Source of the DNA: Gammaproteobacteria bacterium
Lineage (GTDB): Bacteria > Pseudomonadota > Gammaproteobacteria > UBA4575
Assembly (NCBI GenBank): GCA_965205275.1
Contig: OZ242168.1
Location: 756,068 to 820,067, forward strand
Direction of reading: 5' to 3'
DNA: 64,000 nt
Shown here: one piece after another, positions 1 to 64,000 of the stretch
Layout of the letters: each line of letters opens with the position of its first letter
Position numbering within the stretch: the first letter of the stretch is position 1
Notes under the pieces: generated by a model
Seen by the model: the letters and a program-made list of their open reading frames with translations, nothing else
Told to the model about the DNA's origin: nothing
Database searches by the model: none
Program-made: the position numbers and the translations under genes

Positions 1-29
1 TCCCAGGCATAATGCACATTGCAGACGCC

Positions 30-1385
30 TCAGACCGCCAGACAATTTACATTCATTTTCATCCCGTATCTGGGCCGCATGGTCGTTGCAGCCTGTGGTT
101 CTACGATATGCCCGGGCGCAAGAGACAGGTCATATCGTTGCGCAATCAATGCAACCACAAGCTTGCTCTGCATAACCGCCATATAAGAGCCTATACAATT
201 CCTGTGTCCGGCTGCAAAAGGAATGTATGCAAAGCGGGACCTGCCTACCGAGCGCTCTTTATCGAACCGGCCCGGATCAAACCGGTCCGGTTCTTCCCAG
301 TACTGCGCGAGGCGATGGGTGACGTATGAGGATATGATGACGGTCGTATCCCTGGGAACCTGATAACCTCCAATAAGATGGTCTTTAAGTGCGACCCGGG
401 AGAAAGAATGCACCGATGAATATAACCGCAGCGATTCCTTGATCACTTTTTCCGTGTACTCCAGCTTATTGAGCAACTCGGGGGTCGGATCCTGTTTACC
501 CAGAACCGCTTTCACTTCTTCATGGATACGCTGCTTGACCTCAGGGTATTTGTCAATTACATACATTGTCCAGCATAATGAGGTCGCCGTTGTTTCAAAT
601 GCAGTCACAAAAAGCGTCAGCATCTGGTCCCTGAGGCTGCGCCTGTTTTGCCTGATCAGTTTTTCTGGATCCCCGTCTGCAAGAAGGTGTTTTAAAAAGC
701 CAATATCCTCATGCATGATCCCGGGATATTCATCCAGCAGCTCATAGACACATCGATTCAGGCGTAGTAAAGCGCGTCTGAAATTAATTGCTTTTCTCAG
801 GTTTTTCATGTTCAGCAGGCTGCCTTTCAAGTCGGTCATCTCAGGCCAGTTCACCCGGATCTGATTGTATATGCCTGCCACCGTATCTGCGCGTTGCTGA
901 AAACCCGAACCCATTACCCAGACACCGGCAAGCAGCTGGGTCAGCAAATTGAACTGGTATTCAAGCTCAACCGTGCCTCCGGTTTCAGCATTCCGTTGCC
1001 AGGTGTCCAGGAATTCGGCTGCAAGCTTTGAAATCCAGCTGAGTTGCGCGTCCAGGGCCTTGGCAGTGAATTTGGGTTGTGCCAGGGTACGTTGTCGTTT
1101 CCACACCTCTCCCTCGCTTAGCAGCATGCCTTCCCCGATCACCATCCGGACCTGTTTATAACGGGTATTTTTCTTGTACTTGTCATGATTATCGACAAGC
1201 ACTTCCTTGATCAACGCGGGTTCGGAAACCAGATAAGAGTAATACGCGCCCATATTGATGCGTGCGATCCCACCGTAATCCCGGGCCACTTTTTCCAGGA
1301 ATTCCATAGGGTTCTGGCGCATCTCGGGCAGACAGCCCAGTTTGCCTGCACCACACGGACCGGGGGGAAAAGCAGGATTCGACAT
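30..1385 (-). CDS. cytochrome P450 monooxygenase
   Basis: 451-aa ORF of typical P450 length. C-terminal haem-thiolate signature FAAGHRNCIG (FxxGxRxCxG). Confidence 0.85.
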   Translation of the reverse strand: MSNPAFPPGPCGAGKLGCLPEMRQNPMEFLEKVARDYGGIARINMGAYYSYLVSEPALIKEVLVDNHDKYKKNTRYKQVRMVIGEGMLLSEGEVWKRQRTLAQPKFTAKALDAQLSWISKLAAEFLDTWQRNAETGGTVELEYQFNLLTQLLAGVWVMGSGFQQRADTVAGIYNQIRVNWPEMTDLKGSLLNMKNLRKAINFRRALLRLNRCVYELLDEYPGIMHEDIGFLKHLLADGDPEKLIRQNRRSLRDQMLTLFVTAFETTATSLCWTMYVIDKYPEVKQRIHEEVKAVLGKQDPTPELLNKLEYTEKVIKESLRLYSSVHSFSRVALKDHLIGGYQVPRDTTVIISSYVTHRLAQYWEEPDRFDPGRFDKERSVGRSRFAYIPFAAGHRNCIGSYMAVMQSKLVVALIAQRYDLSLAPGHIVEPQAATTMRPRYGMKMNVNCLAV

Positions 1386-1455
1386 CAGCGGATATGTGTT
1401 CGAGGCAATTCTCTGGGATAGGTCCGGGCTTAAGGAATAAATTATTCAGGCCGGC

Positions 1456-1872
1456 TTATTGCTGGCAGTTTTTGTTATTGCATATCCCATAAATAATCAG
1501 GGAATGATCCGAAATCTGAAAACCTTTTTTCTCTGCAATTTCTTCCTGTTTGGCTTCAATGGCATCATCCACAAACTCCACGATTTTTCCGCATTTCACG
1601 CAAATGAGATGGTCGTGGTGACTGCCTCGTTCCAGCTCAAACACAGCCTGCCCGGTTTCAAAATGGTGGCGAATAACCAGGCCTGCTCCCTCAAACTGCG
1701 TGAGCACCCTGTAAATCGTTGCCAAGCCGATCTCTTCCCCTACATCCAGCAAAGCCTTGTAGATATCTTCAGCGCTCAGGTGTCTTTTATCTGAATTCTC
1801 AAGGAGTTCCAGAATCTTCATTCTTGAAAATGTGACCTTGAGTCCGGCACGCCTGAGATCTTGATTTTCCAT
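1456..1872 (-). CDS. fur: Fur family transcriptional repressor (ferric uptake regulator)
   Basis: 138 aa. N-terminal winged helix (TFSRMKILELLE...LSAEDIY), HHDH metal site and C-x2-C (CVKCGK) pair. Length and motif order match the Fur family. Confidence 0.85.
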   Translation of the reverse strand: MENQDLRRAGLKVTFSRMKILELLENSDKRHLSAEDIYKALLDVGEEIGLATIYRVLTQFEGAGLVIRHHFETGQAVFELERGSHHDHLICVKCGKIVEFVDDAIEAKQEEIAEKKGFQISDHSLIIYGICNNKNCQQ

Positions 1873-2465
1873 AAAAGCCCTTTTGCTGCGCGTAAAAATT
1901 CTCTTCGTGATGAGTGAATGTCACCCAGACTCACGGTACAACGATAATTGTAGTGTACCTATAAAAAACAAAACCCGCCACGATGGACGGGTCGATGGTT
2001 GCCTTTCTTTGCGCATCCACTTTAGCTTTTTGTTTTAATTTATAACCCAACTAGAGGAGAAAGGGTTTGCTAAATGTTTCATACGCTGGCTGGTGGTCAT
2101 TACAGAAAGGTTTATGTTGTTATTGCTCCTTCTGGATTTTCTCGTTTGCTTCTCAGTGCTTCAGAGATTGCACCACCAGCTACAAAGATACCATATTCCC
2201 AAAAAGAGATACACTGGAAATGAAGCAAAATTGTTTGACATGGCTGCATTCTGAAATTAAAAGTAATATTTAATAAAATCAAATGAATACTACACATTCC
2301 TAAATTATAATATAGATATGAACGATATATCATTGTTTCCAGTATAGTACTCTGCCTCTAAAAGTCCTTCAAGAGCATGGTATTGCAGATTCCCTAGACG
2401 CTTCAGGGTATTTCCGGGGATGCAAAGGGTATCGATTCGAGCTGACACCCCCTGCTGAATGACGT

Positions 2466-2852
2466 TTACAAACTGCTTATAACCTTCTTCAATTTTGCCT
2501 GTACCTGGTTTGCTATATCGCCTAATTCCGGATTATGAATCGCCTGCATGGAAGCAATCGGGTCTACTGCAGAAACTTCCACTTTCCCACCCTCAATTTC
2601 CTGAACGACTACATTGCAGGGCAGCATTATTCCTATCTTATCTTCAGCCTGCAGTGCCTTGTATGCAAAAGGAGGATTGCATGCACCTAAGATTCGGTAA
2701 TTCTGATAATCCACATCAAGCTTTTTTTTCAATGTAGCCTTTACATCAATGTCTGTTAAGACGCCAAACCCTTCCTTTTTCAACTCATCAATGACCTTGT
2801 CAATGGCATCTTCGAATGAATTTTCCATAGTTGTACTGAAGTAATAGTCCAT
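2466..2852 (-). CDS. DUF302 domain protein
   Basis: 128-aa ORF at the distal end of the cbb3 oxidase gene string. Recalled similarity to the DUF302 family; not verified. Confidence 0.5.
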   Translation of the reverse strand: MDYYFSTTMENSFEDAIDKVIDELKKEGFGVLTDIDVKATLKKKLDVDYQNYRILGACNPPFAYKALQAEDKIGIMLPCNVVVQEIEGGKVEVSAVDPIASMQAIHNPELGDIANQVQAKLKKVISSL

Positions 2853-2937
2853 TGCCTTTCACCTTCCTTTTTTAAACTGGCATTTTTTAAACACTTTCCA
2901 AGCAACTCAAAATATGCAGATACATTATTATATTTGA

Positions 2938-3714
2938 CTAGCGTTTTGAGACAACATCGCGGCTTGACACAAGTTTGGCGGAATTTCCCCATTGTGTACG
3001 TTCATGATTCACTACAGCTGCCACCTCTTCATCGTTTAGCTGCCCGCTAAACCCGGGCATTGGTGACAGGTAACTTGTACCTTTAATTACTTTATCTTTT
3101 AATCCGTCTAATACAATTTCGATATGTTCACTTGCATCTTCTGCAAGTACGGGCTGGCTGCCCTTGAGAGGGGGGAAAACTCCCGGCAACCCTTCTCCGT
3201 TACTCTGGTGGCAAGATGCACAATAATTTCCATACACCTGTTCGCCAAGTTGTACCCAATCGTTATCGGCCATTATTTTCTCTGCGTTTTGCTCGATAGA
3301 ATCGGAAACAACCGCCAATATATCCCGCTCCCCGTAAGCCAGTGTAAGATAGCCCACTGCCCATGAAAAAATGATCAGGCAAAGGACCCATGCCCAAGTG
3401 GGTATAGGTACAGGATTCTCAATCCTGATGGGCTCAAACTCATCACCGACGCGGCTGCTGTATGCATTAGCCAATACCGATACATCACCTGAAATTACAT
3501 CGCCATTACGCATTCCATGCAAAGATATACTGGGCCCATTACTGACAACAAAATGAACTTCCCGTTCGCTCGTAACGGCACTATCTTCCACTACGCAGAA
3601 CCGGAGCGTATGACGACCGTCAGACAATTCTCTTGAATCAAGCTTGAATTTTTCCGGCGGGTCCAAAACCTTATATGGTTTTGTGTTCTTATCAAGATAA
3701 ACTTCTATTTTCAT
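2938..3714 (-). CDS. membrane-anchored mono-haem cytochrome c, CcoP-like terminal gene of the cbb3 operon
   Basis: 258 aa. Single CxxCH (CASCH) followed by a GLPGVFPPL-like class-I cytochrome c region. Central hydrophobic helix. Sits in the ccoP position but is not di-haem. Confidence 0.5.
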   Translation of the reverse strand: MKIEVYLDKNTKPYKVLDPPEKFKLDSRELSDGRHTLRFCVVEDSAVTSEREVHFVVSNGPSISLHGMRNGDVISGDVSVLANAYSSRVGDEFEPIRIENPVPIPTWAWVLCLIIFSWAVGYLTLAYGERDILAVVSDSIEQNAEKIMADNDWVQLGEQVYGNYCASCHQSNGEGLPGVFPPLKGSQPVLAEDASEHIEIVLDGLKDKVIKGTSYLSPMPGFSGQLNDEEVAAVVNHERTQWGNSAKLVSSRDVVSKR

Positions 3715-3726
3715 TTTTCCAGGATA

Positions 3727-3933
3727 TCAGTCATCTAAAATCGTGCGCTTAATATGGGCTTCCGATGTTTCACCCGGCCAAATCATGCAAAATATTGCAC
3801 GATAAAATGCATAGACAACCACTGCTGCAGCAATCAGAACAACAAGCAGTGCCGGAATTGAGATTTCCGAGGTACCTATGTTTCCACAAAGACTCAGAAA
3901 TAATTCGAAATAGTAAGTGGCTTTATCTATCAT
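3727..3933 (-). CDS. small membrane protein, CcoQ/FixQ-like
   Basis: 68-aa ORF with one hydrophobic helix, lying between the ccoO and ccoP-like genes. Confidence 0.35.
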   Translation of the reverse strand: MIDKATYYFELFLSLCGNIGTSEISIPALLVVLIAAAVVVYAFYRAIFCMIWPGETSEAHIKRTILDD

Positions 3934-3935
3934 CG

Positions 3936-4499
3936 TTAACGATTTACCTGTTTAAGTGATTGCAGATAAGCCACAAGGGCCAGCACATCTTTTGTAGCTA
4001 CGATTTGCATTCCTTCAGGTTTCAAGCCTTCAGGTACGGGAACTACAACATCTCCTTTGCCTGCTTGTTTTTTTTCTATGAAATACCACGGGTAACCTGG
4101 CATCACCGAACCGGCTACAACGGCTCTGGGGTTGTAGAGGTGGATCAGATTCCATACCTCGCTTGGCTGGCGCACACCTACATTGGACAGATCAGGCCCG
4201 GTGCGCTGCGTTCCAAGCAGTGGCGGATCCTCCATCGCATAGTCGCCCGCAACTGAGCCTCTTCCATACGGCGCATCAACGGGCAAATCCCGCACCAGTT
4301 GCGTATGACAAAACGCACACCCTTCTTTTATATACAGTTCCCGTCCACGCTGCTCTTGTGTTGTTCGCTTTTCGATATTTGCCAATGGTAAAGTTTTCTG
4401 TGCCTCAAAAGCAGGAAAAACTGCGATAATTAAGGTAAGCACAAAAAACCCCAAAGCCGATACGGCTACCAGTACCCGATGATCTGTGTGCAAACTCAT
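3936..4499 (-). CDS. ccoO: cbb3-type cytochrome c oxidase mono-haem subunit CcoO (FixO)
   Basis: N-terminal TM helix, then ELYIKEGCAFCHTQLVR...RTGPDLSNVG...HLYNPR, matching CcoO. Probable start at the internal Met giving an ATGA overlap with the ccoN stop; the ORF track extends to 4553. Confidence 0.75.
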   Translation of the reverse strand: MSLHTDHRVLVAVSALGFFVLTLIIAVFPAFEAQKTLPLANIEKRTTQEQRGRELYIKEGCAFCHTQLVRDLPVDAPYGRGSVAGDYAMEDPPLLGTQRTGPDLSNVGVRQPSEVWNLIHLYNPRAVVAGSVMPGYPWYFIEKKQAGKGDVVVPVPEGLKPEGMQIVATKDVLALVAYLQSLKQVNR

Positions 4500-5884
4500 G
4501 TGTGAGCTTCTTTTAAAACCGTGATCTCTCGCCGCTGTGGCCGCATTTCCCACAGATTAATGACGAATACGATATGGCTTGCGACCATCATCAAACCTCC
4601 TACAGACCGCCATAACCACATCGGTGCAACCGCATGTACCGAGGCCATGAACGACTCGCCGGCTACCCATGAAATGCCTTGCAGTATGCCTGCAATTGAA
4701 ATTGCAATGACATACATGCTGCCGCCCACAAATGCCAGCCAGAAATGCAGACCCATCATACCCTCGCTAGGTGAACGTCCCGTTATGCGTGGGAGCAATC
4801 CATATATCGCCCCCCAGATACCGAATGCGACAAAGCCATACATAGCAAGATGAGAGTGTCCGACTGTAAAGTTGGTAAAATGCCAGTAAATATTTGCTGA
4901 CCGGAAAGACTCTATGGTTCCTTGAGTTGAAGACAGCGCATAACCCCAGATTCCCACCAGCAGAAAGATGGTTGCGTAGCTTTTACGGACAAGATGCCAC
5001 GACCCTTTTGCGGTCATGAAAAAATTTCCGAAACCCGACCACACAGGCACCATCATACCAACACTGAACAGAATTGCGGTCGTTTGTATCCACCAGGCGA
5101 CAGGGCTGAATATAAAGTGGTGTGCACCGATCAGCGTGTAGAAAGAAAGGCTCGTCCAGAATCCCAATACACCAAGGGAATAAGAATAAATAGGCTTGCC
5201 CAGCATACGTGGAAGCGCATAGTACGTAATCCCCAGAACCAGGGGTGTAAACCACATGCCCACACCGTTATGCATGTAATACCCTTGTGTGACTATATTG
5301 CCTATCCCTCCTTGATAAAATGGCAAGTACCCTACCGTGTAGAGGATTGTCAGCCAGCAAAATGCACCCAATATGTACCAATTAGAAACATAAATTTCTT
5401 TCGGTTTGCGGGTTGCCACCGTTTGATAACAGGTGTATGCATTCAGCAACAGCCCGACCGCGTACAGCACGGCTATAGGCCAGATGAGCTCCCGATATTC
5501 CTGGGGACCCCGGGTGATCCCAACGGATAACGTAATGACGCCTGAAGCAATGGCAACGTTCCAAAGATGCAAGGCGATATAGGGTAATCGAAAACTGCAT
5601 AATTTCACTTTCGAGGTTCGTGACACAATAAACAGTGCAAGACCTACTAGTGACATGGATGACCAGGCAAACATCACTACATTTGTATGAATCGGCCGTA
5701 TACGGCCAAAAGAAAGGCCGCTGTATGCTAAAAAATCAGGCCAGTACAGTTTAAATGCAGCAAGTAATCCGTAAACGGTACCCACCATCAGCCAAACTGC
5801 AGACCACGTAAAGTACGAATATATTAGCTTGACCGTTTCCGGCTCAAGACCGGACGGCGGGGTGTTTGATTCATTATTCATCAC
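4496..5884 (-). CDS. ccoN: C-family haem-copper oxidase catalytic subunit (cbb3 CcoN-like)
   Basis: 462-aa polytopic membrane protein. LSFGRIRPIHT and GAHHF motifs as in CcoN. Gene order N-O-Q-P. Confidence 0.7.
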   Translation of the reverse strand: MMNNESNTPPSGLEPETVKLIYSYFTWSAVWLMVGTVYGLLAAFKLYWPDFLAYSGLSFGRIRPIHTNVVMFAWSSMSLVGLALFIVSRTSKVKLCSFRLPYIALHLWNVAIASGVITLSVGITRGPQEYRELIWPIAVLYAVGLLLNAYTCYQTVATRKPKEIYVSNWYILGAFCWLTILYTVGYLPFYQGGIGNIVTQGYYMHNGVGMWFTPLVLGITYYALPRMLGKPIYSYSLGVLGFWTSLSFYTLIGAHHFIFSPVAWWIQTTAILFSVGMMVPVWSGFGNFFMTAKGSWHLVRKSYATIFLLVGIWGYALSSTQGTIESFRSANIYWHFTNFTVGHSHLAMYGFVAFGIWGAIYGLLPRITGRSPSEGMMGLHFWLAFVGGSMYVIAISIAGILQGISWVAGESFMASVHAVAPMWLWRSVGGLMMVASHIVFVINLWEMRPQRREITVLKEAHT

Positions 5885-6516
5885 GATCTCTTTTCGTGCT
5901 TTGGGCGCATTTCGCTGCGGATATTCATCGCTAACTGCAAGTAGCTCTGGTCACTTGAATAATGTTGTCTGAGTGTACCATCAGGGCCCACTAAATAGAA
6001 AAGGTCAGGATGAATGACCTCATAATTCAAATTATCGTCGTCATCTATGGCTATTGCAGAAAATGCATTAAATGTACTTAAGGCACTTTTTATTTCGTGC
6101 AGCGACCCGGTTAGTCCAACGATACGATCATCAAAGCGGGCAACATACTCCCTCAATACTTCGGGCGTGTCGCGCTCGGGGTCTACTGTTATAAATATTG
6201 GAGTCAGAAAAGCTGAGTCTCCGGTTTTATCCAGTTCCAGCAAAGCTTTTGACATTACGTTCATTTGCAACGGGCAAACATGGGCGCAGCTTGTAAAACC
6301 AAAATAAACCAATGCCCAGTTACCCAGGATATCCTGCCCAGTTGTCTCTATATTTGCATGGTTAATCAGGCTGAAATCTATTGTAGGGTCTGCATTTTCA
6401 TTGTGATGCAAAAAAGCAAACCCTGCCGCACCAAATGCCACAACTAGACTTATAACGACCACCAGCATGAACCGAAGCAGAGAATCAGGTTCTTTTTGCA
6501 GTTTTTTACCTTGCAC
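5881..6516 (-). CDS. SCO1/SenC family copper chaperone
   Basis: 211 aa. N-terminal TM anchor, thioredoxin-like CAHVCP (CxxxCP) motif. Stop overlaps the ccoN start (translational coupling). Confidence 0.75.
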   Translation of the reverse strand: MQGKKLQKEPDSLLRFMLVVVISLVVAFGAAGFAFLHHNENADPTIDFSLINHANIETTGQDILGNWALVYFGFTSCAHVCPLQMNVMSKALLELDKTGDSAFLTPIFITVDPERDTPEVLREYVARFDDRIVGLTGSLHEIKSALSTFNAFSAIAIDDDDNLNYEVIHPDLFYLVGPDGTLRQHYSSDQSYLQLAMNIRSEMRPKHEKRS

Positions 6517-6775
6517 AGAAATAACCTTAACAAAAACTGTACGTATACAGATTATTGTCTCAAAATATTGTTTTTATAAAATACTCCATACCAAAATAAC
6601 GAATAAAGGCTTGCTGTACATTCCTGATTTCAAGCAGTCATTCAGATCGATATCTTGATGTATCCCAATACATATGTCCCGAAAATAAAAGGAAGCCGTT
6701 GCATTCCGGTCGAGTGAATTTCAGGGGCGCACAATTACAGACCTGATTGCCAAGTCCGGCAAACAAGCTGCATAC

Positions 6776-7187
6776 TCATTCATTGCTACGAAGTGCACGG
6801 GTTTTAGTTCTGGCTTCACTGGCACGGACACTGGCTTTAGAAGCAACGGCTTCCCATTCGTTGGCAATGACCTCACATACGTGTCTCAGCAGCACGGGCA
6901 ATAGTTTCCCATCCGCGAGCAATGGCTTCCCATTCGTTGGCAATGACCTCACATACACGAGGATTGGTTCTAGAGGCGCGGGTCAAGGCTTCATCTTTAA
7001 GAGCCTTGGTCTCAGTTTCATGGGCAATGGCTTCCCATTCATGGACAACAGTTCTCCATTCACTAGCACATTTAAAATTGCCACAACCGGAAAGCATTAA
7101 ACTAGTAATGAGCAACGCACTAGCAAGCGTGATACCTTCCCTGTAATTCATATTTGGATCCCTGTTTGGTTTAGGGCGTGTTAACAC
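6776..7187 (-). pseudogene. repeat-containing lipoprotein (EWEAIA repeats); reading frame broken between repeats
   Basis: Signal peptide plus lipobox (LMLSGC). Three copies of a ...VIANEWEAIA... unit encoded across two overlapping frames (ORFs 6873..7187 and 6776..6958). Confidence 0.4.
6840..7075. repeat. tandem DNA repeat: two near-identical units about 76 bp apart plus a degenerate third
   Basis: ttcccattcgttggcaatgacctcacatac occurs at about 6851 and 6927. A degenerate copy lies at about 7035. Confidence 0.6.
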
Positions 7188-7988
7188 TAACGTAACGCAT
7201 CGACGATGAGCGCGAAGACAATGAATCCGAGGAATACCACGTCGAGTTTCTCGAATCGCGAGAAGACACGACGGAACCCCTTCAATCGACGGAATAACCG
7301 CTCGATTTCATTGCGCCGCTTGTACATCTCACGGTCGTATTCCCAAGGCTCGACCCGCGTTCGCAATGGCGGTACCACTGGCTCATACCCCAGCGCCAAG
7401 GCCAGTTGTCGAGTCTCGTTGCCTTCGTACGCGCGGTCCATGATCAGTGAGGGAGTATCGTGCTGCTGACCAAGGCGATTCAGCAACTTACGCCCTTCCG
7501 GGGCATCGTGGGCTTGTCCCGGCGAGAGCGAGAACGTGATGGCGGTTCGAGCATCTGCGGCAACCATATGAATCTTGGTGGTCCAGCCGCCGCGAGAGCG
7601 GCCGATGGATTGGGGGCCGTTTTTTTTAGCGCCCCCGTCCCATCGGGATGCACCTTCACAATAGTGCTGTCCATCGACATCGCCTCGAGTTTGATGCGCA
7701 CGATCTGTTCTCGCTGCAGATGCTCGAATACTCGGTCGAGCACTCCGTTCTTCGACCAACGGTTCATTCGGGTATAGATGGTGTGCCAGTTGCCAAACCG
7801 TGTAGGTAACCCTCGCCATTTGCAGCCCTGTTCGGCGACATACAGTATGGCGTTGAGTACTTGGCGGTTCGAAAGGCTGACGTTGCCGCGCTGCACCGGG
7901 AGATGTAGCGCGATGCGTTCGTATTGGGCTTGGGTCAGTTCCATCCTTGGAGGATACCATAACTGTGCCCATTAGTGTTAACACGCCC
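7174..7988 (-). mobile_element. IS5 family (IS427-group-like) insertion sequence, copy A, 815 bp
   Basis: Perfect 17-bp terminal inverted repeats GGGCGTGTTAACACTAA / TTAGTGTTAACACGCCC. Flanking TA on both sides. Two-ORF transposase. Identical to the copy at 19785-20599. Confidence 0.85.
7187..7944 (-). CDS. IS5-family transposase OrfAB
   Basis: OrfA (7480..7944) carries the IS5/IS427-type N-terminal domain (WRGLP...NRWSKNGV). The DDE-domain orfB continues in the overlapping frame (7187..about 7640). Programmed frameshift site not mapped. Confidence 0.75.
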
Positions 7989-8513
7989 TAGTCAATCAAG
8001 GGATACTGTACAACACGGCATAGAAGCCTGCACATCTAAATCCTGGCGCAGGTTTGCCTTGCGCACACACAAAATCATCCTGCCACGCAGTGATTGAGAT
8101 CTGAACCAAGGGGTACCTCAGCCTGCCTATCCCAGTGCGTCGTGAAAAGGCTGTACTGATTTATTCGGGCTAAGCTTGGAGTGGATGCCCGAGCGCCCTG
8201 TTACACGGCTTATCGTATATCCCTGCCGCCATCCGCTATCTTGATAGTCGCTGGAGCGAGGTTTTAATTTTTTGATTTGTATATTTACCAGGGCTATTTG
8301 ATGGTACTTTTTTACAATTAGACCGAGATACCGTTAAAAATATCGTCAAATTTTCTAGCTGCTAACACATCTTGTCGGATGTAAAAAACTAAGAAATATT
8401 TATAAACTGTTATTTGTATTATACTTTATATATGGTACAGGATTTTCTGACGTTGCCGGACTCGAACTTAAAGCACAAGTTATTATTATGTAGAATATTT
8501 TATTTATTCAATT

Positions 8514-8777
8514 TTAAACTATACCGACGAAAGTACCGACAAATTCAAATTTCTCCATTTGAAAATGACGCTCGTTCTCCTTTCTTAGCTGCCTGAACTC
8601 CCTTACATGGTCCGGCTCAAGCCCACTATAGTCCTTTTCCCAACGATAAAGTGTCGCTTCCGATATCCCCAATTTGCGGCACATACCGCCTATCGATGTA
8701 CCGCCCTCATGTGTCTTGACCGCGGCCACAACCCGTTCAGCCGAATAGCGCTTTCGTGCCATAATGCTCCTCCCCAT
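8514..8777 (-). pseudogene. IS3 family transposase OrfA remnant (3' truncated)
   Basis: HTH region ...GISEATLYRWEKDY... typical of IS3 OrfA. The ORF runs into unrelated AT-rich sequence. No orfB follows. Confidence 0.6.
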
Positions 8778-8885
8778 TCCAAGGAATCATCATGTCAGCT
8801 TTCGCACGCGGTCTGATACAAATTATGGGAAGACCACCAGGACCAATACATTATTGCCATTCAAATTGATTTATTAGGAGGGGGT

Positions 8886-9386
8886 ATGAAAATTAAACGA
8901 GCTGGTTGTATAGCAGTTACCCTAGGACTCATGTTGTGTACAAACGGCGTCTATGCCGAAAAGCCAAGTGACGCGGATGCACTCAAAGGAATAAATGAAG
9001 GCAATGTTATATGGGACGTAACTGTCGGAAGTCCAAGCAAACTTTTATTTTTATTAAAAGTTATTGAAGAAACATATGATGATCTTGAAAAGCAAAATGT
9101 AAAACCAGACATGGTTTTCTTATTTCATGGACCAGCAATGAAGTTAATTTCGACAAATCCATTGGATTTACCTCTCGATGAGGAAGAAGCCCATGAAGGA
9201 GTACTTGAGTTGATAAAAAAGATAAGCAAACTGCCAGGCGTCAAAATGGAATCGTGTTCAATAGCTGCACGCATATTGGACATTGACAACGACACCATCA
9301 TTTCAGGAATAAAGCCAGTTGGAAATACCTTTGTGTCGCAAATTGGTTATCAGAAAAAAGGGTATGCAATGATTCCAATTAATTAG
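8886..9386 (+). CDS. secreted DsrE/DsrF-like (COG1416-like) protein
   Basis: 166 aa. N-terminal signal peptide. C-terminal region ...VKMESCSIAARILDI...GYAMIPIN resembles the DsrE/YchN-fold family with a conserved Cys. AT-rich gene. Confidence 0.45.
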   Translation: MKIKRAGCIAVTLGLMLCTNGVYAEKPSDADALKGINEGNVIWDVTVGSPSKLLFLLKVIEETYDDLEKQNVKPDMVFLFHGPAMKLISTNPLDLPLDEEEAHEGVLELIKKISKLPGVKMESCSIAARILDIDNDTIISGIKPVGNTFVSQIGYQKKGYAMIPIN

Positions 9387-9402
9387 GCAGATATCCTGCC
9401 TA
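9384..9402 (+). terminator. possible hairpin at the 3' end of the DsrE-like gene
   Basis: taggcag-atatc-ctgccta, a 7-bp stem overlapping the stop codon. No strong U-tract follows. Confidence 0.2.
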
Positions 9403-9510
9403 CTGAACTTGATCTAGGTTTGGATGCGAAACACTCATGTCGGTTTCACATTGGAGGATTATGGTCCGCAAGCGATTCAGTGAATCGGAGATCACCAATA
9501 GCGTGTAACA

Positions 9511-9744
9511 TTAATTTTTTACGTCTGCTTCAATTGTAAATAGGCCAAGCACAATCATTAACATGGCTGCGTATGCTGCAGCTCTTGCTCCGTGGTAAAT
9601 AAATGTAGGTATTACAGCCATTAATAGAAGCGGTACATAAAATTTCAATATAAAAGCGACAGCAAATCTTTTTGCTCGCTTCAGTATTTGTGCCACCCTT
9701 CCTCTCTTAATACCCTTTAATATTTCTGCACGACTATCCCACAT
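9511..9744 (-). CDS. small hydrophobic membrane protein, hypothetical
   Basis: 77-aa ORF with two predicted TM helices. AT-rich. Confidence 0.3.
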   Translation of the reverse strand: MWDSRAEILKGIKRGRVAQILKRAKRFAVAFILKFYVPLLLMAVIPTFIYHGARAAAYAAMLMIVLGLFTIEADVKN

Positions 9745-9832
9745 TATGGGCGATCGATTGATCTTTCCCCCGTAACCCGATCCACTTTATGTGAGGGATT
9801 TTCCTATAATTTGAACCTTAGGAGGTCCCAAG

Positions 9833-10099
9833 ATGAAAGGCAAACGATTTACCGACGAGCAGATCATTTCGATCCTGAAAGAGCATGAGGCCGGCGCCAA
9901 AATGCCAGACCTGGTACGTAAGCACAATGTAAGTGAACAGAGCGTCTACCGCTGGAAGTCGAAGTACGCTGGTATGGAAGTCTCTGAGGCCAAACGCCTG
10001 AAGGAACTGGAGAGCGAGAACACTAAACTCAAACGTCTACTGGCGGATACGATGCTGGATAATGCGGCATTAAAGGAACTGGTCGGAAAAAAATTTTAA
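9833..10099 (+). CDS. IS3 family transposase OrfA
   Basis: 88 aa. HTH (...[14 protein letters not shown]...) and leucine zipper. Confidence 0.85.
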
Positions 10100-10134
10100 C
10101 GCCCGCTGCCCGTCGCCGGGGTGTTGAGCATCTG

Positions 10135-10911
10135 GTGACGGCCAACCTTGCCAGTCAGCGGCGGGCGTGTCGATTGGTGGGCTTATCTCGCTCAGTCATG
10201 CAGTATCGACCGAGACCTAAGCACGATAAAGTCCTGTGCCAACGACTGAAAGAGCTGGCCACGCAGTATCCGCGTTATGGCTACCTGATACTGCATGGAC
10301 TATTGGCAGCGGAAGGTCTGGTTATCAATCGCAAGCGCACCTACCGACTGTATTGTGAGGCGAATCTACAGGTGAGAACACGACGACGGAAGAAGCTGAT
10401 ACGTCCCAGGATACCAATGATGATACCGGATGGGCCGGGGCAACGTTGGTCACTCGACTTTGTCTCTGACCAGTTGGCTTCAAGTCGGCGCTTTCGGGTG
10501 TTAAACATCATCGATGACTACAGCCGGGAATGTATTGGACAGATTGTAGATACCTCAATATCCGGTCTTCGATTGGCAGGGTTTCTGGAAGAGATCGGAA
10601 CGCTTCGTTCCTTACCAAAAACTATTGTGTGCGACAACGGTAGCGAACTGACCAGCAAGGCGATGTTCTTCTGGTCACAACAAAGCGGTGTGAAACTGCA
10701 TTTTATTCAACCGGGCAAACCCACTCAGAATGCGTTCGTGGAATCGTTCAATGCCCGCTTTCGAGATACCTGTCTCAATCAACATTGGTTTCGCAATCTG
10801 CCTGATGCACGATGCATCATCAATGACTGGCGACGCCACTATAACTATATACGACCACACAGCTCACTTGGCTACGTACCACCGGCTGTATTCGCACAAC
10901 AAGCAGCATGA
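10135..10911 (+). CDS. IS3 family transposase OrfB (integrase/rve core)
   Basis: Contains an HTH_21-like N-terminus, the DDE region (...WSLDFVSD...) and the C-terminal [10 protein letters not shown] motif. Expressed by a -1 frameshift from orfA. Confidence 0.85.
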
Positions 10912-11018
10912 TATGATAATTTTTCCCTCACCAGGAATGGATCTAATTCAGGGGAAAGATCACGATATCAAAAGCAGTGAAGGTATAGGGTCGGTGGAGG
11001 CATAGTTTGGGGTGATTG

Positions 11019-11441
11019 CTAGGGCGTACCTGAATGCAAACTAAAAAATAAAAACAGCACAACCCCTGCTAAGATTACCACCCAAAATACAAGCTTGGGC
11101 AACACTTCATACAGTTCTTGCATCTGCATGTTTTTTTGATGTTGCTCCAGTTCCCGTGTCGCCGTATCTAGCTCGTCATTCAATGTATTTGTTATCCTCG
11201 TCGCCTCACGCAGTTGCTTCGAGTACTTCTCCGCTGCTTCTGGACCTATTTCCTTCACAAGCCTTTTCATCACTCCCCCATCCGCCTCCGCGAGCTTGCC
11301 CATATATTCCGAATCCATTTCCCCTAAGAGCTCCATTGTTTTTTCTGGACCCATTCGCTTCAGGAACCTTACCGCTTCTTCTAAATCCATTTGCCTCAGA
11401 AGCTTGATCACTCGTTCCGAATCGCCGTATTCCTGTTTCAT
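11019..11441 (-). CDS. hypothetical coiled-coil protein with C-terminal TM anchor
   Basis: 140-aa ORF in the AT-rich island. No recognisable motif. Confidence 0.3.
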   Translation of the reverse strand: MKQEYGDSERVIKLLRQMDLEEAVRFLKRMGPEKTMELLGEMDSEYMGKLAEADGGVMKRLVKEIGPEAAEKYSKQLREATRITNTLNDELDTATRELEQHQKNMQMQELYEVLPKLVFWVVILAGVVLFLFFSLHSGTP

Positions 11442-12012
11442 ATGTCACCTTTGGCACACCGATAATACTTTGTATTGTGGTCAGCGCTATTACTGATTGG
11501 TAAGTATCCAAGCTTAACCTCAAGGTCAGTAGAAATTTTGAGTGTTGATTTACACATAAAACCGGCCCTGGTTTAGAGTGAACCCTTGGTAGTGGAATAG
11601 CGTGCTTGTGGCTCTCCATGCTTCTAGCGCACTATCAATCACTGGATAACCGGCTTCCTGTTCCTGAAACCATCGTTCCTACTCTCTCTCAAAACCCAGT
11701 GCGTACTAGGGGGTCTTGATACATGGAGAATCGTATCTATTTAAACTTTCTAGGTTGTTGTGCAACCATGTCTAAGAAAACCGGGTATGATTCCTGACAT
11801 CTGATCCACATATTTATCTATACCTACTTTGACCTGGCTCCATTCATCTGGAGTAATCGTATTCAGGTTTTTAGGCTTAAATCCTTTATGTATCGTGACA
11901 GAACGCAGTTTCTCTTGTTTTCTAAATGCCTTACACTCTGCAGCATTAGTAGGGGTATGTAATATAAAGATATCAGTATCAAATGCTGCCACCGACCAAT
12001 ATCTTTTAAGTC

Positions 12013-12483
12013 CTAAAAAGCTTCTTGAAAACAGGCCAGATGCTTCTGTTGTAAACGACGTACAAGGACCCCCGTACATTCCAGATAAGCTATCACTTCT
12101 TGCTCTTTTGCCACCACAACGGCATCTAATCCAAGATCTACTGTTAGTTTATTAAATATCTCCTTCTTAGTTTCGTTTACCCTCCATTCGCCATTCTTAT
12201 ACACGATGAATTCATGAACATCCTCAAATGAAATGCCCTCTTTATCCAAATTGACCACGCTAAACAAATCTTCATTGGTAAGACTATCGTTCAAATTATC
12301 TTCAACCAGTTCCTTTAAAGGCCATATTTGATCTTCGTACGTCTTCTCAAAATTGTTGAATATAGTAGTGCCTATATGGGTGTGTACGGGATGTTCTCCA
12401 GCCTCCACAAGGACCCCGATTTTGCTTCTCGGTTGAATCTGAAACTCTGTAACTTCTGGAATACCCGTTACGTGTTTTAGCAA
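12013..12483 (-). CDS. hypothetical protein
   Basis: 156-aa ORF. May continue into the overlapping ORF 11750..12079 through a frameshift. Confidence 0.3.
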   Translation of the reverse strand: MLKHVTGIPEVTEFQIQPRSKIGVLVEAGEHPVHTHIGTTIFNNFEKTYEDQIWPLKELVEDNLNDSLTNEDLFSVVNLDKEGISFEDVHEFIVYKNGEWRVNETKKEIFNKLTVDLGLDAVVVAKEQEVIAYLECTGVLVRRLQQKHLACFQEAF

Positions 12484-12906
12484 TGTCCCGGATCCGCTGC
12501 TTCAATGCTACCTGCTCCACCCTGCGTGACCGGTACACCCAGGTCGAACGAGGCAGACGCAGCACCCCGCATGCCCGTCGGCCACTCACCCCAAAACAGT
12601 CCATCAACCAGCGCGCCAGTTCCTTCAGTCGCGCCGGCCTCAAAGCTTTTTTCGAATCACCTCCTGTAACATCTGACGGTCCAGACTCAACTCCGCCACC
12701 ATCTGCTTCAAACGACGGTTCTCATCCTCCAGCTCCTTCAAGCGGCGCACCTCAGAGGGCGCCAACCCCCCGAACTTCTTCTTCCACCGGTAAAACGTCT
12801 GCTCCGATATCCCCAGCTTGCGGACCACTTCCGCCACACTCATTCCAGCCTCATGCTGGTGCAGCGCATAGGCGATCTGCTCCTCGCTAAACTGCGACTT
12901 CTTCAT
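12347..12906 (-). pseudogene. IS3 family element remnant: intact orfA plus the N-terminal part of orfB only
   Basis: OrfA (12640..12906) has the HTH ...GISEQTFYRWKKKF... OrfB starts (MRPARLKELARWL...RACGVL...) but similarity ends at about 12480. No DDE core. Confidence 0.7.
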
Positions 12907-13048
12907 GCAAAAACCTCCTCACCCCACAGGGGCATCTTAACGAGAATTTTCACACTATGCCTGGACCAGTTTATGGGGAGAAGACCAAGTAGCCGCCACC
13001 CCGGTGTCTCCTTACGGAGTTATAGTCGCTGGTGCCATTGGGCATCAT

Positions 13049-13312
13049 TCATTTTTCGCGCTCGTCCAAGCGGTCGAGCATTTTATCAATGAGTATCGTG
13101 GCTTGCTTGCGGGTTGTGCCCTCCAGATCCGGGTAATCCTCGTCGAGTTGCATTGCTAAGCTCATAATTTTGGTCTCCTGTTTCCTGGTTATCTTGTCAT
13201 GATGCGTCTCGTCCAGCGCATGCTCCCGGCCCCTTGCACGTCCTATCAAATAGCTGACCAGAAACAGGGAGCCCACGAGAACCCCTGCAAGCAAGTACAC
13301 ATAAATGTCCAT
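13049..13312 (-). CDS. hypothetical protein with N-terminal TM helix
   Basis: 87-aa ORF. Confidence 0.3.
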   Translation of the reverse strand: MDIYVYLLAGVLVGSLFLVSYLIGRARGREHALDETHHDKITRKQETKIMSLAMQLDEDYPDLEGTTRKQATILIDKMLDRLDEREK

Positions 13313-13473
13313 AGGTCCCCTTTTGTTTAATTCCTGTGCCTAATTAGTCATGCAAACTCTTTTCCGGTCGCAGGATGCCATATACGCCTCAAAAAAGGCC
13401 GGTCTGAATCTGACATAGTACTCATCCCCATACGCTCGCCTGAGCGAAGTAGCAGCGATATAGCATTGACATC

Positions 13474-13968
13474 CTATTTCCCGCAAGCAGATAAAGCCTT
13501 TCTGATAGGACTGGCGGAACCTATTAGCCCAAAAAATACAGTACTCTCTAACATTCCAACATCGGTTCTAAATACCGCTTCTTCCTTTCCTGTAACCAAA
13601 GCATTGGCAAACCGTTTCGCATACTCACCAACAGCCATTAGAATATTAGGTCGGAGAACCCAATTCTCACTTACCACTTTCCCCTTATCTATTCTGTACT
13701 TTACAGGCACTAACATCTTCTCCGGAATGGGGATATGCAAATAGTCTTTTACCTGCATCGTCACTGACAGTTCCTTACTACTGTCAATAAAGCAATAAAT
13801 ACCAACCCAAGCGCGATCTGTGGCGCTCCTCATACCTGTCCTCACCGCATCAAACTCCAATGTAGCATCTACATTTTTCTTGCCGGTTATCTCATCCGCA
13901 GTTTCTCTATATTTCCACTCTGCGGAAGCATTACCAAATACCAGCATCATGGCCAGCGCAAAAGCCAA
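13474..13968 (-). CDS. hypothetical secreted protein
   Basis: 164-aa ORF. N-terminal signal-like hydrophobic segment ending ...ASA. Confidence 0.35.
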   Translation of the reverse strand: MAFALAMMLVFGNASAEWKYRETADEITGKKNVDATLEFDAVRTGMRSATDRAWVGIYCFIDSSKELSVTMQVKDYLHIPIPEKMLVPVKYRIDKGKVVSENWVLRPNILMAVGEYAKRFANALVTGKEEAVFRTDVGMLESTVFFGLIGSASPIRKALSACGK

Positions 13969-14236
13969 TCCTGGTCATGAGCGCGGTGTCTCTCTCTCAT
14001 ATTGCTATATTTGATTTGCCAGGTTCAATTTTTCAATACTATCGTAAATAAGTCCCTAAAAATTTCTTAGTATCTAGTGACTGGTGTTCGTCCCCTCTTT
14101 GTGGCCCGTGCCGGCCGGAGCTATTCGCCGTCAACACTGATTCATCCCAAAGCGCAATGAACCACCTTCCTCCTGGGACTCGAAAAATGTATTTAGTCTA
14201 TTGAATTTTATACATATTATTAAAATCAATTTTCAA

Positions 14237-14560
14237 TTATACCGCCACAAGTACCGACAACATTAAATTTGGGGAATTATATATTTTACTTGCCAATCGA
14301 TTTGTGCGGTCTGTGCACGCATCCGCATTTACACGCAGGTACTCCTCGATAAACATGTCTGTGTGCTTTGCCACCCAATGTAAAACATATTCTGGATCTG
14401 CATTGTGCTTTCTTTTGATCATGAAATAAGCGTTGTCAGACCAGTCCGGCTCCCACGTTATAATATAACCCGATTCACTGGTGGCATTATCTGTTACTCT
14501 TTTCCTGTAGCTGGTGTGTATATTAAATTTGTCATGCTCCAACAACAGTGTCAGATACAA
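14237..14560 (-). CDS. hypothetical protein
   Basis: 107-aa ORF. Its 3' end runs into direct-repeat copy B. Confidence 0.3.
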   Translation of the reverse strand: MYLTLLLEHDKFNIHTSYRKRVTDNATSESGYIITWEPDWSDNAYFMIKRKHNADPEYVLHWVAKHTDMFIEEYLRVNADACTDRTNRLASKIYNSPNLMLSVLVAV

Positions 14561-14651
14561 CGCGGGAGAAACTAAGTTGACGGGCGATGGATAGTATAAT
14601 CCCGCATCTTTCTGAATCGCCCCGGGTTTACCGGAGACTGTTTAGTTTGAG

Positions 14652-15547
<896 letters not shown>

Positions 15548-15548
<1 letters not shown>

Positions 15549-15868
15549 TACCTCGGTCGGCGGTCGAACTCCGCCTGGGCGAAAAAAGCCGCTGCCTTTC
15601 GCAAGATCTCATTCGCCCGCTTCAGTTCGCGTACTTCACGTTCCAGTTCCTTGAATTTCTGAGCGTGATCCGTCGTGAGACCGGACCTCCCTCCCTGATC
15701 AATCTCCACTTGTCGAATCCACTTTCTCAGTGTTTCCGGCGTACAGCCGATCTTTCCAGCAACCGATTGCGTTGCAGACCAACGCGATGAATGTTCATGT
15801 TCGCTGGTGAATACCAATCGAACCGCTCGTTCCCGTACTTCCGGGGCATAGACAGGTTGTGTTTTCAT
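15548..15868 (-). CDS. IS3 family transposase OrfA
   Basis: 106 aa. HTH (...IGCTPETLRKWIRQ...) and coiled coil. Confidence 0.8.
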
Positions 15869-16022
15869 AGGCTAATCCTCTCAAAGGTTTTAGCCTCCGA
15901 CAATACCGGGGCGATTCACTTTCACTGAGGAGCAATGTACGAGAAGTGAGCATATACCTATTGTCTGAGACTGCTGTCACTAAAAAGGCAAAACCCATAA
16001 CTGTTCAACGATTGTTGACCAG

Positions 16023-18149
16023 TTAGCGACCAATGCAGCAATGCTTGAACTTCTTTCCACTACCACAATAACAAGGGTCATTACGCCCTATCTTCGGTTT
16101 ACGTTTCATCTTTCCAGACTTCTTTGCAGCCCACCCTTCTGCTCTACGCGTCATCACTGGATCAACTTTCCACTTACCAACCAGTTCTGTACCCAATAGA
16201 ACAGATCCCTCTGGTGTTAAGGCAAGGCCGAACCAACTGTTAGCCCGCTCTGTATATTTCCTAAATTCGCAGTGCTGCTGCAGCCTAGACTCTACCCTGC
16301 TGTACGAGTCTCGGCTGCAGTGGATAGTCAAGCCAGAAGATAATTCTGAAATACCAATGACCATGTTGTGAAAGCTCCCATCTTCACCACATCGTTTCAA
16401 CACTTCTTCAGTGTATTCATTGATCTTTTTAACTGTACCCTCGCTTAGCTCCAACAACATGAAACCAAGATTGATTGCTACCGGCTCCGCCTTATACTCA
16501 ATTTCAGAAATGATACTTTCAAACCTTGTTCCAGCGAACCGGGTCAATATCCCATCCGGCGTCTCACAACCTGGAATGCCTAAACGCCTTACTGACATTG
16601 CAAGATCGAGATCCGATGACACATCATCAGCGATCTCCACTAGATCCATATTATTTTCAAACCACAAATTCCGTTTTAGGTGGTACGCTAGAACCGCATG
16701 CTCATGGTTTGTCATAATCTGATTACTGTAGCGAGCTCGAAAACTAAGGTAACTAAATAGCCTCAACGGGGAAGCCAGCATTTCGGTGACAGTATCTAGT
16801 GTAAAGACATCGGTAACGAGTGGCGGCACGATTTGCTCAGTTGATTTAACTTCTAAGAAGTGTCGAGTCTGAAAGGCCAAGGCCGGGTAGTGATCAGCTA
16901 CAACCGCTATAGGGAAGATGGTGTGAGGAGATGCAGACAGTAGGACTGGAATTCCGTCTCCGCAACTCAATTTAACAGCGGGATCGCAAAGCAATTCTGC
17001 ACACAAAAATGCCTGATCAACTGCAGTCTGTACTGCCTTTTTAAAGTCCTCTCGCAATACTTGGTCGTTACCTCTCCGCGCTTCGAGTGTCAGCCGTTTC
17101 GACTTCGCTTGCACGATAATGACACGATCCCCAAGTATTACTAAAACATCTATCTCTCCTAAGATTTCACCCTTTGTTTTTTGTATTTTTACGTTCTGGA
17201 AAACTCTCTCGGACCAAAATACATGTGACAACCTTTCGGCTGTGAACGATTCCGTGAAACTCCCTCGATGGCTAAACGCATCAGGTGTATATGAAGCATC
17301 GGCACACATCCAGTAGAACGGAGTCTCATAAAATGCCTCTGTTAGACCGTGGTATTGTAAAAGAATGTACTCATCGGCTCCATATTGGATGAATGGATAG
17401 GCATACGCTGCATTGAACGCACTTAATGAAGTAAAAGTGGAATTTCGCTCGTTTTCAGGCAATACAAAGGCTTTTACAAATGCCCTTACATCATCAATTG
17501 GTTGACCAATATAGCGAGAAAGTTCTTCACAAGAAAAAATAAATCCGGGGAACAGAGTCCATTCCTCAGGGGGAGTACCCCTCAAAGCATCAAGTGCTAC
17601 ACAAAGCCGTTGACTCAAAATTTCGGCAATACCTTGGCAAACAGATCTGCCTATATTCAAGCGGAGATTTTTGTTCTTTAGAAGCCAATCAGAATCTGCT
17701 TCGTATTTGCGAGGAGCAAGATCATGGTACTGAAAGGGATAGGCTGATTCTCCACCATAAAAGATTGGTTCGCGGAGGAATTGCCCAAACGTGTATTGAT
17801 CAGTATTGGATGAGACAACACTATCAGTACCAAGGTGGCCCGAAGGAGGTAGCATTTTTTGGTGGAGTTCTTCCAATAAGGTTTCGGACCGCTGAAGATA
17901 GTGGGAAAGAATCTCAGGTTCTGGAAGAGAAAAGTCTATCGGACCGCGCATGGTGAGACCGATAAGTGTTGTGATCTCAGTTCGGATCAGACGCGACTGT
18001 GAACGCATCCTATTTAAATCTTCGGGAGACAGAACATCTGCGAAATTAACAGCTGTATCACGAAAGCATATATAGGCAATGGTGTGAATAAATCCCTTTG
18101 AGATACAAAGGGAAGCCAATTCATTAAAAACAGCCTGCTCGGTGCGCAT
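16023..18149 (-). CDS. large hypothetical protein with a NERD/PD-(D/E)xK-like core and a C-terminal SEC-C zinc-binding motif
   Basis: 708 aa. GEIDVLVILGDRVIIVQAKSKRL resembles the NERD / restriction-endonuclease-like D...(E/Q)xK core. The extreme C-terminus DPCYCGSGKKFKHCC is a SEC-C motif. Gene is AT-rich relative to its surroundings. Confidence 0.45.
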   Translation of the reverse strand: MRTEQAVFNELASLCISKGFIHTIAYICFRDTAVNFADVLSPEDLNRMRSQSRLIRTEITTLIGLTMRGPIDFSLPEPEILSHYLQRSETLLEELHQKMLPPSGHLGTDSVVSSNTDQYTFGQFLREPIFYGGESAYPFQYHDLAPRKYEADSDWLLKNKNLRLNIGRSVCQGIAEILSQRLCVALDALRGTPPEEWTLFPGFIFSCEELSRYIGQPIDDVRAFVKAFVLPENERNSTFTSLSAFNAAYAYPFIQYGADEYILLQYHGLTEAFYETPFYWMCADASYTPDAFSHRGSFTESFTAERLSHVFWSERVFQNVKIQKTKGEILGEIDVLVILGDRVIIVQAKSKRLTLEARRGNDQVLREDFKKAVQTAVDQAFLCAELLCDPAVKLSCGDGIPVLLSASPHTIFPIAVVADHYPALAFQTRHFLEVKSTEQIVPPLVTDVFTLDTVTEMLASPLRLFSYLSFRARYSNQIMTNHEHAVLAYHLKRNLWFENNMDLVEIADDVSSDLDLAMSVRRLGIPGCETPDGILTRFAGTRFESIISEIEYKAEPVAINLGFMLLELSEGTVKKINEYTEEVLKRCGEDGSFHNMVIGISELSSGLTIHCSRDSYSRVESRLQQHCEFRKYTERANSWFGLALTPEGSVLLGTELVGKWKVDPVMTRRAEGWAAKKSGKMKRKPKIGRNDPCYCGSGKKFKHCCIGR

Positions 18150-18390
18150 TTATCAATGATACTTTCGTAGAAAATCAAATCTAACGGTTCGTCAGTAGAG
18201 CAAGACAACTTCATTCACACTAGAATCGAGAGTGAAATTTTCTTTTACAGTTGTGGTCGCAGTATTCCCCGAAGAATCATAACTCCTTATCCTTGTTCTA
18301 TTTTGATACTTACTTTATGGCCAATAATCTATCATTCCTAACCCTATACATTTGTAGTTCAAGATCATTGAAAGCTCTTTATTTGGACAG

Positions 18391-18999
18391 CTACTGGCCA
18401 TCGGCCAGATCCATTCCTGCGGCAGAAAACAACTGAAGCATGCGGCCAATCTCGGTAGGCGCCAGAGTTGTCGTCAACTGGGCCTGAATCTTGGCAACCA
18501 TTTCATGTAACGTCAGAATAGTGATTCGATTACCTCCTAGTGCATTGTGAAAAGGTAGGTGATTCTCCCAAATACTCTTCTCACCCTTGCAGTGTGTAAC
18601 TGCAGTAACATAGGTAAATCGATCTTCGCCCGTAGCATCCTTTATAGCCTTAAGAAAAGCTTCCGACCACTTTGGAACCGTTAATTCACGGAAAGCTCTC
18701 CATGCATCCCGACCTCCAAGGTTCTTCTTTTTTTCGATCGCGTCAATTGCGGAAGCGGGATTGAATCCTTCTTGCCAACTCTTGCAGCTGACAGCCATAA
18801 CTTTTTGCTCACCTTCTTTCTTTGGATGGTATCCAAGGACATCAATATCGCTGTGATTAGAATCCTGTTTGCTGACAAAGTCCGGATGGTCTTTGCGTGG
18901 CAGAAATTTGATGTTGTGTTGCACAAAATAGCCCTTGTGGACAAGGTACTCCTCCACAATCTGCTCGAGGATATCTTCCTTGGTTGCCAACTTAGTCAC
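18391..18999 (-). CDS. hypothetical protein, possible PD-(D/E)xK-fold nuclease
   Basis: 202 aa. SDIDVLGY...GEQKVMAV fits a D-x(n)-ExK arrangement. Weak call from motif only. Confidence 0.3.
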   Translation of the reverse strand: MTKLATKEDILEQIVEEYLVHKGYFVQHNIKFLPRKDHPDFVSKQDSNHSDIDVLGYHPKKEGEQKVMAVSCKSWQEGFNPASAIDAIEKKKNLGGRDAWRAFRELTVPKWSEAFLKAIKDATGEDRFTYVTAVTHCKGEKSIWENHLPFHNALGGNRITILTLHEMVAKIQAQLTTTLAPTEIGRMLQLFSAAGMDLADGQ

Positions 19000-19337
19000 C
19001 CTCAGAATAATTCATCTACTTTAGACTTTATCAAAAACAGCTTGGATAATTTACAAATTTTGTCTAGTGGACATCAGACATTTCTGTCGTTTGCTAAAGT
19101 TGACACATGCTTCCAGATAACTTAAAAAAACTTAGTCAAAGGAGTTTCTGGACCACTAGTGTCTTCTCCTTATGGGGAACTATAAGAACTCGAGTTAAGC
19201 AAGCTTATATCGTTGCCATGTGACGGCCACAAAGATTTGATTATAGTTTAGACTCGCGAAAAGCAATCCAAGAAAGGACATGCTGGAAGTCATTAGACCG
19301 GCCTGCGCATCAGAGCCAGAATTGAAACAATTGCCGA

Positions 19338-19784
19338 ATGGGTAAACAGAAGCACAACCGACAGCGCAAAAGGCAGCCAGTTGCCCTGTGTGCACTCTGC
19401 GGAAAGATCAAAAAGTTATGCAAATCGCATATCGTTCCGAAGTCCTTTATTCGGGAAGTGCGTGCTCACTATAAACAATTGCACTGGTATGACCTTAGGA
19501 AGAAACAAAAACCGATATACACGCAGGATGGATGGAAAGAGTACCTTCTGTGTAATACCTGTGAGCAACGTATCGGGCAATGGGAAAAGGTGGTGTGCGA
19601 AGATCTGCGTGGTGATGGTAAAGCCAGCGCGACTTGGAAAGAAGTTTCGTACGACGGTCCAATTTTGATTCCACGAGGTGTCAAACGACCCACGGGTTAC
19701 TACCTGAAAATGGAAGGCTGCGATTACGACTCGTGGCGGCTGTTCCTGCTATCATTGCTATGGAAAATGGACAAATCAAGACTA
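19338..19784 (+). pseudogene. HNH-like zinc-finger protein gene, 3' end replaced by IS insertion
   Basis: N-terminal C-x2-C ... SHIVPKS ... C-x2-C is a ββα-Me/HNH-like arrangement. The last roughly 12 codons of the ORF (LGRVNTNVTHRR) are encoded by the inverted repeat of IS copy B. Confidence 0.45.
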
Positions 19785-20599
19785 GGGCGTGTTAACACTA
19801 ACGTAACGCATCGACGATGAGCGCGAAGACAATGAATCCGAGGAATACCACGTCGAGTTTCTCGAATCGCGAGAAGACACGACGGAACCCCTTCAATCGA
19901 CGGAATAACCGCTCGATTTCATTGCGCCGCTTGTACATCTCACGGTCGTATTCCCAAGGCTCGACCCGCGTTCGCAATGGCGGTACCACTGGCTCATACC
20001 CCAGCGCCAAGGCCAGTTGTCGAGTCTCGTTGCCTTCGTACGCGCGGTCCATGATCAGTGAGGGAGTATCGTGCTGCTGACCAAGGCGATTCAGCAACTT
20101 ACGCCCTTCCGGGGCATCGTGGGCTTGTCCCGGCGAGAGCGAGAACGTGATGGCGGTTCGAGCATCTGCGGCAACCATATGAATCTTGGTGGTCCAGCCG
20201 CCGCGAGAGCGGCCGATGGATTGGGGGCCGTTTTTTTTAGCGCCCCCGTCCCATCGGGATGCACCTTCACAATAGTGCTGTCCATCGACATCGCCTCGAG
20301 TTTGATGCGCACGATCTGTTCTCGCTGCAGATGCTCGAATACTCGGTCGAGCACTCCGTTCTTCGACCAACGGTTCATTCGGGTATAGATGGTGTGCCAG
20401 TTGCCAAACCGTGTAGGTAACCCTCGCCATTTGCAGCCCTGTTCGGCGACATACAGTATGGCGTTGAGTACTTGGCGGTTCGAAAGGCTGACGTTGCCGC
20501 GCTGCACCGGGAGATGTAGCGCGATGCGTTCGTATTGGGCTTGGGTCAGTTCCATCCTTGGAGGATACCATAACTGTGCCCATTAGTGTTAACACGCCC
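19785..20599 (-). mobile_element. IS5 family (IS427-group-like) insertion sequence, copy B, identical to copy A
   Basis: Encodes the same proteins as copy A (7174-7988). Same 17-bp inverted repeats, TA on both flanks, same orientation. Start coordinate taken from the ORF-track offset. Confidence 0.85.
19798..20555 (-). CDS. IS5-family transposase OrfAB (copy B)
   Basis: Identical to the copy A ORFs (orfA 20091..20555, orfB 19798..about 20250). Confidence 0.75.
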
Positions 20600-20677
20600 T
20601 AGACGGCCTGTTGAAAAAGTCCTTTTGCATAGGCAGTTTGGTAGAATTGAAGGAGTAACTTCAATCACAGGAATTCT

Positions 20678-21400
20678 CTATGCAAGGTAGGCATTCAGCC
20701 CAGATGAAAGTTTGATGCCTGAATAGAGCAATCCCGCGAGGTTACGGTTTCCGCCTTGATGCGTGAGCCAATAAGAACGAGTGTCTGCCCGAACACCTCT
20801 TGCGAGGTCATCTACAAATTTCCAGAATGCGTCCTGATCTTTTGGCCTGACCGCGTATACGAACAAAGCGGCGACCCCCGGCTGTTTGCTTTGAACGTAC
20901 CGGGTCAGAACTTTGGACAAACGATCCATGTCAGTCCGATAGAGCCTGTTGTCATCCGCATCGCCATGCTCGCTGTAACTCATCGGATCCATGGTAAACA
21001 GCCAGGGTGTTTGAAGGTCGTTCGGACATGCCAGTATACCGCCAGGACCCACTTGCTTGCGCCACGACGCACAAACCGGGAGGACGCGTGAACCGGACCA
21101 ATCATCAAGCAGTGATTTATGTTTGGCGCAACAGGTTTCCGTAATGCCACCGGACAGCTTGTCCTTTCCGATGACAGTGCGCAGCAGTTCTGCCGTGTTG
21201 GGATAATGCTCCTTTGATGCGTTCGTTTCTCGGTACGCGCTCACGAGCGCCGGTTCATTGGATTGCTGCGGTGCACTTGAGGCCTTCAAGGCGCCCTCAA
21301 GCTTATTGCAGGCTTGTTCTGGCTTTCGCTTTTCAAGTGTCTCGAAAGGTGCCATCCCATGTGTAAGGGCAATATGAAGTGGTCTACTAAATCCGGACAC
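20678..21400 (-). CDS. hypothetical protein
   Basis: 240-aa ORF convergent with the disrupted HNH-like gene. Only a vague resemblance to the RlmJ/DUF519 family (..DPMSYSE...GVAALFVYAV..), which I do not trust. Confidence 0.3.
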   Translation of the reverse strand: MSGFSRPLHIALTHGMAPFETLEKRKPEQACNKLEGALKASSAPQQSNEPALVSAYRETNASKEHYPNTAELLRTVIGKDKLSGGITETCCAKHKSLLDDWSGSRVLPVCASWRKQVGPGGILACPNDLQTPWLFTMDPMSYSEHGDADDNRLYRTDMDRLSKVLTRYVQSKQPGVAALFVYAVRPKDQDAFWKFVDDLARGVRADTRSYWLTHQGGNRNLAGLLYSGIKLSSGLNAYLA

Positions 21401-21437
21401 CGAGTTAAGGCATTAAACTGCCATAACGAGGTGAACG

Positions 21438-21731
21438 ATGACAATAGAAACGACAAAGAGACGGAGCTACACGGAAGCGTTCAAGCGGGAAGCGGTAGCG
21501 CTGGTAACAGAGCAGGGTTACAAGATTTCGGAGGCGGCGAGGAGCTTGGATATTGGCGCGAATTTGTTACGTCGCTGGCGCCGGCAATTTGAAGAGGAAG
21601 CCTCGGGAGCGCGCCTGAGTATGGATGAGCGTGAGGAGTTGAAGCGGCTGCGCAAAGAGGTCCGCAGCTTGCGGCTAGAGAAAGAGATTTTAAAAAAAGC
21701 GAGCCAGTACTTCGCGAAGGAAATGAAGTGA
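21438..21731 (+). CDS. IS3 family transposase OrfA
   Basis: 97 aa. HTH ...KISEAARSLDIGANLLRRW... and leucine zipper. Confidence 0.85.
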   Translation: MTIETTKRRSYTEAFKREAVALVTEQGYKISEAARSLDIGANLLRRWRRQFEEEASGARLSMDEREELKRLRKEVRSLRLEKEILKKASQYFAKEMK

Positions 21732-22594
21732 AGTACGGATTCATAGGCAGGCATGCAGGCCGTTACCGGGTGACGATGCTGTGCCGTGTACTGGGGGTTC
21801 AGCGTAGCGCGTACTACGCCTGGCGAGGGCAGCCAGGCAAAGCCATTGAACCGCAGGAGCTGGCGTTGCGGGGGCGCATGAAAGCGCTATTTGCGGCCTC
21901 TCGCGGCAGTCTGGGCAGTCGCATGCTGATGAACAACCTTAACCAGGAAGGCTTTCAGATTGGTCGTGAGCGCACGCGTCGTTTGATGAAGACACTGAAT
22001 CTGAAGGTCAGACACAAGCGCAAATACAAGGTGACGACGGACCGCAAGCACCGGCTGCCGGTCGCGAAGAACGTGTTGAACCGCGCGTTCTCGCCATCGG
22101 CACCGAACCAGGCCTGGGGCGCGGACATCACCTATCTGTGGACGCAGCAGGGCTGGATTTATCTGGCCGTGGTCATTGACCTGTATTCCCGACGCGTGGT
22201 GGGTTGGTGCATCGACCGGCGCCTGAAAAAAGCGCTGGTGCTGCGTGCTTTGATGATGGCGATCAACCTGAGAAAACCGCTGCCGGGTCTGCTGCATCAT
22301 TCCGACCGAGGCAGTCAGTACGCCAGTCATGACTATCAGCGATTGCTGAAACAGCACGGCATAATCTGCAGCATGAGTCGCAAAGGTAATTGCTGGGACA
22401 ATGCCCCGGCAGAGCGATTCTTCAGCAGCCTGAAACGGGAATGGACCGGTGATCGCTGGTACCGAACCCGGCAGGAAGCGATTGCCGACGTGCGCGAATA
22501 CGTGGCGGTGTATTACAACTCGAGACGCTTGCATTCCACGCTTGGGTATACAACACCGATGGATTACGAAAACGTCCTTAACAACGTGTCCTAA
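21728..22594 (+). CDS. IS3 family transposase OrfB
   Basis: 288 aa. rve integrase core (...WGADITYLW...[11 protein letters not shown]...), C-terminal LHSTLGYTTP. Confidence 0.85.
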   Translation: MKYGFIGRHAGRYRVTMLCRVLGVQRSAYYAWRGQPGKAIEPQELALRGRMKALFAASRGSLGSRMLMNNLNQEGFQIGRERTRRLMKTLNLKVRHKRKYKVTTDRKHRLPVAKNVLNRAFSPSAPNQAWGADITYLWTQQGWIYLAVVIDLYSRRVVGWCIDRRLKKALVLRALMMAINLRKPLPGLLHHSDRGSQYASHDYQRLLKQHGIICSMSRKGNCWDNAPAERFFSSLKREWTGDRWYRTRQEAIADVREYVAVYYNSRRLHSTLGYTTPMDYENVLNNVS

Positions 22595-22764
22595 ATCGGT
22601 TGACCACTACAGAAATATAAAAACCTAACGCCACCATCAGCATCAGCCAATTAGCGTTCGCAGCAGAGGGGTGCAGAAAGATTTGTTACACAGGACGCGG
22701 ATTCTGTGATACGATTACTATGTAATCATTATGAACCGCACTGAACTGAGAGGACTATAAACAG

Positions 22765-23004
22765 ATGGGAACAGAGGCATTTAGTGTCCGGACGGACAGC
22801 AAGAAGGTCAAGCAGCTTGACAAGCTTGCAGAGTTCCAGGAGAGGTCACGCAATTACCTAGTCAACCAGGCAATCGACCAGTTTCTGGAGCAGCACGCCT
22901 GGCAGGGCGAGCGCACCAAAGAGGGGATCAAGGCCGCAGATGAGGGCCGATTCGTTAGTGATGCCGATATGGAGCACTTATTCAATAAATACGAAGAAGC
23001 CTGA
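22765..23004 (+). CDS. parD: ribbon-helix-helix antitoxin (ParD/CopG-like)
   Basis: 79 aa. N-terminal ribbon-helix-helix pattern (FSVRTDSKKVKQLDKLA). Sits immediately upstream of a ParE/RelE-like gene with a 3-bp gap. Confidence 0.65.
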   Translation: MGTEAFSVRTDSKKVKQLDKLAEFQERSRNYLVNQAIDQFLEQHAWQGERTKEGIKAADEGRFVSDADMEHLFNKYEEA

Positions 23005-23006
23005 TT

Positions 23007-23294
23007 GTGCGTGTTCGTTGGACCGAACCGGCGGCACGAGCACTGAATAGTATTCAGGATTACATCGCTAGGGGGAATCCGAGGGCAGCGTTTGGAATCG
23101 CACAACGAATACGGATTGCTGTCAGTCAGCTCGAAAAACATCCGAAAATCGGCCGAGCCGGTCGAGTCCGGGGTACATATGAGCTGGTCATACATGGTCT
23201 TCCATACATCGTGCCGTATCGCATCAAGAAGAAGGAAGTGCAGATTCTCACTGTGTATCACACATCGAGAAAATGGCCAGAGGCATTCGAATAA
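23007..23294 (+). CDS. parE: ParE/RelE family toxin
   Basis: 95 aa, basic. ParE-like organisation (...YRI...EVQILTVYHTSR...). Paired with the upstream antitoxin. Confidence 0.65.
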   Translation: MRVRWTEPAARALNSIQDYIARGNPRAAFGIAQRIRIAVSQLEKHPKIGRAGRVRGTYELVIHGLPYIVPYRIKKKEVQILTVYHTSRKWPEAFE

Positions 23295-23343
23295 GCGTGT
23301 AATGAAGATTTTTTTGCGGAATTCCCTAGATTAAGGTCTTTTG

Positions 23344-23526
23344 TTAATCATCACTAGACACAACATGAGCGCAAAATCCGCATAGACCTTTACCAGTTCT
23401 AAAGAAAATTTCCCTTTCACCATACGGAATTTCATTACCACAACGTAAGCACTTCCAGTTTTCAATATCACATTTTGCAAGCCATTTTTGCTCGGTATCA
23501 ATGAGTTTGTCTTTTAGGGTTCCCAT
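23344..23526 (-). CDS. small zinc-ribbon protein (two C-x2-C pairs)
   Basis: 60 aa. CDIENWKCLRCG...CGFCAH. Confidence 0.3.
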   Translation of the reverse strand: MGTLKDKLIDTEQKWLAKCDIENWKCLRCGNEIPYGEREIFFRTGKGLCGFCAHVVSSDD

Positions 23527-23662
23527 GTTTTAATTCTCTTCACATACACTTAATAGTTCCCAATATATATCTAGGAGCTCTTCATTAAAGCTTGGGGCAT
23601 CCCGTCACGGGAATCGCCGCCTATTTTTGTCCAGGCTCTGCTCGCCTTTTTAGCACTGTCCT

Positions 23663-24028
23663 TCATCTGCCAAAAGATAGGTTTGAACCCATCACGGGGG
23701 AAACAGCTAGATTAGGATTTTCAAGTATATGTGTATGCAAACGCAATAATGCAATTTGATAATCCAATAACCCCGGATATGCAACTGCGTACATATTTGC
23801 TTCTTGTTGCACTTCATCCAGTTCGACCCTATTTTTTAGCGCACGAAAAAGGCTGTCTATCTGGGATTGCTGATACTCATGTGCAGGGCTTTGCCTACCA
23901 ATGCAACCAGTAATAGTATGGCTATCAGGCATGGATTGATTTTCATCATTTTCTCCTTCGTTATCACTCATCAAAATCAAGGTCGAAGTCCGCATTTTTC
24001 TTTGGGTATGCTCTTTGGGTCTGCGCAT
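23663..24028 (-). CDS. hypothetical protein
   Basis: 121-aa ORF. No motif recognised. Confidence 0.25.
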   Translation of the reverse strand: MRRPKEHTQRKMRTSTLILMSDNEGENDENQSMPDSHTITGCIGRQSPAHEYQQSQIDSLFRALKNRVELDEVQQEANMYAVAYPGLLDYQIALLRLHTHILENPNLAVSPVMGSNLSFGR

Positions 24029-24259
24029 AAATTCATCCTATGCTAGTTGTGAACCCTTGTGAGTTACAGTCCTCTGGACGATAAGTTCACGCGCTTCTTT
24101 TGGACAGGAAAATATACTACTTGAATCAGATTATAATAGAGTCATAAGACTCAGTTTCATTAGTTACCTGACCAATTAAAACGCTGGTTTTATAGAAAAT
24201 AAATAGCGAACATGCCTCCTGTTTTTAGTAATACAGAAAGTAATACTTTGCTATTTTTA

Positions 24260-25720
24260 CAATCAGAAATAGAGCTATTGTCAAATCTGGTGTATGCCGA
24301 TGAAATCAAGCGGCAACCTGGTCTGATTGTTCAATTTCTTCTCCGTTAATAAATTTCACGCCTTCAACAATCTTCGCCAGGTATGCAAAGCCGCGTAGTT
24401 TTCGCCAGTTCTTCTCAGCGCACTGGCCAAGCTTGAACATCATGTGCAATAAACTGTCGCGCGTCATACAGCCTTTTGTTCGTGTCGTACGATGACGGAT
24501 GGTGGCAAAGGTCGACTCGATCGGATTGGTCGTTCGAAGGTGCTGCCAGTGCACTGCGGGAAAATCATAGAACGTCATTAACGATTGCCGATCCTTGAGC
24601 AGGCAGTTGGTCGCCTTCGGATACCTGGCTTCATAGGTGACGATAAACTGATCAAAAGCCTGCTCGGCATGCTCGCGGGTGGCGGCCTGCCAGATCTCGT
24701 GCAGCGCCGATTTGGCTTTCGGCTGAACGCTCTTTGGCATCGCGTTGAGCACATTGCCGGTCTTATGCATCCAGCAGCGTTGTTGACGGGTCGCCGGGAA
24801 TACTTCCTCGAGCGCCGCCCAGAAACCCAGGGCACCATCGCCGAGCGCCAGTTCCGGGGCATTCATGCCGCGTGTCTTCAGATCCAGCAGCACTTCGCGC
24901 CAACTCTGTGTTGACTCCCGAATGCCGTCCTCGATCGCCAGAAAATGCTTGTCACCACGCGCGTTGACGGCCACGATTACCAGCGCGCACAGCCGCTGGC
25001 GATCCGCTCTCAGGCCACTGTAGATACCGTCCGCCCAGATATACACCCAGCGATCGTGGCCTAAACGACGACGTCGCCAGCTCTCGTATTCCTGCCGCCA
25101 CGTCTGCCTCAGGCGCGATACCGTACTCGCCGATAAACCCTTGGCTTCGGCGCCCAGCAGCACTTCCAGCGCCGGCTGCATCTCGCCGGTGGAAATCCCC
25201 TTCAGATACAGCCATGCCAGCGCCGCTTCCAGACTCGCGGTCTTGCGCACATACGGCGGTACCAGCGCCGAGTGAAAACTCACCGGCTTGCCGTCACGGC
25301 TGCGTATCTTCGGTACCTGCACCGTTACCGGGCCAATGCCGGTCTGAATGTCTCGCGCCGGCTGATAGCCGTTCCTGACCACCGCCGTACGACCCACCTC
25401 ATCTCGCCGCCCAGACAACGCCGAGAGTAGTTCACTAACCTCTAATTCCAGACCCTGTGCAATCAGCTTGTGTGCTCCGTCGCGGATTAACTCCGTCAGC
25501 TCGTCACGGATCTTCTCTCGACCTGATAATGCGACAACGTTATGCTTACTCATGGTGGCGTATCTCCTCAGTTGAATGAATTGCTTCGTAACAACCATTT
25601 CAACCAGATATGCCGCCTTTTTTCAATTCAGCCGTACACCACTTTCGACCATAACTCGCCAAACGCAATGAATACTTAAAGCTACTTGCTGACAATATTG
25701 ACCCCATAGAGCACAAGCTT
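24260..25720 (-). mobile_element. IS256 family insertion sequence (ends approximate)
   Basis: Mutator-type transposase gene. Imperfect terminal repeats containing ...tgacaata... lie near both ends. Confidence 0.65.
24306..25553 (-). CDS. IS256 family (mutator-type) transposase
   Basis: About 415 aa from MSKHNVVAL. The conserved IS256 C-terminal ...HLRTTNPIESTFATIRHRTTRTKG... is present. Confidence 0.85.
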   Translation of the reverse strand: MSKHNVVALSGREKIRDELTELIRDGAHKLIAQGLELEVSELLSALSGRRDEVGRTAVVRNGYQPARDIQTGIGPVTVQVPKIRSRDGKPVSFHSALVPPYVRKTASLEAALAWLYLKGISTGEMQPALEVLLGAEAKGLSASTVSRLRQTWRQEYESWRRRRLGHDRWVYIWADGIYSGLRADRQRLCALVIVAVNARGDKHFLAIEDGIRESTQSWREVLLDLKTRGMNAPELALGDGALGFWAALEEVFPATRQQRCWMHKTGNVLNAMPKSVQPKAKSALHEIWQAATREHAEQAFDQFIVTYEARYPKATNCLLKDRQSLMTFYDFPAVHWQHLRTTNPIESTFATIRHRTTRTKGCMTRDSLLHMMFKLGQCAEKNWRKLRGFAYLAKIVEGVKFINGEEIEQSDQVAA

Positions 25721-26014
25721 GAAAAGGAGAGGCTCCACGCAGAAAAAACAAAATACGCTGGAGGCAGTAACCGGTCAGTGGATTCAGATTAAAAGAACGT
25801 ACCGCAGGCTTTGCATTCGGGCTTCGAATGCGGCCGCGTCACTACCACGTTTCACCGGGTAGTGACACGGCCGAGTACGCTGGACTATCCGTTCCTGGAG
25901 GACTCGCCAGGCATTGTGCAATCCCAGGCTATGCTTCGAACCTGACAACCCGTTGATATGCTGTTCCGGATCGAAGAGTGCCGCAGCCAGGAAAGCTTAA
26001 GACTCCCCGTACCC

Positions 26015-29000
26015 CTACCAGTGTGCCTGCATCCGGATTCCGATCTTGTGCTCAGGCTCGCGGTCCTCGTTCCTCGCATCCAGCCGCGAACCCTCAGCCC
26101 GGATGTTGAAACCAAGATTCCTGGCCACCGGACCCTCAAGGAGCCAGCCCAAGCGAATCTCGCGGTCTGCCTCCGAGAGTCCAAATCCCACCTCGGGGGT
26201 ACCTGTATAGCGCCTGCCCAGCACAGGCATGCCGTAGCTCAGCTTCGCTTCCAGACGGCGTCGCAACGCATCGTCATTAGCCACACCTAACCCCTGTGCG
26301 GTATCAGGACGTAATAGTGCTTCGACCCCACCGGTCGCAGAGGCACCGATCGTCTGACTCAACGTCAGTGCCAACCCCCGGTCCGAGGCCGGGTTCGGAT
26401 CCCAGGCAAACGAGCCTGAGAAGCCCCGCTCCTGAAAATCACTGTCCTCATGGGTCAGCAGACCCCGTGCACGCACCTCCGCCTGAATCCCGCGCTCAGG
26501 ATCCCTCCAGGCAATGCCTGCACCGATATCCACCCCGAAGCCGGTCTCGGCATCACCGCCGTCATGACGCACCCCCACTTCAAAGCCAGGCTCGAAGGCA
26601 CTGCTGCCTGTCTCGATGCCGTGCCAGGTCCCCTTGAAGCCAAACCGCAGCCGCGTTACATCGGCCTCAGAGGCCATGAGAGTACCGCTGCTCTCGTGCT
26701 GTGAGTCCGATTCCGTTCGAACCACCATAGCATCCGAGGTGGCCGCAAGCTCAAGTCCGCCCTCCTCGGACGGCTTTGCCAGCAACCCTCGGCCGCCAAC
26801 GGCTGCCATCTTCATATCCATGTCCGTCTCGATCCGTGCACCGACCTTGGGGGTCAGCTTGAATTCACCTGAACCGTAGCCCACCGTACCCCATACCGAC
26901 AGCCGCTTGCTGATCTCGTAGCGCCCGTACGGATAGAGTCCAGTGAGTGTGGTTCTTATCGTGCCATCGTCCAACTCCGAGCGGTAATCGCCCTCGCCGT
27001 TCGAATGCGACAGGGCAAGGCCCATTGTCGCCCGGCCCTGCGCCCAGTCCGTACCCAGCAGTATGCTCTGCACCTCACCATCCAGGGACAGCTCACCCTC
27101 GTGACCATCAAAGCGAGAGAGCGCAACTCGACCCCACAGCGCACCGAAACCGTTATCTCCGATCTCGCCCGTCAGTGCAAACGAAAAGCCCGTGAGCAGG
27201 TCCTGTGCCGTGACCTTGCGGGCACCAGGACGGGGAGGCCTCATCGGTCTCACGATCGAGCCAGTTAGTCAGTGTCTTATGGCGTGCATCTGCCGTCTGA
27301 TCATGTGCTGCCCGTTTGTCTGACTTAGGCTCGCGTGCCACGGCCCCGCCAATTCGCTGCCCGGCCAGGTTGAGTTTCACCCCCGGAACCCGTGAGGCCG
27401 TCATCCGGCCTTCCACCGCATCCAGCACCTAGTCCGCGACCGTGCGTCCGAACCGCGCCAGCCATCCCGGAAGCGTTGACGGGTCGACCACTACCACTGT
27501 GAGGGAGAACTCGTCCGATACAAACGCTGCCCCATCACTTGCCGTCACTGTTACAAGTACTGTCTCTCCATCGCTCAGACCCGGTGTTCCCGTGAACGTG
27601 CGTGTGACTGTGTCAAACGTCTGCCACAATGGCAGCGAGCCACCATGGTGCATCGTTGCGCCGTACGTCAACGGATCGCCGTCTGCATCCATGAATGCAT
27701 CCTCTGGAACCACATAGGTAAACGGCTCACCCACCAAAGCAGTCTGGTCCTCCAGTGGGATCGCGACAATGGGCGGAGTGTTCCTCGATATCACCTCGCT
27801 CCCCAGTCCCCTTACTCCTTCAGCAGATGACGATGATATAACAGGCAATGTCACCTTCACCTCCTTCGATTCCGCACCCAGGCCGTTTACGTTACTCGCC
27901 CGTACCTTAAAGACATACGAGTTGCCGTTGTGAAGCTGCGTTATCGTCTCCTCGAAGCTTGCGCCTTCAGGGTCGATCCCTGAGCCGGACCAGCCCTCGA
28001 ACGTCGTCGTGTCTGATTCATGGTTGAAGTACCCGAGCCGCCAACTGTAGCTGATGATGGGCGACCCGCCATCGCTGTCCGGGGCGTCCCACATCAACGT
28101 TACCTGACTGTCGCTCAGCACCGCACGTACATTCTTCGGCTCTGTGGGGGTATCAGGGGCCGTGGTGGTTGCAGAGGCAACGTTCGAAGCAGCACCGGTA
28201 CCGGCAGAATTGGTGGCAGAGACACGGTAGTCGCGAGTCGTGCTGGGGGACAGGTCGGGGTGGCTGTAGGCAGTGTCCGTATTGCCGGTATTGGCATCGA
28301 GGTCTTCCCAGTCGTTGCCGCCATCAGTGGACACCTCGATCCGGTAGCCGGTGACGGGGGAATCGCCAGTGTAACCAGGGGCTGCCCAAGACAGTTCAAT
28401 CTGGGTCTTCCCGTCGGCCCGCGCCATCAGGCGCTGCGGTGCACTCGGGGTGCCATCGGGAGTCGGCGTGGTGAGAGTGGCAACGTTGGAAGCGTTACTG
28501 GTACCCTCTGAGTTGATCGCGATGACACGGTAGTAGCGGGTCGTGCCGGGAGCGAGACCGGTCTCAGTGTAGGTAGTATCCGAATTACCTGTATCTTCGA
28601 CCACGTCGTTCCAGATCACATTCAATCCCGTCTGGCGCCCGTCAGGGGATTCCTGGATTTGGTAGCCTGTGATGACGCGCCCGCCATTGTCGACCGGGGC
28701 GGCCCAGGACAGGTCGACCCGGGTTGATCCGTCGGCAGTCGCGGTAAGGCCCGTCGGTTCTCTCGGCCTGTGAGGCGTGCGGGTGGAGTTGTTGGTAACG
28801 GACTCATCGGTGAACGAGTGGGCATCGTTGCCGGATGTGTCCTGGATAGCATTGGCATCGTTGCCGGAGCTCGGATCTGTGTAGCTGACTGTAGCGGTCT
28901 GGCCCTGGCGGATATTGTTTGCCAAGTAGAGTTGTACTCGTCGGACGCCGTGAACCATGGAATCGATCGTTGCAGATTCGCCGCCGACGGTGACGGCGAA

Positions 29001-31005
29001 CGCGGTGATTGGAGGAAGGGTGGTGGAGAGTTGCTCCAGGAAGTGGACAACGACCGGAGTGCCTCCCGGCCCGACCTCGGCTGAACTGAACTCGGTTATG
29101 TTGATGACGTTGATGGTCACCGCCATCGTGTCGCTACCGCCATGACTGTCGTCGGCCTTAACCGTCACCGCGTAGCTCGCCTTGTCCTCACGGTTGTACG
29201 ATTCACCGACCTTGGTCTGGATCTGGCCGGTGGTCGAGCCGATGGTGAACTTGTCCTTGTCCGTACCCTCCAAGGTGTAGGTCAGTGTATCATTATCGTC
29301 GTCGGTCGCGGTGATCGCCGTGCCCACATTAGCAGCTGTCTGGATCGTCGCGTCATCAATCGTCTCGGTAATGCTCAACGTCGCGCTGTCGTTTGTAAAC
29401 ACCGGCGCATTGTTGGCCGGTTCATTGGTCGATCCGGCCCCCGTAGGCGACCAGGGGCTGTCCCCTTCGGCGTTGGTCGCCCGTACCTGCACCTGGTATT
29501 CCGTGGAGTGCGTGAGGCTCCCGATGCTCGTGCTGGTGCCAGTCACATCCTGCGGACCATTGATCCAGCTGGTGTCGGACATCTTCTTGTACTGTATATC
29601 GTAACTCGTAATCGCAGGGCGACCGGTATTGGTCGGTGCCGTCCAGGTCACGTCGAGGCTGGTCGTGCTTTCCTCAGTCGACGACGCTACAGGAGCTGCC
29701 GGTGCCAGCGGCGCCTCGTCCACGTCCGTGAGGGAGATGGTCACTGCAATCGTGTCCGTGCCGCCCTTGCTGTCGTCGGCCTTGACCGTCAACACGTAGG
29801 TACCCCCCGGCGCTTCGTAGTCGTAGCTTAGACCTACCTTGGTTTTGATCTGACCGGTCCCCCGAGTCGATTGTAAAAAAGCCCGCACCGGGGCCTTCCA
29901 TGGTGTAGATCAGCGTATCACTATCGTCGTCGGTCGCGGTGATCGCCGCGCCCACATTGGCAGCTGTCTGTACCACCGGATCACCGACCAACTCAGGGAA
30001 ACTCCGCGTCGTGCTGGAGGTCGCAAACTCCGGTGCATTGTTGGGAACCGGGGTATTGTTGGTCACACTCTGGTTCGTCAGTGCCACCGCGTTGTTGCCG
30101 GCGACGTCCTGCACAGGGTTCGAGGTCAGTTTGGTGTAGCTTACGGTCACTGCTTGCCCGTTGGTCACCGCCGTCCCCAGTGTCAAGGTGACCGTCTTGT
30201 CGCTCACGTCAACGCCTGAAGGTGTCGTAGCGGTGCCTGCTACAGAGACCGAATAGGCACTCGCAGCCGGCTCCGAGCCTTCATCCAGTGCCTCGTCGTA
30301 GGTCAGCACCAGCGACATACCGTTCACCGTTGCCGAGCTCAGCGTCGGCGCAGTGGTATCGGCCACGGTATTGACAGTGCCGTTGAACCGGATTCGGAAT
30401 GGCGAGCTTGTGCTAGGAGACCAGTCATCTGTACTCAGTCTTTTGAAGTAGGTGCCGTCACCAATGCTCCATCCGGCTGCACCGCCTGAATCCTCACTGC
30501 TTCCAAACACAGAGCCCAGCCAATAATCGCTGTATGTATCTACGTTGTCCCCTTGCGGACCCCCCGTATTATCGAACACGGCAAAATAATCCGTGTCTTT
30601 CTCAAGGGTCGCATTGGCCGGGGCAGTAAAGGTGTTCATGGCCGTAGCGGTGTACGTAACATGGTTCCACCCACCTTCACTATAGGTTGCCGGGTTGGTC
30701 AGTGTGTACGGGCAGTCGCTTGTATCCGGCTCACCGTCTGAATCAACCTCGCAGATGCGTATCCTCACTGTAGCCGCATCCTCAACCCCGAATACATAGA
30801 CTTCTACGGACGAAAGCGTATATCCGGTCGCATTGGAGCCCGTCGTGAACTTCTGCGACCTTGTTACAAAAGGCAGAGAGACATCGATGGCGTGATAGCG
30901 AATATCAAAGTCATCCCTGTCCTGAGCCACACCGACATTGCTTGTCAGGGTGGCGGCGTGTGCAAGCCCGGAGCCAGCTAAAATCACTGCAAAGACCAGC
31001 AGCAT
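26015..31005 (-). pseudogene. large autotransporter (type Va) adhesin with FN3/cadherin-like repeats, disrupted
   Basis: Fragments: 29674..31128 (signal peptide MLLVFAVILAGSGLAHA, repeats), 27429..29888 (FN3 repeats), 27153..27428 (linker), 26015..27253 (beta-barrel ending ...MQAHW). Two frame changes plus an in-frame TAG at 27429. Confidence 0.7.
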
Positions 31006-31789
31006 ACGGGCTGCAGTGTGACGCGCCAGCGTGTTCAAACAACGGCAATATCCCGGCCAACCAGAGCAACGCTCCAAGGACAATCTCTGCACTGCATGAC
31101 GATGAAATGAGCGGCCTGAATCAGTCATCCAGATCCACCTTTATTTCCCCCCCGATTGATCTGGACAACTTGTCGCAAGGTCTTTCTTTCGATCAGGAAC
31201 TGTCAGCCTGAACTTCGAATAAATTCGACTTTTGCTCGTGATAACTATGGTTGTCGGGAGTAAACCCCCAAGCCTGGCTGCACACATTAGGAGACCGATC
31301 TGCAGGAAGCTGCGGTACGCCCCAAGCAGCACCTGGTTGCGGGTACTGATTCCGCCTGGGCGCTGCAAGCATCCCTTCGGGGCAATCTGCAAAACGCCCG
31401 CGAAACCCTGTGCACCAACCCCGAACGTGCCCTCCGGTAGGACCTTGATACCTTCATAGCCTGGTGTGCCTGCAATGGCTACCGGCCCTGCCACGCATGA
31501 ACTGTATTTTTTAGGGGGGGGAATCAGTTTTTCCAACATAGTAGTGCTCCCCATGTGGGATATATAGAGGAGTGTACAAAAATGAGCGCTACTAATCCAC
31601 CTCAAATAAGGGGGTATCTAAATAGATTGGTACGGTGCCGGGCGCCGGGATACCAATAATGATGTGGTACATGTCTTGGATCGGACACCGGGACTACGGG
31701 ATTCTGCGCACGATTCGGGTAGATAATTGCCTGGAGTTCGTGTCCAAAAAGCTGGGCTTGTGGCCGATGCCAACAGTATGACCCTGTAC

Positions 31790-32028
31790 TCCTCACGCCC
31801 CTGAAAGCGAACGACAATACGCTTATTGGGGCATTGAACGCACAGGTACGACAGGAATGCCTGAACCGGCACTGGCTCTTGTCTTTGGGTAATGCACGAG
31901 TCGAGATTGACCGCTGGAAGAAGATGTATAACCAAGAACGGCTGCACAGCCAACCCGGGTATCAAACCCCGATGGAGTTTGCTGAAATGCACCGAAAACA
32001 GGACCCATTAAATCAGGGCTATGCATAA
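31790..32028 (+). pseudogene. IS3 family transposase OrfB C-terminal fragment
   Basis: ...ALNAQVRQECLNRHWLLSLGNARVEIDRWKKMYNQERLHSQPGYQTPMEF is only the last roughly 80 residues of an rve-type OrfB. Confidence 0.65.
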
Positions 32029-32189
32029 AGTTTGGCCCAGATTCCAGGGGAGGACCAACCGCTCCTGCTCTCTCCCGAAATCCGGCGCATACCCAAGGGC
32101 CTTGACATCGGTTGACACCGCCCGGTTAGGCTAAGTGCCTTTTATTTTGCCCGTTTTTATAGGTACTTCAGCAAGCTAAGGTCAACCCA

Positions 32190-33037
32190 CTACCTTGTGT
32201 GTCCAATTCGCGGCACTGGAATCAGCGCAGGTGTAGAAGCCTGATAGTCACGGTAGCTGGGGTATTTGGAAGCTGATATTGATTCTGTAAGCCGCGTTGA
32301 CAGAATGAACATCAGCGTGAGAAAGATAAACCCGAGACCTGTCCAGTGCAGCCACTCGCTTGAAGCTGCTACCGCAAACAGATAAAAGACCCACCACATA
32401 GCAATTTCGCAGAAGTAATTGGGATGACGGCAATAGCGATAGAGGCCGGTTGTGATGAAGGGTTGGACGACCTCTTCACCCGCAGCAATATGCCGTTTCT
32501 TATCCTGCTGAAACCTCCACATCTGTTCGTCGGCTATGGCCTCAATGATAAACAGCACCAGGAACACCGTGGCTACAACTGCATCAAGCCAATTCAACGG
32601 TGTTTCGTGCCATAACCAAACCTGGTGAATTGGCGATGTGAATAACCAAACCAGCAACATTTGTCCAGGTACGATAAAGACGATGTTAAGTAACTGAAAT
32701 CCAACCGGACCGACACGTTCTCGAATAACCGCCCACCTGTAATCCTCGCCACCCTTCTTAAACCCACCCTTGCGGGCGTAATTGAACGTCAATCGTGCCC
32801 CCAAAGGAAGACAAGTGCCGTCATGAGGTTCGCGCGCCCTGAGGCAAACCCGCTTGTATTCGCCACCAGCACACAGTAAATCACTGGGCAGATCGGCCAA
32901 ATGCGATCTACCCAAGAATATTCACGAGTACTAACCGAAAGCAACCATGCGCCAATCGAGAGAATTACGCATAGATCAAGGGCTAAACCGAACGGTGTAC
33001 CCGTTAATGAGTGGTTGAAGAGGTTGATGGCATCCAT
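32190..33037 (-). pseudogene. DUF1295/ICMT-like membrane methyltransferase family gene, frameshifted
   Basis: The N-terminal piece (32789..33037) and the main piece (32190..32915; KGGEDYRW..., CRHPNYF motif) are in different frames. Confidence 0.55.
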
Positions 33038-33249
33038 ATTCTAGCTTCTTCAAACAGGTGTGTGTTGGGTACAGACGATTTGTAATGTTATAGGGGTATT
33101 TTGCAGATGGGATAACTGAAGCGAGTGTCGATATATTTCGACTATACTTTCTGGCTAAAGGTATGTAAATCGCAGGCTTGAAGAGACAATTAGCTCAGCC
33201 GCACACTGTTTTCACAGCGCTGTATATTTGCCTCCCTGAACATCCTTTC

Positions 33250-33969
33250 TCAACTTTGACCGTAGGCGACCGGGAGGTAGTAATCCACTTCCGATGCGCC
33301 ATACCCGATCAGGTCGCATAGCCGGCGCCGACATTCCTGCGCTGTCGCGCCTCTTCGTTTCCATACCGGTACACGCTTCATCAATGTCTCAACACGCTCC
33401 CTGGGAGTAATAATCCAGGTATCCTGCGAAACCTCACCAAAGAAAAAATCCGCAGCACAAACCTGCAGGGCCTTGGGCTTCATGTATAACGCAAGAATCA
33501 GGACCTTGCCGGCACCACTGTCCATCAGGTATTCAGAGAGAAGCTGCAGTGTACCACCTCCATCTCCCAGATCATCGATAAGCAATACGGTTTGCCGCTT
33601 GACCGGTATGGGAATTTCATTCTGTATCAAGGGTTTGTCATACTGTTCTCCAGGTCCCTTGTAACCCGATACCCCGATCGCCCCAAACTGGATTTTCGAG
33701 GTGACAGCGTGGCACCCTCCTACCAGATGGTCGTAGAGCAAAATACCCGGTAACAATCCGCCCATCGTGACCATCAATGCCCTGGTGATTTCGTCCTGTT
33801 TCCCTTTCATTCGCTCTTGGTAATCATGGACCTGTCGGGCAAGCTCGAAACATACCGCTACCTCGACATCGTCTGGAACCAGCAGGAAACTCAACTCATC
33901 ATCCGGGACTTCCACACCAGTGGGGTTTCGCCAGTATTCAAGGTCGATGCAATCTTTGGTTTGTTTCAT
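33250..33969 (-). CDS. phosphoribosyltransferase-domain protein with N-terminal extension
   Basis: 239 aa. Type-I PRTase PRPP-binding motif VLLIDDLGDGGGT. About 100 aa of N-terminal extension without Cys pairs, so not ComF-like. Confidence 0.55.
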   Translation of the reverse strand: MKQTKDCIDLEYWRNPTGVEVPDDELSFLLVPDDVEVAVCFELARQVHDYQERMKGKQDEITRALMVTMGGLLPGILLYDHLVGGCHAVTSKIQFGAIGVSGYKGPGEQYDKPLIQNEIPIPVKRQTVLLIDDLGDGGGTLQLLSEYLMDSGAGKVLILALYMKPKALQVCAADFFFGEVSQDTWIITPRERVETLMKRVPVWKRRGATAQECRRRLCDLIGYGASEVDYYLPVAYGQS

Positions 33970-34212
33970 TTGGAGTTCTGAAGATCAATGGAGATGTTTT
34001 TCTGCCAATGCATCGCATACTACAGATTCTGGATGATTACACGGCTGGCACTCACGAGAGACCAAGTCTGGATATCCGGGATACTTGCTTTCCGTATATC
34101 GTAGTCTTTGCCATCCATGGCATCTTTGGTACTGCCTTACTTTCTTGAGGCCTCATAATATAGAAATACCAGTAACCTACCTAACCTTGAAAAATAACAA
34201 TGAGACTAGACT

Positions 34213-37200
34213 CTACACAGAATCAGGATCCGAAGAAAAAACCCACTCTCGCCATCCGCCTAAAAGCGGAAAGTAAAGGCCCAGCCGAATCGGGCTTCCT
34301 TCCATTTTACTCATGATGCTTGCATAACGCTCCAGTTGTCCACGGTAGCGTTTCTGTTCCTGGTCCAGAAACTCATCAAGCTTGCCGGTATGGGTACTTG
34401 CCTTGTAATCAATGATCCAGCGTATACCTTGTTTATCCACGAATGTCCGATCGATGACTATGTGGTCTATACAGCCGTTGCCTCGACCACTCAGCGCCAG
34501 TTCGCAACTTGCTTTCTCGTGTGCTCCGCTCAAAACCCACCGGCCCCGCTCATCTTCCAGCGTCGCCTTCAGGGCTTTACGCACCTCTGCGACCGCGACC
34601 TCAAGGTAGCCCTTGGGGACTGTCATGCGTATCAGCATCTTGCGACCGATCTGCTCGAAACGAAGCAACTCGCCTGAGTCGAAATGCTCAATACCGATTG
34701 CCCCGATATGCTGAAGCAGTCGATGCACAACCGTGCCCACACACCTTGCCGTCTCTCCTGCCCAGTCAAACTTGATCACCTCACGCCCCTGCGTATCCTC
34801 CTTCACCGCAACGTCAGGGAGTTGAACCGGCTCCGGGGGAACTGGCAATGACCATTCCAGTGCCAGCCGGGTCCGCACGGGAGTATCGGCTGCTGGCCTG
34901 GCCCCATCTTCCAATGACGACACGCTATTGTCCGGCTGCCTGGTAAAATAGCCTTCACGGAAAGACTCAAAGTCCTTCGGCATGGCCCCTGAACCCAAGC
35001 GTTCAGGAGAGGGCCTGTCAAACTGACCCCTGCGCCACTGGGCCCAACCGGCTTCCACCGCAGACCACAGTCGTGCCAACAGGGAACTCTCCAGCGGGCT
35101 CTTCAGTTCATTGCCATGCTCCTGAATACCAGCATACCCAAAAAGATGCAGCCGTCGCTTGGCCCGGGTCGCAGCCACGTACAGCAAGCGACCCTCTTCA
35201 AAGCGTTCTTTTATTTTATTCAGGTACTGCAGGCATGTCGCGACCGAACCTTTATCTTCACCGTATGCACTGACCGGGGCAAGAAGAAGGTCACTGCCCC
35301 CTGACTCACAACCATACTCCAGCCAGTACAGCAGTTTTTCGTTATCCTGTCGCGGGAGGCGTGATAACCCGGGCAGGAGCACCGTATCGAACTCAAGTCC
35401 TTTCGCTTTATGGATCGTCATCAACTGAACGGAACCGTCTGCCTCGGCATCCGGCAGGGCAAACAACTGTTCAACCTGTTTACCAAAATCGTGAATGTCC
35501 GGCACATCCCCTTCACTGCCAAGTTCTTCAAGCCGCTGAAAAAATACTTCTCCGTTCTCAAGGTCCATACTCGTCACACAGGCCGGGCCACCCAGTGTGA
35601 CCCATACGCCCTCAACGTTGCTTCGAAGAGGGCGACGCGCCTGCTCTGACAGCGCCGTATTCAGTACCGGTAATACCCGGGCGATACGGACTTGACCCTC
35701 GTCGCTCAGTTGCTTGATACGTGGCTCCTCGCGGAGCAGATCGATAATTGTCCGATCCAAGGCGTCTCCTGCCAGGGTGTAGAGGTCTGCAAGCGTCAAC
35801 CCGCAATACGGTGCACGAAGCACCGCCAGCCACGCAATACGGTCATGGACATGACTCAATGCCCGGGTCAGTGCCATCAGATCCTGAATAACTGGACGAT
35901 GTGACAGCCGCTCAATTTCCACAGCCTGAAACCGGAGTCCGGCATGCTTGAGTTGCCCCGCGATTTCCACCAGATGGGAGCGGGCCCGAACAAGAATTGC
36001 GATTGTATTGTCCGGATGCTCTGCCCGGGTCTGCTCCACAATCGACACGACCTCGCGCGCCTCTGAAATGTCATCACGTTCGAGTGACGGGTATACCGTA
36101 ACGGCACCTGTGGCCAGTGGCGGGTGAAAGGATGTCGATTCTGCATAGGATACGGCACCCGTGTTGACGTTATCCTGTTCCGCCAGTACCTTTGGGAAAT
36201 GCTCGTTGATCCAGTCAACAATCCCCTGCTGTGAACGGAAATTGACGGAGAGACGGAGAGGCTTAAGCCGGATCTGGCCAATTCCGTGTTCTTTCGTAGC
36301 GAGAAACAGCCCGACTTCCGCTTCCCGGAACCGATAAATGGACTGCATGGGGTCCCCGACCACGAACAGGGTATGACCATCCTTCGGATGCCAGCCTGCC
36401 GTCAACCGCCTGAGCAATTCGTACTGACTGAGCGAGGTGTCCTGAAACTCATCCACCAGCAAGTGCTGTATACGGTAGTCCAGTGCCAATGCAAGGTCTG
36501 TGGGGGCTTCCGGCTCGCCCAGGGCCGTGATGGCTGCCCCGACCAGGGCCGTGAAATCCACCTGTCCCCGTTTACTGAACACAAGTTCCAGATGCGCCGA
36601 AGCAATGCGTAACACTTGGACCAGGGCCTGCAGGGTCTCCCAGTCATCATCGTCATACCGGTGGTCGGGCAACTTTCGTAACAGGATCAGTTGTTCGTGT
36701 AAGGCACCCTCGTTTTCCAGCAACTGCACGAATGTCGCCATGTCTTCCTTCATCGCTTCGAAATATGCCTTTTCAGCCTTGTCACAGCCGCTGCTCTTCG
36801 GCGGAAACCCCTGCTTTTTTGTCCAGGCCCTGCGCCAGGAACCACCCTGGGTCAACAACAACTCCGCAAGCCCTTCCCACTGCCTGCGGTCTTTCAACTG
36901 TGATCCCGGCAGGTTTTCAAGATTGCAGCAACAGCCCATGGCAGAATCTTCTCCCGGCGGCAAATGCCTGGCAGCGAAGCGGGCCATGCGGATCAGTTCC
37001 GGAACCCGCTTGCGAGGGAAGCGCCTGGCCAGTTCACCCAATGCATCCGTAACCAGACGCGCCATCGCCGCTTCAAGCTTTTTCCGCTCCAGTTTCGGGT
37101 CATTCGGATCTGCGATGTGGCGCAACCATTGATCCCGATAGCCAAGCATGGTTGAAATCAGGGCCTGCAGCCGGTCCAGCCGGTTATCCAGACGTTGCAC

Positions 37201-37731
37201 CAGGTGCGCGACAGAATCCGACCACCCGGCTCCTGATTCCAGTTCTGAAATGATATTTCTCGCTGCCTCACGATAAAGCAGCTCAGCATCTTCGGTAATA
37301 GCCGGCAGCGAGCCAAATCCGGACAGTACGGGCATCTGGCGTGCCAGGGCCACACAGAGGGAGTCAATGGTCTGGATACGAAGACGCCCCGGATTGTCAA
37401 GCAACTGCCAGCCCTTCTCGGTATCATGATCGAGTGCCTGACGGGCGAGCTTCCAGGTGTGACGTTCGTGCCCGTCCTCGGGAATCTCCTCACTCCTGGC
37501 AGACTCCAGGGCCTGCAAGATCCGCTGGCGCATTTCGCCGGCCGCCTTGCGGGTAAAAGTGATTGCTACAATCTCCTCCGGTGCTTCAACGCCTGCAAGA
37601 AGCACAAGAAGGCGCTGCATCAGCAATCCGGTTTTCCCGGAGCCTGCCGGTGCCTGTACGATGAATGATGAGGACGGGTCCAGCGCATGTGCGCGGGCCT
37701 TCTGATCGGCAATTCCTTTCTGTCTGCTCAT
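34213..37731 (-). CDS. addA: ATP-dependent helicase/nuclease AddA-like (UvrD/Rep-family SF1A helicase with C-terminal RecB nuclease)
   Basis: 1172 aa. Walker A APAGSGKTG at the N-terminus, UvrD-type motifs. C-terminal PD-(D/E)xK nuclease (...IDHIVID...WIIDYKAS...). Follows addB with overlapping stop/start. Confidence 0.75.
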   Translation of the reverse strand: MSRQKGIADQKARAHALDPSSSFIVQAPAGSGKTGLLMQRLLVLLAGVEAPEEIVAITFTRKAAGEMRQRILQALESARSEEIPEDGHERHTWKLARQALDHDTEKGWQLLDNPGRLRIQTIDSLCVALARQMPVLSGFGSLPAITEDAELLYREAARNIISELESGAGWSDSVAHLVQRLDNRLDRLQALISTMLGYRDQWLRHIADPNDPKLERKKLEAAMARLVTDALGELARRFPRKRVPELIRMARFAARHLPPGEDSAMGCCCNLENLPGSQLKDRRQWEGLAELLLTQGGSWRRAWTKKQGFPPKSSGCDKAEKAYFEAMKEDMATFVQLLENEGALHEQLILLRKLPDHRYDDDDWETLQALVQVLRIASAHLELVFSKRGQVDFTALVGAAITALGEPEAPTDLALALDYRIQHLLVDEFQDTSLSQYELLRRLTAGWHPKDGHTLFVVGDPMQSIYRFREAEVGLFLATKEHGIGQIRLKPLRLSVNFRSQQGIVDWINEHFPKVLAEQDNVNTGAVSYAESTSFHPPLATGAVTVYPSLERDDISEAREVVSIVEQTRAEHPDNTIAILVRARSHLVEIAGQLKHAGLRFQAVEIERLSHRPVIQDLMALTRALSHVHDRIAWLAVLRAPYCGLTLADLYTLAGDALDRTIIDLLREEPRIKQLSDEGQVRIARVLPVLNTALSEQARRPLRSNVEGVWVTLGGPACVTSMDLENGEVFFQRLEELGSEGDVPDIHDFGKQVEQLFALPDAEADGSVQLMTIHKAKGLEFDTVLLPGLSRLPRQDNEKLLYWLEYGCESGGSDLLLAPVSAYGEDKGSVATCLQYLNKIKERFEEGRLLYVAATRAKRRLHLFGYAGIQEHGNELKSPLESSLLARLWSAVEAGWAQWRRGQFDRPSPERLGSGAMPKDFESFREGYFTRQPDNSVSSLEDGARPAADTPVRTRLALEWSLPVPPEPVQLPDVAVKEDTQGREVIKFDWAGETARCVGTVVHRLLQHIGAIGIEHFDSGELLRFEQIGRKMLIRMTVPKGYLEVAVAEVRKALKATLEDERGRWVLSGAHEKASCELALSGRGNGCIDHIVIDRTFVDKQGIRWIIDYKASTHTGKLDEFLDQEQKRYRGQLERYASIMSKMEGSPIRLGLYFPLLGGWREWVFSSDPDSV

Positions 37732-40487
37732 GACCGACCCGTATCACCGGACTCGCTGTCCGGTACGTTCAATTCGCTGATGCGGCACAACGGCTTGAGA
37801 TCGCAGTGCGTACAGGTAGCCGGATAGCGCTTCGGATCAACCCGCGCATCCCCGTTGCGGTAAGCCTCGCCCAGCCCTTCCATGGTGGCACGCCAGTCGA
37901 GCAATACCTCCGGCCAGGAGCCTGCTTCGCGCGCCTCACGCAGCTTCTCCCAGGGCTTCACGCCTGCCACCAGTGTCTCGTTCTCAACGACGCCCCGAAA
38001 TCCCATATCACCTGCCTTCACTTGCGCAAACAGCAGGCCGGCAACCTCCCCATCCACCGCCAGGCTGTAGAGCGGCAATTGTGGCTCGTCCGGGCGCTTC
38101 CCAAACCACTGACTGGCCCTGACCTGCCCGGTCTTGTAATCAATAACCATCCGGCGACCGTCAGCCAGTTCGTCAATGCGATCAATTTTTAATCGAACCC
38201 GAACTCCTCCGGCCGTTGCCTCATGCCTTCCCTCCCGCTCGACAACCCGGAACGGCGCACGCTTTTTCTCCTGCTCCAGCCATTCAAGTACTTGCCGGCA
38301 CAGGCGCGCGGCCTCCATCTCCCGGAAGCCCCTGGTGAAGCTTCGGGGGTGCCTTTTGGTCATCTCATCGATCGTCTCGTCTACCGTGCTGCGCACCAAA
38401 GCCTTCAGTGCAGTGGCTTCCATGGCAATGAGTTGCTCGCTCGAGTCCAGTACACCCCATACTTTCTCAAGGATACGGTGCACCAGTAACCCGCGGGTCA
38501 TGGCATTCAGTCCGATATCTGCCTGCCGCAATGCACGCGCACCCAGCCGAAGTTCTGCAAAAGCACGAAAAGGACAGGCTGCCTGGAGCTTGAAGACAGC
38601 GCTCCCGCCCTTTGCCTGTTCATCTTCCAGGGGGGGAGCCGGATCTTCCTCCAATGTGATTAATCTGGCACTCCCGTGCACTGCATCCCGCCAGACTGGA
38701 ACTGGCCACAGCCGCAGGGCTTCAGGACCTGCAACCGGAAGGTGGACAACCAGAGGGCTGGGCCGCAGTTCCTCATCTCCACTGCGTTGCGGGTAACTCA
38801 CCACCACCTCGCAGGCACTTGCCAGCATCCGGCCGGTGACGGCCTGTGCAGCCTGAAGTTCCAGTGCTTCACTTGAATGCGGCAATCCGGCCTCCCGCTG
38901 TACTGGTAGCGGGATAAACGGGTTGGGTCGCGGGGACGCTGGCCAGATACCGTCATGAAGACCCATGGCCCACAGGCAATCAAACTGGAACCAGCTGGCC
39001 TGGAGCGTTCCCAGCACCTGCACCGGTACCGCCCCGGTCTGTGGCTGGAACATTCGTTCCCCGGCCATGCGCCGAAGCTGGTTCAGTGCAGTGGATGCGT
39101 GCATCGGTTTTGCCACCGGTTCCAGAGAGGCAAAACCAACCAGAAGTTCCCGCCATGCCTCTGCGCTCTGGTACTCCTCGCTTGACAGGGGACGCCCCTT
39201 TGCCCATCCGATTGCCGCCAGTAACCCTGCAAACCGTTCCGACCACTGTCCCGGACTGTCGGTACGCGGGCAATCCCAGGCAGCCCTGGCCCAGACGTCA
39301 AGATGCGCCACCAGCACCGGGCATGACCAGGCTCTGTCAGTTCGGGATGCATGGTAGCGCAATGTCTTGAACTCCACATCCAGCTCGCCTGCTTCGCGCA
39401 ATCGCCCATCCAGCAGTGCCCGGGCACTGGCTTCCTGCTCCCATCCGGCAATAAACGGTGAACACAGCAATCGGCCCGCATCTTCCAGGCTGATGACCGG
39501 TTCCAGCAATCCGAGCAGCCTCAATGCGGTGCTTACAACAGGATACCGGCTCAACGGCAGGCCAAGCGAGAGATTGTAGGGCCGTGTGACGGACTGAAAC
39601 CCCGGTTGCATGGCCTGAGGCACCAGGATCTCATCCAGCGCATGAACCACGAGGTCCCGCTTTGCTGCGAACTCCGGAACCACGACACCTACCTTCGTGG
39701 CGGGATTTTCTTCAAGCCGCTGGCGTACCCATCGGGCCATGTCTCTGGCTTCCTGACGTACATCCGTGCACGCAATCCTCATTGTCTGACTTTCCCTGCC
39801 TGCAGGTCGCATCCAGCGTACCCTGCAACCTGACTCGACCAGCGTTTGCAACAGAGACTGCTGTTGGGGCGCCAGTTCATCGAAACCAATCAATACGAGT
39901 TCTGCCGGCACAGCCAATGCCCCGGCCTGCGCACTGCACTGAAGTTCGTCTGCAAGACGGGCGACAGGCAGCCAGCCCTTCTCCCTGCACCGGGCCTCGA
40001 ATCCTGATGCCCATTTAAAAAATGCTGCACTGTCCCGGTTGTACCGGAATATCTCTTTGGTCAATGACAACTGCCACGACTGTACCCATTGCCATGCCTC
40101 CTGCGCCTGGTGCACCGTTCCCGCTACCTGCTGCAATGGCTGCTCCGCCATGCTCTCAATAATGATGTCTTCCCATATACGCTGCTCCTGCTGGGGTGTC
40201 AGCAAGAGTTCAGGTGGTGCAGCGGCACCCGAAACCACGGCCTCTTCCCAGACACTTTGCAGCCAGGCAGACCAGGGTAATACACGCGGGGTTGGCCAGA
40301 CTTCAAGTCCCTCACCAACCGCCGCCTGTTCAAACGCCTGACGCGTGACCGCCGCCAGACGTTTGTTTCCGGTAACAACGGTTGCCCCGCGGTTCAGGGC
40401 ATCAAATACATCCTTCAAAGAAGCTGTCTGCTGTCCAACCACACCTACCCCCTGTCCCAGTATTTTTTCCGTATCATGACCGCTCAC
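37728..40487 (-). CDS. addB: AddB-like helicase-nuclease subunit (proteobacterial type)
   Basis: 919 aa. C-terminal RecB-like nuclease (...RIDRIDEL...MVIDYKTGQ...) plus a Cys cluster (CTHCDLKPLC) typical of the AddB Fe-S domain. Immediately upstream of addA. Confidence 0.7.
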   Translation of the reverse strand: MSGHDTEKILGQGVGVVGQQTASLKDVFDALNRGATVVTGNKRLAAVTRQAFEQAAVGEGLEVWPTPRVLPWSAWLQSVWEEAVVSGAAAPPELLLTPQQEQRIWEDIIIESMAEQPLQQVAGTVHQAQEAWQWVQSWQLSLTKEIFRYNRDSAAFFKWASGFEARCREKGWLPVARLADELQCSAQAGALAVPAELVLIGFDELAPQQQSLLQTLVESGCRVRWMRPAGRESQTMRIACTDVRQEARDMARWVRQRLEENPATKVGVVVPEFAAKRDLVVHALDEILVPQAMQPGFQSVTRPYNLSLGLPLSRYPVVSTALRLLGLLEPVISLEDAGRLLCSPFIAGWEQEASARALLDGRLREAGELDVEFKTLRYHASRTDRAWSCPVLVAHLDVWARAAWDCPRTDSPGQWSERFAGLLAAIGWAKGRPLSSEEYQSAEAWRELLVGFASLEPVAKPMHASTALNQLRRMAGERMFQPQTGAVPVQVLGTLQASWFQFDCLWAMGLHDGIWPASPRPNPFIPLPVQREAGLPHSSEALELQAAQAVTGRMLASACEVVVSYPQRSGDEELRPSPLVVHLPVAGPEALRLWPVPVWRDAVHGSARLITLEEDPAPPLEDEQAKGGSAVFKLQAACPFRAFAELRLGARALRQADIGLNAMTRGLLVHRILEKVWGVLDSSEQLIAMEATALKALVRSTVDETIDEMTKRHPRSFTRGFREMEAARLCRQVLEWLEQEKKRAPFRVVEREGRHEATAGGVRVRLKIDRIDELADGRRMVIDYKTGQVRASQWFGKRPDEPQLPLYSLAVDGEVAGLLFAQVKAGDMGFRGVVENETLVAGVKPWEKLREAREAGSWPEVLLDWRATMEGLGEAYRNGDARVDPKRYPATCTHCDLKPLCRISELNVPDSESGDTGRS

Positions 40488-40851
40488 AGAGCCGTTGCTT
40501 CGTTTATTTCACTGGTGATTATAGCTTGACGGATAGCGGGATGGTGCCGGCATAAACGGTTATGCATTGGAAAAGCATACGGCCACATAAGCCTGCGGCC
40601 TTTCGCCTGCCTGATATGTCAACGGAAACGGGTAAGGGCTGGTGCTGTAAACGCACTGTCCGTACATGCATGTTAGTGCGCCTTGCAATGTGCCTGGCGT
40701 TTCCCGATCATTTCTGATCACGCTGCCGAAGCGGGGAGATGTTTCCTTTCAGAGAATCGGCACCGGTCACCGTCAGGCATTGGATGCATGGACGGTTCAG
40801 AAACCGGATAGGGGATATTAAAACGGCCAGTACTGAATCCGCACTGGATGC

Positions 40852-41325
40852 CTACTCGTGCATTTGCTCCTGCAGATAGTTCTGAATTCCAACTTTATCA
40901 ACGAGCTCAAGCTGGGTTTCCAGCCAGTCAATATGTTCTTCCTCGGATTCAAGGATGTCCTCGAAAAGCTCACGGCTCACAAAATCATTGATGGATTCCG
41001 AATAGGAGATGGATTCCCGAAGGGTCGGTATCGCTTCCATTTCCAGTTTCAGGTCGCACTCCAGCATTTCCTTCGGATTTTCGCCTACGTAAAGTTTTCC
41101 GATGTCCTGTAAGTTTGGCAGCCCTTCGAGGAACAGAATTCGCTCAATCAGCTTGTCGGCATGTTTCATCTCGTCAATGGATTCGGAGTGCTCATGCTCG
41201 GCAATGCGGTGCAAACCCTGGTCCCTGTACATCTTGGCATGAAGGAAATACTGGTTGATCGCCGTCAATTCGTTCTTCAGCACACGGTTCAGGCAGGCGA
41301 TTATTTCTGTGTTCTCTGGCTGCAT
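40852..41325 (-). CDS. bfr: bacterioferritin
   Basis: Ferritin-like di-iron residues in the ...ELTAINQYFLHAKMY... and ...EHEHSESIDEM... regions. Start placed at the internal Met (MQPENTEII); the ORF track extends to 41415. Confidence 0.8.
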   Translation of the reverse strand: MQPENTEIIACLNRVLKNELTAINQYFLHAKMYRDQGLHRIAEHEHSESIDEMKHADKLIERILFLEGLPNLQDIGKLYVGENPKEMLECDLKLEMEAIPTLRESISYSESINDFVSRELFEDILESEEEHIDWLETQLELVDKVGIQNYLQEQMHE

Positions 41326-41435
41326 TGGATTCTTGATGTTTTCAAAGTTTACGTACTTATAATTATACATGAAGCAAAAGTGGATATACAGGACTGGACT
41401 GCTGCTGTGCCGCACTGCTGCTCACCTGCAATATC

Positions 41436-41481
41436 GGTAATGAGAATTACTATTGTTCGTGGTTGTAATTAACAATCATTC
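41436..41481. promoter_or_regulatory. possible Fur-box-like AT-rich repeats in the bfr/bfd divergent promoter region
   Basis: taatgagaattactattg and gtaattaacaatcattcg each match about 12-13 of 19 positions of GATAATGATAATCATTATC. Not verified. Confidence 0.25.
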
Positions 41482-41501
41482 GTGTTTATAATTCATGCAC
41501 G

Positions 41502-41720
41502 ATGTACGTCTGTTTATGTCATGCAGTGAAAGAAGCCGAGATTATCGCAGCAGTCGCGGACGGCTGTGATACGCTTGAAGCCCTTGGCAAAACCCTTAGG
41601 GTAGGAACCAGCTGCGGAATCTGCCGCTCCGAGGCACAGTCGATTATAGACTCTACTCTAGAATACAGCCTTAAAGATATGAATATACTGGAGTTTCATT
41701 CCAAAAGCGTAGCCGCTTAA
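41502..41720 (+). CDS. bfd: bacterioferritin-associated ferredoxin (2Fe-2S)
   Basis: 72 aa. CLCHAV...GTSCGIC cysteine pattern typical of Bfd. Confidence 0.8.
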   Translation: MYVCLCHAVKEAEIIAAVADGCDTLEALGKTLRVGTSCGICRSEAQSIIDSTLEYSLKDMNILEFHSKSVAA

Positions 41721-41919
41721 GCGCTAGCCTGACCTGACAAACCCCTTTCGCTCTCATCATTGAAGCCATAGAACCGCCCGGAAACACGGACGGATAAAAC
41801 CCCGTCGCCAGGCCCCCTGACTTGTTAACGTAATATGTGCTTGCCTTGATTGATGGGCTGGATCTGTATCATGCTACCCTCCCCCAGGATCTCAGCTGTT
41901 TTCAGATAGAATTTAAATC

Positions 41920-44900
41920 ATGCAACGACTCGAAAACGGCCAATACCTGTACGCGCCATCGGACCTGGTTACCTTCCTCGAGTGCCCTCATGCCAGCTTC
42001 CTAGATATCAAAAGCCTGACCGAAAGGCTGGAAAAGAAAAAGGCAACCGCTACCCAGCAGTTATTGCGACAAAAAGGCTTGGAACACGAAGGCCGTTACC
42101 TGCAAGGCCTGAAGGATGCAGGGAAAAATGTCAGGGAAATTCCTGCAAACAGAAGCCTGGAAGAGCGTGTCGAATTGACGGTTGAGGCCATGTATGCCGG
42201 TGCAGAGGTCATCTATCAGGCGGTTTTTCTAAAGGAACCCTGGTGCGGCTATGCAGATTTTTTACTCAAATGTGATACGCCATCATCGCTGGGTCCTTAC
42301 AGCTATGAGGTACTGGATACCAAACTGGCCCAGACGGCCAGACCCAAGCATATCGTACAGCTGTGTGCATACTCTGAACTGCTGACCGGGGCACAGGGTG
42401 TGCACCCGACAACCATGCATTTGTTTTCAGGAGCCGGAAAGCAGCACAGCTTCAGGGTTTCCGATTTCTTTTCCTACTACGCCCGCGCCAGGCAACGCTT
42501 CGAAGACTATGTCCGGAATCTTCCCGCAGACCCCTATCCTGAACCCTGCACTCATTGTAATTTTTGCGCATGGCAGGATCACTGCACGGCCTGCTGGGAG
42601 GCGGACAACCATTTAAGCCTGGTTGCCAACATCCGGCGCTTCCAGGTGGACAAGCTCCACAAGGCCGGGATCGGGACCGTCGCACAACTGGCCGTAACCG
42701 CTCCCGATCGGGAAATTCCTGACCTGAACCGCGATGTCTTCTCTCGCCTTCGTTCACAGGCCGTGCTGCAGACAGGCAAGGCACAAACGGGCGAGAGCAG
42801 ATTCGAGATCGTCCCGTGTTCTGCCGACAGGGGGTTTGCACGCATGCCTGTGCCGGATGAAGGCGATCTGTTTTTCGATATGGAAGGCGACCCTTTGTAT
42901 CCGAACGGTCTGGAATATCTGTTCGGGGTGCATTACATGCTCGACGAGAAGAAGACTTTCAGGCCGTTCTGGGCGCACAGCCACGAGGAAGAAAAAGGGG
43001 CCTTCAAACGCTTTATGGGGTTCCTGGCCGATCGTCTGGCGAAATACCCGCATGCCCATATCTACCACTACAACCATTATGAAACGACGGCTCTGAAACG
43101 CCTGGCCTGTCGTTATGCGGTATGCGAAGAACAACTGGATACCCTGCTTCGGGCGCAAAAATTTGTTGATCTGTATCAGGTTGTGCGCGAGTGCATCCGC
43201 ACATCCGAGCCCGGCTATTCAATCAAGAACCTTGAAACCTTCTATATGGACAAGCGGGAAAATACGGTGGCTACGGCAGCCGACAGCATCATTGTTTACA
43301 ACCAGTGGCGTGAAACCGGCGAGGATACGTTGTTGCAGGGAATCGTTGAGTATAATGAAATGGATTGCATCTCAACCCGTCTGCTGCGTAACTGGCTCCT
43401 GGAACTGAAACCCGATGGCATACCGTGGTTCAAGGGTTTGCCTGAATACGGAGAAACAGAAGAGCCGCAGCGCAAAGACTGGGAAGTCAGCTACGAAGAC
43501 TATCAAAATCGCCTTGACGTGCAGCAAGATGAATCACCCACTATTCGTGAGCGGCTTTTACATCTTCTGGAGTTTCATAACCGTGAAGCAAAACCCCGGT
43601 GGTGGAGCAGCTTTGAACGGCAAAACAAATTCGAGAATGAACTGATAGACGATACCGAGTGTCTCGGGGGGCTGCGGCAAATCGGACGCCCGGAAACTGA
43701 AGAGCGCTCTCTCATCTATACCTTTGCATTCCCGCCACAGGAGTACAAGTTAAGAGTCGGAAACCCTGTAGTCAATGTTACCGGGATGGAAGCCGCGGGT
43801 ACGATTGTCGAGCTGGATGAAGACCTCTGTACTGTCAGAATCCGGCGCAGTGCAGACAAAGGGCCGCTGCCGGCGTGCTTTTCTGCGGGCCCGTCCGGGC
43901 CGATCAACAGCCGGGGAATCCGCTCTGCCATTTACCGTTATGCCGACCATGTCATTCAAAGACCCGGCGAAACCCATGCGGCCACCGAGCTTCTGGGCCG
44001 CCGCCTGCCACGTATTCACGGCAAGGCGGCCGGTGAACCCATCGTTACCTCACAAGACGTACAGGCCGGGATGCTGCAAGCCGTTGCAGGCCTGGACCGC
44101 AGCTACCTGTTCATTCAAGGCCCGCCCGGCTCAGGCAAGACCTATGCCAGCAGCCACGTCATTGTTGAACTGCTCAAGCGCGGCAAGAGAATCGGCATTA
44201 CCTCCAACTCCCACAAGGCTATTCACAACCTGCTGAAACGCGTGGTGAACGTGGCCGCTGAGAAAAATGTGCGTTTTCAGGGTGTGAAGAAGGCTACCCG
44301 CGGCACCGATGAAACTTTCTTTGACGGGCAGTTCATCCGGAACGAAACCCGTACAGAGAACATCAACCTTGATGCCGACCTGCTTGCAGGTACGGCATGG
44401 CTGTTCTCCCATGCGTATCTGCAAGGGCAGCTTGATTACCTGTTCATTGATGAGGCCGGACAGGTTTCGACCGCCAATGTAGTCGCAATGGCAACATCGG
44501 CACGGAATATCATTCTGGTGGGTGATCAAATGCAACTTGGCCAGCCGGTCCAGGGTATACATCCAGGCGAAGCCGGGCTTTCGGTGCTGGAATTCCTGCT
44601 GGGCGAGCACTCGACTATTTCGCCCGAGCGCGGTATTTTCCTGGACCGGACGTACCGGCTAAGACCAAGTATCTGCCGCTTCATTTCCGATGCATTTTAC
44701 GATGGGCACCTGATGCCCCATGAAAGCACCTCGCTGCGAAGTCTGGACCTGCATGACACGGATTTGCCCAACGAAGGAATTGTCATGATTGCCGCCGAAC
44801 ATGAAAGCTGCTCTCAAAAGAGTGTCGAGGAAGGCGAAATCATCAAGACCAAATACCGGGAATTACTGGGCCAGCCTTTCCGGGACCGGGACGGCAGCAC

Positions 44901-45252
44901 ACGGCCAATCAGCAAAGACGACATTCTTGTGGTCACGCCTTATAACGTACAAGTGAATCACCTGCGCTCCGTGTTGCCAGAAAATGCCAGGGTCGCAACG
45001 GTCGACAAGTTCCAGGGACAGGAAGCTCCCATCGTGCTGATTTCCATGGTGACATCGAGTGCCGAAGATCTGCCCCGGAATGTCGAGTTCCTGTACAGCA
45101 AAAACCGCTTGAATGTAGCGATTTCCCGTGCCCAGTGCCTGGCGATAGTGGTTGCCAATCCAAAGCTGCTCGAAATCCCCTGCAAGACGATTGAGCAAAT
45201 GAAGCTGGCAAATACCTTCTGCCAGCTGGATGAGTACGCTACCTCTCTTTGA
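41920..45252 (+). CDS. fused Cas4/RecB-like Fe-S nuclease plus SF1B (Upf1/Dna2-like, AAA_11/AAA_12) helicase
   Basis: 1110 aa. N-terminus ...YAPSDLVTFLECPHASFL... and CTHCNFCAWQDHC (one N-terminal Cys plus a C-x2-C-x2-C-x5-C cluster) match the Cas4/AddB-type nuclease. C-terminal third has Walker A GPPGSGKT, DEAGQ, and ...VDKFQGQE...NRLNVAISRA... SF1B motifs. Confidence 0.7.
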   Translation: MQRLENGQYLYAPSDLVTFLECPHASFLDIKSLTERLEKKKATATQQLLRQKGLEHEGRYLQGLKDAGKNVREIPANRSLEERVELTVEAMYAGAEVIYQAVFLKEPWCGYADFLLKCDTPSSLGPYSYEVLDTKLAQTARPKHIVQLCAYSELLTGAQGVHPTTMHLFSGAGKQHSFRVSDFFSYYARARQRFEDYVRNLPADPYPEPCTHCNFCAWQDHCTACWEADNHLSLVANIRRFQVDKLHKAGIGTVAQLAVTAPDREIPDLNRDVFSRLRSQAVLQTGKAQTGESRFEIVPCSADRGFARMPVPDEGDLFFDMEGDPLYPNGLEYLFGVHYMLDEKKTFRPFWAHSHEEEKGAFKRFMGFLADRLAKYPHAHIYHYNHYETTALKRLACRYAVCEEQLDTLLRAQKFVDLYQVVRECIRTSEPGYSIKNLETFYMDKRENTVATAADSIIVYNQWRETGEDTLLQGIVEYNEMDCISTRLLRNWLLELKPDGIPWFKGLPEYGETEEPQRKDWEVSYEDYQNRLDVQQDESPTIRERLLHLLEFHNREAKPRWWSSFERQNKFENELIDDTECLGGLRQIGRPETEERSLIYTFAFPPQEYKLRVGNPVVNVTGMEAAGTIVELDEDLCTVRIRRSADKGPLPACFSAGPSGPINSRGIRSAIYRYADHVIQRPGETHAATELLGRRLPRIHGKAAGEPIVTSQDVQAGMLQAVAGLDRSYLFIQGPPGSGKTYASSHVIVELLKRGKRIGITSNSHKAIHNLLKRVVNVAAEKNVRFQGVKKATRGTDETFFDGQFIRNETRTENINLDADLLAGTAWLFSHAYLQGQLDYLFIDEAGQVSTANVVAMATSARNIILVGDQMQLGQPVQGIHPGEAGLSVLEFLLGEHSTISPERGIFLDRTYRLRPSICRFISDAFYDGHLMPHESTSLRSLDLHDTDLPNEGIVMIAAEHESCSQKSVEEGEIIKTKYRELLGQPFRDRDGSTRPISKDDILVVTPYNVQVNHLRSVLPENARVATVDKFQGQEAPIVLISMVTSSAEDLPRNVEFLYSKNRLNVAISRAQCLAIVVANPKLLEIPCKTIEQMKLANTFCQLDEYATSL

Positions 45253-45539
45253 TGATCCATTCGTATGAAAAAACGGATATGTTAAACTTGACATCCGGAC
45301 AGACCTGACGTGACCTGTCCCGGTCAGGCCACATTACTGCCACCTCAGCTGTCCTTACGCGTAAAACCGGTCAGACCACTTTATGCGGATTTCAGCCTCC
45401 AGCGGATGACAAAAAACCATTTTCGAGGCTGATGATGAATACTTTTTATGGCAGGATACTGTCAGGTGAGAAGATTTGCCGAAGTACACATGGGGTTGAT
45501 ACTCATACCAATCGCCGAAAAAAAGGATGAATTAGCAAA

Positions 45540-46220
45540 ATGAATAAGCTGCAAAGCTCTTTTGAGCTGTTATTAAGCCTGGGTGGGCCGGTCGTAATGG
45601 CCCTTTTAGTGTTTTCTGTTATTGGGACTGCAATAATTTTACTGAAAATCTGGCAGTTTTTAGCACTGCGCCTGGGATCGTCCAGGTTTGCGGAAACGGC
45701 CTTACAGGCGTGGCGCAAAAATGAACGGGAAAAAGCCATGGGCATCGTCAAGAACAGAAGCCATCCCGTTGCAAAAGTCCTGCACACGGCCTTTGTGCAA
45801 CGTCAAGCAACGCTGAAAATCTCCATGGAGAATGCACGGGAAGAAACCCTCCGTGTTGCCCGGGCACAACTTGAAAAACTCAGGAGTTATATGCGTATCC
45901 TGGAAGTCATTGCCGCATTAAGTCCCCTGCTCGGACTGCTGGGAACCGTGCTTGGCATGATCAAGGTTTTTCGTGAGCTGGAACTGGCGGGCAGCAAAGT
46001 GGACCCTTCTATCCTGTCCGGCGGGATCTGGGAGGCCTTGCTGACGACTGCCCTGGGTCTGTCCATCGCAATCCCTGCCGTGTTGATGGTGAATTATTTT
46101 GACCGCGTAATCGATCGGATCAGACACCGTATGGAAGATACGGCAACCCAGGTGTTTACCGGTGATGAATCATTACAAAAGATTCATGCCATTGAAGGCG
46201 GATCAGCCTCTGCGACCTGA
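45540..46220 (+). CDS. exbB: MotA/TolQ/ExbB family proton channel
   Basis: 226 aa. Three TM helices, conserved ...LGLLGTVLGMI... region. First gene of an exbB-exbD-exbD-tonB string. Confidence 0.8.
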   Translation: MNKLQSSFELLLSLGGPVVMALLVFSVIGTAIILLKIWQFLALRLGSSRFAETALQAWRKNEREKAMGIVKNRSHPVAKVLHTAFVQRQATLKISMENAREETLRVARAQLEKLRSYMRILEVIAALSPLLGLLGTVLGMIKVFRELELAGSKVDPSILSGGIWEALLTTALGLSIAIPAVLMVNYFDRVIDRIRHRMEDTATQVFTGDESLQKIHAIEGGSASAT

Positions 46221-46222
46221 CC

Positions 46223-46633
46223 ATGCAGATTGCTGCAGCTGAAAAAAAACATAATCTGATCAGCCTTACACCGCTTATCGATGTGGTGTTTATATTGCTG
46301 GTATTTTTTATGCTGATCACGGATTTTGCAAAGTTTTCCATCGTTACACTCAGCGTCGCTCAGGATGAAAATGCAGTCGACACAGAACAAACGAGTTCAA
46401 TTGTACATATATCAAGTAATGGAGAGCTGCGGTTTGATCAAAGGGAAATCAATTTTTCCCAATTGACGGGTCTGGTGAGCAATAAACTCGCTGAAAATGA
46501 AAAGCATATATTTTTCATTCGCCCGAATGATGAAACGCTCCTGCAGGATACGATTTTTGTGCTGGATGAACTGATACCTCTGGCCCCGAACAATATCTCG
46601 TTCCTGCGCGATCTGGCGGAAGATTCGCAATGA
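46223..46633 (+). CDS. exbD: ExbD/TolR family protein
   Basis: 136 aa. Single N-terminal TM (...LTPLIDVVFILLVFFM...). Confidence 0.8.
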   Translation: MQIAAAEKKHNLISLTPLIDVVFILLVFFMLITDFAKFSIVTLSVAQDENAVDTEQTSSIVHISSNGELRFDQREINFSQLTGLVSNKLAENEKHIFFIRPNDETLLQDTIFVLDELIPLAPNNISFLRDLAEDSQ

Positions 46634-47028
46634 CCCTTACGGATTCGACCAAGTCACAGGACTTCGAAAGTGTCCTGCCGCTGATCAACGTTATCTTTCT
46701 ATTGCTGATCTTTCTTGTTCTGGGCGGCATCTTTACAGAACCCGAACTGTTTGATGTGCATCTGCCTGAGTCAATCAGTGACAAACAGGCTGTGGATGAG
46801 CCGGTACAGATACTGCTCAGCAAAGAAGGTGAGCTTGCCTACGATGGAAAGGCAATTTCAGTAGAGCGATTCCAGCAACTGGCACAGCAGATCATATCGA
46901 ATAACCCGGAAGCATTTATTCAGATCAAGGCTGACCAGAAAGTTGCCATGCAAAACGTGTTTGAAATTATGGAGATTATCAAACGAACCGGGTATGAAAA
47001 CTTTCAACTGCTTACCCTGAAAATATAG
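46630..47028 (+). CDS. exbD: ExbD/TolR family protein (second copy)
   Basis: 132 aa. ...LPLINVIFLLLIFLVL... Start overlaps the preceding stop. Confidence 0.8.
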   Translation: MTLTDSTKSQDFESVLPLINVIFLLLIFLVLGGIFTEPELFDVHLPESISDKQAVDEPVQILLSKEGELAYDGKAISVERFQQLAQQIISNNPEAFIQIKADQKVAMQNVFEIMEIIKRTGYENFQLLTLKI

Positions 47029-47045
47029 CGGCTATACGTCAAAAA

Positions 47046-47813
47046 ATGGAAATCGGGATCAAGCACTGGTTTAGCGTACTAAGTCTGGCTGTACTTTTGC
47101 ATGTGTACGCAGCTTTGCATGTAAATCTCACTGGTTATTCAGCAGAATCCGTACATCTGTTCGATCAATACATAATTGATCTAACAACGCTTGCCCTGCC
47201 TCCAAAACAGATCAAGCTGGAACCTTTCGTACCCCCGGCACCCCAGGAAACCAGACCGCCTGAAACAAAGCCTGAACCTGAAGTCAAACCACCCAAACCG
47301 GAGCCTAAACCCAAACCTAAGCCTGAAAAACCTAAAGCCCGTGCACCTGAGGTTACACAACCGAAAGTCGTTGTACCCGAGTTTGAACAACCTGTTCAGG
47401 AAACACAGATCGAACCTGTGGAACCGTCACCGACACCACCGGCTCCTGCACAAGTACCGAGGACTGAAAAAGCGGCAAAAAATACTTCGGCTGCAGCCCC
47501 AAAACCGGGGGTTCAAGCTGCGAAAGCAGATTACGGATATTATCAATTGATACTGGACAGGCTTGAACGGTTGAAGAAGTATCCGTCACGTGCGCGCCGG
47601 CGTGGTGAGCAGGGAACGGTAGTCCTGTCCTTTACATTAAACAGGGATGGCAGCCTGAAGCATTATAAAATCAGGCAAAGTTCAGGCTCCAAAGCCCTGG
47701 ATATTGCGGTCAAGAAACTGATCAAACGTGCAACCCCTTTTCCGGCAGTGCCGGAAAATATCAGCACGGACAAGCTTGAATTGTCGGTACCCATCTCCTT
47801 TGCCCTGAACTGA
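47046..47813 (+). CDS. tonB: TonB energy transducer
   Basis: N-terminal TM helix, Pro/Lys/Glu-rich spacer (PEPEVKPPKPEPKPKPKPEKPK), C-terminal TonB domain (...RRGEQGTVVLSFTLNRDGS...). Confidence 0.85.
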   Translation: MEIGIKHWFSVLSLAVLLHVYAALHVNLTGYSAESVHLFDQYIIDLTTLALPPKQIKLEPFVPPAPQETRPPETKPEPEVKPPKPEPKPKPKPEKPKARAPEVTQPKVVVPEFEQPVQETQIEPVEPSPTPPAPAQVPRTEKAAKNTSAAAPKPGVQAAKADYGYYQLILDRLERLKKYPSRARRRGEQGTVVLSFTLNRDGSLKHYKIRQSSGSKALDIAVKKLIKRATPFPAVPENISTDKLELSVPISFALN

Positions 47814-47953
47814 AAAAGGTACGGGCCGCCTTCCACGATGCCGGACCCGGGCATCCGGACCCTAGGCAGCATGACTTGCAATCCTGTACAAACTCTTGGT
47901 CAGGGCAAATGCCCGCCTGTCTGATCACAGGAAAATGACAGACGGGGCCGGAA

Positions 47954-50647
47954 TCAGAACTGATACTCGAACGACGTGTAGTAAAACCCGCCGTTAAAGC
48001 CAAACGGTGCGGCACGACGGGAGTACGTGAATACCCCGTCCGAGTCGACGATCGTATTGCCCTCGGCATCCACAATCGTACCCGCGTTTGTGCCGCTGAT
48101 CTTGTCCTTGTCCGGTTCCACATCGAAGATATTATCGGCGCCCAGCTTGAATATGCCGGGGCCCAGCTCGTAGCTTAACTGAACATCCGTAATGAATTCA
48201 GCATCATAGGACTGTTTCTTGCTACCCTCCGTAATCCTGTATCGACCGTATCGTTGTACCGAAGCCGAGGCTGCAAACTTCCCAACCCTGTACAGGGCCG
48301 ACAAGGCTGCCCGACTCTTCGGCTGCCACTCCTCGATAATTGACCGCTCCAGCTCGCCAAATAGTGCCTCCGGAAGTCCTGCTGGCAAATTGACTGATTC
48401 GATTTCCGTGTCTGTCCACGATCCCAGCAGCTGCAGTGTCAGGTCCCCTTTTATGTTCATCGGAACCCCCCAGGTCATTACAATATCGGCACCCTCTGTC
48501 ACTGTGTCGGCACCGTTCATAAAAAACTGACCCTTTTCGACGCCTTGCACCGCTTCAAACGCATTGATTACAGATTGTGGAAGCATTTGCTCTGATGAGT
48601 TTGGATCCAACTGCGCACTGATGATGATTCGATCGTCCACCTCAATCCGGTAGAAGTCCGTAGTCAGCGAGAATGAAGGCGACGGCTGCCAGACAAAGCC
48701 ACCACTCCAGTTGACAGATTCCTCTTCCTCTAGTTCCGGGATACCAATGGCCCGGGCAATTTCACTGTCGTTGCGGAATGTTCCCACTTGGAATCCTACA
48801 GTAACATTCTCCTCGTTCACCCGGAACTGGGTACTGATATTGTTGAAGTAGAGCTGCTGCATGGAGGGTGCCCGGAATCCTGAACTGACCGAGGCGCGCA
48901 GGAAAAATGCATCGCTAAGCTCCAGCTTCGAGGCAATCTTGCCGTTGAGCGTATCGCCGAAATCGCTGTAATCCTCGTAGCGCAGCCCCAACCCTAGCTG
49001 AAACTGATCGTTCAACTGAATATCGGTATCAACATAAAATGACTTGGCATGCCGGGTTTCGTTGACTTCGTTGACTGGCTTGAATCCGGTGAAAACCTGG
49101 ATCCCGGCATCACCCCCGCCAGTTCCGTCATAATCCTCGTAGGAATACGGCTCCCCGGCCTTGATTTCGTAGCGGTCCCGTTTGTATTCGGCCCCCCAAG
49201 CGATATCGGCCCTTTTGTATGGCATTGTGAAATCCAGATTCACCGTGGTCAGGTCCAGGCTCAGCTCGCCTGCATCAGCACTGGTCTGCGTGGTCCCGGA
49301 AAAATCGACCCCTGGAAATTCAAATGGCGCCATATACTCGCCGGTGGGATTCAGCATCCTGTTTACCCAAGAGGCGTTATGTGAGTTGCGTATATCAAAT
49401 TCAAAATTGTTGCCCCCGTGGACGAGACTCAAATCGACCGTCAGCCCGCTCTCAAACTCGCGGCGAACCCCTGCACCGATTGAATAATCCTGGATAGTGG
49501 TGTCGATCAGTGGCAGAAAGCCATCAGGGTACACTGCACTCGATGGATCGTCATCCGCGTCATTAAATGCCCCGAGATAAGGATTGCGACTCTTCCGAGT
49601 CGCAGGCCGGTAAAAACCACCGCTCAGGTTGGTCGACCGGGAAAAATCAGCAAAGCCATACAACTCCCCCTGGTCACCCCAGACTGGCTGCACAAAATTC
49701 AGGGTCCCGATGACCTGCTCCTGCTCGGCATCCCCGATGCGGAAATTGCGTCGATCGAAATCCCGCTCCTTGTTGTTCGGGTCGCTGGTAATCGTTGTTA
49801 CGCCATCTTCACCCGTAAGTGTTTTGCTGCCAGCAGCATTCGTGCACACTCCAACCCGATCATCACTCGGGGCTAGGTCCTTACCCGGATCCGTCTCATC
49901 ACATTCAGTATCCGGATACTGAATGATACCGGTTTTCCCGGCCCGGTTAGTCCGGTCCCGTTCATTGTACTCAAGTGCCACGTGCAACACGCCGTCGTTG
50001 CCCAAGGCAAATCCCTTGTTGAAACCGATTGAACGACGCTCGCCGTCCCCTTTGTAGGTGGACCCATACAACCCCTTCAAGGCTCCCTCGTAGTCTTCCT
50101 TGAGAATAATATTGATGACCCCGGCAACGGCATCCGAGCCATACTGGGCCGAGGCACCGTCCCGCAGGATCTCTACCCGCTCGATCGCACTCACCGGAAT
50201 GGCATTCATGTCCGTGCCGGCCGTGCCCCGACCGACCGAGGTGTTTACATGGATCAGCGCGCTTCCATGGCGTCGCTTGCCATTGACCAGCACCAGTACC
50301 TGGTCAGGCCCCATCCCCCGCAAGGTCGCCGGGCGCACTGAATCGGTCCCGTCACTTATCGACGAATTCGAAAAGTTGAATGAGGGGATGATGGCCTGAA
50401 TCGCCTTTCCCAGTTCACTCTGCCCGGTTCGCAGCAGTTCTTCCCCGCTTACCACGTCCACCGGAACGGGGGAATCGGCAACACTGCGCTCTCCAAACCG
50501 GCTGCCGACCACGACAATCTCACCGAGTTGGACAACCTCCTGGCCCTGCACCATCATTGCAGCCAGTAAAAGAACCAGGGTGATAGCAGCCCGGCTCCAG
50601 AAACAGGCGGCAAAAAAATTCTTTTCTATTCTCATGACTTCCCCCAT
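47954..50647 (-). CDS. TonB-dependent outer-membrane receptor
   Basis: 897 aa. Signal peptide, plug-domain motifs, beta-barrel with C-terminal ...YTSFEYQF. Confidence 0.85.
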   Translation of the reverse strand: MGEVMRIEKNFFAACFWSRAAITLVLLLAAMMVQGQEVVQLGEIVVVGSRFGERSVADSPVPVDVVSGEELLRTGQSELGKAIQAIIPSFNFSNSSISDGTDSVRPATLRGMGPDQVLVLVNGKRRHGSALIHVNTSVGRGTAGTDMNAIPVSAIERVEILRDGASAQYGSDAVAGVINIILKEDYEGALKGLYGSTYKGDGERRSIGFNKGFALGNDGVLHVALEYNERDRTNRAGKTGIIQYPDTECDETDPGKDLAPSDDRVGVCTNAAGSKTLTGEDGVTTITSDPNNKERDFDRRNFRIGDAEQEQVIGTLNFVQPVWGDQGELYGFADFSRSTNLSGGFYRPATRKSRNPYLGAFNDADDDPSSAVYPDGFLPLIDTTIQDYSIGAGVRREFESGLTVDLSLVHGGNNFEFDIRNSHNASWVNRMLNPTGEYMAPFEFPGVDFSGTTQTSADAGELSLDLTTVNLDFTMPYKRADIAWGAEYKRDRYEIKAGEPYSYEDYDGTGGGDAGIQVFTGFKPVNEVNETRHAKSFYVDTDIQLNDQFQLGLGLRYEDYSDFGDTLNGKIASKLELSDAFFLRASVSSGFRAPSMQQLYFNNISTQFRVNEENVTVGFQVGTFRNDSEIARAIGIPELEEEESVNWSGGFVWQPSPSFSLTTDFYRIEVDDRIIISAQLDPNSSEQMLPQSVINAFEAVQGVEKGQFFMNGADTVTEGADIVMTWGVPMNIKGDLTLQLLGSWTDTEIESVNLPAGLPEALFGELERSIIEEWQPKSRAALSALYRVGKFAASASVQRYGRYRITEGSKKQSYDAEFITDVQLSYELGPGIFKLGADNIFDVEPDKDKISGTNAGTIVDAEGNTIVDSDGVFTYSRRAAPFGFNGGFYYTSFEYQF

Positions 50648-50764
50648 TATTAATACTTGTCACCCAAAGCCTGATGTCCTGGACTCTTTATGGATGGCTT
50701 GAGCGTGCACTCAGGAAAACTGTGGTTGGTTTCCCGCAGATAATATCTTTTACAAGCGCCTAAT

Positions 50765-51175
50765 ATGCTGGAATTTTTGCTTGAATACAAATATATTTTG
50801 GTTGCCCTGGCCTGGGGTTCCCTGACCCTTTTCATCGCAAGTATCGCCATTATCCCCTGGCTGGTCACAAAGATTCCCGCAGACTATTTCCACAAGGAAC
50901 GCCGTACCTCGATCTACCCCGGCGGCAGACCCCTGTCGCTACAATTATTGGCTGTAACCAAGAATATATGCGGCGGCCTGCTGGTCATACTGGGACTGGC
51001 CATGCTGGTACTGCCAGGTCAAGGCGTGCTCACGATTCTGATTGGCCTGTTTTTAATGAATTTCCCAGGCAAATACAAACTTGAGTGCAGGTTGGTTGCC
51101 GCCCCGAAGGTATTGAATTCATTGAACTGGATTCGAACCAAAGCCAGAAAGCCGCCCCTGATCATCGGGCCATGA
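50765..51175 (+). CDS. hypothetical membrane protein (PGPGW-like)
   Basis: 136 aa. Three to four TM helices. Confidence 0.4.
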   Translation: MLEFLLEYKYILVALAWGSLTLFIASIAIIPWLVTKIPADYFHKERRTSIYPGGRPLSLQLLAVTKNICGGLLVILGLAMLVLPGQGVLTILIGLFLMNFPGKYKLECRLVAAPKVLNSLNWIRTKARKPPLIIGP

Positions 51176-51297
51176 TGCCTGCGACCGTGTCATTACGCGG
51201 CCCGGCATTATCTGCTAAAGTCACGTCATGACTACCGCGACTGCACGGACAACGTGCCAGACCCTTCCGCATGGGCCGGCACCCCAGACGACATCCC

Positions 51298-51639
51298 ATG
51301 AGTGATACGATCTTTTCCAGGATCATCAGCCGGGAAATCCCTGCTGAAATCGTATTTGAAGACGACCTTTGCCTTGCCTTTAACGATGTCAACCCGCAGG
51401 CGCCGACCCATATCCTCATTATCCCCAAAAAGCCGATCGCCAGACTTGCAGAGGCCGGCGATGAAGATCAGGCTCTGCTGGGCCACCTGCTGTTAAAAGC
51501 CAGGGATATCGCAAACAGCCTGGGGTGCGGAGATGCCTACCGGATAGCCATCAACAACGGTGAGCAGGCAGGCCAGACCGTATTTCACCTGCACCTCCAT
51601 CTGCTGGCGGGCCGGCCCTTCAGCTGGCCGCCCGGATAG
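51298..51639 (+). CDS. HIT family (histidine triad) hydrolase
   Basis: HLHLHLL histidine triad. Start at MSDTIF. Confidence 0.85.
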   Translation: MSDTIFSRIISREIPAEIVFEDDLCLAFNDVNPQAPTHILIIPKKPIARLAEAGDEDQALLGHLLLKARDIANSLGCGDAYRIAINNGEQAGQTVFHLHLHLLAGRPFSWPPG

Positions 51640-51644
51640 AAAAA

Positions 51645-52535
51645 TCAGTCGGCCAGCAGTTGCTTGCGCGCCTGTGCAAGGTGCTTGCGTGCCCCTGCAT
51701 CAGGAGTCGGGTATTTCAGGTCAAGATTCTGCAGGGATTTCTTGAGGATTCTGGCTACGCTATAGTGCATGAAAGGTTTGTCATCGGCAGGGATTACGTA
51801 CCACGGTGCCCAGGGCTTGGAGGTCACCCTGATCATCTGTTCATAAGCGGCCATATAGTCTTGCCAGTATTTCCGCTCCTGCAAATCCGAGGGCGACCAT
51901 TTCCAGTGCTTCTCTTTTTTGTTAATTCTGCGCAGAAACCTTCTTTTTTGCTCTTCTTGTGAAACGTTCAGCCAGAATTTCAGAATCACGGTACCGTTTC
52001 TTGCCAGATGTCTCTCTATATCGCAAATGGACTCATACCGCTCCTGCCATACCGTTTCCAGGTTAATATGGCGAGGAAGGTTCTGAACTGCAAGCATTTC
52101 GGGATGAACACGTACAACCAGCACCTCTTCGTAGTAACTGCGGTTAAAAATACCGATATGCCCTTTTTCCGGCAAGCATCGGTAGGTACGCCATAAAAAA
52201 TCATGCGCCAGTTCACGGTCTGAAGGCTTCTTGAATGAATACACCTGGCAGCCCGCCGGATTGATGCCTGTCATGACTGCACGGACCGTGGAATCCTTGC
52301 CGGCAGCATCCATCGCCTGGAAAATCAAAAGCACGGCATGGTGGCCATGTGCATACAGGACAGACTGGAGCGCCTGCATCTCCTTGATTATTGTGCTCAG
52401 TTTCCTTTTATAGTCCCTGGAACTCAGTGTCGTTGCAGGAGGTTCTGTCGGAGCGGAACTCACGGTAAAACTCCCATCATCAGGGATTAAATACGGCGAA
52501 TCCGTTGCCTGAAACATTTTCCTGCCTCGACTCAT
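51645..52535 (-). CDS. polyphosphate kinase 2 family (polyphosphate:nucleotide phosphotransferase)
   Basis: Walker A-like MDAAGKDS, PPK2 lid region. About 290 aa, typical of single-domain PPK2. Confidence 0.8.
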   Translation of the reverse strand: MSRGRKMFQATDSPYLIPDDGSFTVSSAPTEPPATTLSSRDYKRKLSTIIKEMQALQSVLYAHGHHAVLLIFQAMDAAGKDSTVRAVMTGINPAGCQVYSFKKPSDRELAHDFLWRTYRCLPEKGHIGIFNRSYYEEVLVVRVHPEMLAVQNLPRHINLETVWQERYESICDIERHLARNGTVILKFWLNVSQEEQKRRFLRRINKKEKHWKWSPSDLQERKYWQDYMAAYEQMIRVTSKPWAPWYVIPADDKPFMHYSVARILKKSLQNLDLKYPTPDAGARKHLAQARKQLLAD

Positions 52536-52548
52536 AAAAAGGAACCTC

Positions 52549-53586
52549 TTATTTTTGCAGTTCTACATCATTGCCCAGCAAGACCGCAAGCCACCTCGTC
52601 CTGGGGCCACTCTCCAGAGCAAGCTTTGCCGTCATGGTCAAGGGCACCGATAAAAACATACCAACCGGCCCCAAAACCCATCCCCAGAAAACCAGTGACA
52701 GAAATACGACCAGCGTCGACAGCCCAACCTGCCGACCCAGCATCCTGGGCTCAATGACATTGCCAATCAGGACATTGATACCCGCATAGACTGCGGCGGA
52801 GAGTAAAGCTGCACCCGCACCTAACTGAATGAGCGCCAGCAGGACCGCCGGAACGGCTGCAATGATGGAGCCTATACTGGGGATGTAGTTAAAAAGAAAC
52901 GCAACAATTCCCCAAAGCAGTGGATAATCTACCCCGATAATGGCCAGCGCAACCGCTACCGCAAAACCTGTAGCAAGACTGGTAAGGGTCTTCATCGCCA
53001 GATACCGGTTGACATTATTGGCGATGGCCGTGAATACACTGAGCGACTTATCCGCATTGGGCAGTCCGGCCCGCAGCTTACGGGGCATGGAAGAGGTCTC
53101 GAATAATATAAATACCACTGTCAGCAGAATCAGGAATATATTCCCGAACACGGACCCCAGCCCATTCAGCATATCGGCTACCAGCTGCATGGCAGCACCC
53201 GGGTTCAGATAGCTGATCACAGTGTCTGTCGATATATTGATACCGTGCCGGCTCACCCAGGCGTTGAGTTGCACGAGCAGGCTGGAAAGGCGTTGCTGAT
53301 AGTGTGGCAGGTCCTCCGAGAACCCTTTGACCGAAGAGCCTATCAGGGCAGACAGCAGGATTACGGTCACAATAATGATGCCGAGCACAATGAGCATGGC
53401 CAGCCAGCGAGGCACCCGCTTGCCTCCCAGCCAAAGCAGAACCGGAGCACTGATGATTGCAATGAATACAGACAGCAGAAACGGAACTACCACTGCCTCG
53501 GCGGCACGCACGCCCGCCACCACCACCACAAAAGCGGCCAGCGTAATCAATATCGGCAAGCCAACCGGTCTAGATGAAATATCCAT
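52549..53586 (-). CDS. AI-2E family transporter (UPF0118/PerM-like)
   Basis: 345-aa polytopic membrane protein. C-terminal ...GPVGMFLSVPLT... region characteristic of the family. Confidence 0.75.
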   Translation of the reverse strand: MDISSRPVGLPILITLAAFVVVVAGVRAAEAVVVPFLLSVFIAIISAPVLLWLGGKRVPRWLAMLIVLGIIIVTVILLSALIGSSVKGFSEDLPHYQQRLSSLLVQLNAWVSRHGINISTDTVISYLNPGAAMQLVADMLNGLGSVFGNIFLILLTVVFILFETSSMPRKLRAGLPNADKSLSVFTAIANNVNRYLAMKTLTSLATGFAVAVALAIIGVDYPLLWGIVAFLFNYIPSIGSIIAAVPAVLLALIQLGAGAALLSAAVYAGINVLIGNVIEPRMLGRQVGLSTLVVFLSLVFWGWVLGPVGMFLSVPLTMTAKLALESGPRTRWLAVLLGNDVELQK

Positions 53587-53690
53587 GACAACTTGAAAGC
53601 AGGCGCCTGTCAGGCAACATCAAATCACTGTAAAGCGTGATGCCCGGTTCGTCTGATTCATAGCCGATCCATATCCTGTCAAGCAGATGG

Positions 53691-54803
53691 TCAGGTTGTC
53701 GGTGTATAACCACCGGAGACCCCGTTTTTGCTGAGTACCAGTTGCCACAACTGAATATCCCGGGCCCGGAAAGCCCCGGCGCAGCTCAGCAGATAATACT
53801 TCCACATTCGATAAAACTGTGTGCCATATTTTTTACTGATTTTCTTCCAGCTGGAGTCAAAGTTGCCAAACCAGGCCATAAGGGTCTTATCGTAATCCAC
53901 ACCAAAATTATGAAAGTCTTCCAGTACGAAATGCTTCTCCATAGCATGACTGATATCTTTCATAGATGGCAGCATGCCATTCGGAAATATGTACTTGTTG
54001 ATCCATGGGTTGGGTGAATGACGGGTTTTCGGTGCGCCGATCGTCTGCATCAGGAAAATGCCCCCCTCCTTAAGACAGCGTGAGACAACCTGCATGTATT
54101 TCTCGTAATTTTTCAGGCCAACGTGTTCAAACATGCCCAATGAAATAATGTGATCAAATTTTTCATCAAGCTGACGATAGTCCTGGAGCCTGATCTCTAC
54201 CGGCAGTCCCGAACAGTTCTGTTTTGCGAACTCGGCCTGCTCTTTGGAAATCGTAATGCCCACAGATTCAGTGCCATAGTTTTCGGCTGCAAATTTCAAA
54301 AAGCTGCCCCACCCACAGCCAATATCCAGAATACGCTGATGGTTCTCAAGTCCAAGCTTGCGGCACACCAGGTCCAGTTTGTCTTCCTGAGCCTGATCCA
54401 GATCGGTCGCTTTTCTCCAGTACCCGCAAGTGTAGGTCAGGCGCTTGTCCAGCATCAGGTCAAACAGGTCATTCCCGATGTCATAATGTGCCTGACCCAC
54501 CTGAAATGCACGCTGCATGCTTTGCAAATTAAATATCCTTGACTGCAGGACCAACAAGATCACCCTGGGGTCCCTGATTTTGGAATCAAGTCTGGCCGAC
54601 AAAACCCTATAGAAAAACTGGTCCAGAGCCTTTGCATCCCACCATTGATCCATATAGGACTCGCCCAGTCCTAACACACCCTTGGCAAACACGCGCTGGT
54701 AAAAACGTTCATCGTGAACCTGTATGTCCCATTCACGCTTGCCGTTGATTTCTATATTTGCTTCGGCCAGCAGATGCTGTGCTTTTGTACGGAACGATCT
54801 CAC
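53691..54803 (-). CDS. cfa: cyclopropane-fatty-acyl-phospholipid synthase
   Basis: SAM-binding ILDIGCGWGSF... and ...ISLGMFEHVG... motifs. 370 aa. Confidence 0.85.
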   Translation of the reverse strand: MRSFRTKAQHLLAEANIEINGKREWDIQVHDERFYQRVFAKGVLGLGESYMDQWWDAKALDQFFYRVLSARLDSKIRDPRVILLVLQSRIFNLQSMQRAFQVGQAHYDIGNDLFDLMLDKRLTYTCGYWRKATDLDQAQEDKLDLVCRKLGLENHQRILDIGCGWGSFLKFAAENYGTESVGITISKEQAEFAKQNCSGLPVEIRLQDYRQLDEKFDHIISLGMFEHVGLKNYEKYMQVVSRCLKEGGIFLMQTIGAPKTRHSPNPWINKYIFPNGMLPSMKDISHAMEKHFVLEDFHNFGVDYDKTLMAWFGNFDSSWKKISKKYGTQFYRMWKYYLLSCAGAFRARDIQLWQLVLSKNGVSGGYTPTT

Positions 54804-55283
54804 GCCTGCGGGTTACCTGAATATTGGTTTAAGGAGGATGGATTTCTTTTCTCATCGATTATTCAAGCTGTGCACCATCGAGCCAATGCCGGTTATAATA
54901 AGCCATTCCCCCTGTCTGTGCTAAACAATTTATGTCCAAGCACAATTCCACAGCCTGCCCCTTCAATCCTGCAATGACCCAGAAGCTTGCGCCGGCTCAC
55001 AGCTCCATTGCCTCCAAAACCTTATCCTCACTTTGTCTCCTGCAGTCATCCTGCACACCTCATCCGGCATCTCTTTGAGGCCCTGTAAAAACCGGCAGTT
55101 TAGGCGTTACCGACAAAGATTCATAATTTACTTGGTAATTGTAGCGTTTTTTCTTACAATACGCTGGTCTGGCATGCCGCAGCAGGGGTTGAATGAATTT
55201 TTGACCCTCAAATGAGAGGTACTGGATGCTGTGGTATACGCCAATGAACGAATCGTGATCATCAATTTCAAATAACTTCGGAG

Positions 55284-55610
55284 TTGGAAAATATGCTAGC
55301 AAAGAAACTTCTTTATTCTGCAGCCTGTGCTTTAGCAATCGGTTTTACCACAGGGTGTCAGATCACACCTGCACCTGTAGCCCCTGTTGATCCTATACCA
55401 GAGCTGCGTGCTATCGCTGAAGAGGCACTGCGCACTGCCAATACCGCCGCATACGATGCAGCGACTGCCAAGGAAATGGCCCTTACAAATCAGGAAGCTG
55501 TAGATTCTGCTCAGGAAACTGCAAACTCTGCCATAGCCTGCTGTGATGCAAACTCTCGCCGCATGAATCGTATGTTCCATGAATCTATGGGTTCAAAGAA
55601 TTCAAAATAA
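55284..55610 (+). CDS. alanine-rich lipoprotein (Lpp-like)
   Basis: Signal peptide with lipobox (...FTTGC). Ala-rich helical repeat region. Confidence 0.5.
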   Translation: MENMLAKKLLYSAACALAIGFTTGCQITPAPVAPVDPIPELRAIAEEALRTANTAAYDAATAKEMALTNQEAVDSAQETANSAIACCDANSRRMNRMFHESMGSKNSK

Positions 55611-55640
55611 CCAGTACCTGCATTACAACGCATTGAAAAA

Positions 55641-55672
55641 GGGCTCGCTGCCATGCGAGCCCTTGTATTTTA
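55641..55672. terminator. rho-independent terminator hairpin between convergent genes
   Basis: gggctcgc-tgccat-gcgagccc (8-bp GC-rich stem, 6-nt loop) followed by ttgtatttta. Lies between the lipoprotein gene (+) and the L,D-transpeptidase gene (-). Confidence 0.6.
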
Positions 55673-55704
55673 TATGCTCTTGATCAAAGACAGTCTGCTC
55701 GGCA

Positions 55705-56667
55705 TTACTGTCTTGTGCCAACGGCGGTAGGCAGACCCGTTTTATTTTCAGCCAGATGTCTGGCCAGTTCCCAGTTCACTTCATAGTCCTGGCTGCTTTC
55801 GGTCACACCGATAACGGCGCGTACAAACCGGGTCAGATCGTATGAACCGGCTTTACTTTCATCTTCCCTGTCAGGATGCATTTCCGCATACAGCCTGCCC
55901 TGATGCCAGGCCAGCTTGTAAGGCTGACTGACAATGGTGACCGGTGTATTGGCAGACACCCGGTCGAACAGGTCTTCGATGTCATCAGGGTGCAACCGTA
56001 TACATCCATGTGTCACCTTCATTCCGATACCTCTGGGTTCGTTGGTGCCATGAATGACATAGCCAGGCAAGGCTGTATACAAGGCAAACCTGCCTAGTGG
56101 ATTGTCCGGGCCAGGCGGAACAGACTCCGCCAAAAAGCGGCCCTCTTGCGCATGCTCGCTGCGGATGGATTCCGGAGGATACCAGGTGGGATCCTTCTTT
56201 TTCCTAATAATCCGTGTTCGGGCACGAGGCGTGTTCCAGCCCTGCCGGCCAATGCTGATCGGATAGGTGTCAACATATTCAGGTGTACCTCCAGGATTTT
56301 CCGGGTAGTAATACAAACGCATTTCAGCCAGATTCAGCACCAGGCCTTCCCGTTTGCCGTCAGGCAAAATGTATTGCGTAGGAAGCACGATCTGTGTGCC
56401 TTCACCTGGCAGCCATGGGTCCACAGCGGGGTTGGCAATCACCAGTTCTTGAAAACCGATACCAAACTTTCTCGCAAGCGCGAGAAAGGTATCCTCATAC
56501 TGCGCGCTGACAATGACCACCTGTCCGACAATCGGCTCTGTCCCTGAAGAAAGCCAGTAACGTTCTGCATGCCCGAACGGTATCCAGGCAAGGTACAGGG
56601 CAGTCAAAAAAACAAGATTTCTCATGAAGTTTACACCAGTAGCCATAGTATCAGGATTACATTGCAC
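55705..56667 (-). CDS. L,D-transpeptidase (YkuD/ErfK family) with N-terminal LysM
   Basis: Catalytic ...HGTNEPRGIGMKVTHGCIRLHPDD... with active-site Cys. LysM-like N-terminal segment. Signal peptide. Confidence 0.8.
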   Translation of the reverse strand: MQCNPDTMATGVNFMRNLVFLTALYLAWIPFGHAERYWLSSGTEPIVGQVVIVSAQYEDTFLALARKFGIGFQELVIANPAVDPWLPGEGTQIVLPTQYILPDGKREGLVLNLAEMRLYYYPENPGGTPEYVDTYPISIGRQGWNTPRARTRIIRKKKDPTWYPPESIRSEHAQEGRFLAESVPPGPDNPLGRFALYTALPGYVIHGTNEPRGIGMKVTHGCIRLHPDDIEDLFDRVSANTPVTIVSQPYKLAWHQGRLYAEMHPDREDESKAGSYDLTRFVRAVIGVTESSQDYEVNWELARHLAENKTGLPTAVGTRQ

Positions 56668-56715
56668 GGGGGTGGGGCCTGCAGCATAGATGCAACAGAC
56701 CGGTGCATCGAATGC

Positions 56716-58071
56716 CTAGTTGATCACTGCATGCTCAATTCCACGCTCAGCTACATCGACCAGCATCCGGATTTCTTCCGTAGTGATTATATAGGGAGGC
56801 ATGAAATATACCACATTACCCAAAGGCCTGAGCAGGACTCCGTTTTCCAGACCATACCGATATACCTCAAGGCCACGTCGCTGCTGCCAGGGAAAGGGTT
56901 CTTTTGTAGCCCTGTCTTTAACCAGTTCAATGGCTGTGATCATGCCGCATTGGCGGACATCACCCACATTCGGATGATCCGTAAATCTTGCGCACTGGCG
57001 TGCAAATTCCCGACTCAACTCCCGGTTGGCCTCGATTACATTTTCTTCCCTGAAAATATCAAGCGTAGCAAGTGCCGCTGCACAACCGAGTGCATTTCCG
57101 GTGTAGCTGTGCGAGTGCATGAATGCATTCAGGTTTTCATACTCATCATAAAAGGCCTCATACACCTGGTCCGTAGCGAGGACCACTGAAAGAGGCAGAT
57201 AGCCACCGGTCAGCGCCTTGGACAGACACATGAAATCAGGAGCGATGCCGGCCTGCTCACAGGCAAACATCGTGCCTGTACGGCCGAACCCTACCGCAAT
57301 TTCATCGGCAATCAGATGCACCCCGTAGGCATCACAAGCCTCGCGCAACAGGCTCAGGTACTCCGGGGCATACATACGCATCCCCCCCGCACACTGTACA
57401 AGCGGTTCAACAATCACCGCACACACCTCTTCATGGTGGTTTTGCAGTATCACTTCCATTTTCAGAAACATGCGTCTGGCATAGTCTTGTGCGGTCTCTC
57501 CGGGTTCGCAATTAAAGCTGTCCGGGCTTGGTGCAGTAATGGTATCCAGCAGCAACGGCTTATAGACTTCCCTGAACAATGCCACGTCCCCCATGGACAG
57601 TGCGCCCAGGGTTTCACCATGATAGGAGTTGCTGAGATTGATAAACCGGGTCTTCTGCTCCTGACCTTTGTTTTTCCAGTAATGAAAGCTCATTTTGATT
57701 GCAACCTCAACGGCTGAGGAACCGTTGTCGGCATAAAAACATCTTGACAATGGTTTGGGTGTGATCTCGATGAGTTGCTCGGACAGGCGGATCACGGGTT
57801 CATGTGAGCACCCGGCAAGCAGGACATGTTCGATCTGGTCCAGTTGCTGTCTGACGGCCTGATTGATTCTTTCATTACAGTGACCAAATATATTGACCCA
57901 CCAGGAACTGATTGCATCGAGGTAGCGGTTGCCGTCAAAATCTTCCAGCCAGACGCCTTGGGCTTTTTTGACAGGCAATACAGGCAGGAATTCATGATCC
58001 TTCATCTGCGTGCACGGGTGCCATATTGAGGCCAGGTCTCTTTGTCTTAGATCTGAAGAATCGATAGTCAT
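56716..58071 (-). CDS. bioA: adenosylmethionine-8-amino-7-oxononanoate aminotransferase
   Basis: Class-III aminotransferase, 451 aa. ...WHPCTQM... and ...SSWWVNIFGH... motifs characteristic of BioA. PLP lysine region present. Confidence 0.75.
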   Translation of the reverse strand: MTIDSSDLRQRDLASIWHPCTQMKDHEFLPVLPVKKAQGVWLEDFDGNRYLDAISSWWVNIFGHCNERINQAVRQQLDQIEHVLLAGCSHEPVIRLSEQLIEITPKPLSRCFYADNGSSAVEVAIKMSFHYWKNKGQEQKTRFINLSNSYHGETLGALSMGDVALFREVYKPLLLDTITAPSPDSFNCEPGETAQDYARRMFLKMEVILQNHHEEVCAVIVEPLVQCAGGMRMYAPEYLSLLREACDAYGVHLIADEIAVGFGRTGTMFACEQAGIAPDFMCLSKALTGGYLPLSVVLATDQVYEAFYDEYENLNAFMHSHSYTGNALGCAAALATLDIFREENVIEANRELSREFARQCARFTDHPNVGDVRQCGMITAIELVKDRATKEPFPWQQRRGLEVYRYGLENGVLLRPLGNVVYFMPPYIITTEEIRMLVDVAERGIEHAVIN

Positions 58072-58113
58072 AGCGGCTTGTAAGTTACACTTTATTTCAT
58101 GCTACTCTAACGC

Positions 58114-59247
58114 ATGCATCGCAATTGGGCACATGAATTCCCGCATCGACCGGGACTTGTACATTTAAACCATGCTGGCGTTGCACCCTGGCCTGAACGT
58201 ACTGCGAAGGCTGTAGCTGCATTCGCCAGTGAAAACGCCCGTCACGGCACTGAAAACATTTCAAAGTGGAAAAAGACAGAATCCGGGTTACGCCATGCAT
58301 GCCAGCAGCTCATTCATGCAGAAAGTGTCGACGATATAGCCTTGATCAAAAACACGTCCGAAGGGCTTTCCATGGTGGCATACGGGATTCCTTGGAAGAA
58401 ACACGAAAATATCGTGTTTGCACAGCAGGAATTCCCTTCCAACCGGGTTCTCTGGCAATCGCTGCAGATGCGCTTTGGGGTTGAAGCAAGATGCATCGAT
58501 TTATACCAGACCCCTGTCCCTGAGGATGCACTATTCAGACACGTGGATAAAAATACGCGCCTGATCTCGGTAAGCGCTGTCCAGTATGACACGGGCCTGC
58601 ATATGAACCTTGCCAGAATCAGCGAATTTTGCCAGACCCGGGGAATTCTGCTTTGCATTGATGCCATACAGATGCTCGGGGCGATGCCCTTTGACTTGAC
58701 CCGGACTCCCGCAGATTTCGTCATTGCGGACAGTCACAAGTGGCTGCTGGGCCCGGAAGGGATTGGCCTGTTTTACTGCAACCCCGAAGTACGTGATCAG
58801 TTACGCCTCAATCAGTTTGGGTGGCACATGCTGAAAAATACAGACAATTACGAGGCCCTGGAGTGGCAGCCCGCAGCGGATGCACGGCGCTTTGAATGCG
58901 GCAGCCTGAATCATCTGGGTATTCATGCCATGTATGCGAGCCTGTGCCTGCTGCTTGAAATTCAAATTGGAAATATACATGAGATAATATCTTCAAATAT
59001 CTCTTATCTATATGAAAAATGTAGAAAAAATAGCTTGAAGGTGGTCAGCAATATGGAGCAGCCCAGGCGTTCCGGCATCTTCACCCTGCAGCGTCCTGAA
59101 GTGGACAATTACAAACTGTTCAGGTTTCTGCTGGACTCGGGGGTGCTGTGTGCGTACCGATGCGCGGGCATCCGGTTTTCGCCGCACTTTTATACGTGCC
59201 AGAACGATATCGATCAGGCGCTTGAACTGACCTGCGAATATGTATAA
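58114..59247 (+). CDS. class-V aminotransferase-fold PLP-dependent enzyme (cysteine desulfurase/SufS-like family)
   Basis: 377 aa. ...HLNHAGVAPWP..., ...SHKWLLGPEGIG... with the PLP-lysine context. Confidence 0.6.
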   Translation: MHRNWAHEFPHRPGLVHLNHAGVAPWPERTAKAVAAFASENARHGTENISKWKKTESGLRHACQQLIHAESVDDIALIKNTSEGLSMVAYGIPWKKHENIVFAQQEFPSNRVLWQSLQMRFGVEARCIDLYQTPVPEDALFRHVDKNTRLISVSAVQYDTGLHMNLARISEFCQTRGILLCIDAIQMLGAMPFDLTRTPADFVIADSHKWLLGPEGIGLFYCNPEVRDQLRLNQFGWHMLKNTDNYEALEWQPAADARRFECGSLNHLGIHAMYASLCLLLEIQIGNIHEIISSNISYLYEKCRKNSLKVVSNMEQPRRSGIFTLQRPEVDNYKLFRFLLDSGVLCAYRCAGIRFSPHFYTCQNDIDQALELTCEYV

Positions 59248-59285
59248 TCCGTTTTTCCCTTGAATAACCTTCCGGCACGCACCCC

Positions 59286-60572
59286 ATGACCCAGCCTGCA
59301 GTATATATAATCGACGGCAGTCGATCGCCATTTCTCAAGGCACGGGGACGACCGGGTCCCTTTCAGGCATCTGACCTGGCGGTGGCCTCAGCCTTGCCCC
59401 TGCTCATGCGCCAGCCCTTTTACCCAAAAGAGCTGGATGAAGTCATTGTAGGTGCAGTGGCACCCGGCGCTGATGAGGCCAACATTGCACGTATTATTGC
59501 ACTGCGCCTGGGTTGTGGCCATAAGGTGCCTGCCTGGACCGTGCAACGCAACTGCGCTTCAGGTATGCAGGCAATTGATTCTGCTTTCGCTGACCTGCTG
59601 CTTGGACGTTCGGAGCTGGTCCTGGCAGGGGGAGCCGAGGCCATGAGTCATTCACCGGTGCTGTACAACCGTCACATGGTGAACTGGCTGGCGGACATGA
59701 ACCGCTCAAAATCCGTATGGCAAAAAATCCAGACACTCATAAACCTCAGGCCCGGATTTTTCGCACCGGTTGTTGCACTGTTGAAGGGCCTGACCGACCC
59801 TGTCGTCGGATTATCCATGGGACAGACCGCCGAGAATCTGGTGCATCGATTCAGAATCTCCAGGGCCGAAATGGACCGTTATGCCGCAACAAGCCATCAG
59901 CGTCTGATGCATGCGCAAACAAGCGGTTACCTGGAGGAAATCGAGACAGTTTATGACAGCCAGGGGGCATTCTATGATCAGGATGACGGGGTAAGACCGG
60001 ACTCAAGTATAGAAAAGCTGGCCCGCCTGCGGCCTGCATTTGACAGGGAGTTTGGCAATGTTACGGCCGGCAACAGCGCACAGATCACAGACGGTGCCGC
60101 CTGGGTGATCCTGGCAAGTGAGGCTGCGGTCAAAAAACACAACCTGTCGCCTGTTGGGCGCATCCTGGCCTCTGGCTGGGCAGCACTGGACCCGGCGCAG
60201 ATGGGGCTTGGTCCGGTGCACGCCACCGCTGCAATGCTGTCGAGAGAAAACCTGGGCGTTGCGGACATTGACTACTGGGAAATCAATGAAGCCTTTGCCG
60301 CACAGGTACTCGCCTGTCTGGCGGCGTTCAAGGACGATGGGTATTGCCAAACCGAGTTGGGTCTGGACAAGGCTTTTGGCGAGATTCCTCATGAACGGCT
60401 TAATGTAGACGGAGGTGCAATCAGCATCGGTCATCCCGTAGGCGCCAGCGGTACAAGAATTGTGCTCCATCTTCTGAAAGTGCTGCAGCGCAATCATGCA
60501 AGGCTGGGGGTAGCGACGCTTTGTATCGGGGGCGGACAGGGTGGCGCGATGTTGGTAGAAAACCTTCAGTAA
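59286..60572 (+). CDS. fadI: acetyl-CoA C-acyltransferase (thiolase), FadI-like
   Basis: 428 aa. Thiolase catalytic Cys region ...VQRNCASGMQAI..., C-terminal ...NVDGGAISIGHPVGASG... and ...LCIGGGQGGAML... Upstream of the fadJ-like gene. Confidence 0.8.
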   Translation: MTQPAVYIIDGSRSPFLKARGRPGPFQASDLAVASALPLLMRQPFYPKELDEVIVGAVAPGADEANIARIIALRLGCGHKVPAWTVQRNCASGMQAIDSAFADLLLGRSELVLAGGAEAMSHSPVLYNRHMVNWLADMNRSKSVWQKIQTLINLRPGFFAPVVALLKGLTDPVVGLSMGQTAENLVHRFRISRAEMDRYAATSHQRLMHAQTSGYLEEIETVYDSQGAFYDQDDGVRPDSSIEKLARLRPAFDREFGNVTAGNSAQITDGAAWVILASEAAVKKHNLSPVGRILASGWAALDPAQMGLGPVHATAAMLSRENLGVADIDYWEINEAFAAQVLACLAAFKDDGYCQTELGLDKAFGEIPHERLNVDGGAISIGHPVGASGTRIVLHLLKVLQRNHARLGVATLCIGGGQGGAMLVENLQ

Positions 60573-60573
60573 G

Positions 60574-62634
60574 GTGAATTTCATGTCTAATCAATATCTG
60601 AACTGGACCGTTGCTCACAACAGCAGCGATGTGGTCTGGCTGAGGCTGGACGTAGCAGGCAGCCGTACCAACATCCTGTCTGAGCCGGTTCTCGGTGAAC
60701 TTCGACAGATCCTGGAGCGGCTGGCAAAAGAGACCCCTTCAGGGGTCGCTGTGATTTCCGGTAAAAGCAAGGGATTCATTGCAGGGGCCGATATAAAAGA
60801 GTTTGCTGAAATCACCAGTACACAGCAGGCGCTGGGGAAAATCCGGACAGGCCAGTGCATTATGAACCAGCTTGATCAACTGACCTGCCCCACCATCGCG
60901 GTTATCAATGGATTCTGTTTCGGTGGCGGCCTGGAGCTTGCACTGGCCTGTGATTATCGGATCGCACAGGATGATCCGGATACACATTTTTCTTTTCCGG
61001 AAGTAAAACTGGGCATTCATCCGGGGTACGGAGGAACCGTCCGGGTCCTGCGTTACGTAAATCCGCTCATTGCGATGGACCTAATGCTGACAGGGCGCAG
61101 CATCAATGCGAGGCGTGCCAAAAAAATCGGTTTGATCGATCATATTGTACCGGAGCGGCAGCTGGAAAATGCAGCACACCAGCTTCTTTTGAAGCCACCT
61201 TTGAAACACCGGGCACCGAGACTTGCAAAACTGCTCAACAGTCGCCCTGCCCGTTCGCTTATCGCAACCCAGATGCGCAAGCGAATCTCCAGGAAAGCAC
61301 TGCCCGAACATTATCCTGCACCGTATGCCCTAGTCCGCCACTGGTCCGAACATTACGGCATAGAAGAAAAAATGATGCAACACGAAGCAGATTCTGTTGC
61401 AAAACTCAGTGTGAGCAGCGCATCAAAAAACCTGGTACGCACTTTTATGCTGTCCAAAAAACTCAAGGGGCTTGCCAACCGTGAATCCGCCCCGGTAAGT
61501 CACGTGCATGTAATCGGCGCAGGCGTTATGGGTGGTGATATTGCGGCATGGTGTGTACACAAGGGTTTAACCGTTACCCTGCAGGACATCCGGGCAGAAA
61601 GTCTGGCCCAGGCCAGGAAGCGTGCCGGGCAGTACTTTAACAAGCAGCTTAAAAACCGGTTATTGGTCAAAAGCGCGATGGACCGCTACATTCCCGATAT
61701 GCAGGGCAATGGACTTGGCAAGGCCGACGTCATCATCGAAGCTGTGTTCGAAAACAAGGAAGCCAAACAGGCACTGTATGCCTCGATCGAGCCCAGAATA
61801 AAAAAAGAGGCCCTGCTGGCTACCAACACGTCCAGTATCGAGATTGAAAAACTTTGTGATGCCCTTGCAGATCCTGCCCGTCTGGTAGGCATACATTTTT
61901 TCAATCCAGTTACGAAGATGCCGTTGATTGAAATTGTCAATGGCGCCCGGACGGCCCCGGAAGTTTTGCAACGTGCAATCAATTTTACCCGGCAGATTGA
62001 CAAGCTTCCGTTACCTGTAAAAAGTGCTCCGGGATTCCTGGTCAACCGAATCTTGACACCCTATCTGGTGGAGGCCGGTCTGCTCAGGGAGGCTGGCACT
62101 TCAACGGCTGAAATTGATCAGGCTGCGGTAAGATTTGGTATGCCCATGGGACCTTTGGAGCTTGTCGATACTGTAGGACTGGATATCGGTCTGCATGTTG
62201 CCGAGTGCCTGGACCTCGCATACGGATTTGGTGTCCCGGAATTGTTTAGAACCCTGGTTCAAAGCGGGAATCTGGGCAGAAAATCCGGACAAGGGTTTTA
62301 TACGTGGAAACAGGGCAAAAAGGTTCCCGGTACACGCAGGCCATCAGCCAGTCATGCTGAATCCATACAGGACCGCCTGGTGTTAAGGTTTATAAACGAA
62401 GCCGTTGCCTGCCTTCGCGAAAAGATCGTTGCAGACAAGGATTTTCTCGACGCAGGGATTATTTTCGGTACAGGGTTTGCCCCATTCCGGGGAGGCCCGA
62501 TGCAGTATATTGACTCAAAGAGAGCCGCCACATTGCTTGAGACGCTAGGCTCGTTGCAAAAACAGTTTGGAGACCGATTCCAACCGGACCCTGGCTGGCA
62601 GGGCCTGAACTCTGGGTCCGGGTCTGAAAGCTGA
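60574..62634 (+). CDS. fadJ: fatty-acid oxidation complex alpha subunit (enoyl-CoA hydratase / 3-hydroxyacyl-CoA dehydrogenase), FadJ-like
   Basis: 686 aa. N-terminal crotonase fold (...FIAGADI...FGGGLELALACD...). Central NAD-binding VIGAGVMGGDIA and the dehydrogenase C-terminal domain. Confidence 0.8.
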   Translation: MNFMSNQYLNWTVAHNSSDVVWLRLDVAGSRTNILSEPVLGELRQILERLAKETPSGVAVISGKSKGFIAGADIKEFAEITSTQQALGKIRTGQCIMNQLDQLTCPTIAVINGFCFGGGLELALACDYRIAQDDPDTHFSFPEVKLGIHPGYGGTVRVLRYVNPLIAMDLMLTGRSINARRAKKIGLIDHIVPERQLENAAHQLLLKPPLKHRAPRLAKLLNSRPARSLIATQMRKRISRKALPEHYPAPYALVRHWSEHYGIEEKMMQHEADSVAKLSVSSASKNLVRTFMLSKKLKGLANRESAPVSHVHVIGAGVMGGDIAAWCVHKGLTVTLQDIRAESLAQARKRAGQYFNKQLKNRLLVKSAMDRYIPDMQGNGLGKADVIIEAVFENKEAKQALYASIEPRIKKEALLATNTSSIEIEKLCDALADPARLVGIHFFNPVTKMPLIEIVNGARTAPEVLQRAINFTRQIDKLPLPVKSAPGFLVNRILTPYLVEAGLLREAGTSTAEIDQAAVRFGMPMGPLELVDTVGLDIGLHVAECLDLAYGFGVPELFRTLVQSGNLGRKSGQGFYTWKQGKKVPGTRRPSASHAESIQDRLVLRFINEAVACLREKIVADKDFLDAGIIFGTGFAPFRGGPMQYIDSKRAATLLETLGSLQKQFGDRFQPDPGWQGLNSGSGSES

Positions 62635-62655
62635 TACGCCAGCTCAGGTCATGTA

Positions 62656-62916
62656 TTAACGTCGACCCTTGTCTGTACGCGGACGCGCCTCATTCACTCT
62701 GACATTGCGCCCCTGCACATTGGTTTCATTCAATGCATTGATTGCACTTTCACCATGGGCCTTGTCTGGCATCTCAATAAAGCCGAATCCCTTGGATCGG
62801 CCAGATTCCCTGTCCATGATGATACTCGCACTCGATACTTCGCCGTGAGCGGCAAACAACTCGCGCAACTCATCTTCAGAGATGGTGTAAGGTAAATTAC
62901 CAATATAAATATTCAT
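62656..62916 (-). CDS. RNA-recognition-motif (RRM) RNA-binding protein
   Basis: 86 aa. RNP-2 IYIGNL and RNP-1 KGFGFIEM motifs. Gly/Arg-rich tail. Confidence 0.8.
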   Translation of the reverse strand: MNIYIGNLPYTISEDELRELFAAHGEVSSASIIMDRESGRSKGFGFIEMPDKAHGESAINALNETNVQGRNVRVNEARPRTDKGRR

Positions 62917-63600
62917 TCTTTCTCCTAAACATGTGTGCTGTGAGTAATAACACCATCAAAAAACCAGCACACGAGTTAATTGATGATGATCAGATATTGT
63001 CCGGCTGAGCAGGCCTGCTTATACAACTCGCATGACTAACTAAAATACAAAAACTCTGGGGAACAATAGATCAAGGAAATTTCTTTAGATACGGATACGA
63101 ATACGAACAGGATAAATGAGGCTCGATATTACATCAAACCTGCAGCATGACCTTCATAGAAACCGGAACCCACACATAAAAATTATTCTATACGCCTGTA
63201 TTAACTACAGGTAAAAAACTGATTACTCATTCCATAATGCACGAAAAACCTGGAAGTGTCCATACATTTACAAAACAACATTTACAAAACTGTAAGCATT
63301 TTCCAACAAGAGATCAACCTGAAGCGGCAGGTTTTGGGATCATTCGAGGATGATCGTGAACCTATATACTCCCAACGACTCCAGAGTCCGGACGAGGTAC
63401 CTGGGCTTTTCTGGCAGGCAACGTTCCCCTGGACTTCGAAGTCTCTTCCCGAAAAAAACCCATGACTGGGTTGAAGCTTCCCTTCGACCACTCAGGTACG
63501 TACACCGGGGCAAGACCGACAAGGGGGTTATTCTCGAACATGACATTCAGAAGCTGGCACTGGTTGCAGTACGCTGCGGGAAAGTCTGGTGGATACCTTA

Positions 63601-63939
63601 CTACTTGATCATGGAAAAAATAATAGAAGGTACCAATGGCTCACCGGGCGGCCGAATCGCTTCAATACACATTTCTGCCTCTGGGTTATTGGCCGACATC
63701 ATTACTTCCAAAACATCACCCGCTGCCAGTGGGACGATTCCCTGCGATATAATGACGTCCTTCGCCATGCTGCCAGCATCCTGACATAGCTGTACATTGG
63801 AATTAGCTATATCACCCCCATTTACACGCAGCCATAGATCAAAACAACCATAGGGTCCCCCACTTTCGCGCCCAACCTGGGGCGCGGCAACGATTAGATA
63901 GGGTGCCGCCTCACTGACAGTGATTTTGTTATCTGTCAT
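63601..63939 (-). CDS. hypothetical protein, possible C1q/TNF-like jelly-roll domain
   Basis: 112-aa ORF. Weak resemblance only. Upstream context is cut off by the window end. Confidence 0.25.
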   Translation of the reverse strand: MTDNKITVSEAAPYLIVAAPQVGRESGGPYGCFDLWLRVNGGDIANSNVQLCQDAGSMAKDVIISQGIVPLAAGDVLEVMMSANNPEAEMCIEAIRPPGEPLVPSIIFSMIK

Positions 63940-64000
63940 GGTAATACCATTGGCTGCATCCGTTATGTCTATTCTAACTACCTCGGGTGCCGTACCCGGG

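Follow-up and report, generated by a model that had tools for sequence, protein, structure and literature searches.

Two direct repeats in a gammaproteobacterial genome as probable relic arm-site modules of tRNA-targeting islands

Results

The DNA analysed is a 64-kb stretch (the window) from a genome that forms a single 2.1-Mb contig. The collections contain no close relative of it (next-best SCO1, 55% identity). A repeat search of the window reveals two copies in direct orientation on the plus strand, repeat A at 8508-8552 and repeat B at 14226-14270, which are 45 nt long and 82% identical; no third full copy is present in the 64 kb. Both had been recognised in a preliminary description of the locus and are real, but the match of about 40 of 47 positions given there is too high and the coordinates are 1–4 nt off: the strings listed comprise 44 nt each (8509-8552 and 14227-14270) and are identical at 36 of 44 positions. 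A 9-nt block, GGACTCGAA, which A and B have in common in the same register (8458-8466 and 14176-14184), had been missed. A 23-nt core pattern matches twice in the window, with 0.00 matches expected (100 shuffles), and the local alignment of A and B scores 55, compared with 22.4±2.5 for shuffled sequences. Two further matches, a third GTACCGACAA (47781) and GGATTCGAAC (51129), were rejected as chance occurrences within coding sequence.

Next to repeat A lies a truncated remnant of an IS3-family orfA (8553-8885, minus strand), identified by HTH_Tnp_1 (E=1.3e-14, residues 7-70 of the ORF at 8514-8777). As described previously, the repeat adjoins the truncation, the HTH_Tnp_1 similarity breaking off no more than ∼15 nt from it. 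The window contains no other copy of this remnant, of which bases 8713-8885 are 98% conserved in the relative L064. Repeat B overlaps the 3′ end of an orphan ORF, also in agreement with the earlier description, covering the stop of a 107-aa ORF, and the nearest IS end is 340 nt away. Between the repeats, the reported DsrE-like gene and IS3-family elements were found. The proposal that the repeats set off an AT-rich island does not hold: the interval has a GC content of 0.458 (0.427 without the IS pieces) against a window mean of 0.512, but the adjacent flanks are equally low, at 0.460 (1-7157) and 0.441 (15919-19782). Exact-protein look-ups of three window ORFs and of P0001 and P0121 returned no record.

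Two relatives, L064 and L065, span parts of the region, neither of them reaching the tRNA-like cores A and B described below. In L064 the block from DsrE to ORF164 is joined to other DNA on the side of repeat B and is devoid of the 3.3-kb IS block; the homology ends at ∼13980. To the right of repeat B, homology to L065, in which no att module was found, ends exactly at IS3c, an element flanked by a CTTTC repeat. The CTTTC repeat at first seemed to show that repeat B, ORF107 and the NERD gene form one continuous stretch, but does not establish it, since the L065 homology stops at IS3c. The interior block has a paralogue in the same genome, with a second DsrE copy at 98%.

The 64-kb window contains no intact integrase gene and no tRNA gene. 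A frameshifted P4-like integrase fragment of ∼60 codons (∼residues 70-120) is located at 25655-25830 on the plus strand, abutting IS256. It consists of the two best six-frame matches to the N-terminal profile, which are adjacent and colinear and correspond to profile positions 72-101 (E=0.035) and 94-120 (E=0.21); a 45-aa piece of it received no Pfam call. An integrase N-terminus read by eye in 8213-8290 (KIADGG...) scored ∼1 bit against the integrase profile and is not claimed.

A genome scan with an 18-base core yielded 62 loci. Because the scan pattern came from A and B, independent evidence is provided only by the flanks, the spacings and the neighbouring genes, and not by the 18 bases of the core. 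The 21-nt core (TACCGnCnnAAGTACCGACAA) recurs across many Proteobacteria, including Acinetobacter, Burkholderiales, Variovorax, Magnetococcales and uncultured Gammaproteobacteria, and the half-sites of the module form a direct pair, (A/G)TACCGnC, 12 nt apart. Two fixed settings are observed, an attL type and an attR type. In the attL type the core precedes a P4-like tyrosine integrase gene by 30–80 nt, and a complete tRNA gene is found ∼147 nt away on the other side. The T-arm of this tRNA gene is found at +139 to +157 in 24 loci, 16 of which have an inverted half-site at -30, and the profile of this class (class L) adds L013 and L014, giving 26 attL-type loci. A 400–450-aa integrase gene begins immediately left of the motif in 19 of the 26, and all three adjacent integrases tested contain the Arm-DNA-bind_3, Phage_int_M and Phage_integrase domains. 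The attR type (class R) comprises 14 loci with neither a tRNA gene nor an adjacent integrase; they have a T-arm fragment only, at -61 to -65. Full tRNA 3′ ends with CCA are observed at the class-R loci L018, L042, L038, L028 and L063, and the cargo on the right is variable, e.g. HsdR, an AbiEii-like ATPase or ParA. At L036 an attR-type end is accompanied by an integrase on the minus strand ∼5 kb rightward; together they make up a complete small island of the polarity expected. A metagenome search with the specific 23-base pattern gave one more attR-type site (L063) and nothing closer, while a viral scan revealed no module, its sole match being a coding KVPT tandem repeat. In a tblastx comparison of window positions 6.5–26 kb with all loci only IS similarity was found, so the cargo is not shared with the other loci. 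Copies of the repeat thus occur elsewhere tied to element ends, so that the first of the two refuting conditions set in the preliminary description fails.

The neighbourhood of insertion sequences raises the question of whether the repeats are IS or transposon ends (an IS3-family terminus, Tn7-like ends or a MITE), since repeat A abuts a truncated IS3 orfA and the region is rich in IS elements. This explanation is very improbable. The repeats are direct, and an inverted partner is absent from the 64 kb; they are not an IS3 terminus, so that the second refuting condition of the preliminary description fails as well, and show no similarity to the IS3c inverted repeats TGAATCGCCCCGG. Moreover, the point in orfA that repeat A adjoins is an internal truncation and no IS end, repeat B is at the distance from the nearest IS end given above, and the companions of the motif elsewhere are tRNA genes and tyrosine integrases; transposases are not among them.

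At site A, the half-sites of the repeat fall within 8520-8542 (TATACCGACGAAAGTACCGACAA), and exactly 64 nt from this arm pair lies a tRNA-3′-end-like fragment, core A (8447-8467, minus strand; reverse complement GTTCGAGTCCGGCAACGTCAG), with the T-loop block GGACTCGAA at 8458-8466. The distance matches that of the 14 attR-type loci. In core A, 13 nt (GTTCGAGTCCGGC) are identical to the T-loop and 3′ T-stem of tRNA-Leu(UAA), genes for which flank the attL-type loci L024, L039 and L050. No acceptor strand or CCA is recognisable, and the window contains no second copy of core A. A class-R profile built from other genomes only matches 8445-8550 with E=1.6e-12. To the left of core A, a class-L profile, likewise from other genomes only, matches 8291-8395 (E=5.9e-6). 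This stretch includes a degenerate attL-type arm-site pair at 8327-8350 (plus strand; GATACCGTTAAAAATATCGTCAAA) and an inverted half-site at 8299-8309 (plus strand; TGATGGTACTT), which aligns to the conserved inverted half-site of the profile at -30. The motif score of 8327-8350 is 13, the third best in the window on both strands, after A and B with 19; all others score below 11. The attL-type arm lies 129 nt from the T-loop core, compared with a class-L range of 139–157. As read from these matches, site A is tripartite (L-arm/core/R-arm), as expected where two tandem islands join, and the same layout, in its tandem-junction form, is found at L053. The orfA remnant has taken the place of the island interior beside arm A.

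Site B is similar in geometry. Its half-sites fall within 14238-14260 (TATACCGCCACAAGTACCGACAA), and the distance from the arm pair to a T-loop-like fragment, core B (14165-14184, minus strand; reverse complement TTCGAGTCCCAGGAGGAAGG), with GGACTCGAA at 14176-14184, is again exactly 64 nt. With E=8.3e-12, 14175-14274 matches the class-R profile, to which other genomes alone contributed. Only 9 nt of core B are tRNA-like, and beyond this T-loop block it is unlike core A; again no acceptor strand or CCA is recognisable and no second copy occurs in the window. The Rfam tRNA model, run at permissive thresholds on both core regions, gave no tRNA match; the fragments are too short. Left of core B, a possible very degenerate attL-type arm, B′ (14038-14062, plus strand), has the top motif score (7) in the range predicted from the class-L spacing, a score reached by 1.1% of equal-sized window ranges; it has no match to the class-L profile and is a weak candidate.

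Outside the search pattern 27 positions are free to vary. At these positions the repeat flanks match the class-R locus L018, from another genome, at 17–21 of 27; B agrees with L018 at 21 of 27 and with A at 19 of 27. Since B is closer to L018 than to A, the two repeats are members of a family and not products of a local duplication. A chance likeness of two AT-rich intergenic stretches, for which one could cite that the blastn-short E-value of 0.005 (101-nt query) is unremarkable when scaled to a whole-window self-comparison, has a negligible probability. It is contradicted by the zero matches among the shuffles and the T-loop block in the same register 62 nt upstream, and is already refuted by the profile E-values of ∼1e-12 and the same spacing in 14 unrelated loci.

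Discussion

With a probability of about 0.8, we interpret each repeat as the arm-site module (for repeat A, the P-arm) of an attR-type att site from a tRNA-targeting island of the P4-integrase family. What the comparison shows directly is a sequence family with fixed spacings, its linkage to integrase and tRNA genes, and its polarity. The suggestion of att-like junctions in the preliminary description is thereby supported, each repeat being an arm-site module 64 nt from a T-loop-like core. Its other suggestion, an unrecognised mobile element with captured cargo, is not supported: the element type is well known, a tRNA-targeting island moved by a P4-family integrase, and both ends are of the attR type with unlike cores. 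A single island needs one attR and one attL, so the repeats are not the two ends of one element. In the orientation of the window each repeat has the island interior on its right, so that both would be the far ends of two different islands or of successive members of an array. A matching attL end (a core in a complete tRNA gene, an attL arm and an integrase, in direct orientation) is absent from the 64-kb window, and the integrase fragment at 25655-25830 is on the opposite strand; the partner attL end could either be located beyond the window or have disappeared.

The attL-type loci resemble KplE1/CPS-53 of E. coli (IntS, TorI, argW) in the order of tRNA gene, attL and integrase on the same strand, in arm-type repeats that are placed between the 3′ end of the tRNA and the start of the integrase gene and overlap its promoter, and in a second set of arm sites at the far end beside a displaced core (PMC2951348). 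The integrases adjoining the module also share the three-domain build. In contrast, the half-sites here are (A/G)TACCGnC, whereas the P′ arm sites of KplE1 have a TAAA motif (PMC2951348), and the window keeps DNA sites only, without integrase, excision factor or tRNA gene. Integrase N-terminal domains bind arm-type sites, and in tRNA-integrated elements the arm sites of attL overlap the integrase promoter (PMC2951348). From this precedent, the position of the half-sites and the presence of Arm-DNA-bind_3 in the adjacent integrases, we infer that these domains bind the half-sites, and they are the predicted binders of TATACCGnCnnAAGTACCGACAA. In a working element, the N-terminal Arm-DNA-bind_3 domain would bind the two direct half-sites and the catalytic domain the T-loop core 64 nt away, and bending of the AT-rich spacer would allow one protein to bridge arm and core, building the recombination complex. 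At the attL end, the same half-site pair, together with an inverted third site, precedes the integrase gene at a distance of ∼147 nt from the T-arm of the tRNA, and there it probably also represses the integrase promoter. In the window, integrase genes, tRNA genes and partner cores would since have been lost and the region broken up by insertion sequences.

It is conceivable, though unlikely, that the protein reading the half-sites is the excision (directionality) factor of these islands, of the AlpA/TorI type, and not the arm domain of the integrase. Even so, the repeats would count as att modules. In KplE1 attL, paired sites 12 nt apart, the spacing of the half-sites here, bind the excision factor TorI and not the integrase (PMC2951348). 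Against this stands the occurrence of the motif on both arms, with an inverted copy beside the integrase start. The motif is, in addition, conserved from Acinetobacter to Variovorax to Magnetococcales along with a conserved integrase N-domain, whereas excision factors are usually far more variable.

A different arrangement, somewhat doubtful but not far-fetched, is that the 5.7-kb stretch between cores A and B represents one decayed unit of a head-to-tail array, built by successive integrations (accretion) and with L-arm/core/R-arm junctions, in which repeat A is part of this unit and repeat B of the one that follows. The island between the repeats in the preliminary description would then be right in a modified sense. 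The common orientation and identical 64-nt geometry of A and B, the clearly tripartite site A, which resembles junctions where islands integrate successively, and the same junction form at e.g. L053 agree with such an array, as do the weak L-arm-like B′ at the predicted place (p∼0.01) and the break in L064 homology just left of it. However, matching cores would be expected in an array at one tRNA, and those of A and B are completely unlike past the 9-nt block; there is no integrase remnant left of B′, which the class-L profile misses, and the interior block is joined to different DNA in L064 and has a paralogue in the same genome.

Displaced tRNA fragments mark island ends, and the distal boundary carries a 3′-terminal tRNA piece that starts in the T-loop (PMC4383910, PMC9897764 for the latter; PMC4383910 for the former). 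The class-R loci, ending in such a displaced piece, are like the islands in the Islander database and the tRNA fragment survey; the window cores differ in keeping only 13 nt (A) and 9 nt (B) of tRNA-like sequence, without acceptor stem or CCA, and would probably escape an endpoint search that relies on tRNA fragments alone. A described class of elements has retained att sites after loss of the recombinase (PMC5704250). A cis-mobilizable element (CIME), however, is flanked by matching attL and attR, whereas both window sites are of the attR type and their cores are unlike, and a helper integrase was not seen in the window. That A and B are still live, an Arm-DNA-bind_3 integrase elsewhere in the 2.1-Mb genome recombining their shared T-loop cores (GGACTCGAA), is quite improbable. 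If so, the 5.7-kb DsrE-bearing segment would be an integrase-less cis-mobilizable cassette, able to loop out or swap, which would go some way towards explaining why the genome contains another DsrE copy at 98%.

Under the preferred reading, the region comprises relic att modules in an IS-riddled, decayed island stretch, presumably inactive at present; they are relics unless an integrase elsewhere in the genome uses them. The biology is ordinary and the gain mostly housekeeping: the odd repeat is explained as relic attachment sites, and positions 7 to 26 kb of the window are marked as part of a decayed island region shuffled by IS elements. Of modest practical use is the module itself, with half-sites 12 nt apart and the T-loop 64 nt away at attR and ∼147 nt at attL, which could help to find the far ends of P4-type islands when fragment-based tools fail because the displaced tRNA piece is too short or has decayed too far.

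Direct repeats at sites A and B

The preliminary description had reported imperfect direct repeats, and these are indeed present. The strings quoted there are 44 nt each (8509–8552 and 14227–14270) and identical at 36 of 44 positions, and a repeat search of the window returns 8508–8552 (site A) and 14226–14270 (site B), 45 nt with 82% identity. The 23-nt core of the repeat, TATACCGnCnnAAGTACCGACAA, occurs in only these two places in the window, where shuffles expect 0.00, and local alignment of the A and B neighbourhoods scores 55, compared with 22.4 ± 2.5 for shuffled sequence. A second block, GGACTCGAA, is also common to both sites in the same register (8458–8466 and 14176–14184), 62 nt upstream of TATACCG. 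The AT-rich spacer from this block to the arm, i.e. the paired half-sites, is unrelated between A and B, and the likeness ends at 8552 and 14270. Chance similarity of A and B is excluded, as is the end of an IS or transposon.

Related loci in other genomes

A scan with TACCGnCnnAAGTACCGACAA of one genome per species yielded 62 loci, of which ∼17 are estimated from the size of the collection to be chance matches; about that many lie in unrelated coding sequence. The remaining loci lie between genes and separate cleanly into two classes, L and R. In class L (n = 24) a complete tRNA gene (Leu, Arg, Ser, Thr or Gly) follows on the right, its T-arm 139–157 nt from the motif, mostly 146–147 nt; 16 of the 24 loci also have an inverted half-site 29–31 nt left of the motif. 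A class-L profile added L013 and L014, and at 19 of these 26 loci a gene of 400–450 amino acids begins just left of the motif, reading away from it, with the N-terminus DGGG..YWR.DYR. All three genes tested contain Arm-DNA-bind_3, Phage_int_M and Phage_integrase, and the adjacent genes are P4-family tyrosine integrases. The layout is the known one of tRNA gene, attL and integrase gene, with arm-type sites lying across the integrase promoter (PMC2951348).

Class R (n = 14) comes without a tRNA gene or an adjacent integrase. Here a T-arm fragment is located 61–65 nt left of the motif and in many cases amounts to a complete tRNA 3′ end including CCA; right of the motif is unrelated cargo (type I restriction R subunit, AbiEii-like ATPase, ParA). 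Displaced tRNA fragments mark island endpoints (PMC4383910, PMC9897764), and class R has the appearance expected of an island's attR, or distal, end. One class-R end, L036, is followed ∼5 kb to the right by minus-strand sequence for an integrase C-terminal part, and thus has both ends of the picture. Together with the two class layouts this locus points to the island order, with the motif on the plus strand, of flank, core fragment, R-arm, cargo, integrase (leftward), L-arm and tRNA gene.

Four class-L loci from Gammaproteobacteria and Thermodesulfobacteriota MAGs (L024, L039, L047 and L050) have near-identical attL regions beside tRNA-Leu(UAA). The arm region is common to L013 (Magnetococcales), where no adjacent tRNA-Leu was found. 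No integrase is present at the attL regions of L047 and L050, so that integrase-less relics of this island family seem to be common.

Assignment of sites A and B

The class-R and class-L profiles were built from other genomes only. The class-R profile matches 8445–8550 (E = 1.6e-12) and 14175–14274 (E = 8.3e-12); the 18 core bases within these matches were the search pattern and are not independent evidence, unlike the spacing, the T-loop block and the flanks. The T-loop block is located at exactly −64 in both sites, and nothing tRNA-like is found to the right of either. These features support the first suggestion of the preliminary description, att-site-like junctions, and both repeats are best regarded as attR-type modules. 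Being both of attR type, they do not delimit one mobile unit in the canonical sense, contrary to the other suggestion made there, terminal repeats of an unrecognised mobile element. Over the 27 positions of the 45-mer not fixed by the search pattern, A and B agree at 19 and A and L018 at 17, whereas B and L018, from an uncultured gammaproteobacterium, agree at 21. Sites A and B are therefore two members of one subfamily and not duplicates.

The class-L profile independently matches 8291–8395 (E = 5.9e-6), aligning an inverted half-site TGATGGTACTT at 8299–8309 and a degenerate half-site pair GATACCGTTAAAAATATCGTCAA at 8327–8350. When both strands of the window are scanned with a gapped motif, this site ranks third after A and B, with no other close. 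Site A therefore consists of L-arm, core and R-arm, a layout expected at the junction of two tandem-integrated islands and also observed at locus L053. The candidate L-arm near B, B′ (14038–14062), is weak, with a motif score of 7 that 1.1% of equal-sized window ranges reach, and the class-L profile gives no match there.

The tRNA 3′ ends corresponding to the window cores (8447–8467 at A, 14165–14184 at B) would be GTTCGAGTCCGGCAACGTCAG and TTCGAGTCCCAGGAGGAAGG. Core A has GTTCGAGTCCGGC in common with the tRNA-Leu(UAA) genes flanking L024, L039 and L050, core B only TTCGAGTCC. Neither core runs on into a recognisable acceptor strand or CCA. The window contains no tRNA gene, no second copy of either core and no intact P4-like integrase. 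The sole integrase trace is a frameshifted P4-like fragment (25655–25830, plus strand; ∼residues 70–120, ∼60 codons), composed of the two best, colinear matches of the integrase N-terminal profile in six-frame translation (E = 0.035 and 0.21). It directly follows an IS256-family element (24306–25598) and lies on the strand opposite to that predicted from A and B. A tandem array, in which the core-to-core interval would be one decayed island, would account for the tripartite site A, but is doubtful given that the cores are unlike each other past the T-loop and that the integrase is missing.

The interval and its surroundings

The interval had been described as an AT-rich island. Its GC content is 0.458 (0.427 with IS pieces removed), against 0.460 in the left flank (1–7157) and 0.441 in the right flank (15919–19782), with a window mean of 0.512, and it does not stand out in composition. 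The gene content listed earlier is broadly right: an IS3 orfA remnant ending at ∼8553–8567, a secreted DsrE-like gene (8886–9386) scoring just under the Pfam threshold, an IS3-family element with orfA and orfB (9833–10911), a second IS3 remnant (12347–12906) and several ORFs without any family match. The DsrE-like gene has a 98% paralogue elsewhere in the same 2.1-Mb genome. In L064, a Logan contig from another sample (SRR26713618), window 8713–9672 (98%) is joined through 178 nt to window 12988–13982 (94%), and a 3.3-kb block with several orphan ORFs, an IS3 remnant and the IS407-like element is thus lacking; at ∼13980, just left of B′, the contig departs into unrelated DNA. The interior is therefore a rearranging block rather than cargo tied to A and B. 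In L064 (1–2123), a P63C gene and a giant adhesin-like gene adjoin the block from DsrE to ORF164.

Right of site B, a 708-residue NERD and SEC-C protein (16023–18149, minus strand; >2,000 homologues, 50–98% identity) has a 98% relative in the contig L065, in a defence-island-like setting. Its neighbours there, HipA, a UDG-family gene and CoiA-like genes, suggest a defence or stress module. L065 (97% identical) loses homology to the window, at its position 12231, exactly at the right end of an IS3-family copy (14613–15918). This copy has CTTTC on both sides and the look of a simple insertion, yet the homology ends there; its orfA/orfB overlap contains an ALIL pseudoknot, a programmed frameshift signal (15474–15590, minus strand; Rfam RF01497, 101 bits).

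Two direct, 100% identical 820-bp copies of an IS5-family element (7172–7991 and 19783–20602) bracket 11.8 kb with both att relics, in a layout like that of a composite transposon, and offer a substrate for deletion. The right-hand copy interrupts a gene that in L065 encodes 275 amino acids. Just left of the first, a small lipoprotein-like ORF (6873–7187, minus strand) harbours in-frame 21/39-nt repeats (GCAATGGCTTCCCATTC...) at 6842–7061. A ParE-family toxin gene (23007–23294, plus strand; Pfam E = 1.4e-17) in an IS-rich stretch fits cargo of island or plasmid origin. A high-GC block (26015–31128; 0.60–0.63), unlike the rest of the window in composition, encodes an autotransporter beta-domain protein and large fn3/cadherin/SWM-repeat proteins.

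Proposed mode of recognition

The loci constitute a sequence family with two fixed geometries and a defined polarity, associated with tRNA genes and integrase genes. Heterobivalent tyrosine integrases (PMC2951348) provide a framework for a mechanism. By analogy, the N-terminal arm domain of the integrase would bind the half-sites and its catalytic domain the T-loop core, while bending of the AT-rich spacer may allow one protein to bridge arm and core; at attL the same half-sites would sit over the integrase promoter. Alternatively, the half-sites could be read by an excision factor of the TorI type, which in KplE1 binds paired sites 12 nt apart. We prefer the integrase as the probable reader because the motif is present on both arms, is also found inverted beside the integrase start, and in distantly related taxa is conserved along with the integrase N-domain.

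Elements of this kind are well known, and the repeats in the window are degraded members of it. The conserved att module may be useful for finding island ends.

Follow-up and report, generated by a model that had tools for sequence, protein, structure and literature searches.

The anti-phage protein Upx, which unites a PD-(D/E)xK nuclease and terminase sensing in one polypeptide, is called structurally unique by its authors (PMC13099982, PMC13601566). ZwsA (Zowangsin) is a stand-alone NERD-domain RNA endonuclease directed against RNA phages (bioRxiv 10.64898/2026.04.06.716636), and HEC-02 is an experimentally confirmed defence pair of an ABC ATPase and a NERD protein, in whose literature the (D/E/Q)xK signature of NERD domains is described (bioRxiv 10.1101/2024.01.29.577857). 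A SEC-C motif is also present in Rugutis, a defence protein of lactococci that is encoded by one gene (PMC11381338). We compared these systems with a locus in a 64,000-nucleotide stretch of a gammaproteobacterial chromosome (the window), in which NERD and SEC-C domains occur together in one 708-aa protein. The segment between positions 15919 and 19782 is probably a trapped fragment of a mobile, defence-island-like segment that holds three independent genes and not one system. Its features are as follows.

14613 to 15918, minus strand: IS3-family element, left bound of the segment, with HTH_Tnp_1 and rve reading frames and terminal inverted repeats
16023 to 18149, minus strand: intact gene for a 708-aa NERD-family PD-(D/E)xK protein with a C-terminal SEC-C motif, candidate single-gene defence effector
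16035 to 16085, minus strand: SEC-C zinc-binding motif (Pfam PF02810), residues 689-705, with Cys693, Cys695, Cys704 and Cys705
16989 to 17267, minus strand: NERD nuclease core (Pfam), residues 295-387, with E300, D334 and Q347-x-K349
18391 to 18999, minus strand: small gene for a 199-202-aa protein of predicted PD-(D/E)xK fold, chimera of two paralogues, probable start TTG at 18990
18784 to 18793, no strand: recombination crossover interval, the gene's 5' portion coming from paralogue B and its 3' portion from paralogue A, placed by the distinguishing sites of island L001
19338 to 19782, plus strand: pseudogene that retains 148 codons from the 5' end of a 275-aa gene, with a reading frame that runs on into the IS element to 19820 (160 aa)
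19783 to 20602, minus strand: IS5-type element of 820 bp, right bound of the segment, cutting the 275-aa gene, with DUF4096 and DDE_Tnp_1 reading frames

The preliminary description had placed three open reading frames between an IS3 and an IS5 element, and this arrangement was confirmed, with the frames at 16023-18149 (-), 18391-18999 (-) and 19338-19820 (+), and with transposase domains and terminal inverted repeats assigning the flanking elements to these two families. The IS3-family element carries 13-bp terminal inverted repeats (TGAATCGCCCCGG) at 14613 and 15918, its HTH_Tnp_1 frame lies at 15548-15868 and its rve/rve_3 frame at 14652-15308. The IS5-type element has terminal inverted repeats of ~19 bp and is, as had been reported, one of two identical copies (100% identity over 820 bp with 7172-7991). 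At least six IS copies or fragments lie within the surrounding 18 kb, and the segment would have been caught among IS elements in a chromosome rich in them. Another metagenome contig (L001) carries the segment at 91-97.5% DNA identity, inside an island with HipA, Ea47, CoiA-like and integrase genes, a recurrence that supports the earlier suggestion of horizontal acquisition; homology to this island ends at 15919, at the edge of the IS3 element. The AT-richness that had also been claimed is modest: the GC content of the segment (44.1%) is well below that of the right-hand 38 kb (53.5%) and of the IS elements (55-56%), but close to that of the non-IS sequence on the left (45-46%). There were no tRNA genes in the window that could have served as island attachment sites, no near-identical DNA was present in the plasmid collection, and counts from a promoter and terminator scan did not rise above the shuffled expectation. 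The open reading frames scanned between 12 and 24 kb contained no methyltransferase domain, as expected from the preliminary description, and the locus thus lacks the cognate methyltransferase that adjoins the nuclease in a restriction-modification system.

In the 708-aa protein, Pfam detected only NERD and SEC-C at E<=1, each above its gathering cut-off (PF08378, 25.5 bits against 22.1, residues 295-387; PF02810, 35.1 bits against 20.4, residues 689-705), so that the D...(Q/E)xK core and terminal zinc motif first noticed in the sequence are both well founded, even if 708 residues do not make the protein a giant, as it had been called. E300, D334 and Q347-A-K349 were invariant in an alignment of 33 family sequences and conform to the (D/E/Q)xK form of the PD-(D/E)xK signature in NERD domains; the string QAKSK was found in 118 of the 120 best relatives, and precomputed NERD matches exist for many homologues. 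Glutamine here replaces the acidic residue of (D/E)xK, a substitution that is usual for NERD but weighs somewhat against the effector reading. The SEC-C ligands (CxC...CC) could be read directly from the C-terminal sequence CYCGSGKKFKHCC, and this tail gave profile matches to the C-terminal peptides of SecA and YchJ, which were the only sequence relatives of the family in the PDB, none being found for the protein body. SEC-C is optional in the family, since only 69 of the 120 closest relatives carry it. One homologue (P0072) has an N-terminal HNH_5 nuclease fusion and is encoded beside a type I restriction-modification operon. An exact-protein look-up of the 708-aa product returned no record. 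The gene is intact and its dN/dS against the L001 copy is 0.23, which indicates purifying selection.

Structure prediction gave the 708-aa protein a restriction-endonuclease-like fold, and the predicted layout would begin with helices at the N-terminus, followed by a probable winged-helix element, the NERD-type PD-(D/E)xK core, a helical and alpha/beta region on the C-terminal side and finally the optional SEC-C zinc knuckle. Nuclease folds were obtained for both intact proteins, and the sole significant Foldseek match for the 708-aa model among solved structures was Upx (PDB 9wuf), at a global TM-score of 0.35. Judging from the model, the resemblance appears to be at the level of fold only. 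The family profile did not find 9wuf. At E<=1, the NCBIfam equivalog model for Upx (NF042954) had no match in the 708-aa protein, and the 202-aa protein scored 10.9 bits, with a cut-off of 1900. Upx is also much longer (~1,240 aa) and has its canonical nuclease core with an ExK motif at the extreme C-terminus, whereas the 708-aa protein has a central core, QxK and a SEC-C tail.

The likeness to the other systems is similarly partial. ZwsA is likewise a single multi-domain protein, in which the NERD domain is catalytic (E, D, ExK) and sufficient for defence; by its description, however, it combines VHS, DUF647 and S4 domains with a NERD core near residues 535-582, and neither VHS, DUF647 nor S4 was detected in the 708-aa protein (Pfam, E<=1), which therefore lacks the ZwsA set of VHS, DUF647, NERD and S4. 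HEC-02 shares the NERD effector with a (D/E/Q)xK signature, but it is a two-gene system with an ATPase partner, while the 708-aa family has no conserved partner and gave no PADLOC HEC match. Rugutis, also a single-gene defence protein with a SEC-C zinc motif, is 359 aa long, has SEC-C at its N-terminus and has no reported nuclease domain. Matches of the 708-aa protein in PADLOC and NCBIfam were confined to the ~20-residue SEC-C tail (in PADLOC, residues 674-706 matched the PDC-S12 and CBASS E2 models), it corresponds to no full-length component of a PADLOC v2 system, and PADLOC had no match for the 202-aa, 160-aa and 240-aa proteins. The earlier statement that the locus cannot be assigned to a named defence system was thus upheld with PADLOC v2 and NCBIfam.

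We found more than 2,200 full-length relatives of the 708-aa protein (E<=0.001), spread sporadically over 289 of 185,579 species genomes from Proteobacteria, Acidobacteriota, Nitrospirota, Cyanobacteria, Bacteroidota and Planctomycetes. Members also occur on 34 plasmids, 22 of them conjugative, and on 6 viral or prophage-like contigs; the phage-genome collection contained no relative. Around the homologues we observed CBASS, type I and type ISP restriction-modification, BREX BrxL, AbiE/AbiEi, Lamassu LmuB and GmrSD/HNH genes, as well as HipA, Fic, integrases and relaxases. The neighbourhoods are rich in defence and mobile-element genes. PADLOC matches were no rarer among genes at 7-10 kb than among those closest to the homologues; the distant genes thus offer no clean control, but their richness in such matches suggests that the homologues lie in defence islands. 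Neighbour clustering (1,016 neighbours in 938 clusters) revealed no conserved partner. With respect to the neighbourhood check proposed in the preliminary description, defence genes were found nearby but a conserved gene arrangement was not. Some homologues lie among efflux, transport or metabolic genes.

Since the neighbours of homologues include CBASS, restriction-modification, BrxL, AbiEi, LmuB, GmrSD/HNH, HipA, Fic and integrase genes, since NERD proteins act in defence in HEC-02 and ZwsA and SEC-C is part of the validated Rugutis, and since one homologue combines an HNH_5 fusion with an adjacent type I restriction-modification operon, we infer that the 708-aa protein would most likely act on its own as an effector that targets invading nucleic acid or mobile elements. 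Either inhibition of the nuclease or recognition of the target would fall to its non-catalytic domains, as in single-protein nuclease defences such as Upx and ZwsA. The literature searched contained no experiments on any member of this family. A bolder version of this idea, which we regard as rather unlikely in its entirety, would make the ~700-aa NERD/SEC-C family a new and widespread anti-phage system encoded by one gene and, in structure, a compact relative of Upx. A conserved phage protein or a nucleic-acid intermediate would be sensed by the non-catalytic domains, which would then release the NERD nuclease, with the optional SEC-C as a tether or regulator. If the family does defend against phage, a widespread single-gene nuclease system would have been missed by current defence finders, and Upx would gain a smaller and experimentally more convenient relative.

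The alternative that survives best is that the 708-aa protein is not an immune effector and either serves the mobile elements that carry it, for instance in plasmid or island maintenance, addiction or inter-element competition, or works in DNA repair or recombination. The conjugative nature of 22 of the 34 plasmid matches and the integrases, resolvase and TrwC relaxase among the nearest neighbours of homologues would fit a mobile-element role, and a function outside immunity is consistent with the contexts that lack defence genes and with the fact that no defence-system model recognises the protein. Nevertheless, we consider this alternative doubtful, because sporadic spread across phyla and frequent restriction-modification, CBASS, BREX, Abi and Lamassu neighbours are typical of defence genes, and because vertical inheritance and conserved synteny, both to be expected of a repair gene, were not seen. 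Returning to the island fragment as our preferred reading, the locus can plausibly be described as a patchwork remnant of a defence-island-like segment with one candidate single-gene nuclease defence.

The second gene had been described as encoding a 202-aa PD-(D/E)xK-like protein with an EQK motif. All homologues are 199 aa long, so that the TTG at 18990 is the probable start. The model placed this protein in the PD-(D/E)xK superfamily with a FokI/Mrr-like fold, which bears out the structural half of the assignment, but the Pfam score for Mrr_cat (PF04471) remained below the cut-off (13.1 bits against 21, E=0.1), and the family body had no sequence relatives in the PDB. Invariant in the family are D51, D53 and S71-C72-K73, whereas E64 and Q65 vary, and EQK, with E64 and K66 as its ExK positions, is therefore not a conserved motif. 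In Cfr10I-type enzymes the motif is known in an SxK form, the acidic residue having been relocated. When compared with the FokI cleavage domain and the Mrr-like AF1548, the protein differs in this arrangement (D51/D53...S71-x-K73 in place of D...(D/E)xK), in its score below the Pfam cut-off, and in having neither a recognition domain nor a partner. The family is highly conserved and solitary, and clustering of 468 neighbours into 379 clusters showed no conserved partner. We propose that it is a separate small FokI/Mrr-like nuclease-fold protein that would normally stand alone.

How this gene came to lie beside the 708-aa gene can be read from the related islands. In L001 and L175 a 665-aa gene of the UDG superfamily likewise comes after a 199-aa paralogue, the cargo order in L175 being 199B-UDG-199A-708; the 665-aa and 708-aa proteins, which follow the same upstream paralogue, have no homology to each other. 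In island L176 the cargo differs, with only one 199-aa gene, after which a core gene begins. Two BLAST alignments of the window to L001 overlap on the 202-aa gene, and among the sites that distinguish the L001 copies, those from 19100 to 18793 agree with copy B, with one exception, and those from 18784 to 18278 agree with copy A throughout. From these sites, the 199-aa gene of the window is a recombinant of two tandem paralogues between which the 665-aa UDG-superfamily gene was lost. This recombination left the 199-aa gene next to the 708-aa gene's upstream copy. The locus shows how islands of this kind are remodelled, with paralogous small genes as recombination substrates that remove cargo and IS elements that cut the edges.

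A true nuclease system of the 199-aa and 708-aa genes, alone or together with the 275-aa gene, in which the small protein acts for example as sensor, partner or antitoxin of the large one, is very unlikely in this lineage. Both genes have the same orientation, with 241 bp between them, and they are neighbours in the window, in L001 and in L175, and the 199-aa paralogue ahead of the UDG-665 gene in these islands does resemble a repeated arrangement of a small gene and a large effector. All adjacent cases, however, belong to one closely related island, and the 199-aa gene is found alone by a core gene (L176) and among metabolic genes (L177). None of the 80 genome loci with a 708-aa relative carried a 202-aa or 160-aa relative within 10 kb, and none of the 79 metagenome loci with a 202-aa relative carried a 708-aa relative (in the flanks retrieved, which reached 8 kb at most and were frequently shorter where the contig was short). 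With no co-occurrence in these 159 independent loci and no conserved partner by clustering, we rejected both a two-gene and a three-gene system. The three-gene unit proposed earlier is not conserved as such, and the adjacency seen here stems from the deletion between paralogues. PADLOC also had no match for the UDG-665, 275-aa, CoiA-like and 392-aa proteins of L001.

A decaying relic without current function, whose intact frames are leftovers in an IS-eroded region, would account for the truncation of one of the three genes, the two IS-cut ends, the neighbouring gene lost by recombination, the at least six IS copies or fragments in the surrounding 18 kb and the calling of the 708-aa gene of L175 as two pieces, but this is highly improbable since the 708-aa and 199-aa frames are full length with all family-invariant residues, the dN/dS of the former is 0.23, and the L175 split may reflect an error of sequencing, its contig being labelled 2x coverage.

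The Cys-rich reading frame of the island fragment is the defunct 5' remnant of a 275-aa gene that the IS5 element interrupts. Over residues 1-149 it is 90.6% identical to an intact 275-aa gene in L001 (4511-5338); homology stops at 19779-19782 and the rest of the gene is missing from the window, in agreement with the earlier notion of a third gene cut by an IS copy. The HNH-like assignment made at the same time was not supported by profiles: HNH_5 scored E=0.41 for the window frame and reached E=0.02 in only 1 of 40 superfamily members, HNH and His-Me profiles (PF01844, PF14279) gave no significant match to the 160-aa frame or the 275-aa family, and the family had no sequence relatives in the PDB. 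Likewise, no Pfam family matched the intact 275-aa protein. A relationship of the 160-aa frame to the HNH_5 domain fused to P0072 was not significant by BLASTP, and none was found to the CoiA-like neighbour in L001. With regard to the CxxC...H...CxxC zinc and His-Me pattern, C18-x2-C21, S30-H31 and C72-x2-C75-E76 vary little or not at all across the Cys-rich superfamily of ~250-aa proteins to which the gene belongs, and for which the family profile finds 3,430 representatives.

The segment at 15919-19782 is part of an IS-eroded patchwork, with a very high IS density across 7172-25598 of the window. The three genes previously described between an IS3 and an IS5-family element were recovered in the ORF listing, together with both elements:

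7172-7991, first IS5-type copy
near 10135-10911, IS3-type element
12640-12906, IS3 orfA fragment
14613-15918, IS3-family element (13-bp terminal inverted repeats; HTH_Tnp_1 and rve ORFs)
16023-18149, minus strand, 708-aa ORF
18391-18999, minus strand, 202-aa ORF (likely 199 aa, as in homologues)
19338-19820, plus strand, 160-aa Cys-rich ORF
19783-20602, second IS5-type copy
near 21438-22594, IS3-type element
24306-25598, Mutator/IS256-type transposase

Window self-comparison showed that the two 820-bp copies are indeed 100% identical, and both have terminal inverted repeats of ~19 bp. Since they carry DUF4096 and DDE_Tnp_1 transposase ORFs, they were classified as IS5-type. The reported AT-richness is real but modest, because the GC content of 44.1% between the IS elements, against 51.2% for the entire window, lies close to the 45-46% of the left non-IS sequence (right-hand 38 kb, 53.5%). 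In part, it reflects the contrast with the GC-rich IS elements (55-56%).

The 708-aa protein belongs to the NERD and SEC-C Pfam families, and both domains proposed for it scored above the cut-offs (NERD, residues 295-387, 25.5 bits vs 22.1; SEC-C, residues 689-705, 35.1 bits vs 20.4). PADLOC and NCBIfam models matched the SEC-C tail and nothing beyond it. Among 5.8 billion proteins, we found more than 2,242 relatives at E≤0.001, mostly full length at ~700 aa, and the family is catalogued under generic domain names alone. In an alignment of 33 sequences the catalytic residues E300, D334 and Q347-A-K349-S-K351 were invariant; QAKSK was present in 118 of the 120 best relatives, and a (D/E/Q)xK signature is a published hallmark of NERD. 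The SEC-C tail is an optional appendage, as 69 of these 120 relatives have it. The window gene is 98% identical to the homologue P0001 with a dN/dS of 0.23, and is therefore intact and constrained. In a second sample (L175:8842-10969) the 708-aa gene was called as two ORFs of 360 and 363 aa, a split due to a frameshift in the allele or to a sequencing error in a contig labelled 2x coverage. A 914-aa homologue (P0072; L002:8001-10745) has an HNH_5 endonuclease domain at its N-terminus (E 9e-13); this two-nuclease fusion variant adjoins a type I R-M operon.

The 708-aa family is widespread and mobile. With each species represented by one genome, relatives occurred in 289 of 185,579 species, the closest in Arenicellales (76% identity) and others in Gamma-, Alpha- and Betaproteobacteria, Desulfobacterota, Acidobacteriota, Nitrospirota, Cyanobacteria, Bacteroidota and Planctomycetes. 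Relatives also came from 34 plasmid records, of which 22 are conjugative; their annotations there read solely 'SEC-C', 'NERD' or (wrongly) 'prepilin peptidase'. A further 6 viral or prophage contigs contained relatives; the phage genomes searched gave no match. The 1,016 ORFs around relatives in 83 loci fell into 938 clusters, the largest of which spanned at most 7 loci, and the family is thus without a conserved partner. The 146 nearest neighbours included 4 integrases, TrwC, a resolvase, 2 HipA, 2 Fic, RhuM, YhaV, 3 AbiEi, BrxL, a GmrSD/HNH enzyme and 3 LmuB. One homologue locus (L003) contained CBASS and a type ISP enzyme. Genes at 7-10 kb also matched PARIS, CBASS cyclases, HEC-01 and AbiL, which fits embedding in islands, such distal genes being no clean background control.

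The preliminary description had treated the three genes as a cluster, yet this unit is not a conserved feature, and neither the 708-aa nor the 202-aa family has a conserved neighbour. No relatives of the 708-aa or 160-aa proteins were found near 199/202-aa relatives in 79 metagenome loci (flanks up to 8 kb, often less), where 468 neighbours formed 379 clusters. Contexts included IS elements, type I HsdR, PRiA4_ORF3 and DUF2130, and in locus L177 plain metabolic genes.

The 160-aa ORF is a pseudogene of a 275-aa gene whose neighbours vary. Over the first 148-149 codons it shares 90.6% identity with the 275-aa gene of locus L001, and the last 11 codons are IS-derived, which bears out the proposed loss of the 3' end to the IS copy. 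The HNH-like identity proposed for it was not supported by profile searches: HNH_5 was matched in 1 of 40 superfamily members (E=0.02), no Pfam family covers the superfamily, and the PDB gave no sequence relative. The close family has only 15 members among 5.8 billion proteins, but searching 1.84 billion representatives with a profile yielded 3,430 relatives of ~250 aa at E≤0.001 (1,586 at E≤1e-10). Their invariant N-terminal pattern (C18-x2-C21, S30-H31-x2-P34, Q63-x-G65, C72-x2-C75-E76) may represent a putative His-Me-finger-like zinc module.

L001 (ENA ERZ28763718) holds the same island, in the order HTH-HipA, lambda Ea47-like gene, 392-aa gene, 275-aa gene (minus strand), 199-aa copy B, 665-aa UDG-superfamily gene, 199-aa copy A, 708-aa gene, CoiA-like gene and integrase fragment. 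Window 15919-18996 corresponds to L001 9154-12231 at 97.5%, and 18278-19779 to L001 4897-6399 at 91%. Sites distinguishing the two copies were B-type from 19100 down to 18793, with one exception, and A-type throughout from 18784 down to 18278. The window 202-aa gene is therefore a B/A recombinant with its switch at 18784-18793. A 2.7-kb interval with the UDG-superfamily gene was deleted via recombination between the 199-aa paralogues, and the locus offers a clean example of cargo loss through recombination between paralogous small genes. In L175 the arrangement is undeleted and an IS3 comes next; in locus L176 a single 199-aa gene precedes a core outer-membrane gene. Homology to L001 breaks off at the very edges of the IS3 and IS5 elements, and neither the CoiA-like gene nor the last 127 codons of the 275-aa gene occur anywhere in the window. 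As two unlike large genes are each preceded by a 199-aa gene (L001:5686-9759), the paralogues could serve as recombination borders for cargo exchange. The UDG-superfamily protein itself (643-665 aa; L001:6564-8561, L175:5471-7402) has an N-terminal domain with a Pfam E of 3e-8, ~480 further residues without a match, no PADLOC match and a defence-island-like context.

The models of the 708-aa and 199-aa proteins have nuclease folds, and the locus points to a large family of candidate nucleases with a notable fold-level resemblance to the defence protein Upx. By analogy with Upx and ZwsA, a stand-alone NERD RNA endonuclease (bioRxiv 10.64898/2026.04.06.716636), the 708-aa protein alone would cleave invading nucleic acid, and its helical, winged-helix and C-terminal domains may supply recognition or auto-inhibition. 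NERD effectors act in defence in HEC-02 (bioRxiv 10.1101/2024.01.29.577857), and the SEC-C motif occurs in Rugutis, a validated lactococcal defence protein (PMC11381338). The 708-aa protein falls outside Upx, ZwsA and HEC-02 and outside every PADLOC v2 system, in line with the earlier statement that the combination could not be assigned to a named defence system; no experimental work on the family was found in the literature searched. We consider it a candidate new architecture among single-protein PD-(D/E)xK defence nucleases. Overall, the preliminary observation was partly confirmed and its interpretation partly supported.

Between the second IS5 copy and the next IS3 lies a 240-aa ORF (20678-21400) for which Pfam, NCBIfam and PADLOC gave no match; none of the fetched loci contained a relative. 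Just past this IS3 is a type II toxin-antitoxin pair (22765-23294), in which a 79-aa ribbon-helix-helix antitoxin is combined with a 95-aa ParE toxin. The high IS density, the fn3/cadherin-repeat and autotransporter proteins at 26-30 kb and the relatives in sponge-associated MAGs together suggest a host-associated source genome, possibly that of a sponge symbiont. Direct repeats of ~230 bp (76% identical; 29112-29342 and 29736-29970) lie inside the gene of an 819-aa fn3/Ig-repeat protein, and a 39-bp direct repeat (97% identical; 6842-6880 and 6918-6956) lies shortly before the first IS5 copy.

Follow-up and report, generated by a model that had tools for sequence, protein, structure and literature searches.

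A gammaproteobacterial protein of the TM0106 family unites an Fe-S nuclease, a DEDDy exonuclease and an SF1B helicase and may degrade the ends of foreign DNA

What is the 1110-aa protein encoded between bfd and exbB in the 64,000-nucleotide stretch of gammaproteobacterial DNA that we analysed (hereafter the window), and on what does it act? A first-pass annotation, made from the letters alone, had read it as a monocistronic gene for a Cas4/RecB-like Fe-S nuclease joined to a helicase in the manner of eukaryotic Dna2. The reading frame itself is listed and translated as that annotation gave it (Table 1) and is not a chance ORF, because more than 100 full-length homologues (57-97% identity) share an identical Pfam domain set with it. 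The neighbour coordinates confirm the position between bfd and exbB, and also that the gene is distinct from the AddAB operon; the start of AddB lies 1.43 kb from the start of the gene, and AddA and AddB are encoded on the opposite strand. That the gene is monocistronic is not established in the window, since a scan turned up no promoter-like site directly upstream of the gene and, on the plus strand, nothing like a terminator separating it from bfd, but elsewhere the gene does occur stand-alone in many different contexts. (Note that a PADLOC scan of the window's own 60 ORFs returned generic cross-hits only, with no defence genes nearby and no Cas proteins.) The position next to AddAB is retained around homologues of 86% and 76% identity, giving three genomes with conserved synteny. 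In the window's lineage the bfd-exbB site is a stable chromosomal position of the gene, outside any defence island.

Table 1. Coordinates in the window of the gene, its neighbours and the segments of its product.
Feature	Position	Strand	Residues (aa)	Remarks
AddA	34213-37731	-		neighbour
AddB	37728-40487	-		neighbour
bacterioferritin	40852-41415	-		neighbour
bfd	41502-41720	+		neighbour
nuclease-exonuclease-helicase gene (TM0106/COG2251 family)	41920-45252	+	1110 in all	ORF list and translation; ATG start
Cas4/AddB/Dna2-type 'iron-staple' PD-(D/E)XK nuclease	41920-42609	+	1-230	Fe-S ligands C22, C213, C216, C222; RecB motifs D113, E130, D133-x-K135, Q147-x3-Y151
helical linker with putative helix-hairpin-helix (HhH)-like motif	42610-42834	+	231-305	motif L246...G250-I/V-x-T253...L257-A258
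PolB/MrfB-type DEDDy 3'-5' exonuclease, RNase H fold	42868-43398	+	317-493	D320-x-E322, H383, Y387-E388, D417, Y478-N479-x2-D482
helical stalk, beta-barrel and connecting helices	43477-44079	+	520-720	stalk 520-577; barrel 582-658
SF1B helicase motor, RecA1 and RecA2	44080-45174	+	721-1085	motif I G734-T741 (K740); II D844-E845; III G868-D869..Q872; R913; V T1027-Q1034; VI R1063-R1070
exbB	45540-46220	+		neighbour; followed by two exbD genes and tonB
TonB-dependent receptor gene				also among the neighbours

At the level of the family, the protein is an intact member of TM0106/COG2251 (NCBIfam TIGR03491, "TM0106 family RecB-like putative nuclease"); its score of 300.6 bits exceeds the cutoff of 97.45, with aa 14-493 aligned to positions 4-462 of the 462 in the model. 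Majorek et al. catalogued the architecture in 2014 as family F.13, composed of a DUF83/Cas4-like domain, PF13482 and tandem AAA domains, reported that tandem AAA (AAA_11/AAA_12) helicase domains often follow the COG2251 nuclease module, and predicted that COG2251 proteins act as 3'-5' exonucleases (PMC3985635). Both halves of that module, the Cas4-like PD-(D/E)XK nuclease and then the PF13482 exonuclease, are found in the 1110-aa protein, as are the AAA_11/AAA_12 domains behind them. There is no structural difference from the family, and the window's copy is an ordinary, intact member of it. The listed relatives of the N-terminal module are mostly of about 1100-1200 aa, and homologues on plasmids and in genomes are annotated under the TM0106 name. 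The two-nuclease module also has relatives in giant viruses. Assignment to CRISPR Cas4 was rejected (TIGR00372, 21.2 bits against a cutoff of 65; PF01930, 13.3 against 22.7; no Cas neighbours). Because we found no experimental study of family members in the literature under TM0106 or COG2251, membership provides a name but not a function.

The single chain carries, in order, the Fe-S nuclease, the HhH-like linker, the DEDDy exonuclease, the stalk with the beta-barrel, and the SF1B motor; an AF2 model of the whole protein has a mean pLDDT of 84.9 and a pTM of 0.76. We compared it with a set of 79 homologues drawn from Proteobacteria, Actinomycetota, Chloroflexota, Cyanobacteria, Eremiobacterota and other groups, among which the four Fe-S cysteines and the residues of all three active sites hardly vary. 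Catalytic residues, whose absence had been named beforehand as a possible refutation, are therefore all present and conserved. The nuclease motifs quoted in the first-pass annotation, LECPH (aa 20-24, with Cys22) and C210-x2-C213-x2-C216-x5-C222, are likewise there, but its cysteine signature holds only in part: C22, C213, C216 and C222 are conserved family-wide (76-77 of the 79 sequences), whereas C210 is lineage-specific (53 of the 79). The four conserved cysteines follow the canonical iron-staple pattern. In the linker, AF2 models place helices at aa 240-248, 254-259 and 271-290, and the residues of the putative HhH-like motif are kept in 65-75 of the 79 sequences; no Pfam match underlies this assignment, which we infer from the motif.

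The central 450 aa or so had been thought to hold no recognisable motif. In fact Pfam RNase_H_2 (PF13482) covers aa 317-493 (E=2.8e-33), and the nearest folds to this exonuclease domain are DNA-polymerase proofreading domains and MrfB. C-terminal to it, the secondary structure of the stalk and barrel comes from the AF2 models, and a conserved motif, LLEFHxREAKPxWW, occupies aa 549-562. When Foldseek aligns the protein with the helicase cores of IGHMBP2 and Upf1, the match runs over about 620-680 columns, more than two RecA domains alone would fill, and the stalk and barrel correspond to the 1B/1C-type accessory domains found in helicases of the Upf1/Dna2 clade. The motor itself matches AAA_11, AAA_12 (E=9e-30) and AAA_30, and its motif residues are, a few apart, identical in all 79 sequences. 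All four helicase motifs quoted earlier were recovered, namely GPPGSGKT (734-741), DEAGQ (844-848), VDKFQGQE (1028-1035) and NRLNVAISRA (1062-1071), and Pfam, phmmer against the PDB and Foldseek agree with the original placement of the C-terminus in the Upf1/Dna2 clade of SF1B helicases.

How far does the likeness to Dna2 go? In both proteins an Fe-S PD-(D/E)XK nuclease precedes an SF1B helicase of the Upf1 clade that has a stalk and a beta-barrel, and Dna2 is the best full-length structural match in Foldseek (5ean, E=3e-26), followed by IGHMBP2 and Upf1. The TM-score to Dna2 is about 0.35, which indicates that the domain arrangement is not superposable. The proposed Dna2 architecture therefore survives as a resemblance of fold, but the protein is a fusion of three enzymes, and the DEDDy exonuclease, which Dna2 lacks, had been missed. 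Moreover, sequence similarity is confined to the helicase, where phmmer against the PDB gives 75.7 bits for IGHMBP2 (1.4e-20), 73.4 for Upf1 (7e-20) and only 48.9 for Dna2 (1.8e-12); by these scores the protein is not a Dna2 orthologue, and the N-terminal nuclease has no sequence match in the PDB, that of Dna2 included. Dna2 is also universal and essential in eukaryotes, whereas the TM0106 family is sporadic and mobile. A likeness to Nhi-type immunity proteins had been suggested as well and does not hold, since the PADLOC Nhi model matches only aa 727-785, the P-loop region, at E=0.009. The idea that the protein is a direct Dna2 orthologue or an Nhi-family member, for which the shared order of Fe-S nuclease and SF1B helicase speaks, is thus largely refuted already, and we consider it highly improbable. 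Mokosh was rejected too, as the MkoA and MkoC models (E=4e-46 and 1e-30) cover aa 818-1101 only and there is no PLD domain.

The same helicase comparisons raise the question of whether the substrate is RNA, with the motor tracking RNA and the DEDD exonuclease removing RNA 3' ends after the model of Upf1, IGHMBP2 or Mokosh MkoA, for example on phage transcripts or R-loops. The helicase is nearest by sequence to IGHMBP2 and Upf1, the strongest PADLOC matches are MkoA and MkoC, many DEDD-fold exonucleases are RNases (RNase D, RNase T, ERI1), and relatives of McrBC paired with Upf1-like helicases are predicted to target RNA (PMC11090510). However, the Mokosh matches are confined to the C-terminal half of the helicase, the nearest exonuclease folds are the proofreading domains and MrfB, the nucleases of Cas4, AddB and Dna2 act on DNA (PMC5704561), and Bad and Dna2, whose helicases are of this clade, move on DNA (PMC7430649). 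The HhH-like motif in the linker would also favour DNA. An RNA-targeting enzyme thus seems to us very unlikely.

With DNA as the favoured substrate, the most instructive relative is Bad of Geobacillus stearothermophilus (WP_053413574), with which we compared the protein by its published description (PMC7430649). Bad is a bacterial DNA2-like enzyme in which an Fe-S nuclease is fused to an SF1B helicase; it moves 5'-3', depends on a free 5' single-stranded tail and cleaves the strand in front of it (PMC7430649). Both are monomeric chains that begin with an iron-staple nuclease and end with an SF1B helicase, with a centre of about 500 aa, and the nuclease motif III Asp and the Walker A Lys lie a similar distance apart (D150-K815 in Bad, D133-K740 here). 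They differ in that the central domain of Bad is reported to have no detectable homology to anything (PMC7430649), whereas here it is a PF13482 exonuclease with intact DEDDy residues, and in that Bad adjoins a type III-like methyltransferase and the window's copy does not. What has been measured for Bad, namely its Fe-S cluster, its 5'-3' movement, its dependence on a 5' tail and its forward cutting, is the best model available.

Other systems illuminate the exonuclease. MrfB (YprB), which acts with MrfA in mitomycin-C repair in B. subtilis, is a separate DEDDh protein with an SF2 3'-5' helicase as partner, whereas the exonuclease here is DEDDy (Y478) and fused to an SF1B helicase and a Cas4-like nuclease. 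DUF2779 (PF11074), the sibling family F.17 of Majorek et al. (PMC3985635), has the same two-nuclease module, Cas4-like and then MrfB-like DEDD with Tyr replacing His, but it is a separate Pfam family without a helicase, and in its member MMSYN1_0389 two of the four Fe-S cysteines are gone. A similar functional logic is described for type III Druantia, where 5' overhangs made by the 3' exonuclease DruH load the helicase-nuclease DruE, which degrades forked or ended DNA (10.64898/2026.05.13.724313); these are two separate proteins of unrelated families, DruE being SF2 and YprA-like, and we draw a mechanistic analogy only and claim no homology. AddAB, RecBCD and AdnAB, unlike the 1110-aa protein, are heteromeric, with SF1A (UvrD-like) motors and nucleases that are both PD-(D/E)XK. 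The reading as an AddAB/RecBCD component was rejected, given the Upf1-like SF1B helicase and the complete AddA and AddB encoded separately on the opposite strand.

From these analogies we infer that the protein could degrade DNA ends with dual polarity. The 3'-5' exonuclease would trim the 3'-ended strand at a DNA end or fork, leaving a 5' single-stranded tail; this tail would pass the Cas4-like nuclease and enter the SF1B motor, which would move 5'-3' with ATP and unwind the duplex while the Fe-S nuclease cut the tracked strand and the exonuclease went on trimming the displaced 3' strand. (The order of events, exonuclease first and helicase loading after, is purely conjectural.) Overall, the protein would be a one-chain counterpart of the two-nuclease AddAB with a motor of opposite polarity. 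Its target, the least certain part of the scheme, is most likely foreign or aberrant linear or replicating DNA of phages or plasmids, and it may finish fragments produced by neighbouring restriction systems.

If, instead, the enzyme were an accessory factor of DNA repair or replication, akin to Dna2 or MrfAB and acting on the cell's own chromosome, it would process 5' flaps, stalled or reversed forks, bulky adducts or crosslinks, with the helicase unwinding and the two nucleases clearing damaged strands of either polarity. MrfB likewise partners a helicase (PMC11194089; 10.1101/2025.09.15.676423), Dna2 is the top fold match, and the helicase-less DUF2779 family has a quasi-essential gene in JCVI-syn3.0 (PMC13621843). 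The position beside AddAB kept in the three syntenic genomes, and the lack of defence genes around the window's copy, agree with domestication or with a part in repair; on the other hand, AddAB is already in the genome. Furthermore, synteny is gone at 71% identity and below, context is lost beyond about 76%, and frameshifted copies occur in close relatives. The gene is kept in small marine genomes, including that of a Pelagibacter, as a repair role would allow.

Distribution weighs against such a housekeeping role. A TM0106-type gene is present in at least 588 species representatives, and the family comprises 1,715 clusters at 50% identity (E<=1e-30). The ranking of homologues by identity does not match taxonomy; copies in Chloroflexota, cyanobacteria and Planctomycetota are 51-54% identical to the window's protein, as opposed to 46-47% for those in Pseudomonas and Sphingomonas. 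The gene was found on 77 plasmids, at full length on at least 59, and 26 of the plasmids are conjugative. The family is thus a sporadic, horizontally mobile accessory gene, and uniform presence in a conserved repair neighbourhood, which the first-pass annotation had held would speak for a housekeeping enzyme, is not what we see. In the window's lineage, a mobile gene would have settled at a fixed bfd-exbB site.

The neighbours of homologues elsewhere point both ways. Restriction and other defence systems repeatedly adjoin them, which argues against repair: type I HsdR (E=0), type III Res (4e-223) and an MmeI-like RM enzyme; McrB/McrC at 6-7 loci; HmaB/HmaC, Azaca ZacB/ZacC, Shango SngC and Wadjet JetD; and dGTPase, ThsB-TIR, AbiEii and Bil-like ubiquitin-system genes. 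As raw tallies, strong defence neighbours were many in 40 loci and much rarer in a second batch of 36, mostly from soil Actinomycetota and Eremiobacterota. Also counting against the foreign-DNA reading, the family was absent from 50,697 phage genomes and, as a full-length model, from PADLOC 2023. RmuC (3 loci), an SbcD-like phosphoesterase, SMC_N/AAA_23 ATPases and RNase_T are neighbours of the kind that repair would predict. The most recurrent neighbour, at 15 of 80 loci, is a divergent HTH-WYL-WCX regulator, and WYL regulators also govern DNA-damage regulons (PafBC, DriD). Taken together, we regard a repair or replication enzyme, the chief rival, as rather unlikely, and an immunity role, from the context of the copies elsewhere, as plausible. 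To the joint reading of identity, mechanism and role, namely a TM0106 protein that is a self-loading degrader of DNA ends and most likely restricts foreign DNA, we give an even chance. More tentatively, we propose as possible that the protein is an unrecognised single-gene immune effector against phages, plasmids or both, a self-loading end shredder that produces its own 5' tail by means of a proofreading-type exonuclease and then degrades both strands, has moved horizontally through at least 10 bacterial phyla and plasmids, and is often WYL-switched or acts downstream of restriction or McrBC cuts.

What is added here is a further member of a named family whose architecture was described in 2014 (PMC3985635), and not an unclassified protein. 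Nevertheless, because the family is large, plasmid-borne, often found among defence genes and absent as a full-length model from PADLOC 2023, it can reasonably be proposed as a candidate for a new defence or anti-plasmid factor encoded by a single gene. If the mechanism is true, the protein would be the first enzyme to be characterised in which one chain joins a 5'-3' SF1B motor to both a Cas4/Dna2-type Fe-S nuclease and a polymerase-type proofreading exonuclease, and a minimal single-polypeptide alternative to AddAB/RecBCD that makes its own loading site. It would also help to explain the purpose of bacterial DNA2-like enzymes such as Bad.

The ORF at 41920-45252 (+) was recovered by ORF listing and translation with an ATG start and a length of 1110 aa, and the same Pfam domain set was found in more than 100 full-length homologues that are 57-97% identical to its product; judging from sequence, it is a real gene. 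All of the motifs quoted in the first-pass annotation were found in the translation, and the neighbourhood described there (AddAB, bfd and exbB) matches the annotated ORFs of the window. The protein matched TIGR03491 ('TM0106 family RecB-like putative nuclease'; cutoff 97.45 bits) over aa 14-493 with a score of 300.6 bits, and is by this profile already classifiable as a member of the TM0106 family. An identical protein is on record from a 2.1-Mb contig; among named relatives, the nearest is that of a 'Gammaproteobacteria bacterium' MAG. Pfam placed AAA_11, AAA_12 and AAA_30 matches within the C-terminal 400 aa, and RNase_H_2 (PF13482) on aa 317-493 (E=2.8e-33, the entire model covered). Because of this last match, most of the central region of roughly 450 aa that had been described as free of motifs is a third catalytic domain, a DEDDy exonuclease that the two-enzyme description had overlooked. 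Cas4 models gave sub-threshold scores only, and CRISPR Cas4 was rejected as an identity for the protein.

Features of the candidate nuclease-helicase and of the genes flanking it in the window
Feature	Position	Strand	Source or conservation
AddA + AddB	34213-40487	-	
Bacterioferritin	40852-41415	-	
bfd	41502-41720	+	
exbB-exbD-exbD-tonB	45540-47813	+	
TonB-dependent receptor	47954-50647	-	
LECPH	Cys22		translation
Cysteine run	C210-x2-C213-x2-C216-x5-C222		
GPPGSGKT	aa 734-741		
DEAGQ	aa 844-848		
VDKFQGQE	aa 1028-1035		
NRLNVAISRA	aa 1062-1071		
Fe-S ligands	C22, C213, C216, C222		kept in 76-77/79
RecB motifs	D113, E130 (or D), D133-x-K135, Q147-x3-Y151		kept in 68-79/79
Exonuclease residues	D320-x-E322, H383, Y387-E388, D417, Y478-N479-x2-D482		kept in 78-79/79
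Helicase residues	K740, D844-E845, Q872, R913, Q1032, R1063, R1070		kept in 79/79
Nuclease	aa 1-230		AlphaFold2 model
Helical linker	aa 240-290		AlphaFold2 model
RNase H fold	aa 317-496		AlphaFold2 model
Disordered stretch	aa 508-518		AlphaFold2 model
Helical stalk	aa 520-577		AlphaFold2 model
Beta-barrel	aa 582-658		AlphaFold2 model
Two RecA domains	aa 729-1085		AlphaFold2 model

Neither a promoter and terminator scan nor an alignment of the upstream region with that of the 76% identical homologue revealed a conserved regulatory element for the possibly monocistronic gene, and no small conserved partner gene abutting the ORF was found. The GC content of the window is unremarkable, with no anomaly that would mark recent acquisition. 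The setting is one of iron homeostasis (bacterioferritin, bfd, exbB-exbD-exbD-tonB and the TonB-dependent receptor, 40852-50647). A Fur-family regulator with an HHDH motif is encoded 40 kb away at 1456-1872 (-), and at about 41440-41480 the divergent bfr/bfd intergenic region contains the AT-rich stretch aatgagaattactattg, which is Fur box-like by eye only. Elsewhere, IS elements abound between about 7 and 24 kb; ORFs of the window include matches to HTH_Tnp_1 (four), rve (three), DDE_Tnp_1 (two) and Transposase_mut (one), two 265-aa ORFs at 7187-7984 (-) and 19798-20595 (-) are 100% identical, and an exact DNA repeat occupies 7172-7471 and 19783-20082. A 182-nt direct repeat of 74% identity (29235-29416 and 29863-30044) lies within and just past an 819-aa ORF at 27429-29888 (-); one window ORF, not necessarily this one, has a strong fibronectin type III match.

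Conservation was assessed in 27 close homologues and in 79 sequences of 37-71% identity from species-representative genomes of many phyla. C210 is present in only 53 of the 79, and the family-wide pattern is thus the canonical 'iron staple' with four Cys that AddB, Cas4 and Dna2 have. Every residue of the cysteine signature in the first-pass annotation is there in the protein, but on this alignment the five-Cys pattern is a feature of its lineage and not of the whole family. In exonucleases of the DEDDy type, as in polymerase proofreading domains, a Tyr lies four residues ahead of the last Asp; Tyr478 lies four residues before the final Asp, and by this motif the exonuclease is DEDDy-type. A conserved helix-hairpin-helix-like motif in the linker (L246...G250-I/V-x-T253...L257-A258) may bind DNA.

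An AlphaFold2 model made with 27 homologues as input was confident (mean pLDDT 84.9, pTM 0.76). When the whole model was compared with the PDB by Foldseek, the top match was Dna2 (5ean; E=3e-26, full-length alignment, TM ~0.35), followed by IGHMBP2, Upf1, ZNFX1, Sen1 and nidovirus nsp13. Sequence searches of the PDB with the nuclease region and with the exonuclease region gave no meaningful match, so that these relationships are detectable at the fold level only; a PDB search with an 11-sequence N-terminal profile likewise gave no meaningful match. The outline of the Dna2-like reading was borne out, but Dna2 orthology failed on membership tests, as did the Nhi-type reading; Mokosh and a subunit of AddAB/RecBCD were rejected on such tests as well. 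Conservation and the model together show three intact and conserved catalytic modules in fixed order, whose predicted folds match those of DNA enzymes, and we consider it very unlikely that the protein targets RNA. Its resemblance to MrfB and Dna2 speaks for a role in accessory DNA repair.

Majorek et al. (2014) assigned COG2251/PF13482 to family F.13 of the RNase H-like superfamily, near the PolB exonuclease clusters, and presumed 3'-5' exonuclease activity for it (PMC3985635); the architecture of the TM0106 family was thus already catalogued. In an analysis of JCVI-syn3.0 (2026), the sibling family DUF2779 was described as combining a Cas4-like nuclease and an MrfB-like DEDD nuclease in one fusion; it shares with our protein the same His-to-Tyr change in the DEDD nuclease but lacks the helicase. 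Our literature search found no paper testing any TM0106 or COG2251 protein. The nearest characterised enzyme, compared here through its published description, is Bad of Geobacillus, in which an Fe-S nuclease and an SF1B helicase are joined in one monomeric protein. Bad moves 5'-3' and depends on a free 5' tail of ssDNA; it cuts the strand in front of itself and forms loops of ssDNA. The central domain of Bad was reported to lack detectable homology, and a tie of Bad to an adjacent type III-like methyltransferase was suggested (PMC7430649). A 'Cas4-like nuclease' limits RSF1010 in S. elongatus (PMC10653904). ACE1, a cyanobacterial pAgo partner, is a Cas4-family enzyme according to a later paper, and no reference to a DEDD exonuclease domain was found there. 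The mechanism proposed below has a likeness to type III Druantia, in which the helicase-nuclease DruE is recruited by a 5' overhang that a separate 3' exonuclease, DruH, generates, and to AddAB, which is likewise dual-nuclease and of which the protein would be a one-chain analogue.

SF1B motors translocate 5'-3' on single strands, nucleases of the Cas4/AddB/Dna2 type act on ssDNA, typically on the 5'-ended strand, and DEDDy proofreading exonucleases take nucleotides off 3' ends. We propose that the exonuclease, acting at an end of the DNA or at a fork, would resect the 3' strand and expose a 5' tail, which would thread past the Fe-S nuclease into the SF1B motor; the motor would unwind the duplex, the Fe-S nuclease would cut the tracked strand and the exonuclease would trim the displaced 3' strand. 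Such a self-made 5' tail would overcome the loading problem of Bad and Dna2, which are unable to start on blunt DNA, and by analogy the model would mirror DruH/DruE loading.

In a pattern scan that took a single genome for each species, at least 588 loci encoding relatives were identified. The best 80 of these, all essentially full-length, come from Alpha-, Beta- and Gammaproteobacteria (among them Legionella, Pseudomonas, Sphingomonas, Bradyrhizobium, Paracoccus and a Pelagibacter), Oligoflexales, Actinomycetota, Chloroflexota, Cyanobacteria, Gemmatimonadota, Ignavibacteria, Planctomycetota, Eremiobacterota and Binatia. Copies from Chloroflexota, Cyanobacteria and Planctomycetota are 51-54% identical to our protein and those from Pseudomonas and Sphingomonas 46-47%; because identity is out of step with taxonomy, these comparisons indicate horizontal transfer of the gene. 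Searched exhaustively by phmmer, the N-terminal 500 aa matched 1,715 clusters at 50% identity (E<=1e-30), and among the matches listed most relatives have about 1100-1200 aa. By tblastn, the gene was found on 77 plasmids (59 full-length copies; 26 plasmids predicted conjugative), where annotation gives the family name only, and the N-terminal 500 aa had no match in 50,697 phage genome records. The two nucleases, fused as a module, occur in giant viruses as well (CroV, klosneuviruses, Megaviridae). Their BFVD matches (E3T4R0 of CroV, A0A3G4ZWN9, A0A5K0U8I2, A0A3G5AGZ9 and A0A5J6VIM9; 470-890 aa) align with the Cas4-like and PolB-type exonuclease module over 540-790 columns with E down to 3e-17; tailed phages in BFVD matched a stand-alone PD-(D/E)XK nuclease only.

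Two close relatives have frameshift-split copies, which hints that the gene is dispensable, unless these are assembly errors. Among relatives in the P0002 cluster at 90% identity or more (P0273, P0274 and P0275), one 1.88-Mb contig has the gene in two pieces, aa 1-559 followed by a tail out of frame (P0275) and aa 623-1110 (P0274), and another genome has a fragment of aa 366-705 that likewise ends out of frame. Such pieces are real pseudogenes or else the result of assembly indels. A copy 67% identical to ours on a contig labelled Oscillospiraceae bacterium and binned as a Firmicute (locus L052) points to recent transfer or bin contamination, and Sedimentimonas flavescens has two copies on separate contigs (L030 and L032).

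The order AddAB-bfr-bfd-X-exbB-exbD-exbD-tonB, where X is the gene studied here, is retained in the 86% and 76% identical homologues, and this stable position beside AddAB in the window's lineage is a further point for DNA repair. The contexts of homologues at 71%, 66% and 59% identity are wholly different from that of the window (copper-resistance genes and MerR; an MmeI-like type IIG RM enzyme and Fic; ThsB-TIR and AbiEii). No universal neighbour was found across the best 80 of at least 588 loci. The commonest was an HTH-WYL-WCX regulator (15 of 80), usually the first gene upstream and divergent, followed by McrB and McrC (6-7 of 80). Some WYL regulators have DNA-damage roles, and there are repair-like neighbours elsewhere (RmuC, SbcD-like), both of which again argue for repair. 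A protein of about 230 aa without a Pfam match lies at most three genes away, in varying position, at six loci (L035, 5323-6015; L025; L032; L039; L044; L050), at L044 alongside WYL, McrBC and an SbcD-like phosphoesterase.

Bulk PADLOC scans covered two neighbours on either side, for a first set of 40 loci and then for the other 36, which are mostly from soil Actinomycetota and Eremiobacterota. Strong matches in the first set were to type I, II and III restriction enzymes, HmaB/HmaC, Azaca ZacB/ZacC, Shango SngC, Wadjet JetD, a defence dGTPase (three members), PD-T4-1 and WYL (eight members); the other 36 had far fewer (WYL, five members; MADS; one methyltransferase). Individual checks confirmed several of these: in Legionella brunensis a co-directional type I HsdR (E=0) just upstream, a type III Res (E=4e-223) directly upstream in L028, HmaB/HmaC in L034 and ZacC (E=0) in L040. 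As a crude control, the same scan of the window's other 60 ORFs gave generic cross-matches only, such as AddA to GajB/UvrD models and cysteine desulfurase to DndA/SspA. The defence enrichment at other loci thus looks real but heterogeneous, and the window's copy is outside any defence island. In the two Legionellaceae L. brunensis (L002, 4249-11315) and Tatlockia sp. (L003, 113-5563) the gene follows hsdR and a small ORF (174-219 aa, no Pfam match) gapless and co-directional, an arrangement that may be an operon tying it to a type I RM system. On plasmids, the surroundings include genes for VapBC, an integrase, HNH and SNF2; an E1/E2/multiubiquitin cluster of Bil-like type together with Fic; and genes of the dynamin family, WYL and HD. 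On Phenylobacterium plasmid pA (L086, 3609-6034), the TM0106-family gene is immediately preceded, in the same direction, by a multiubiquitin/E2/ThiF-E1/DUF6527 cluster, which is a ubiquitin-like conjugation system of Bil type, and by a gene for a ClpP-like SDH protease.

Because of its mobility, plasmid carriage and neighbouring genes, we tentatively favour restriction of foreign DNA as the role of the TM0106-family gene, which may come into play once adjacent RM or McrBC systems have cut or, alternatively, may be controlled by a WYL sensor. Accessory DNA repair is the serious rival, of somewhat lower probability. What the first-pass annotation observed is confirmed and its interpretation partly supported. 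The family is already named and experimentally untouched, and the protein is not in itself a new discovery; its moderate interest lies in offering a well-defined target in which a candidate single-gene enzyme of defence or repair can be put to the test.
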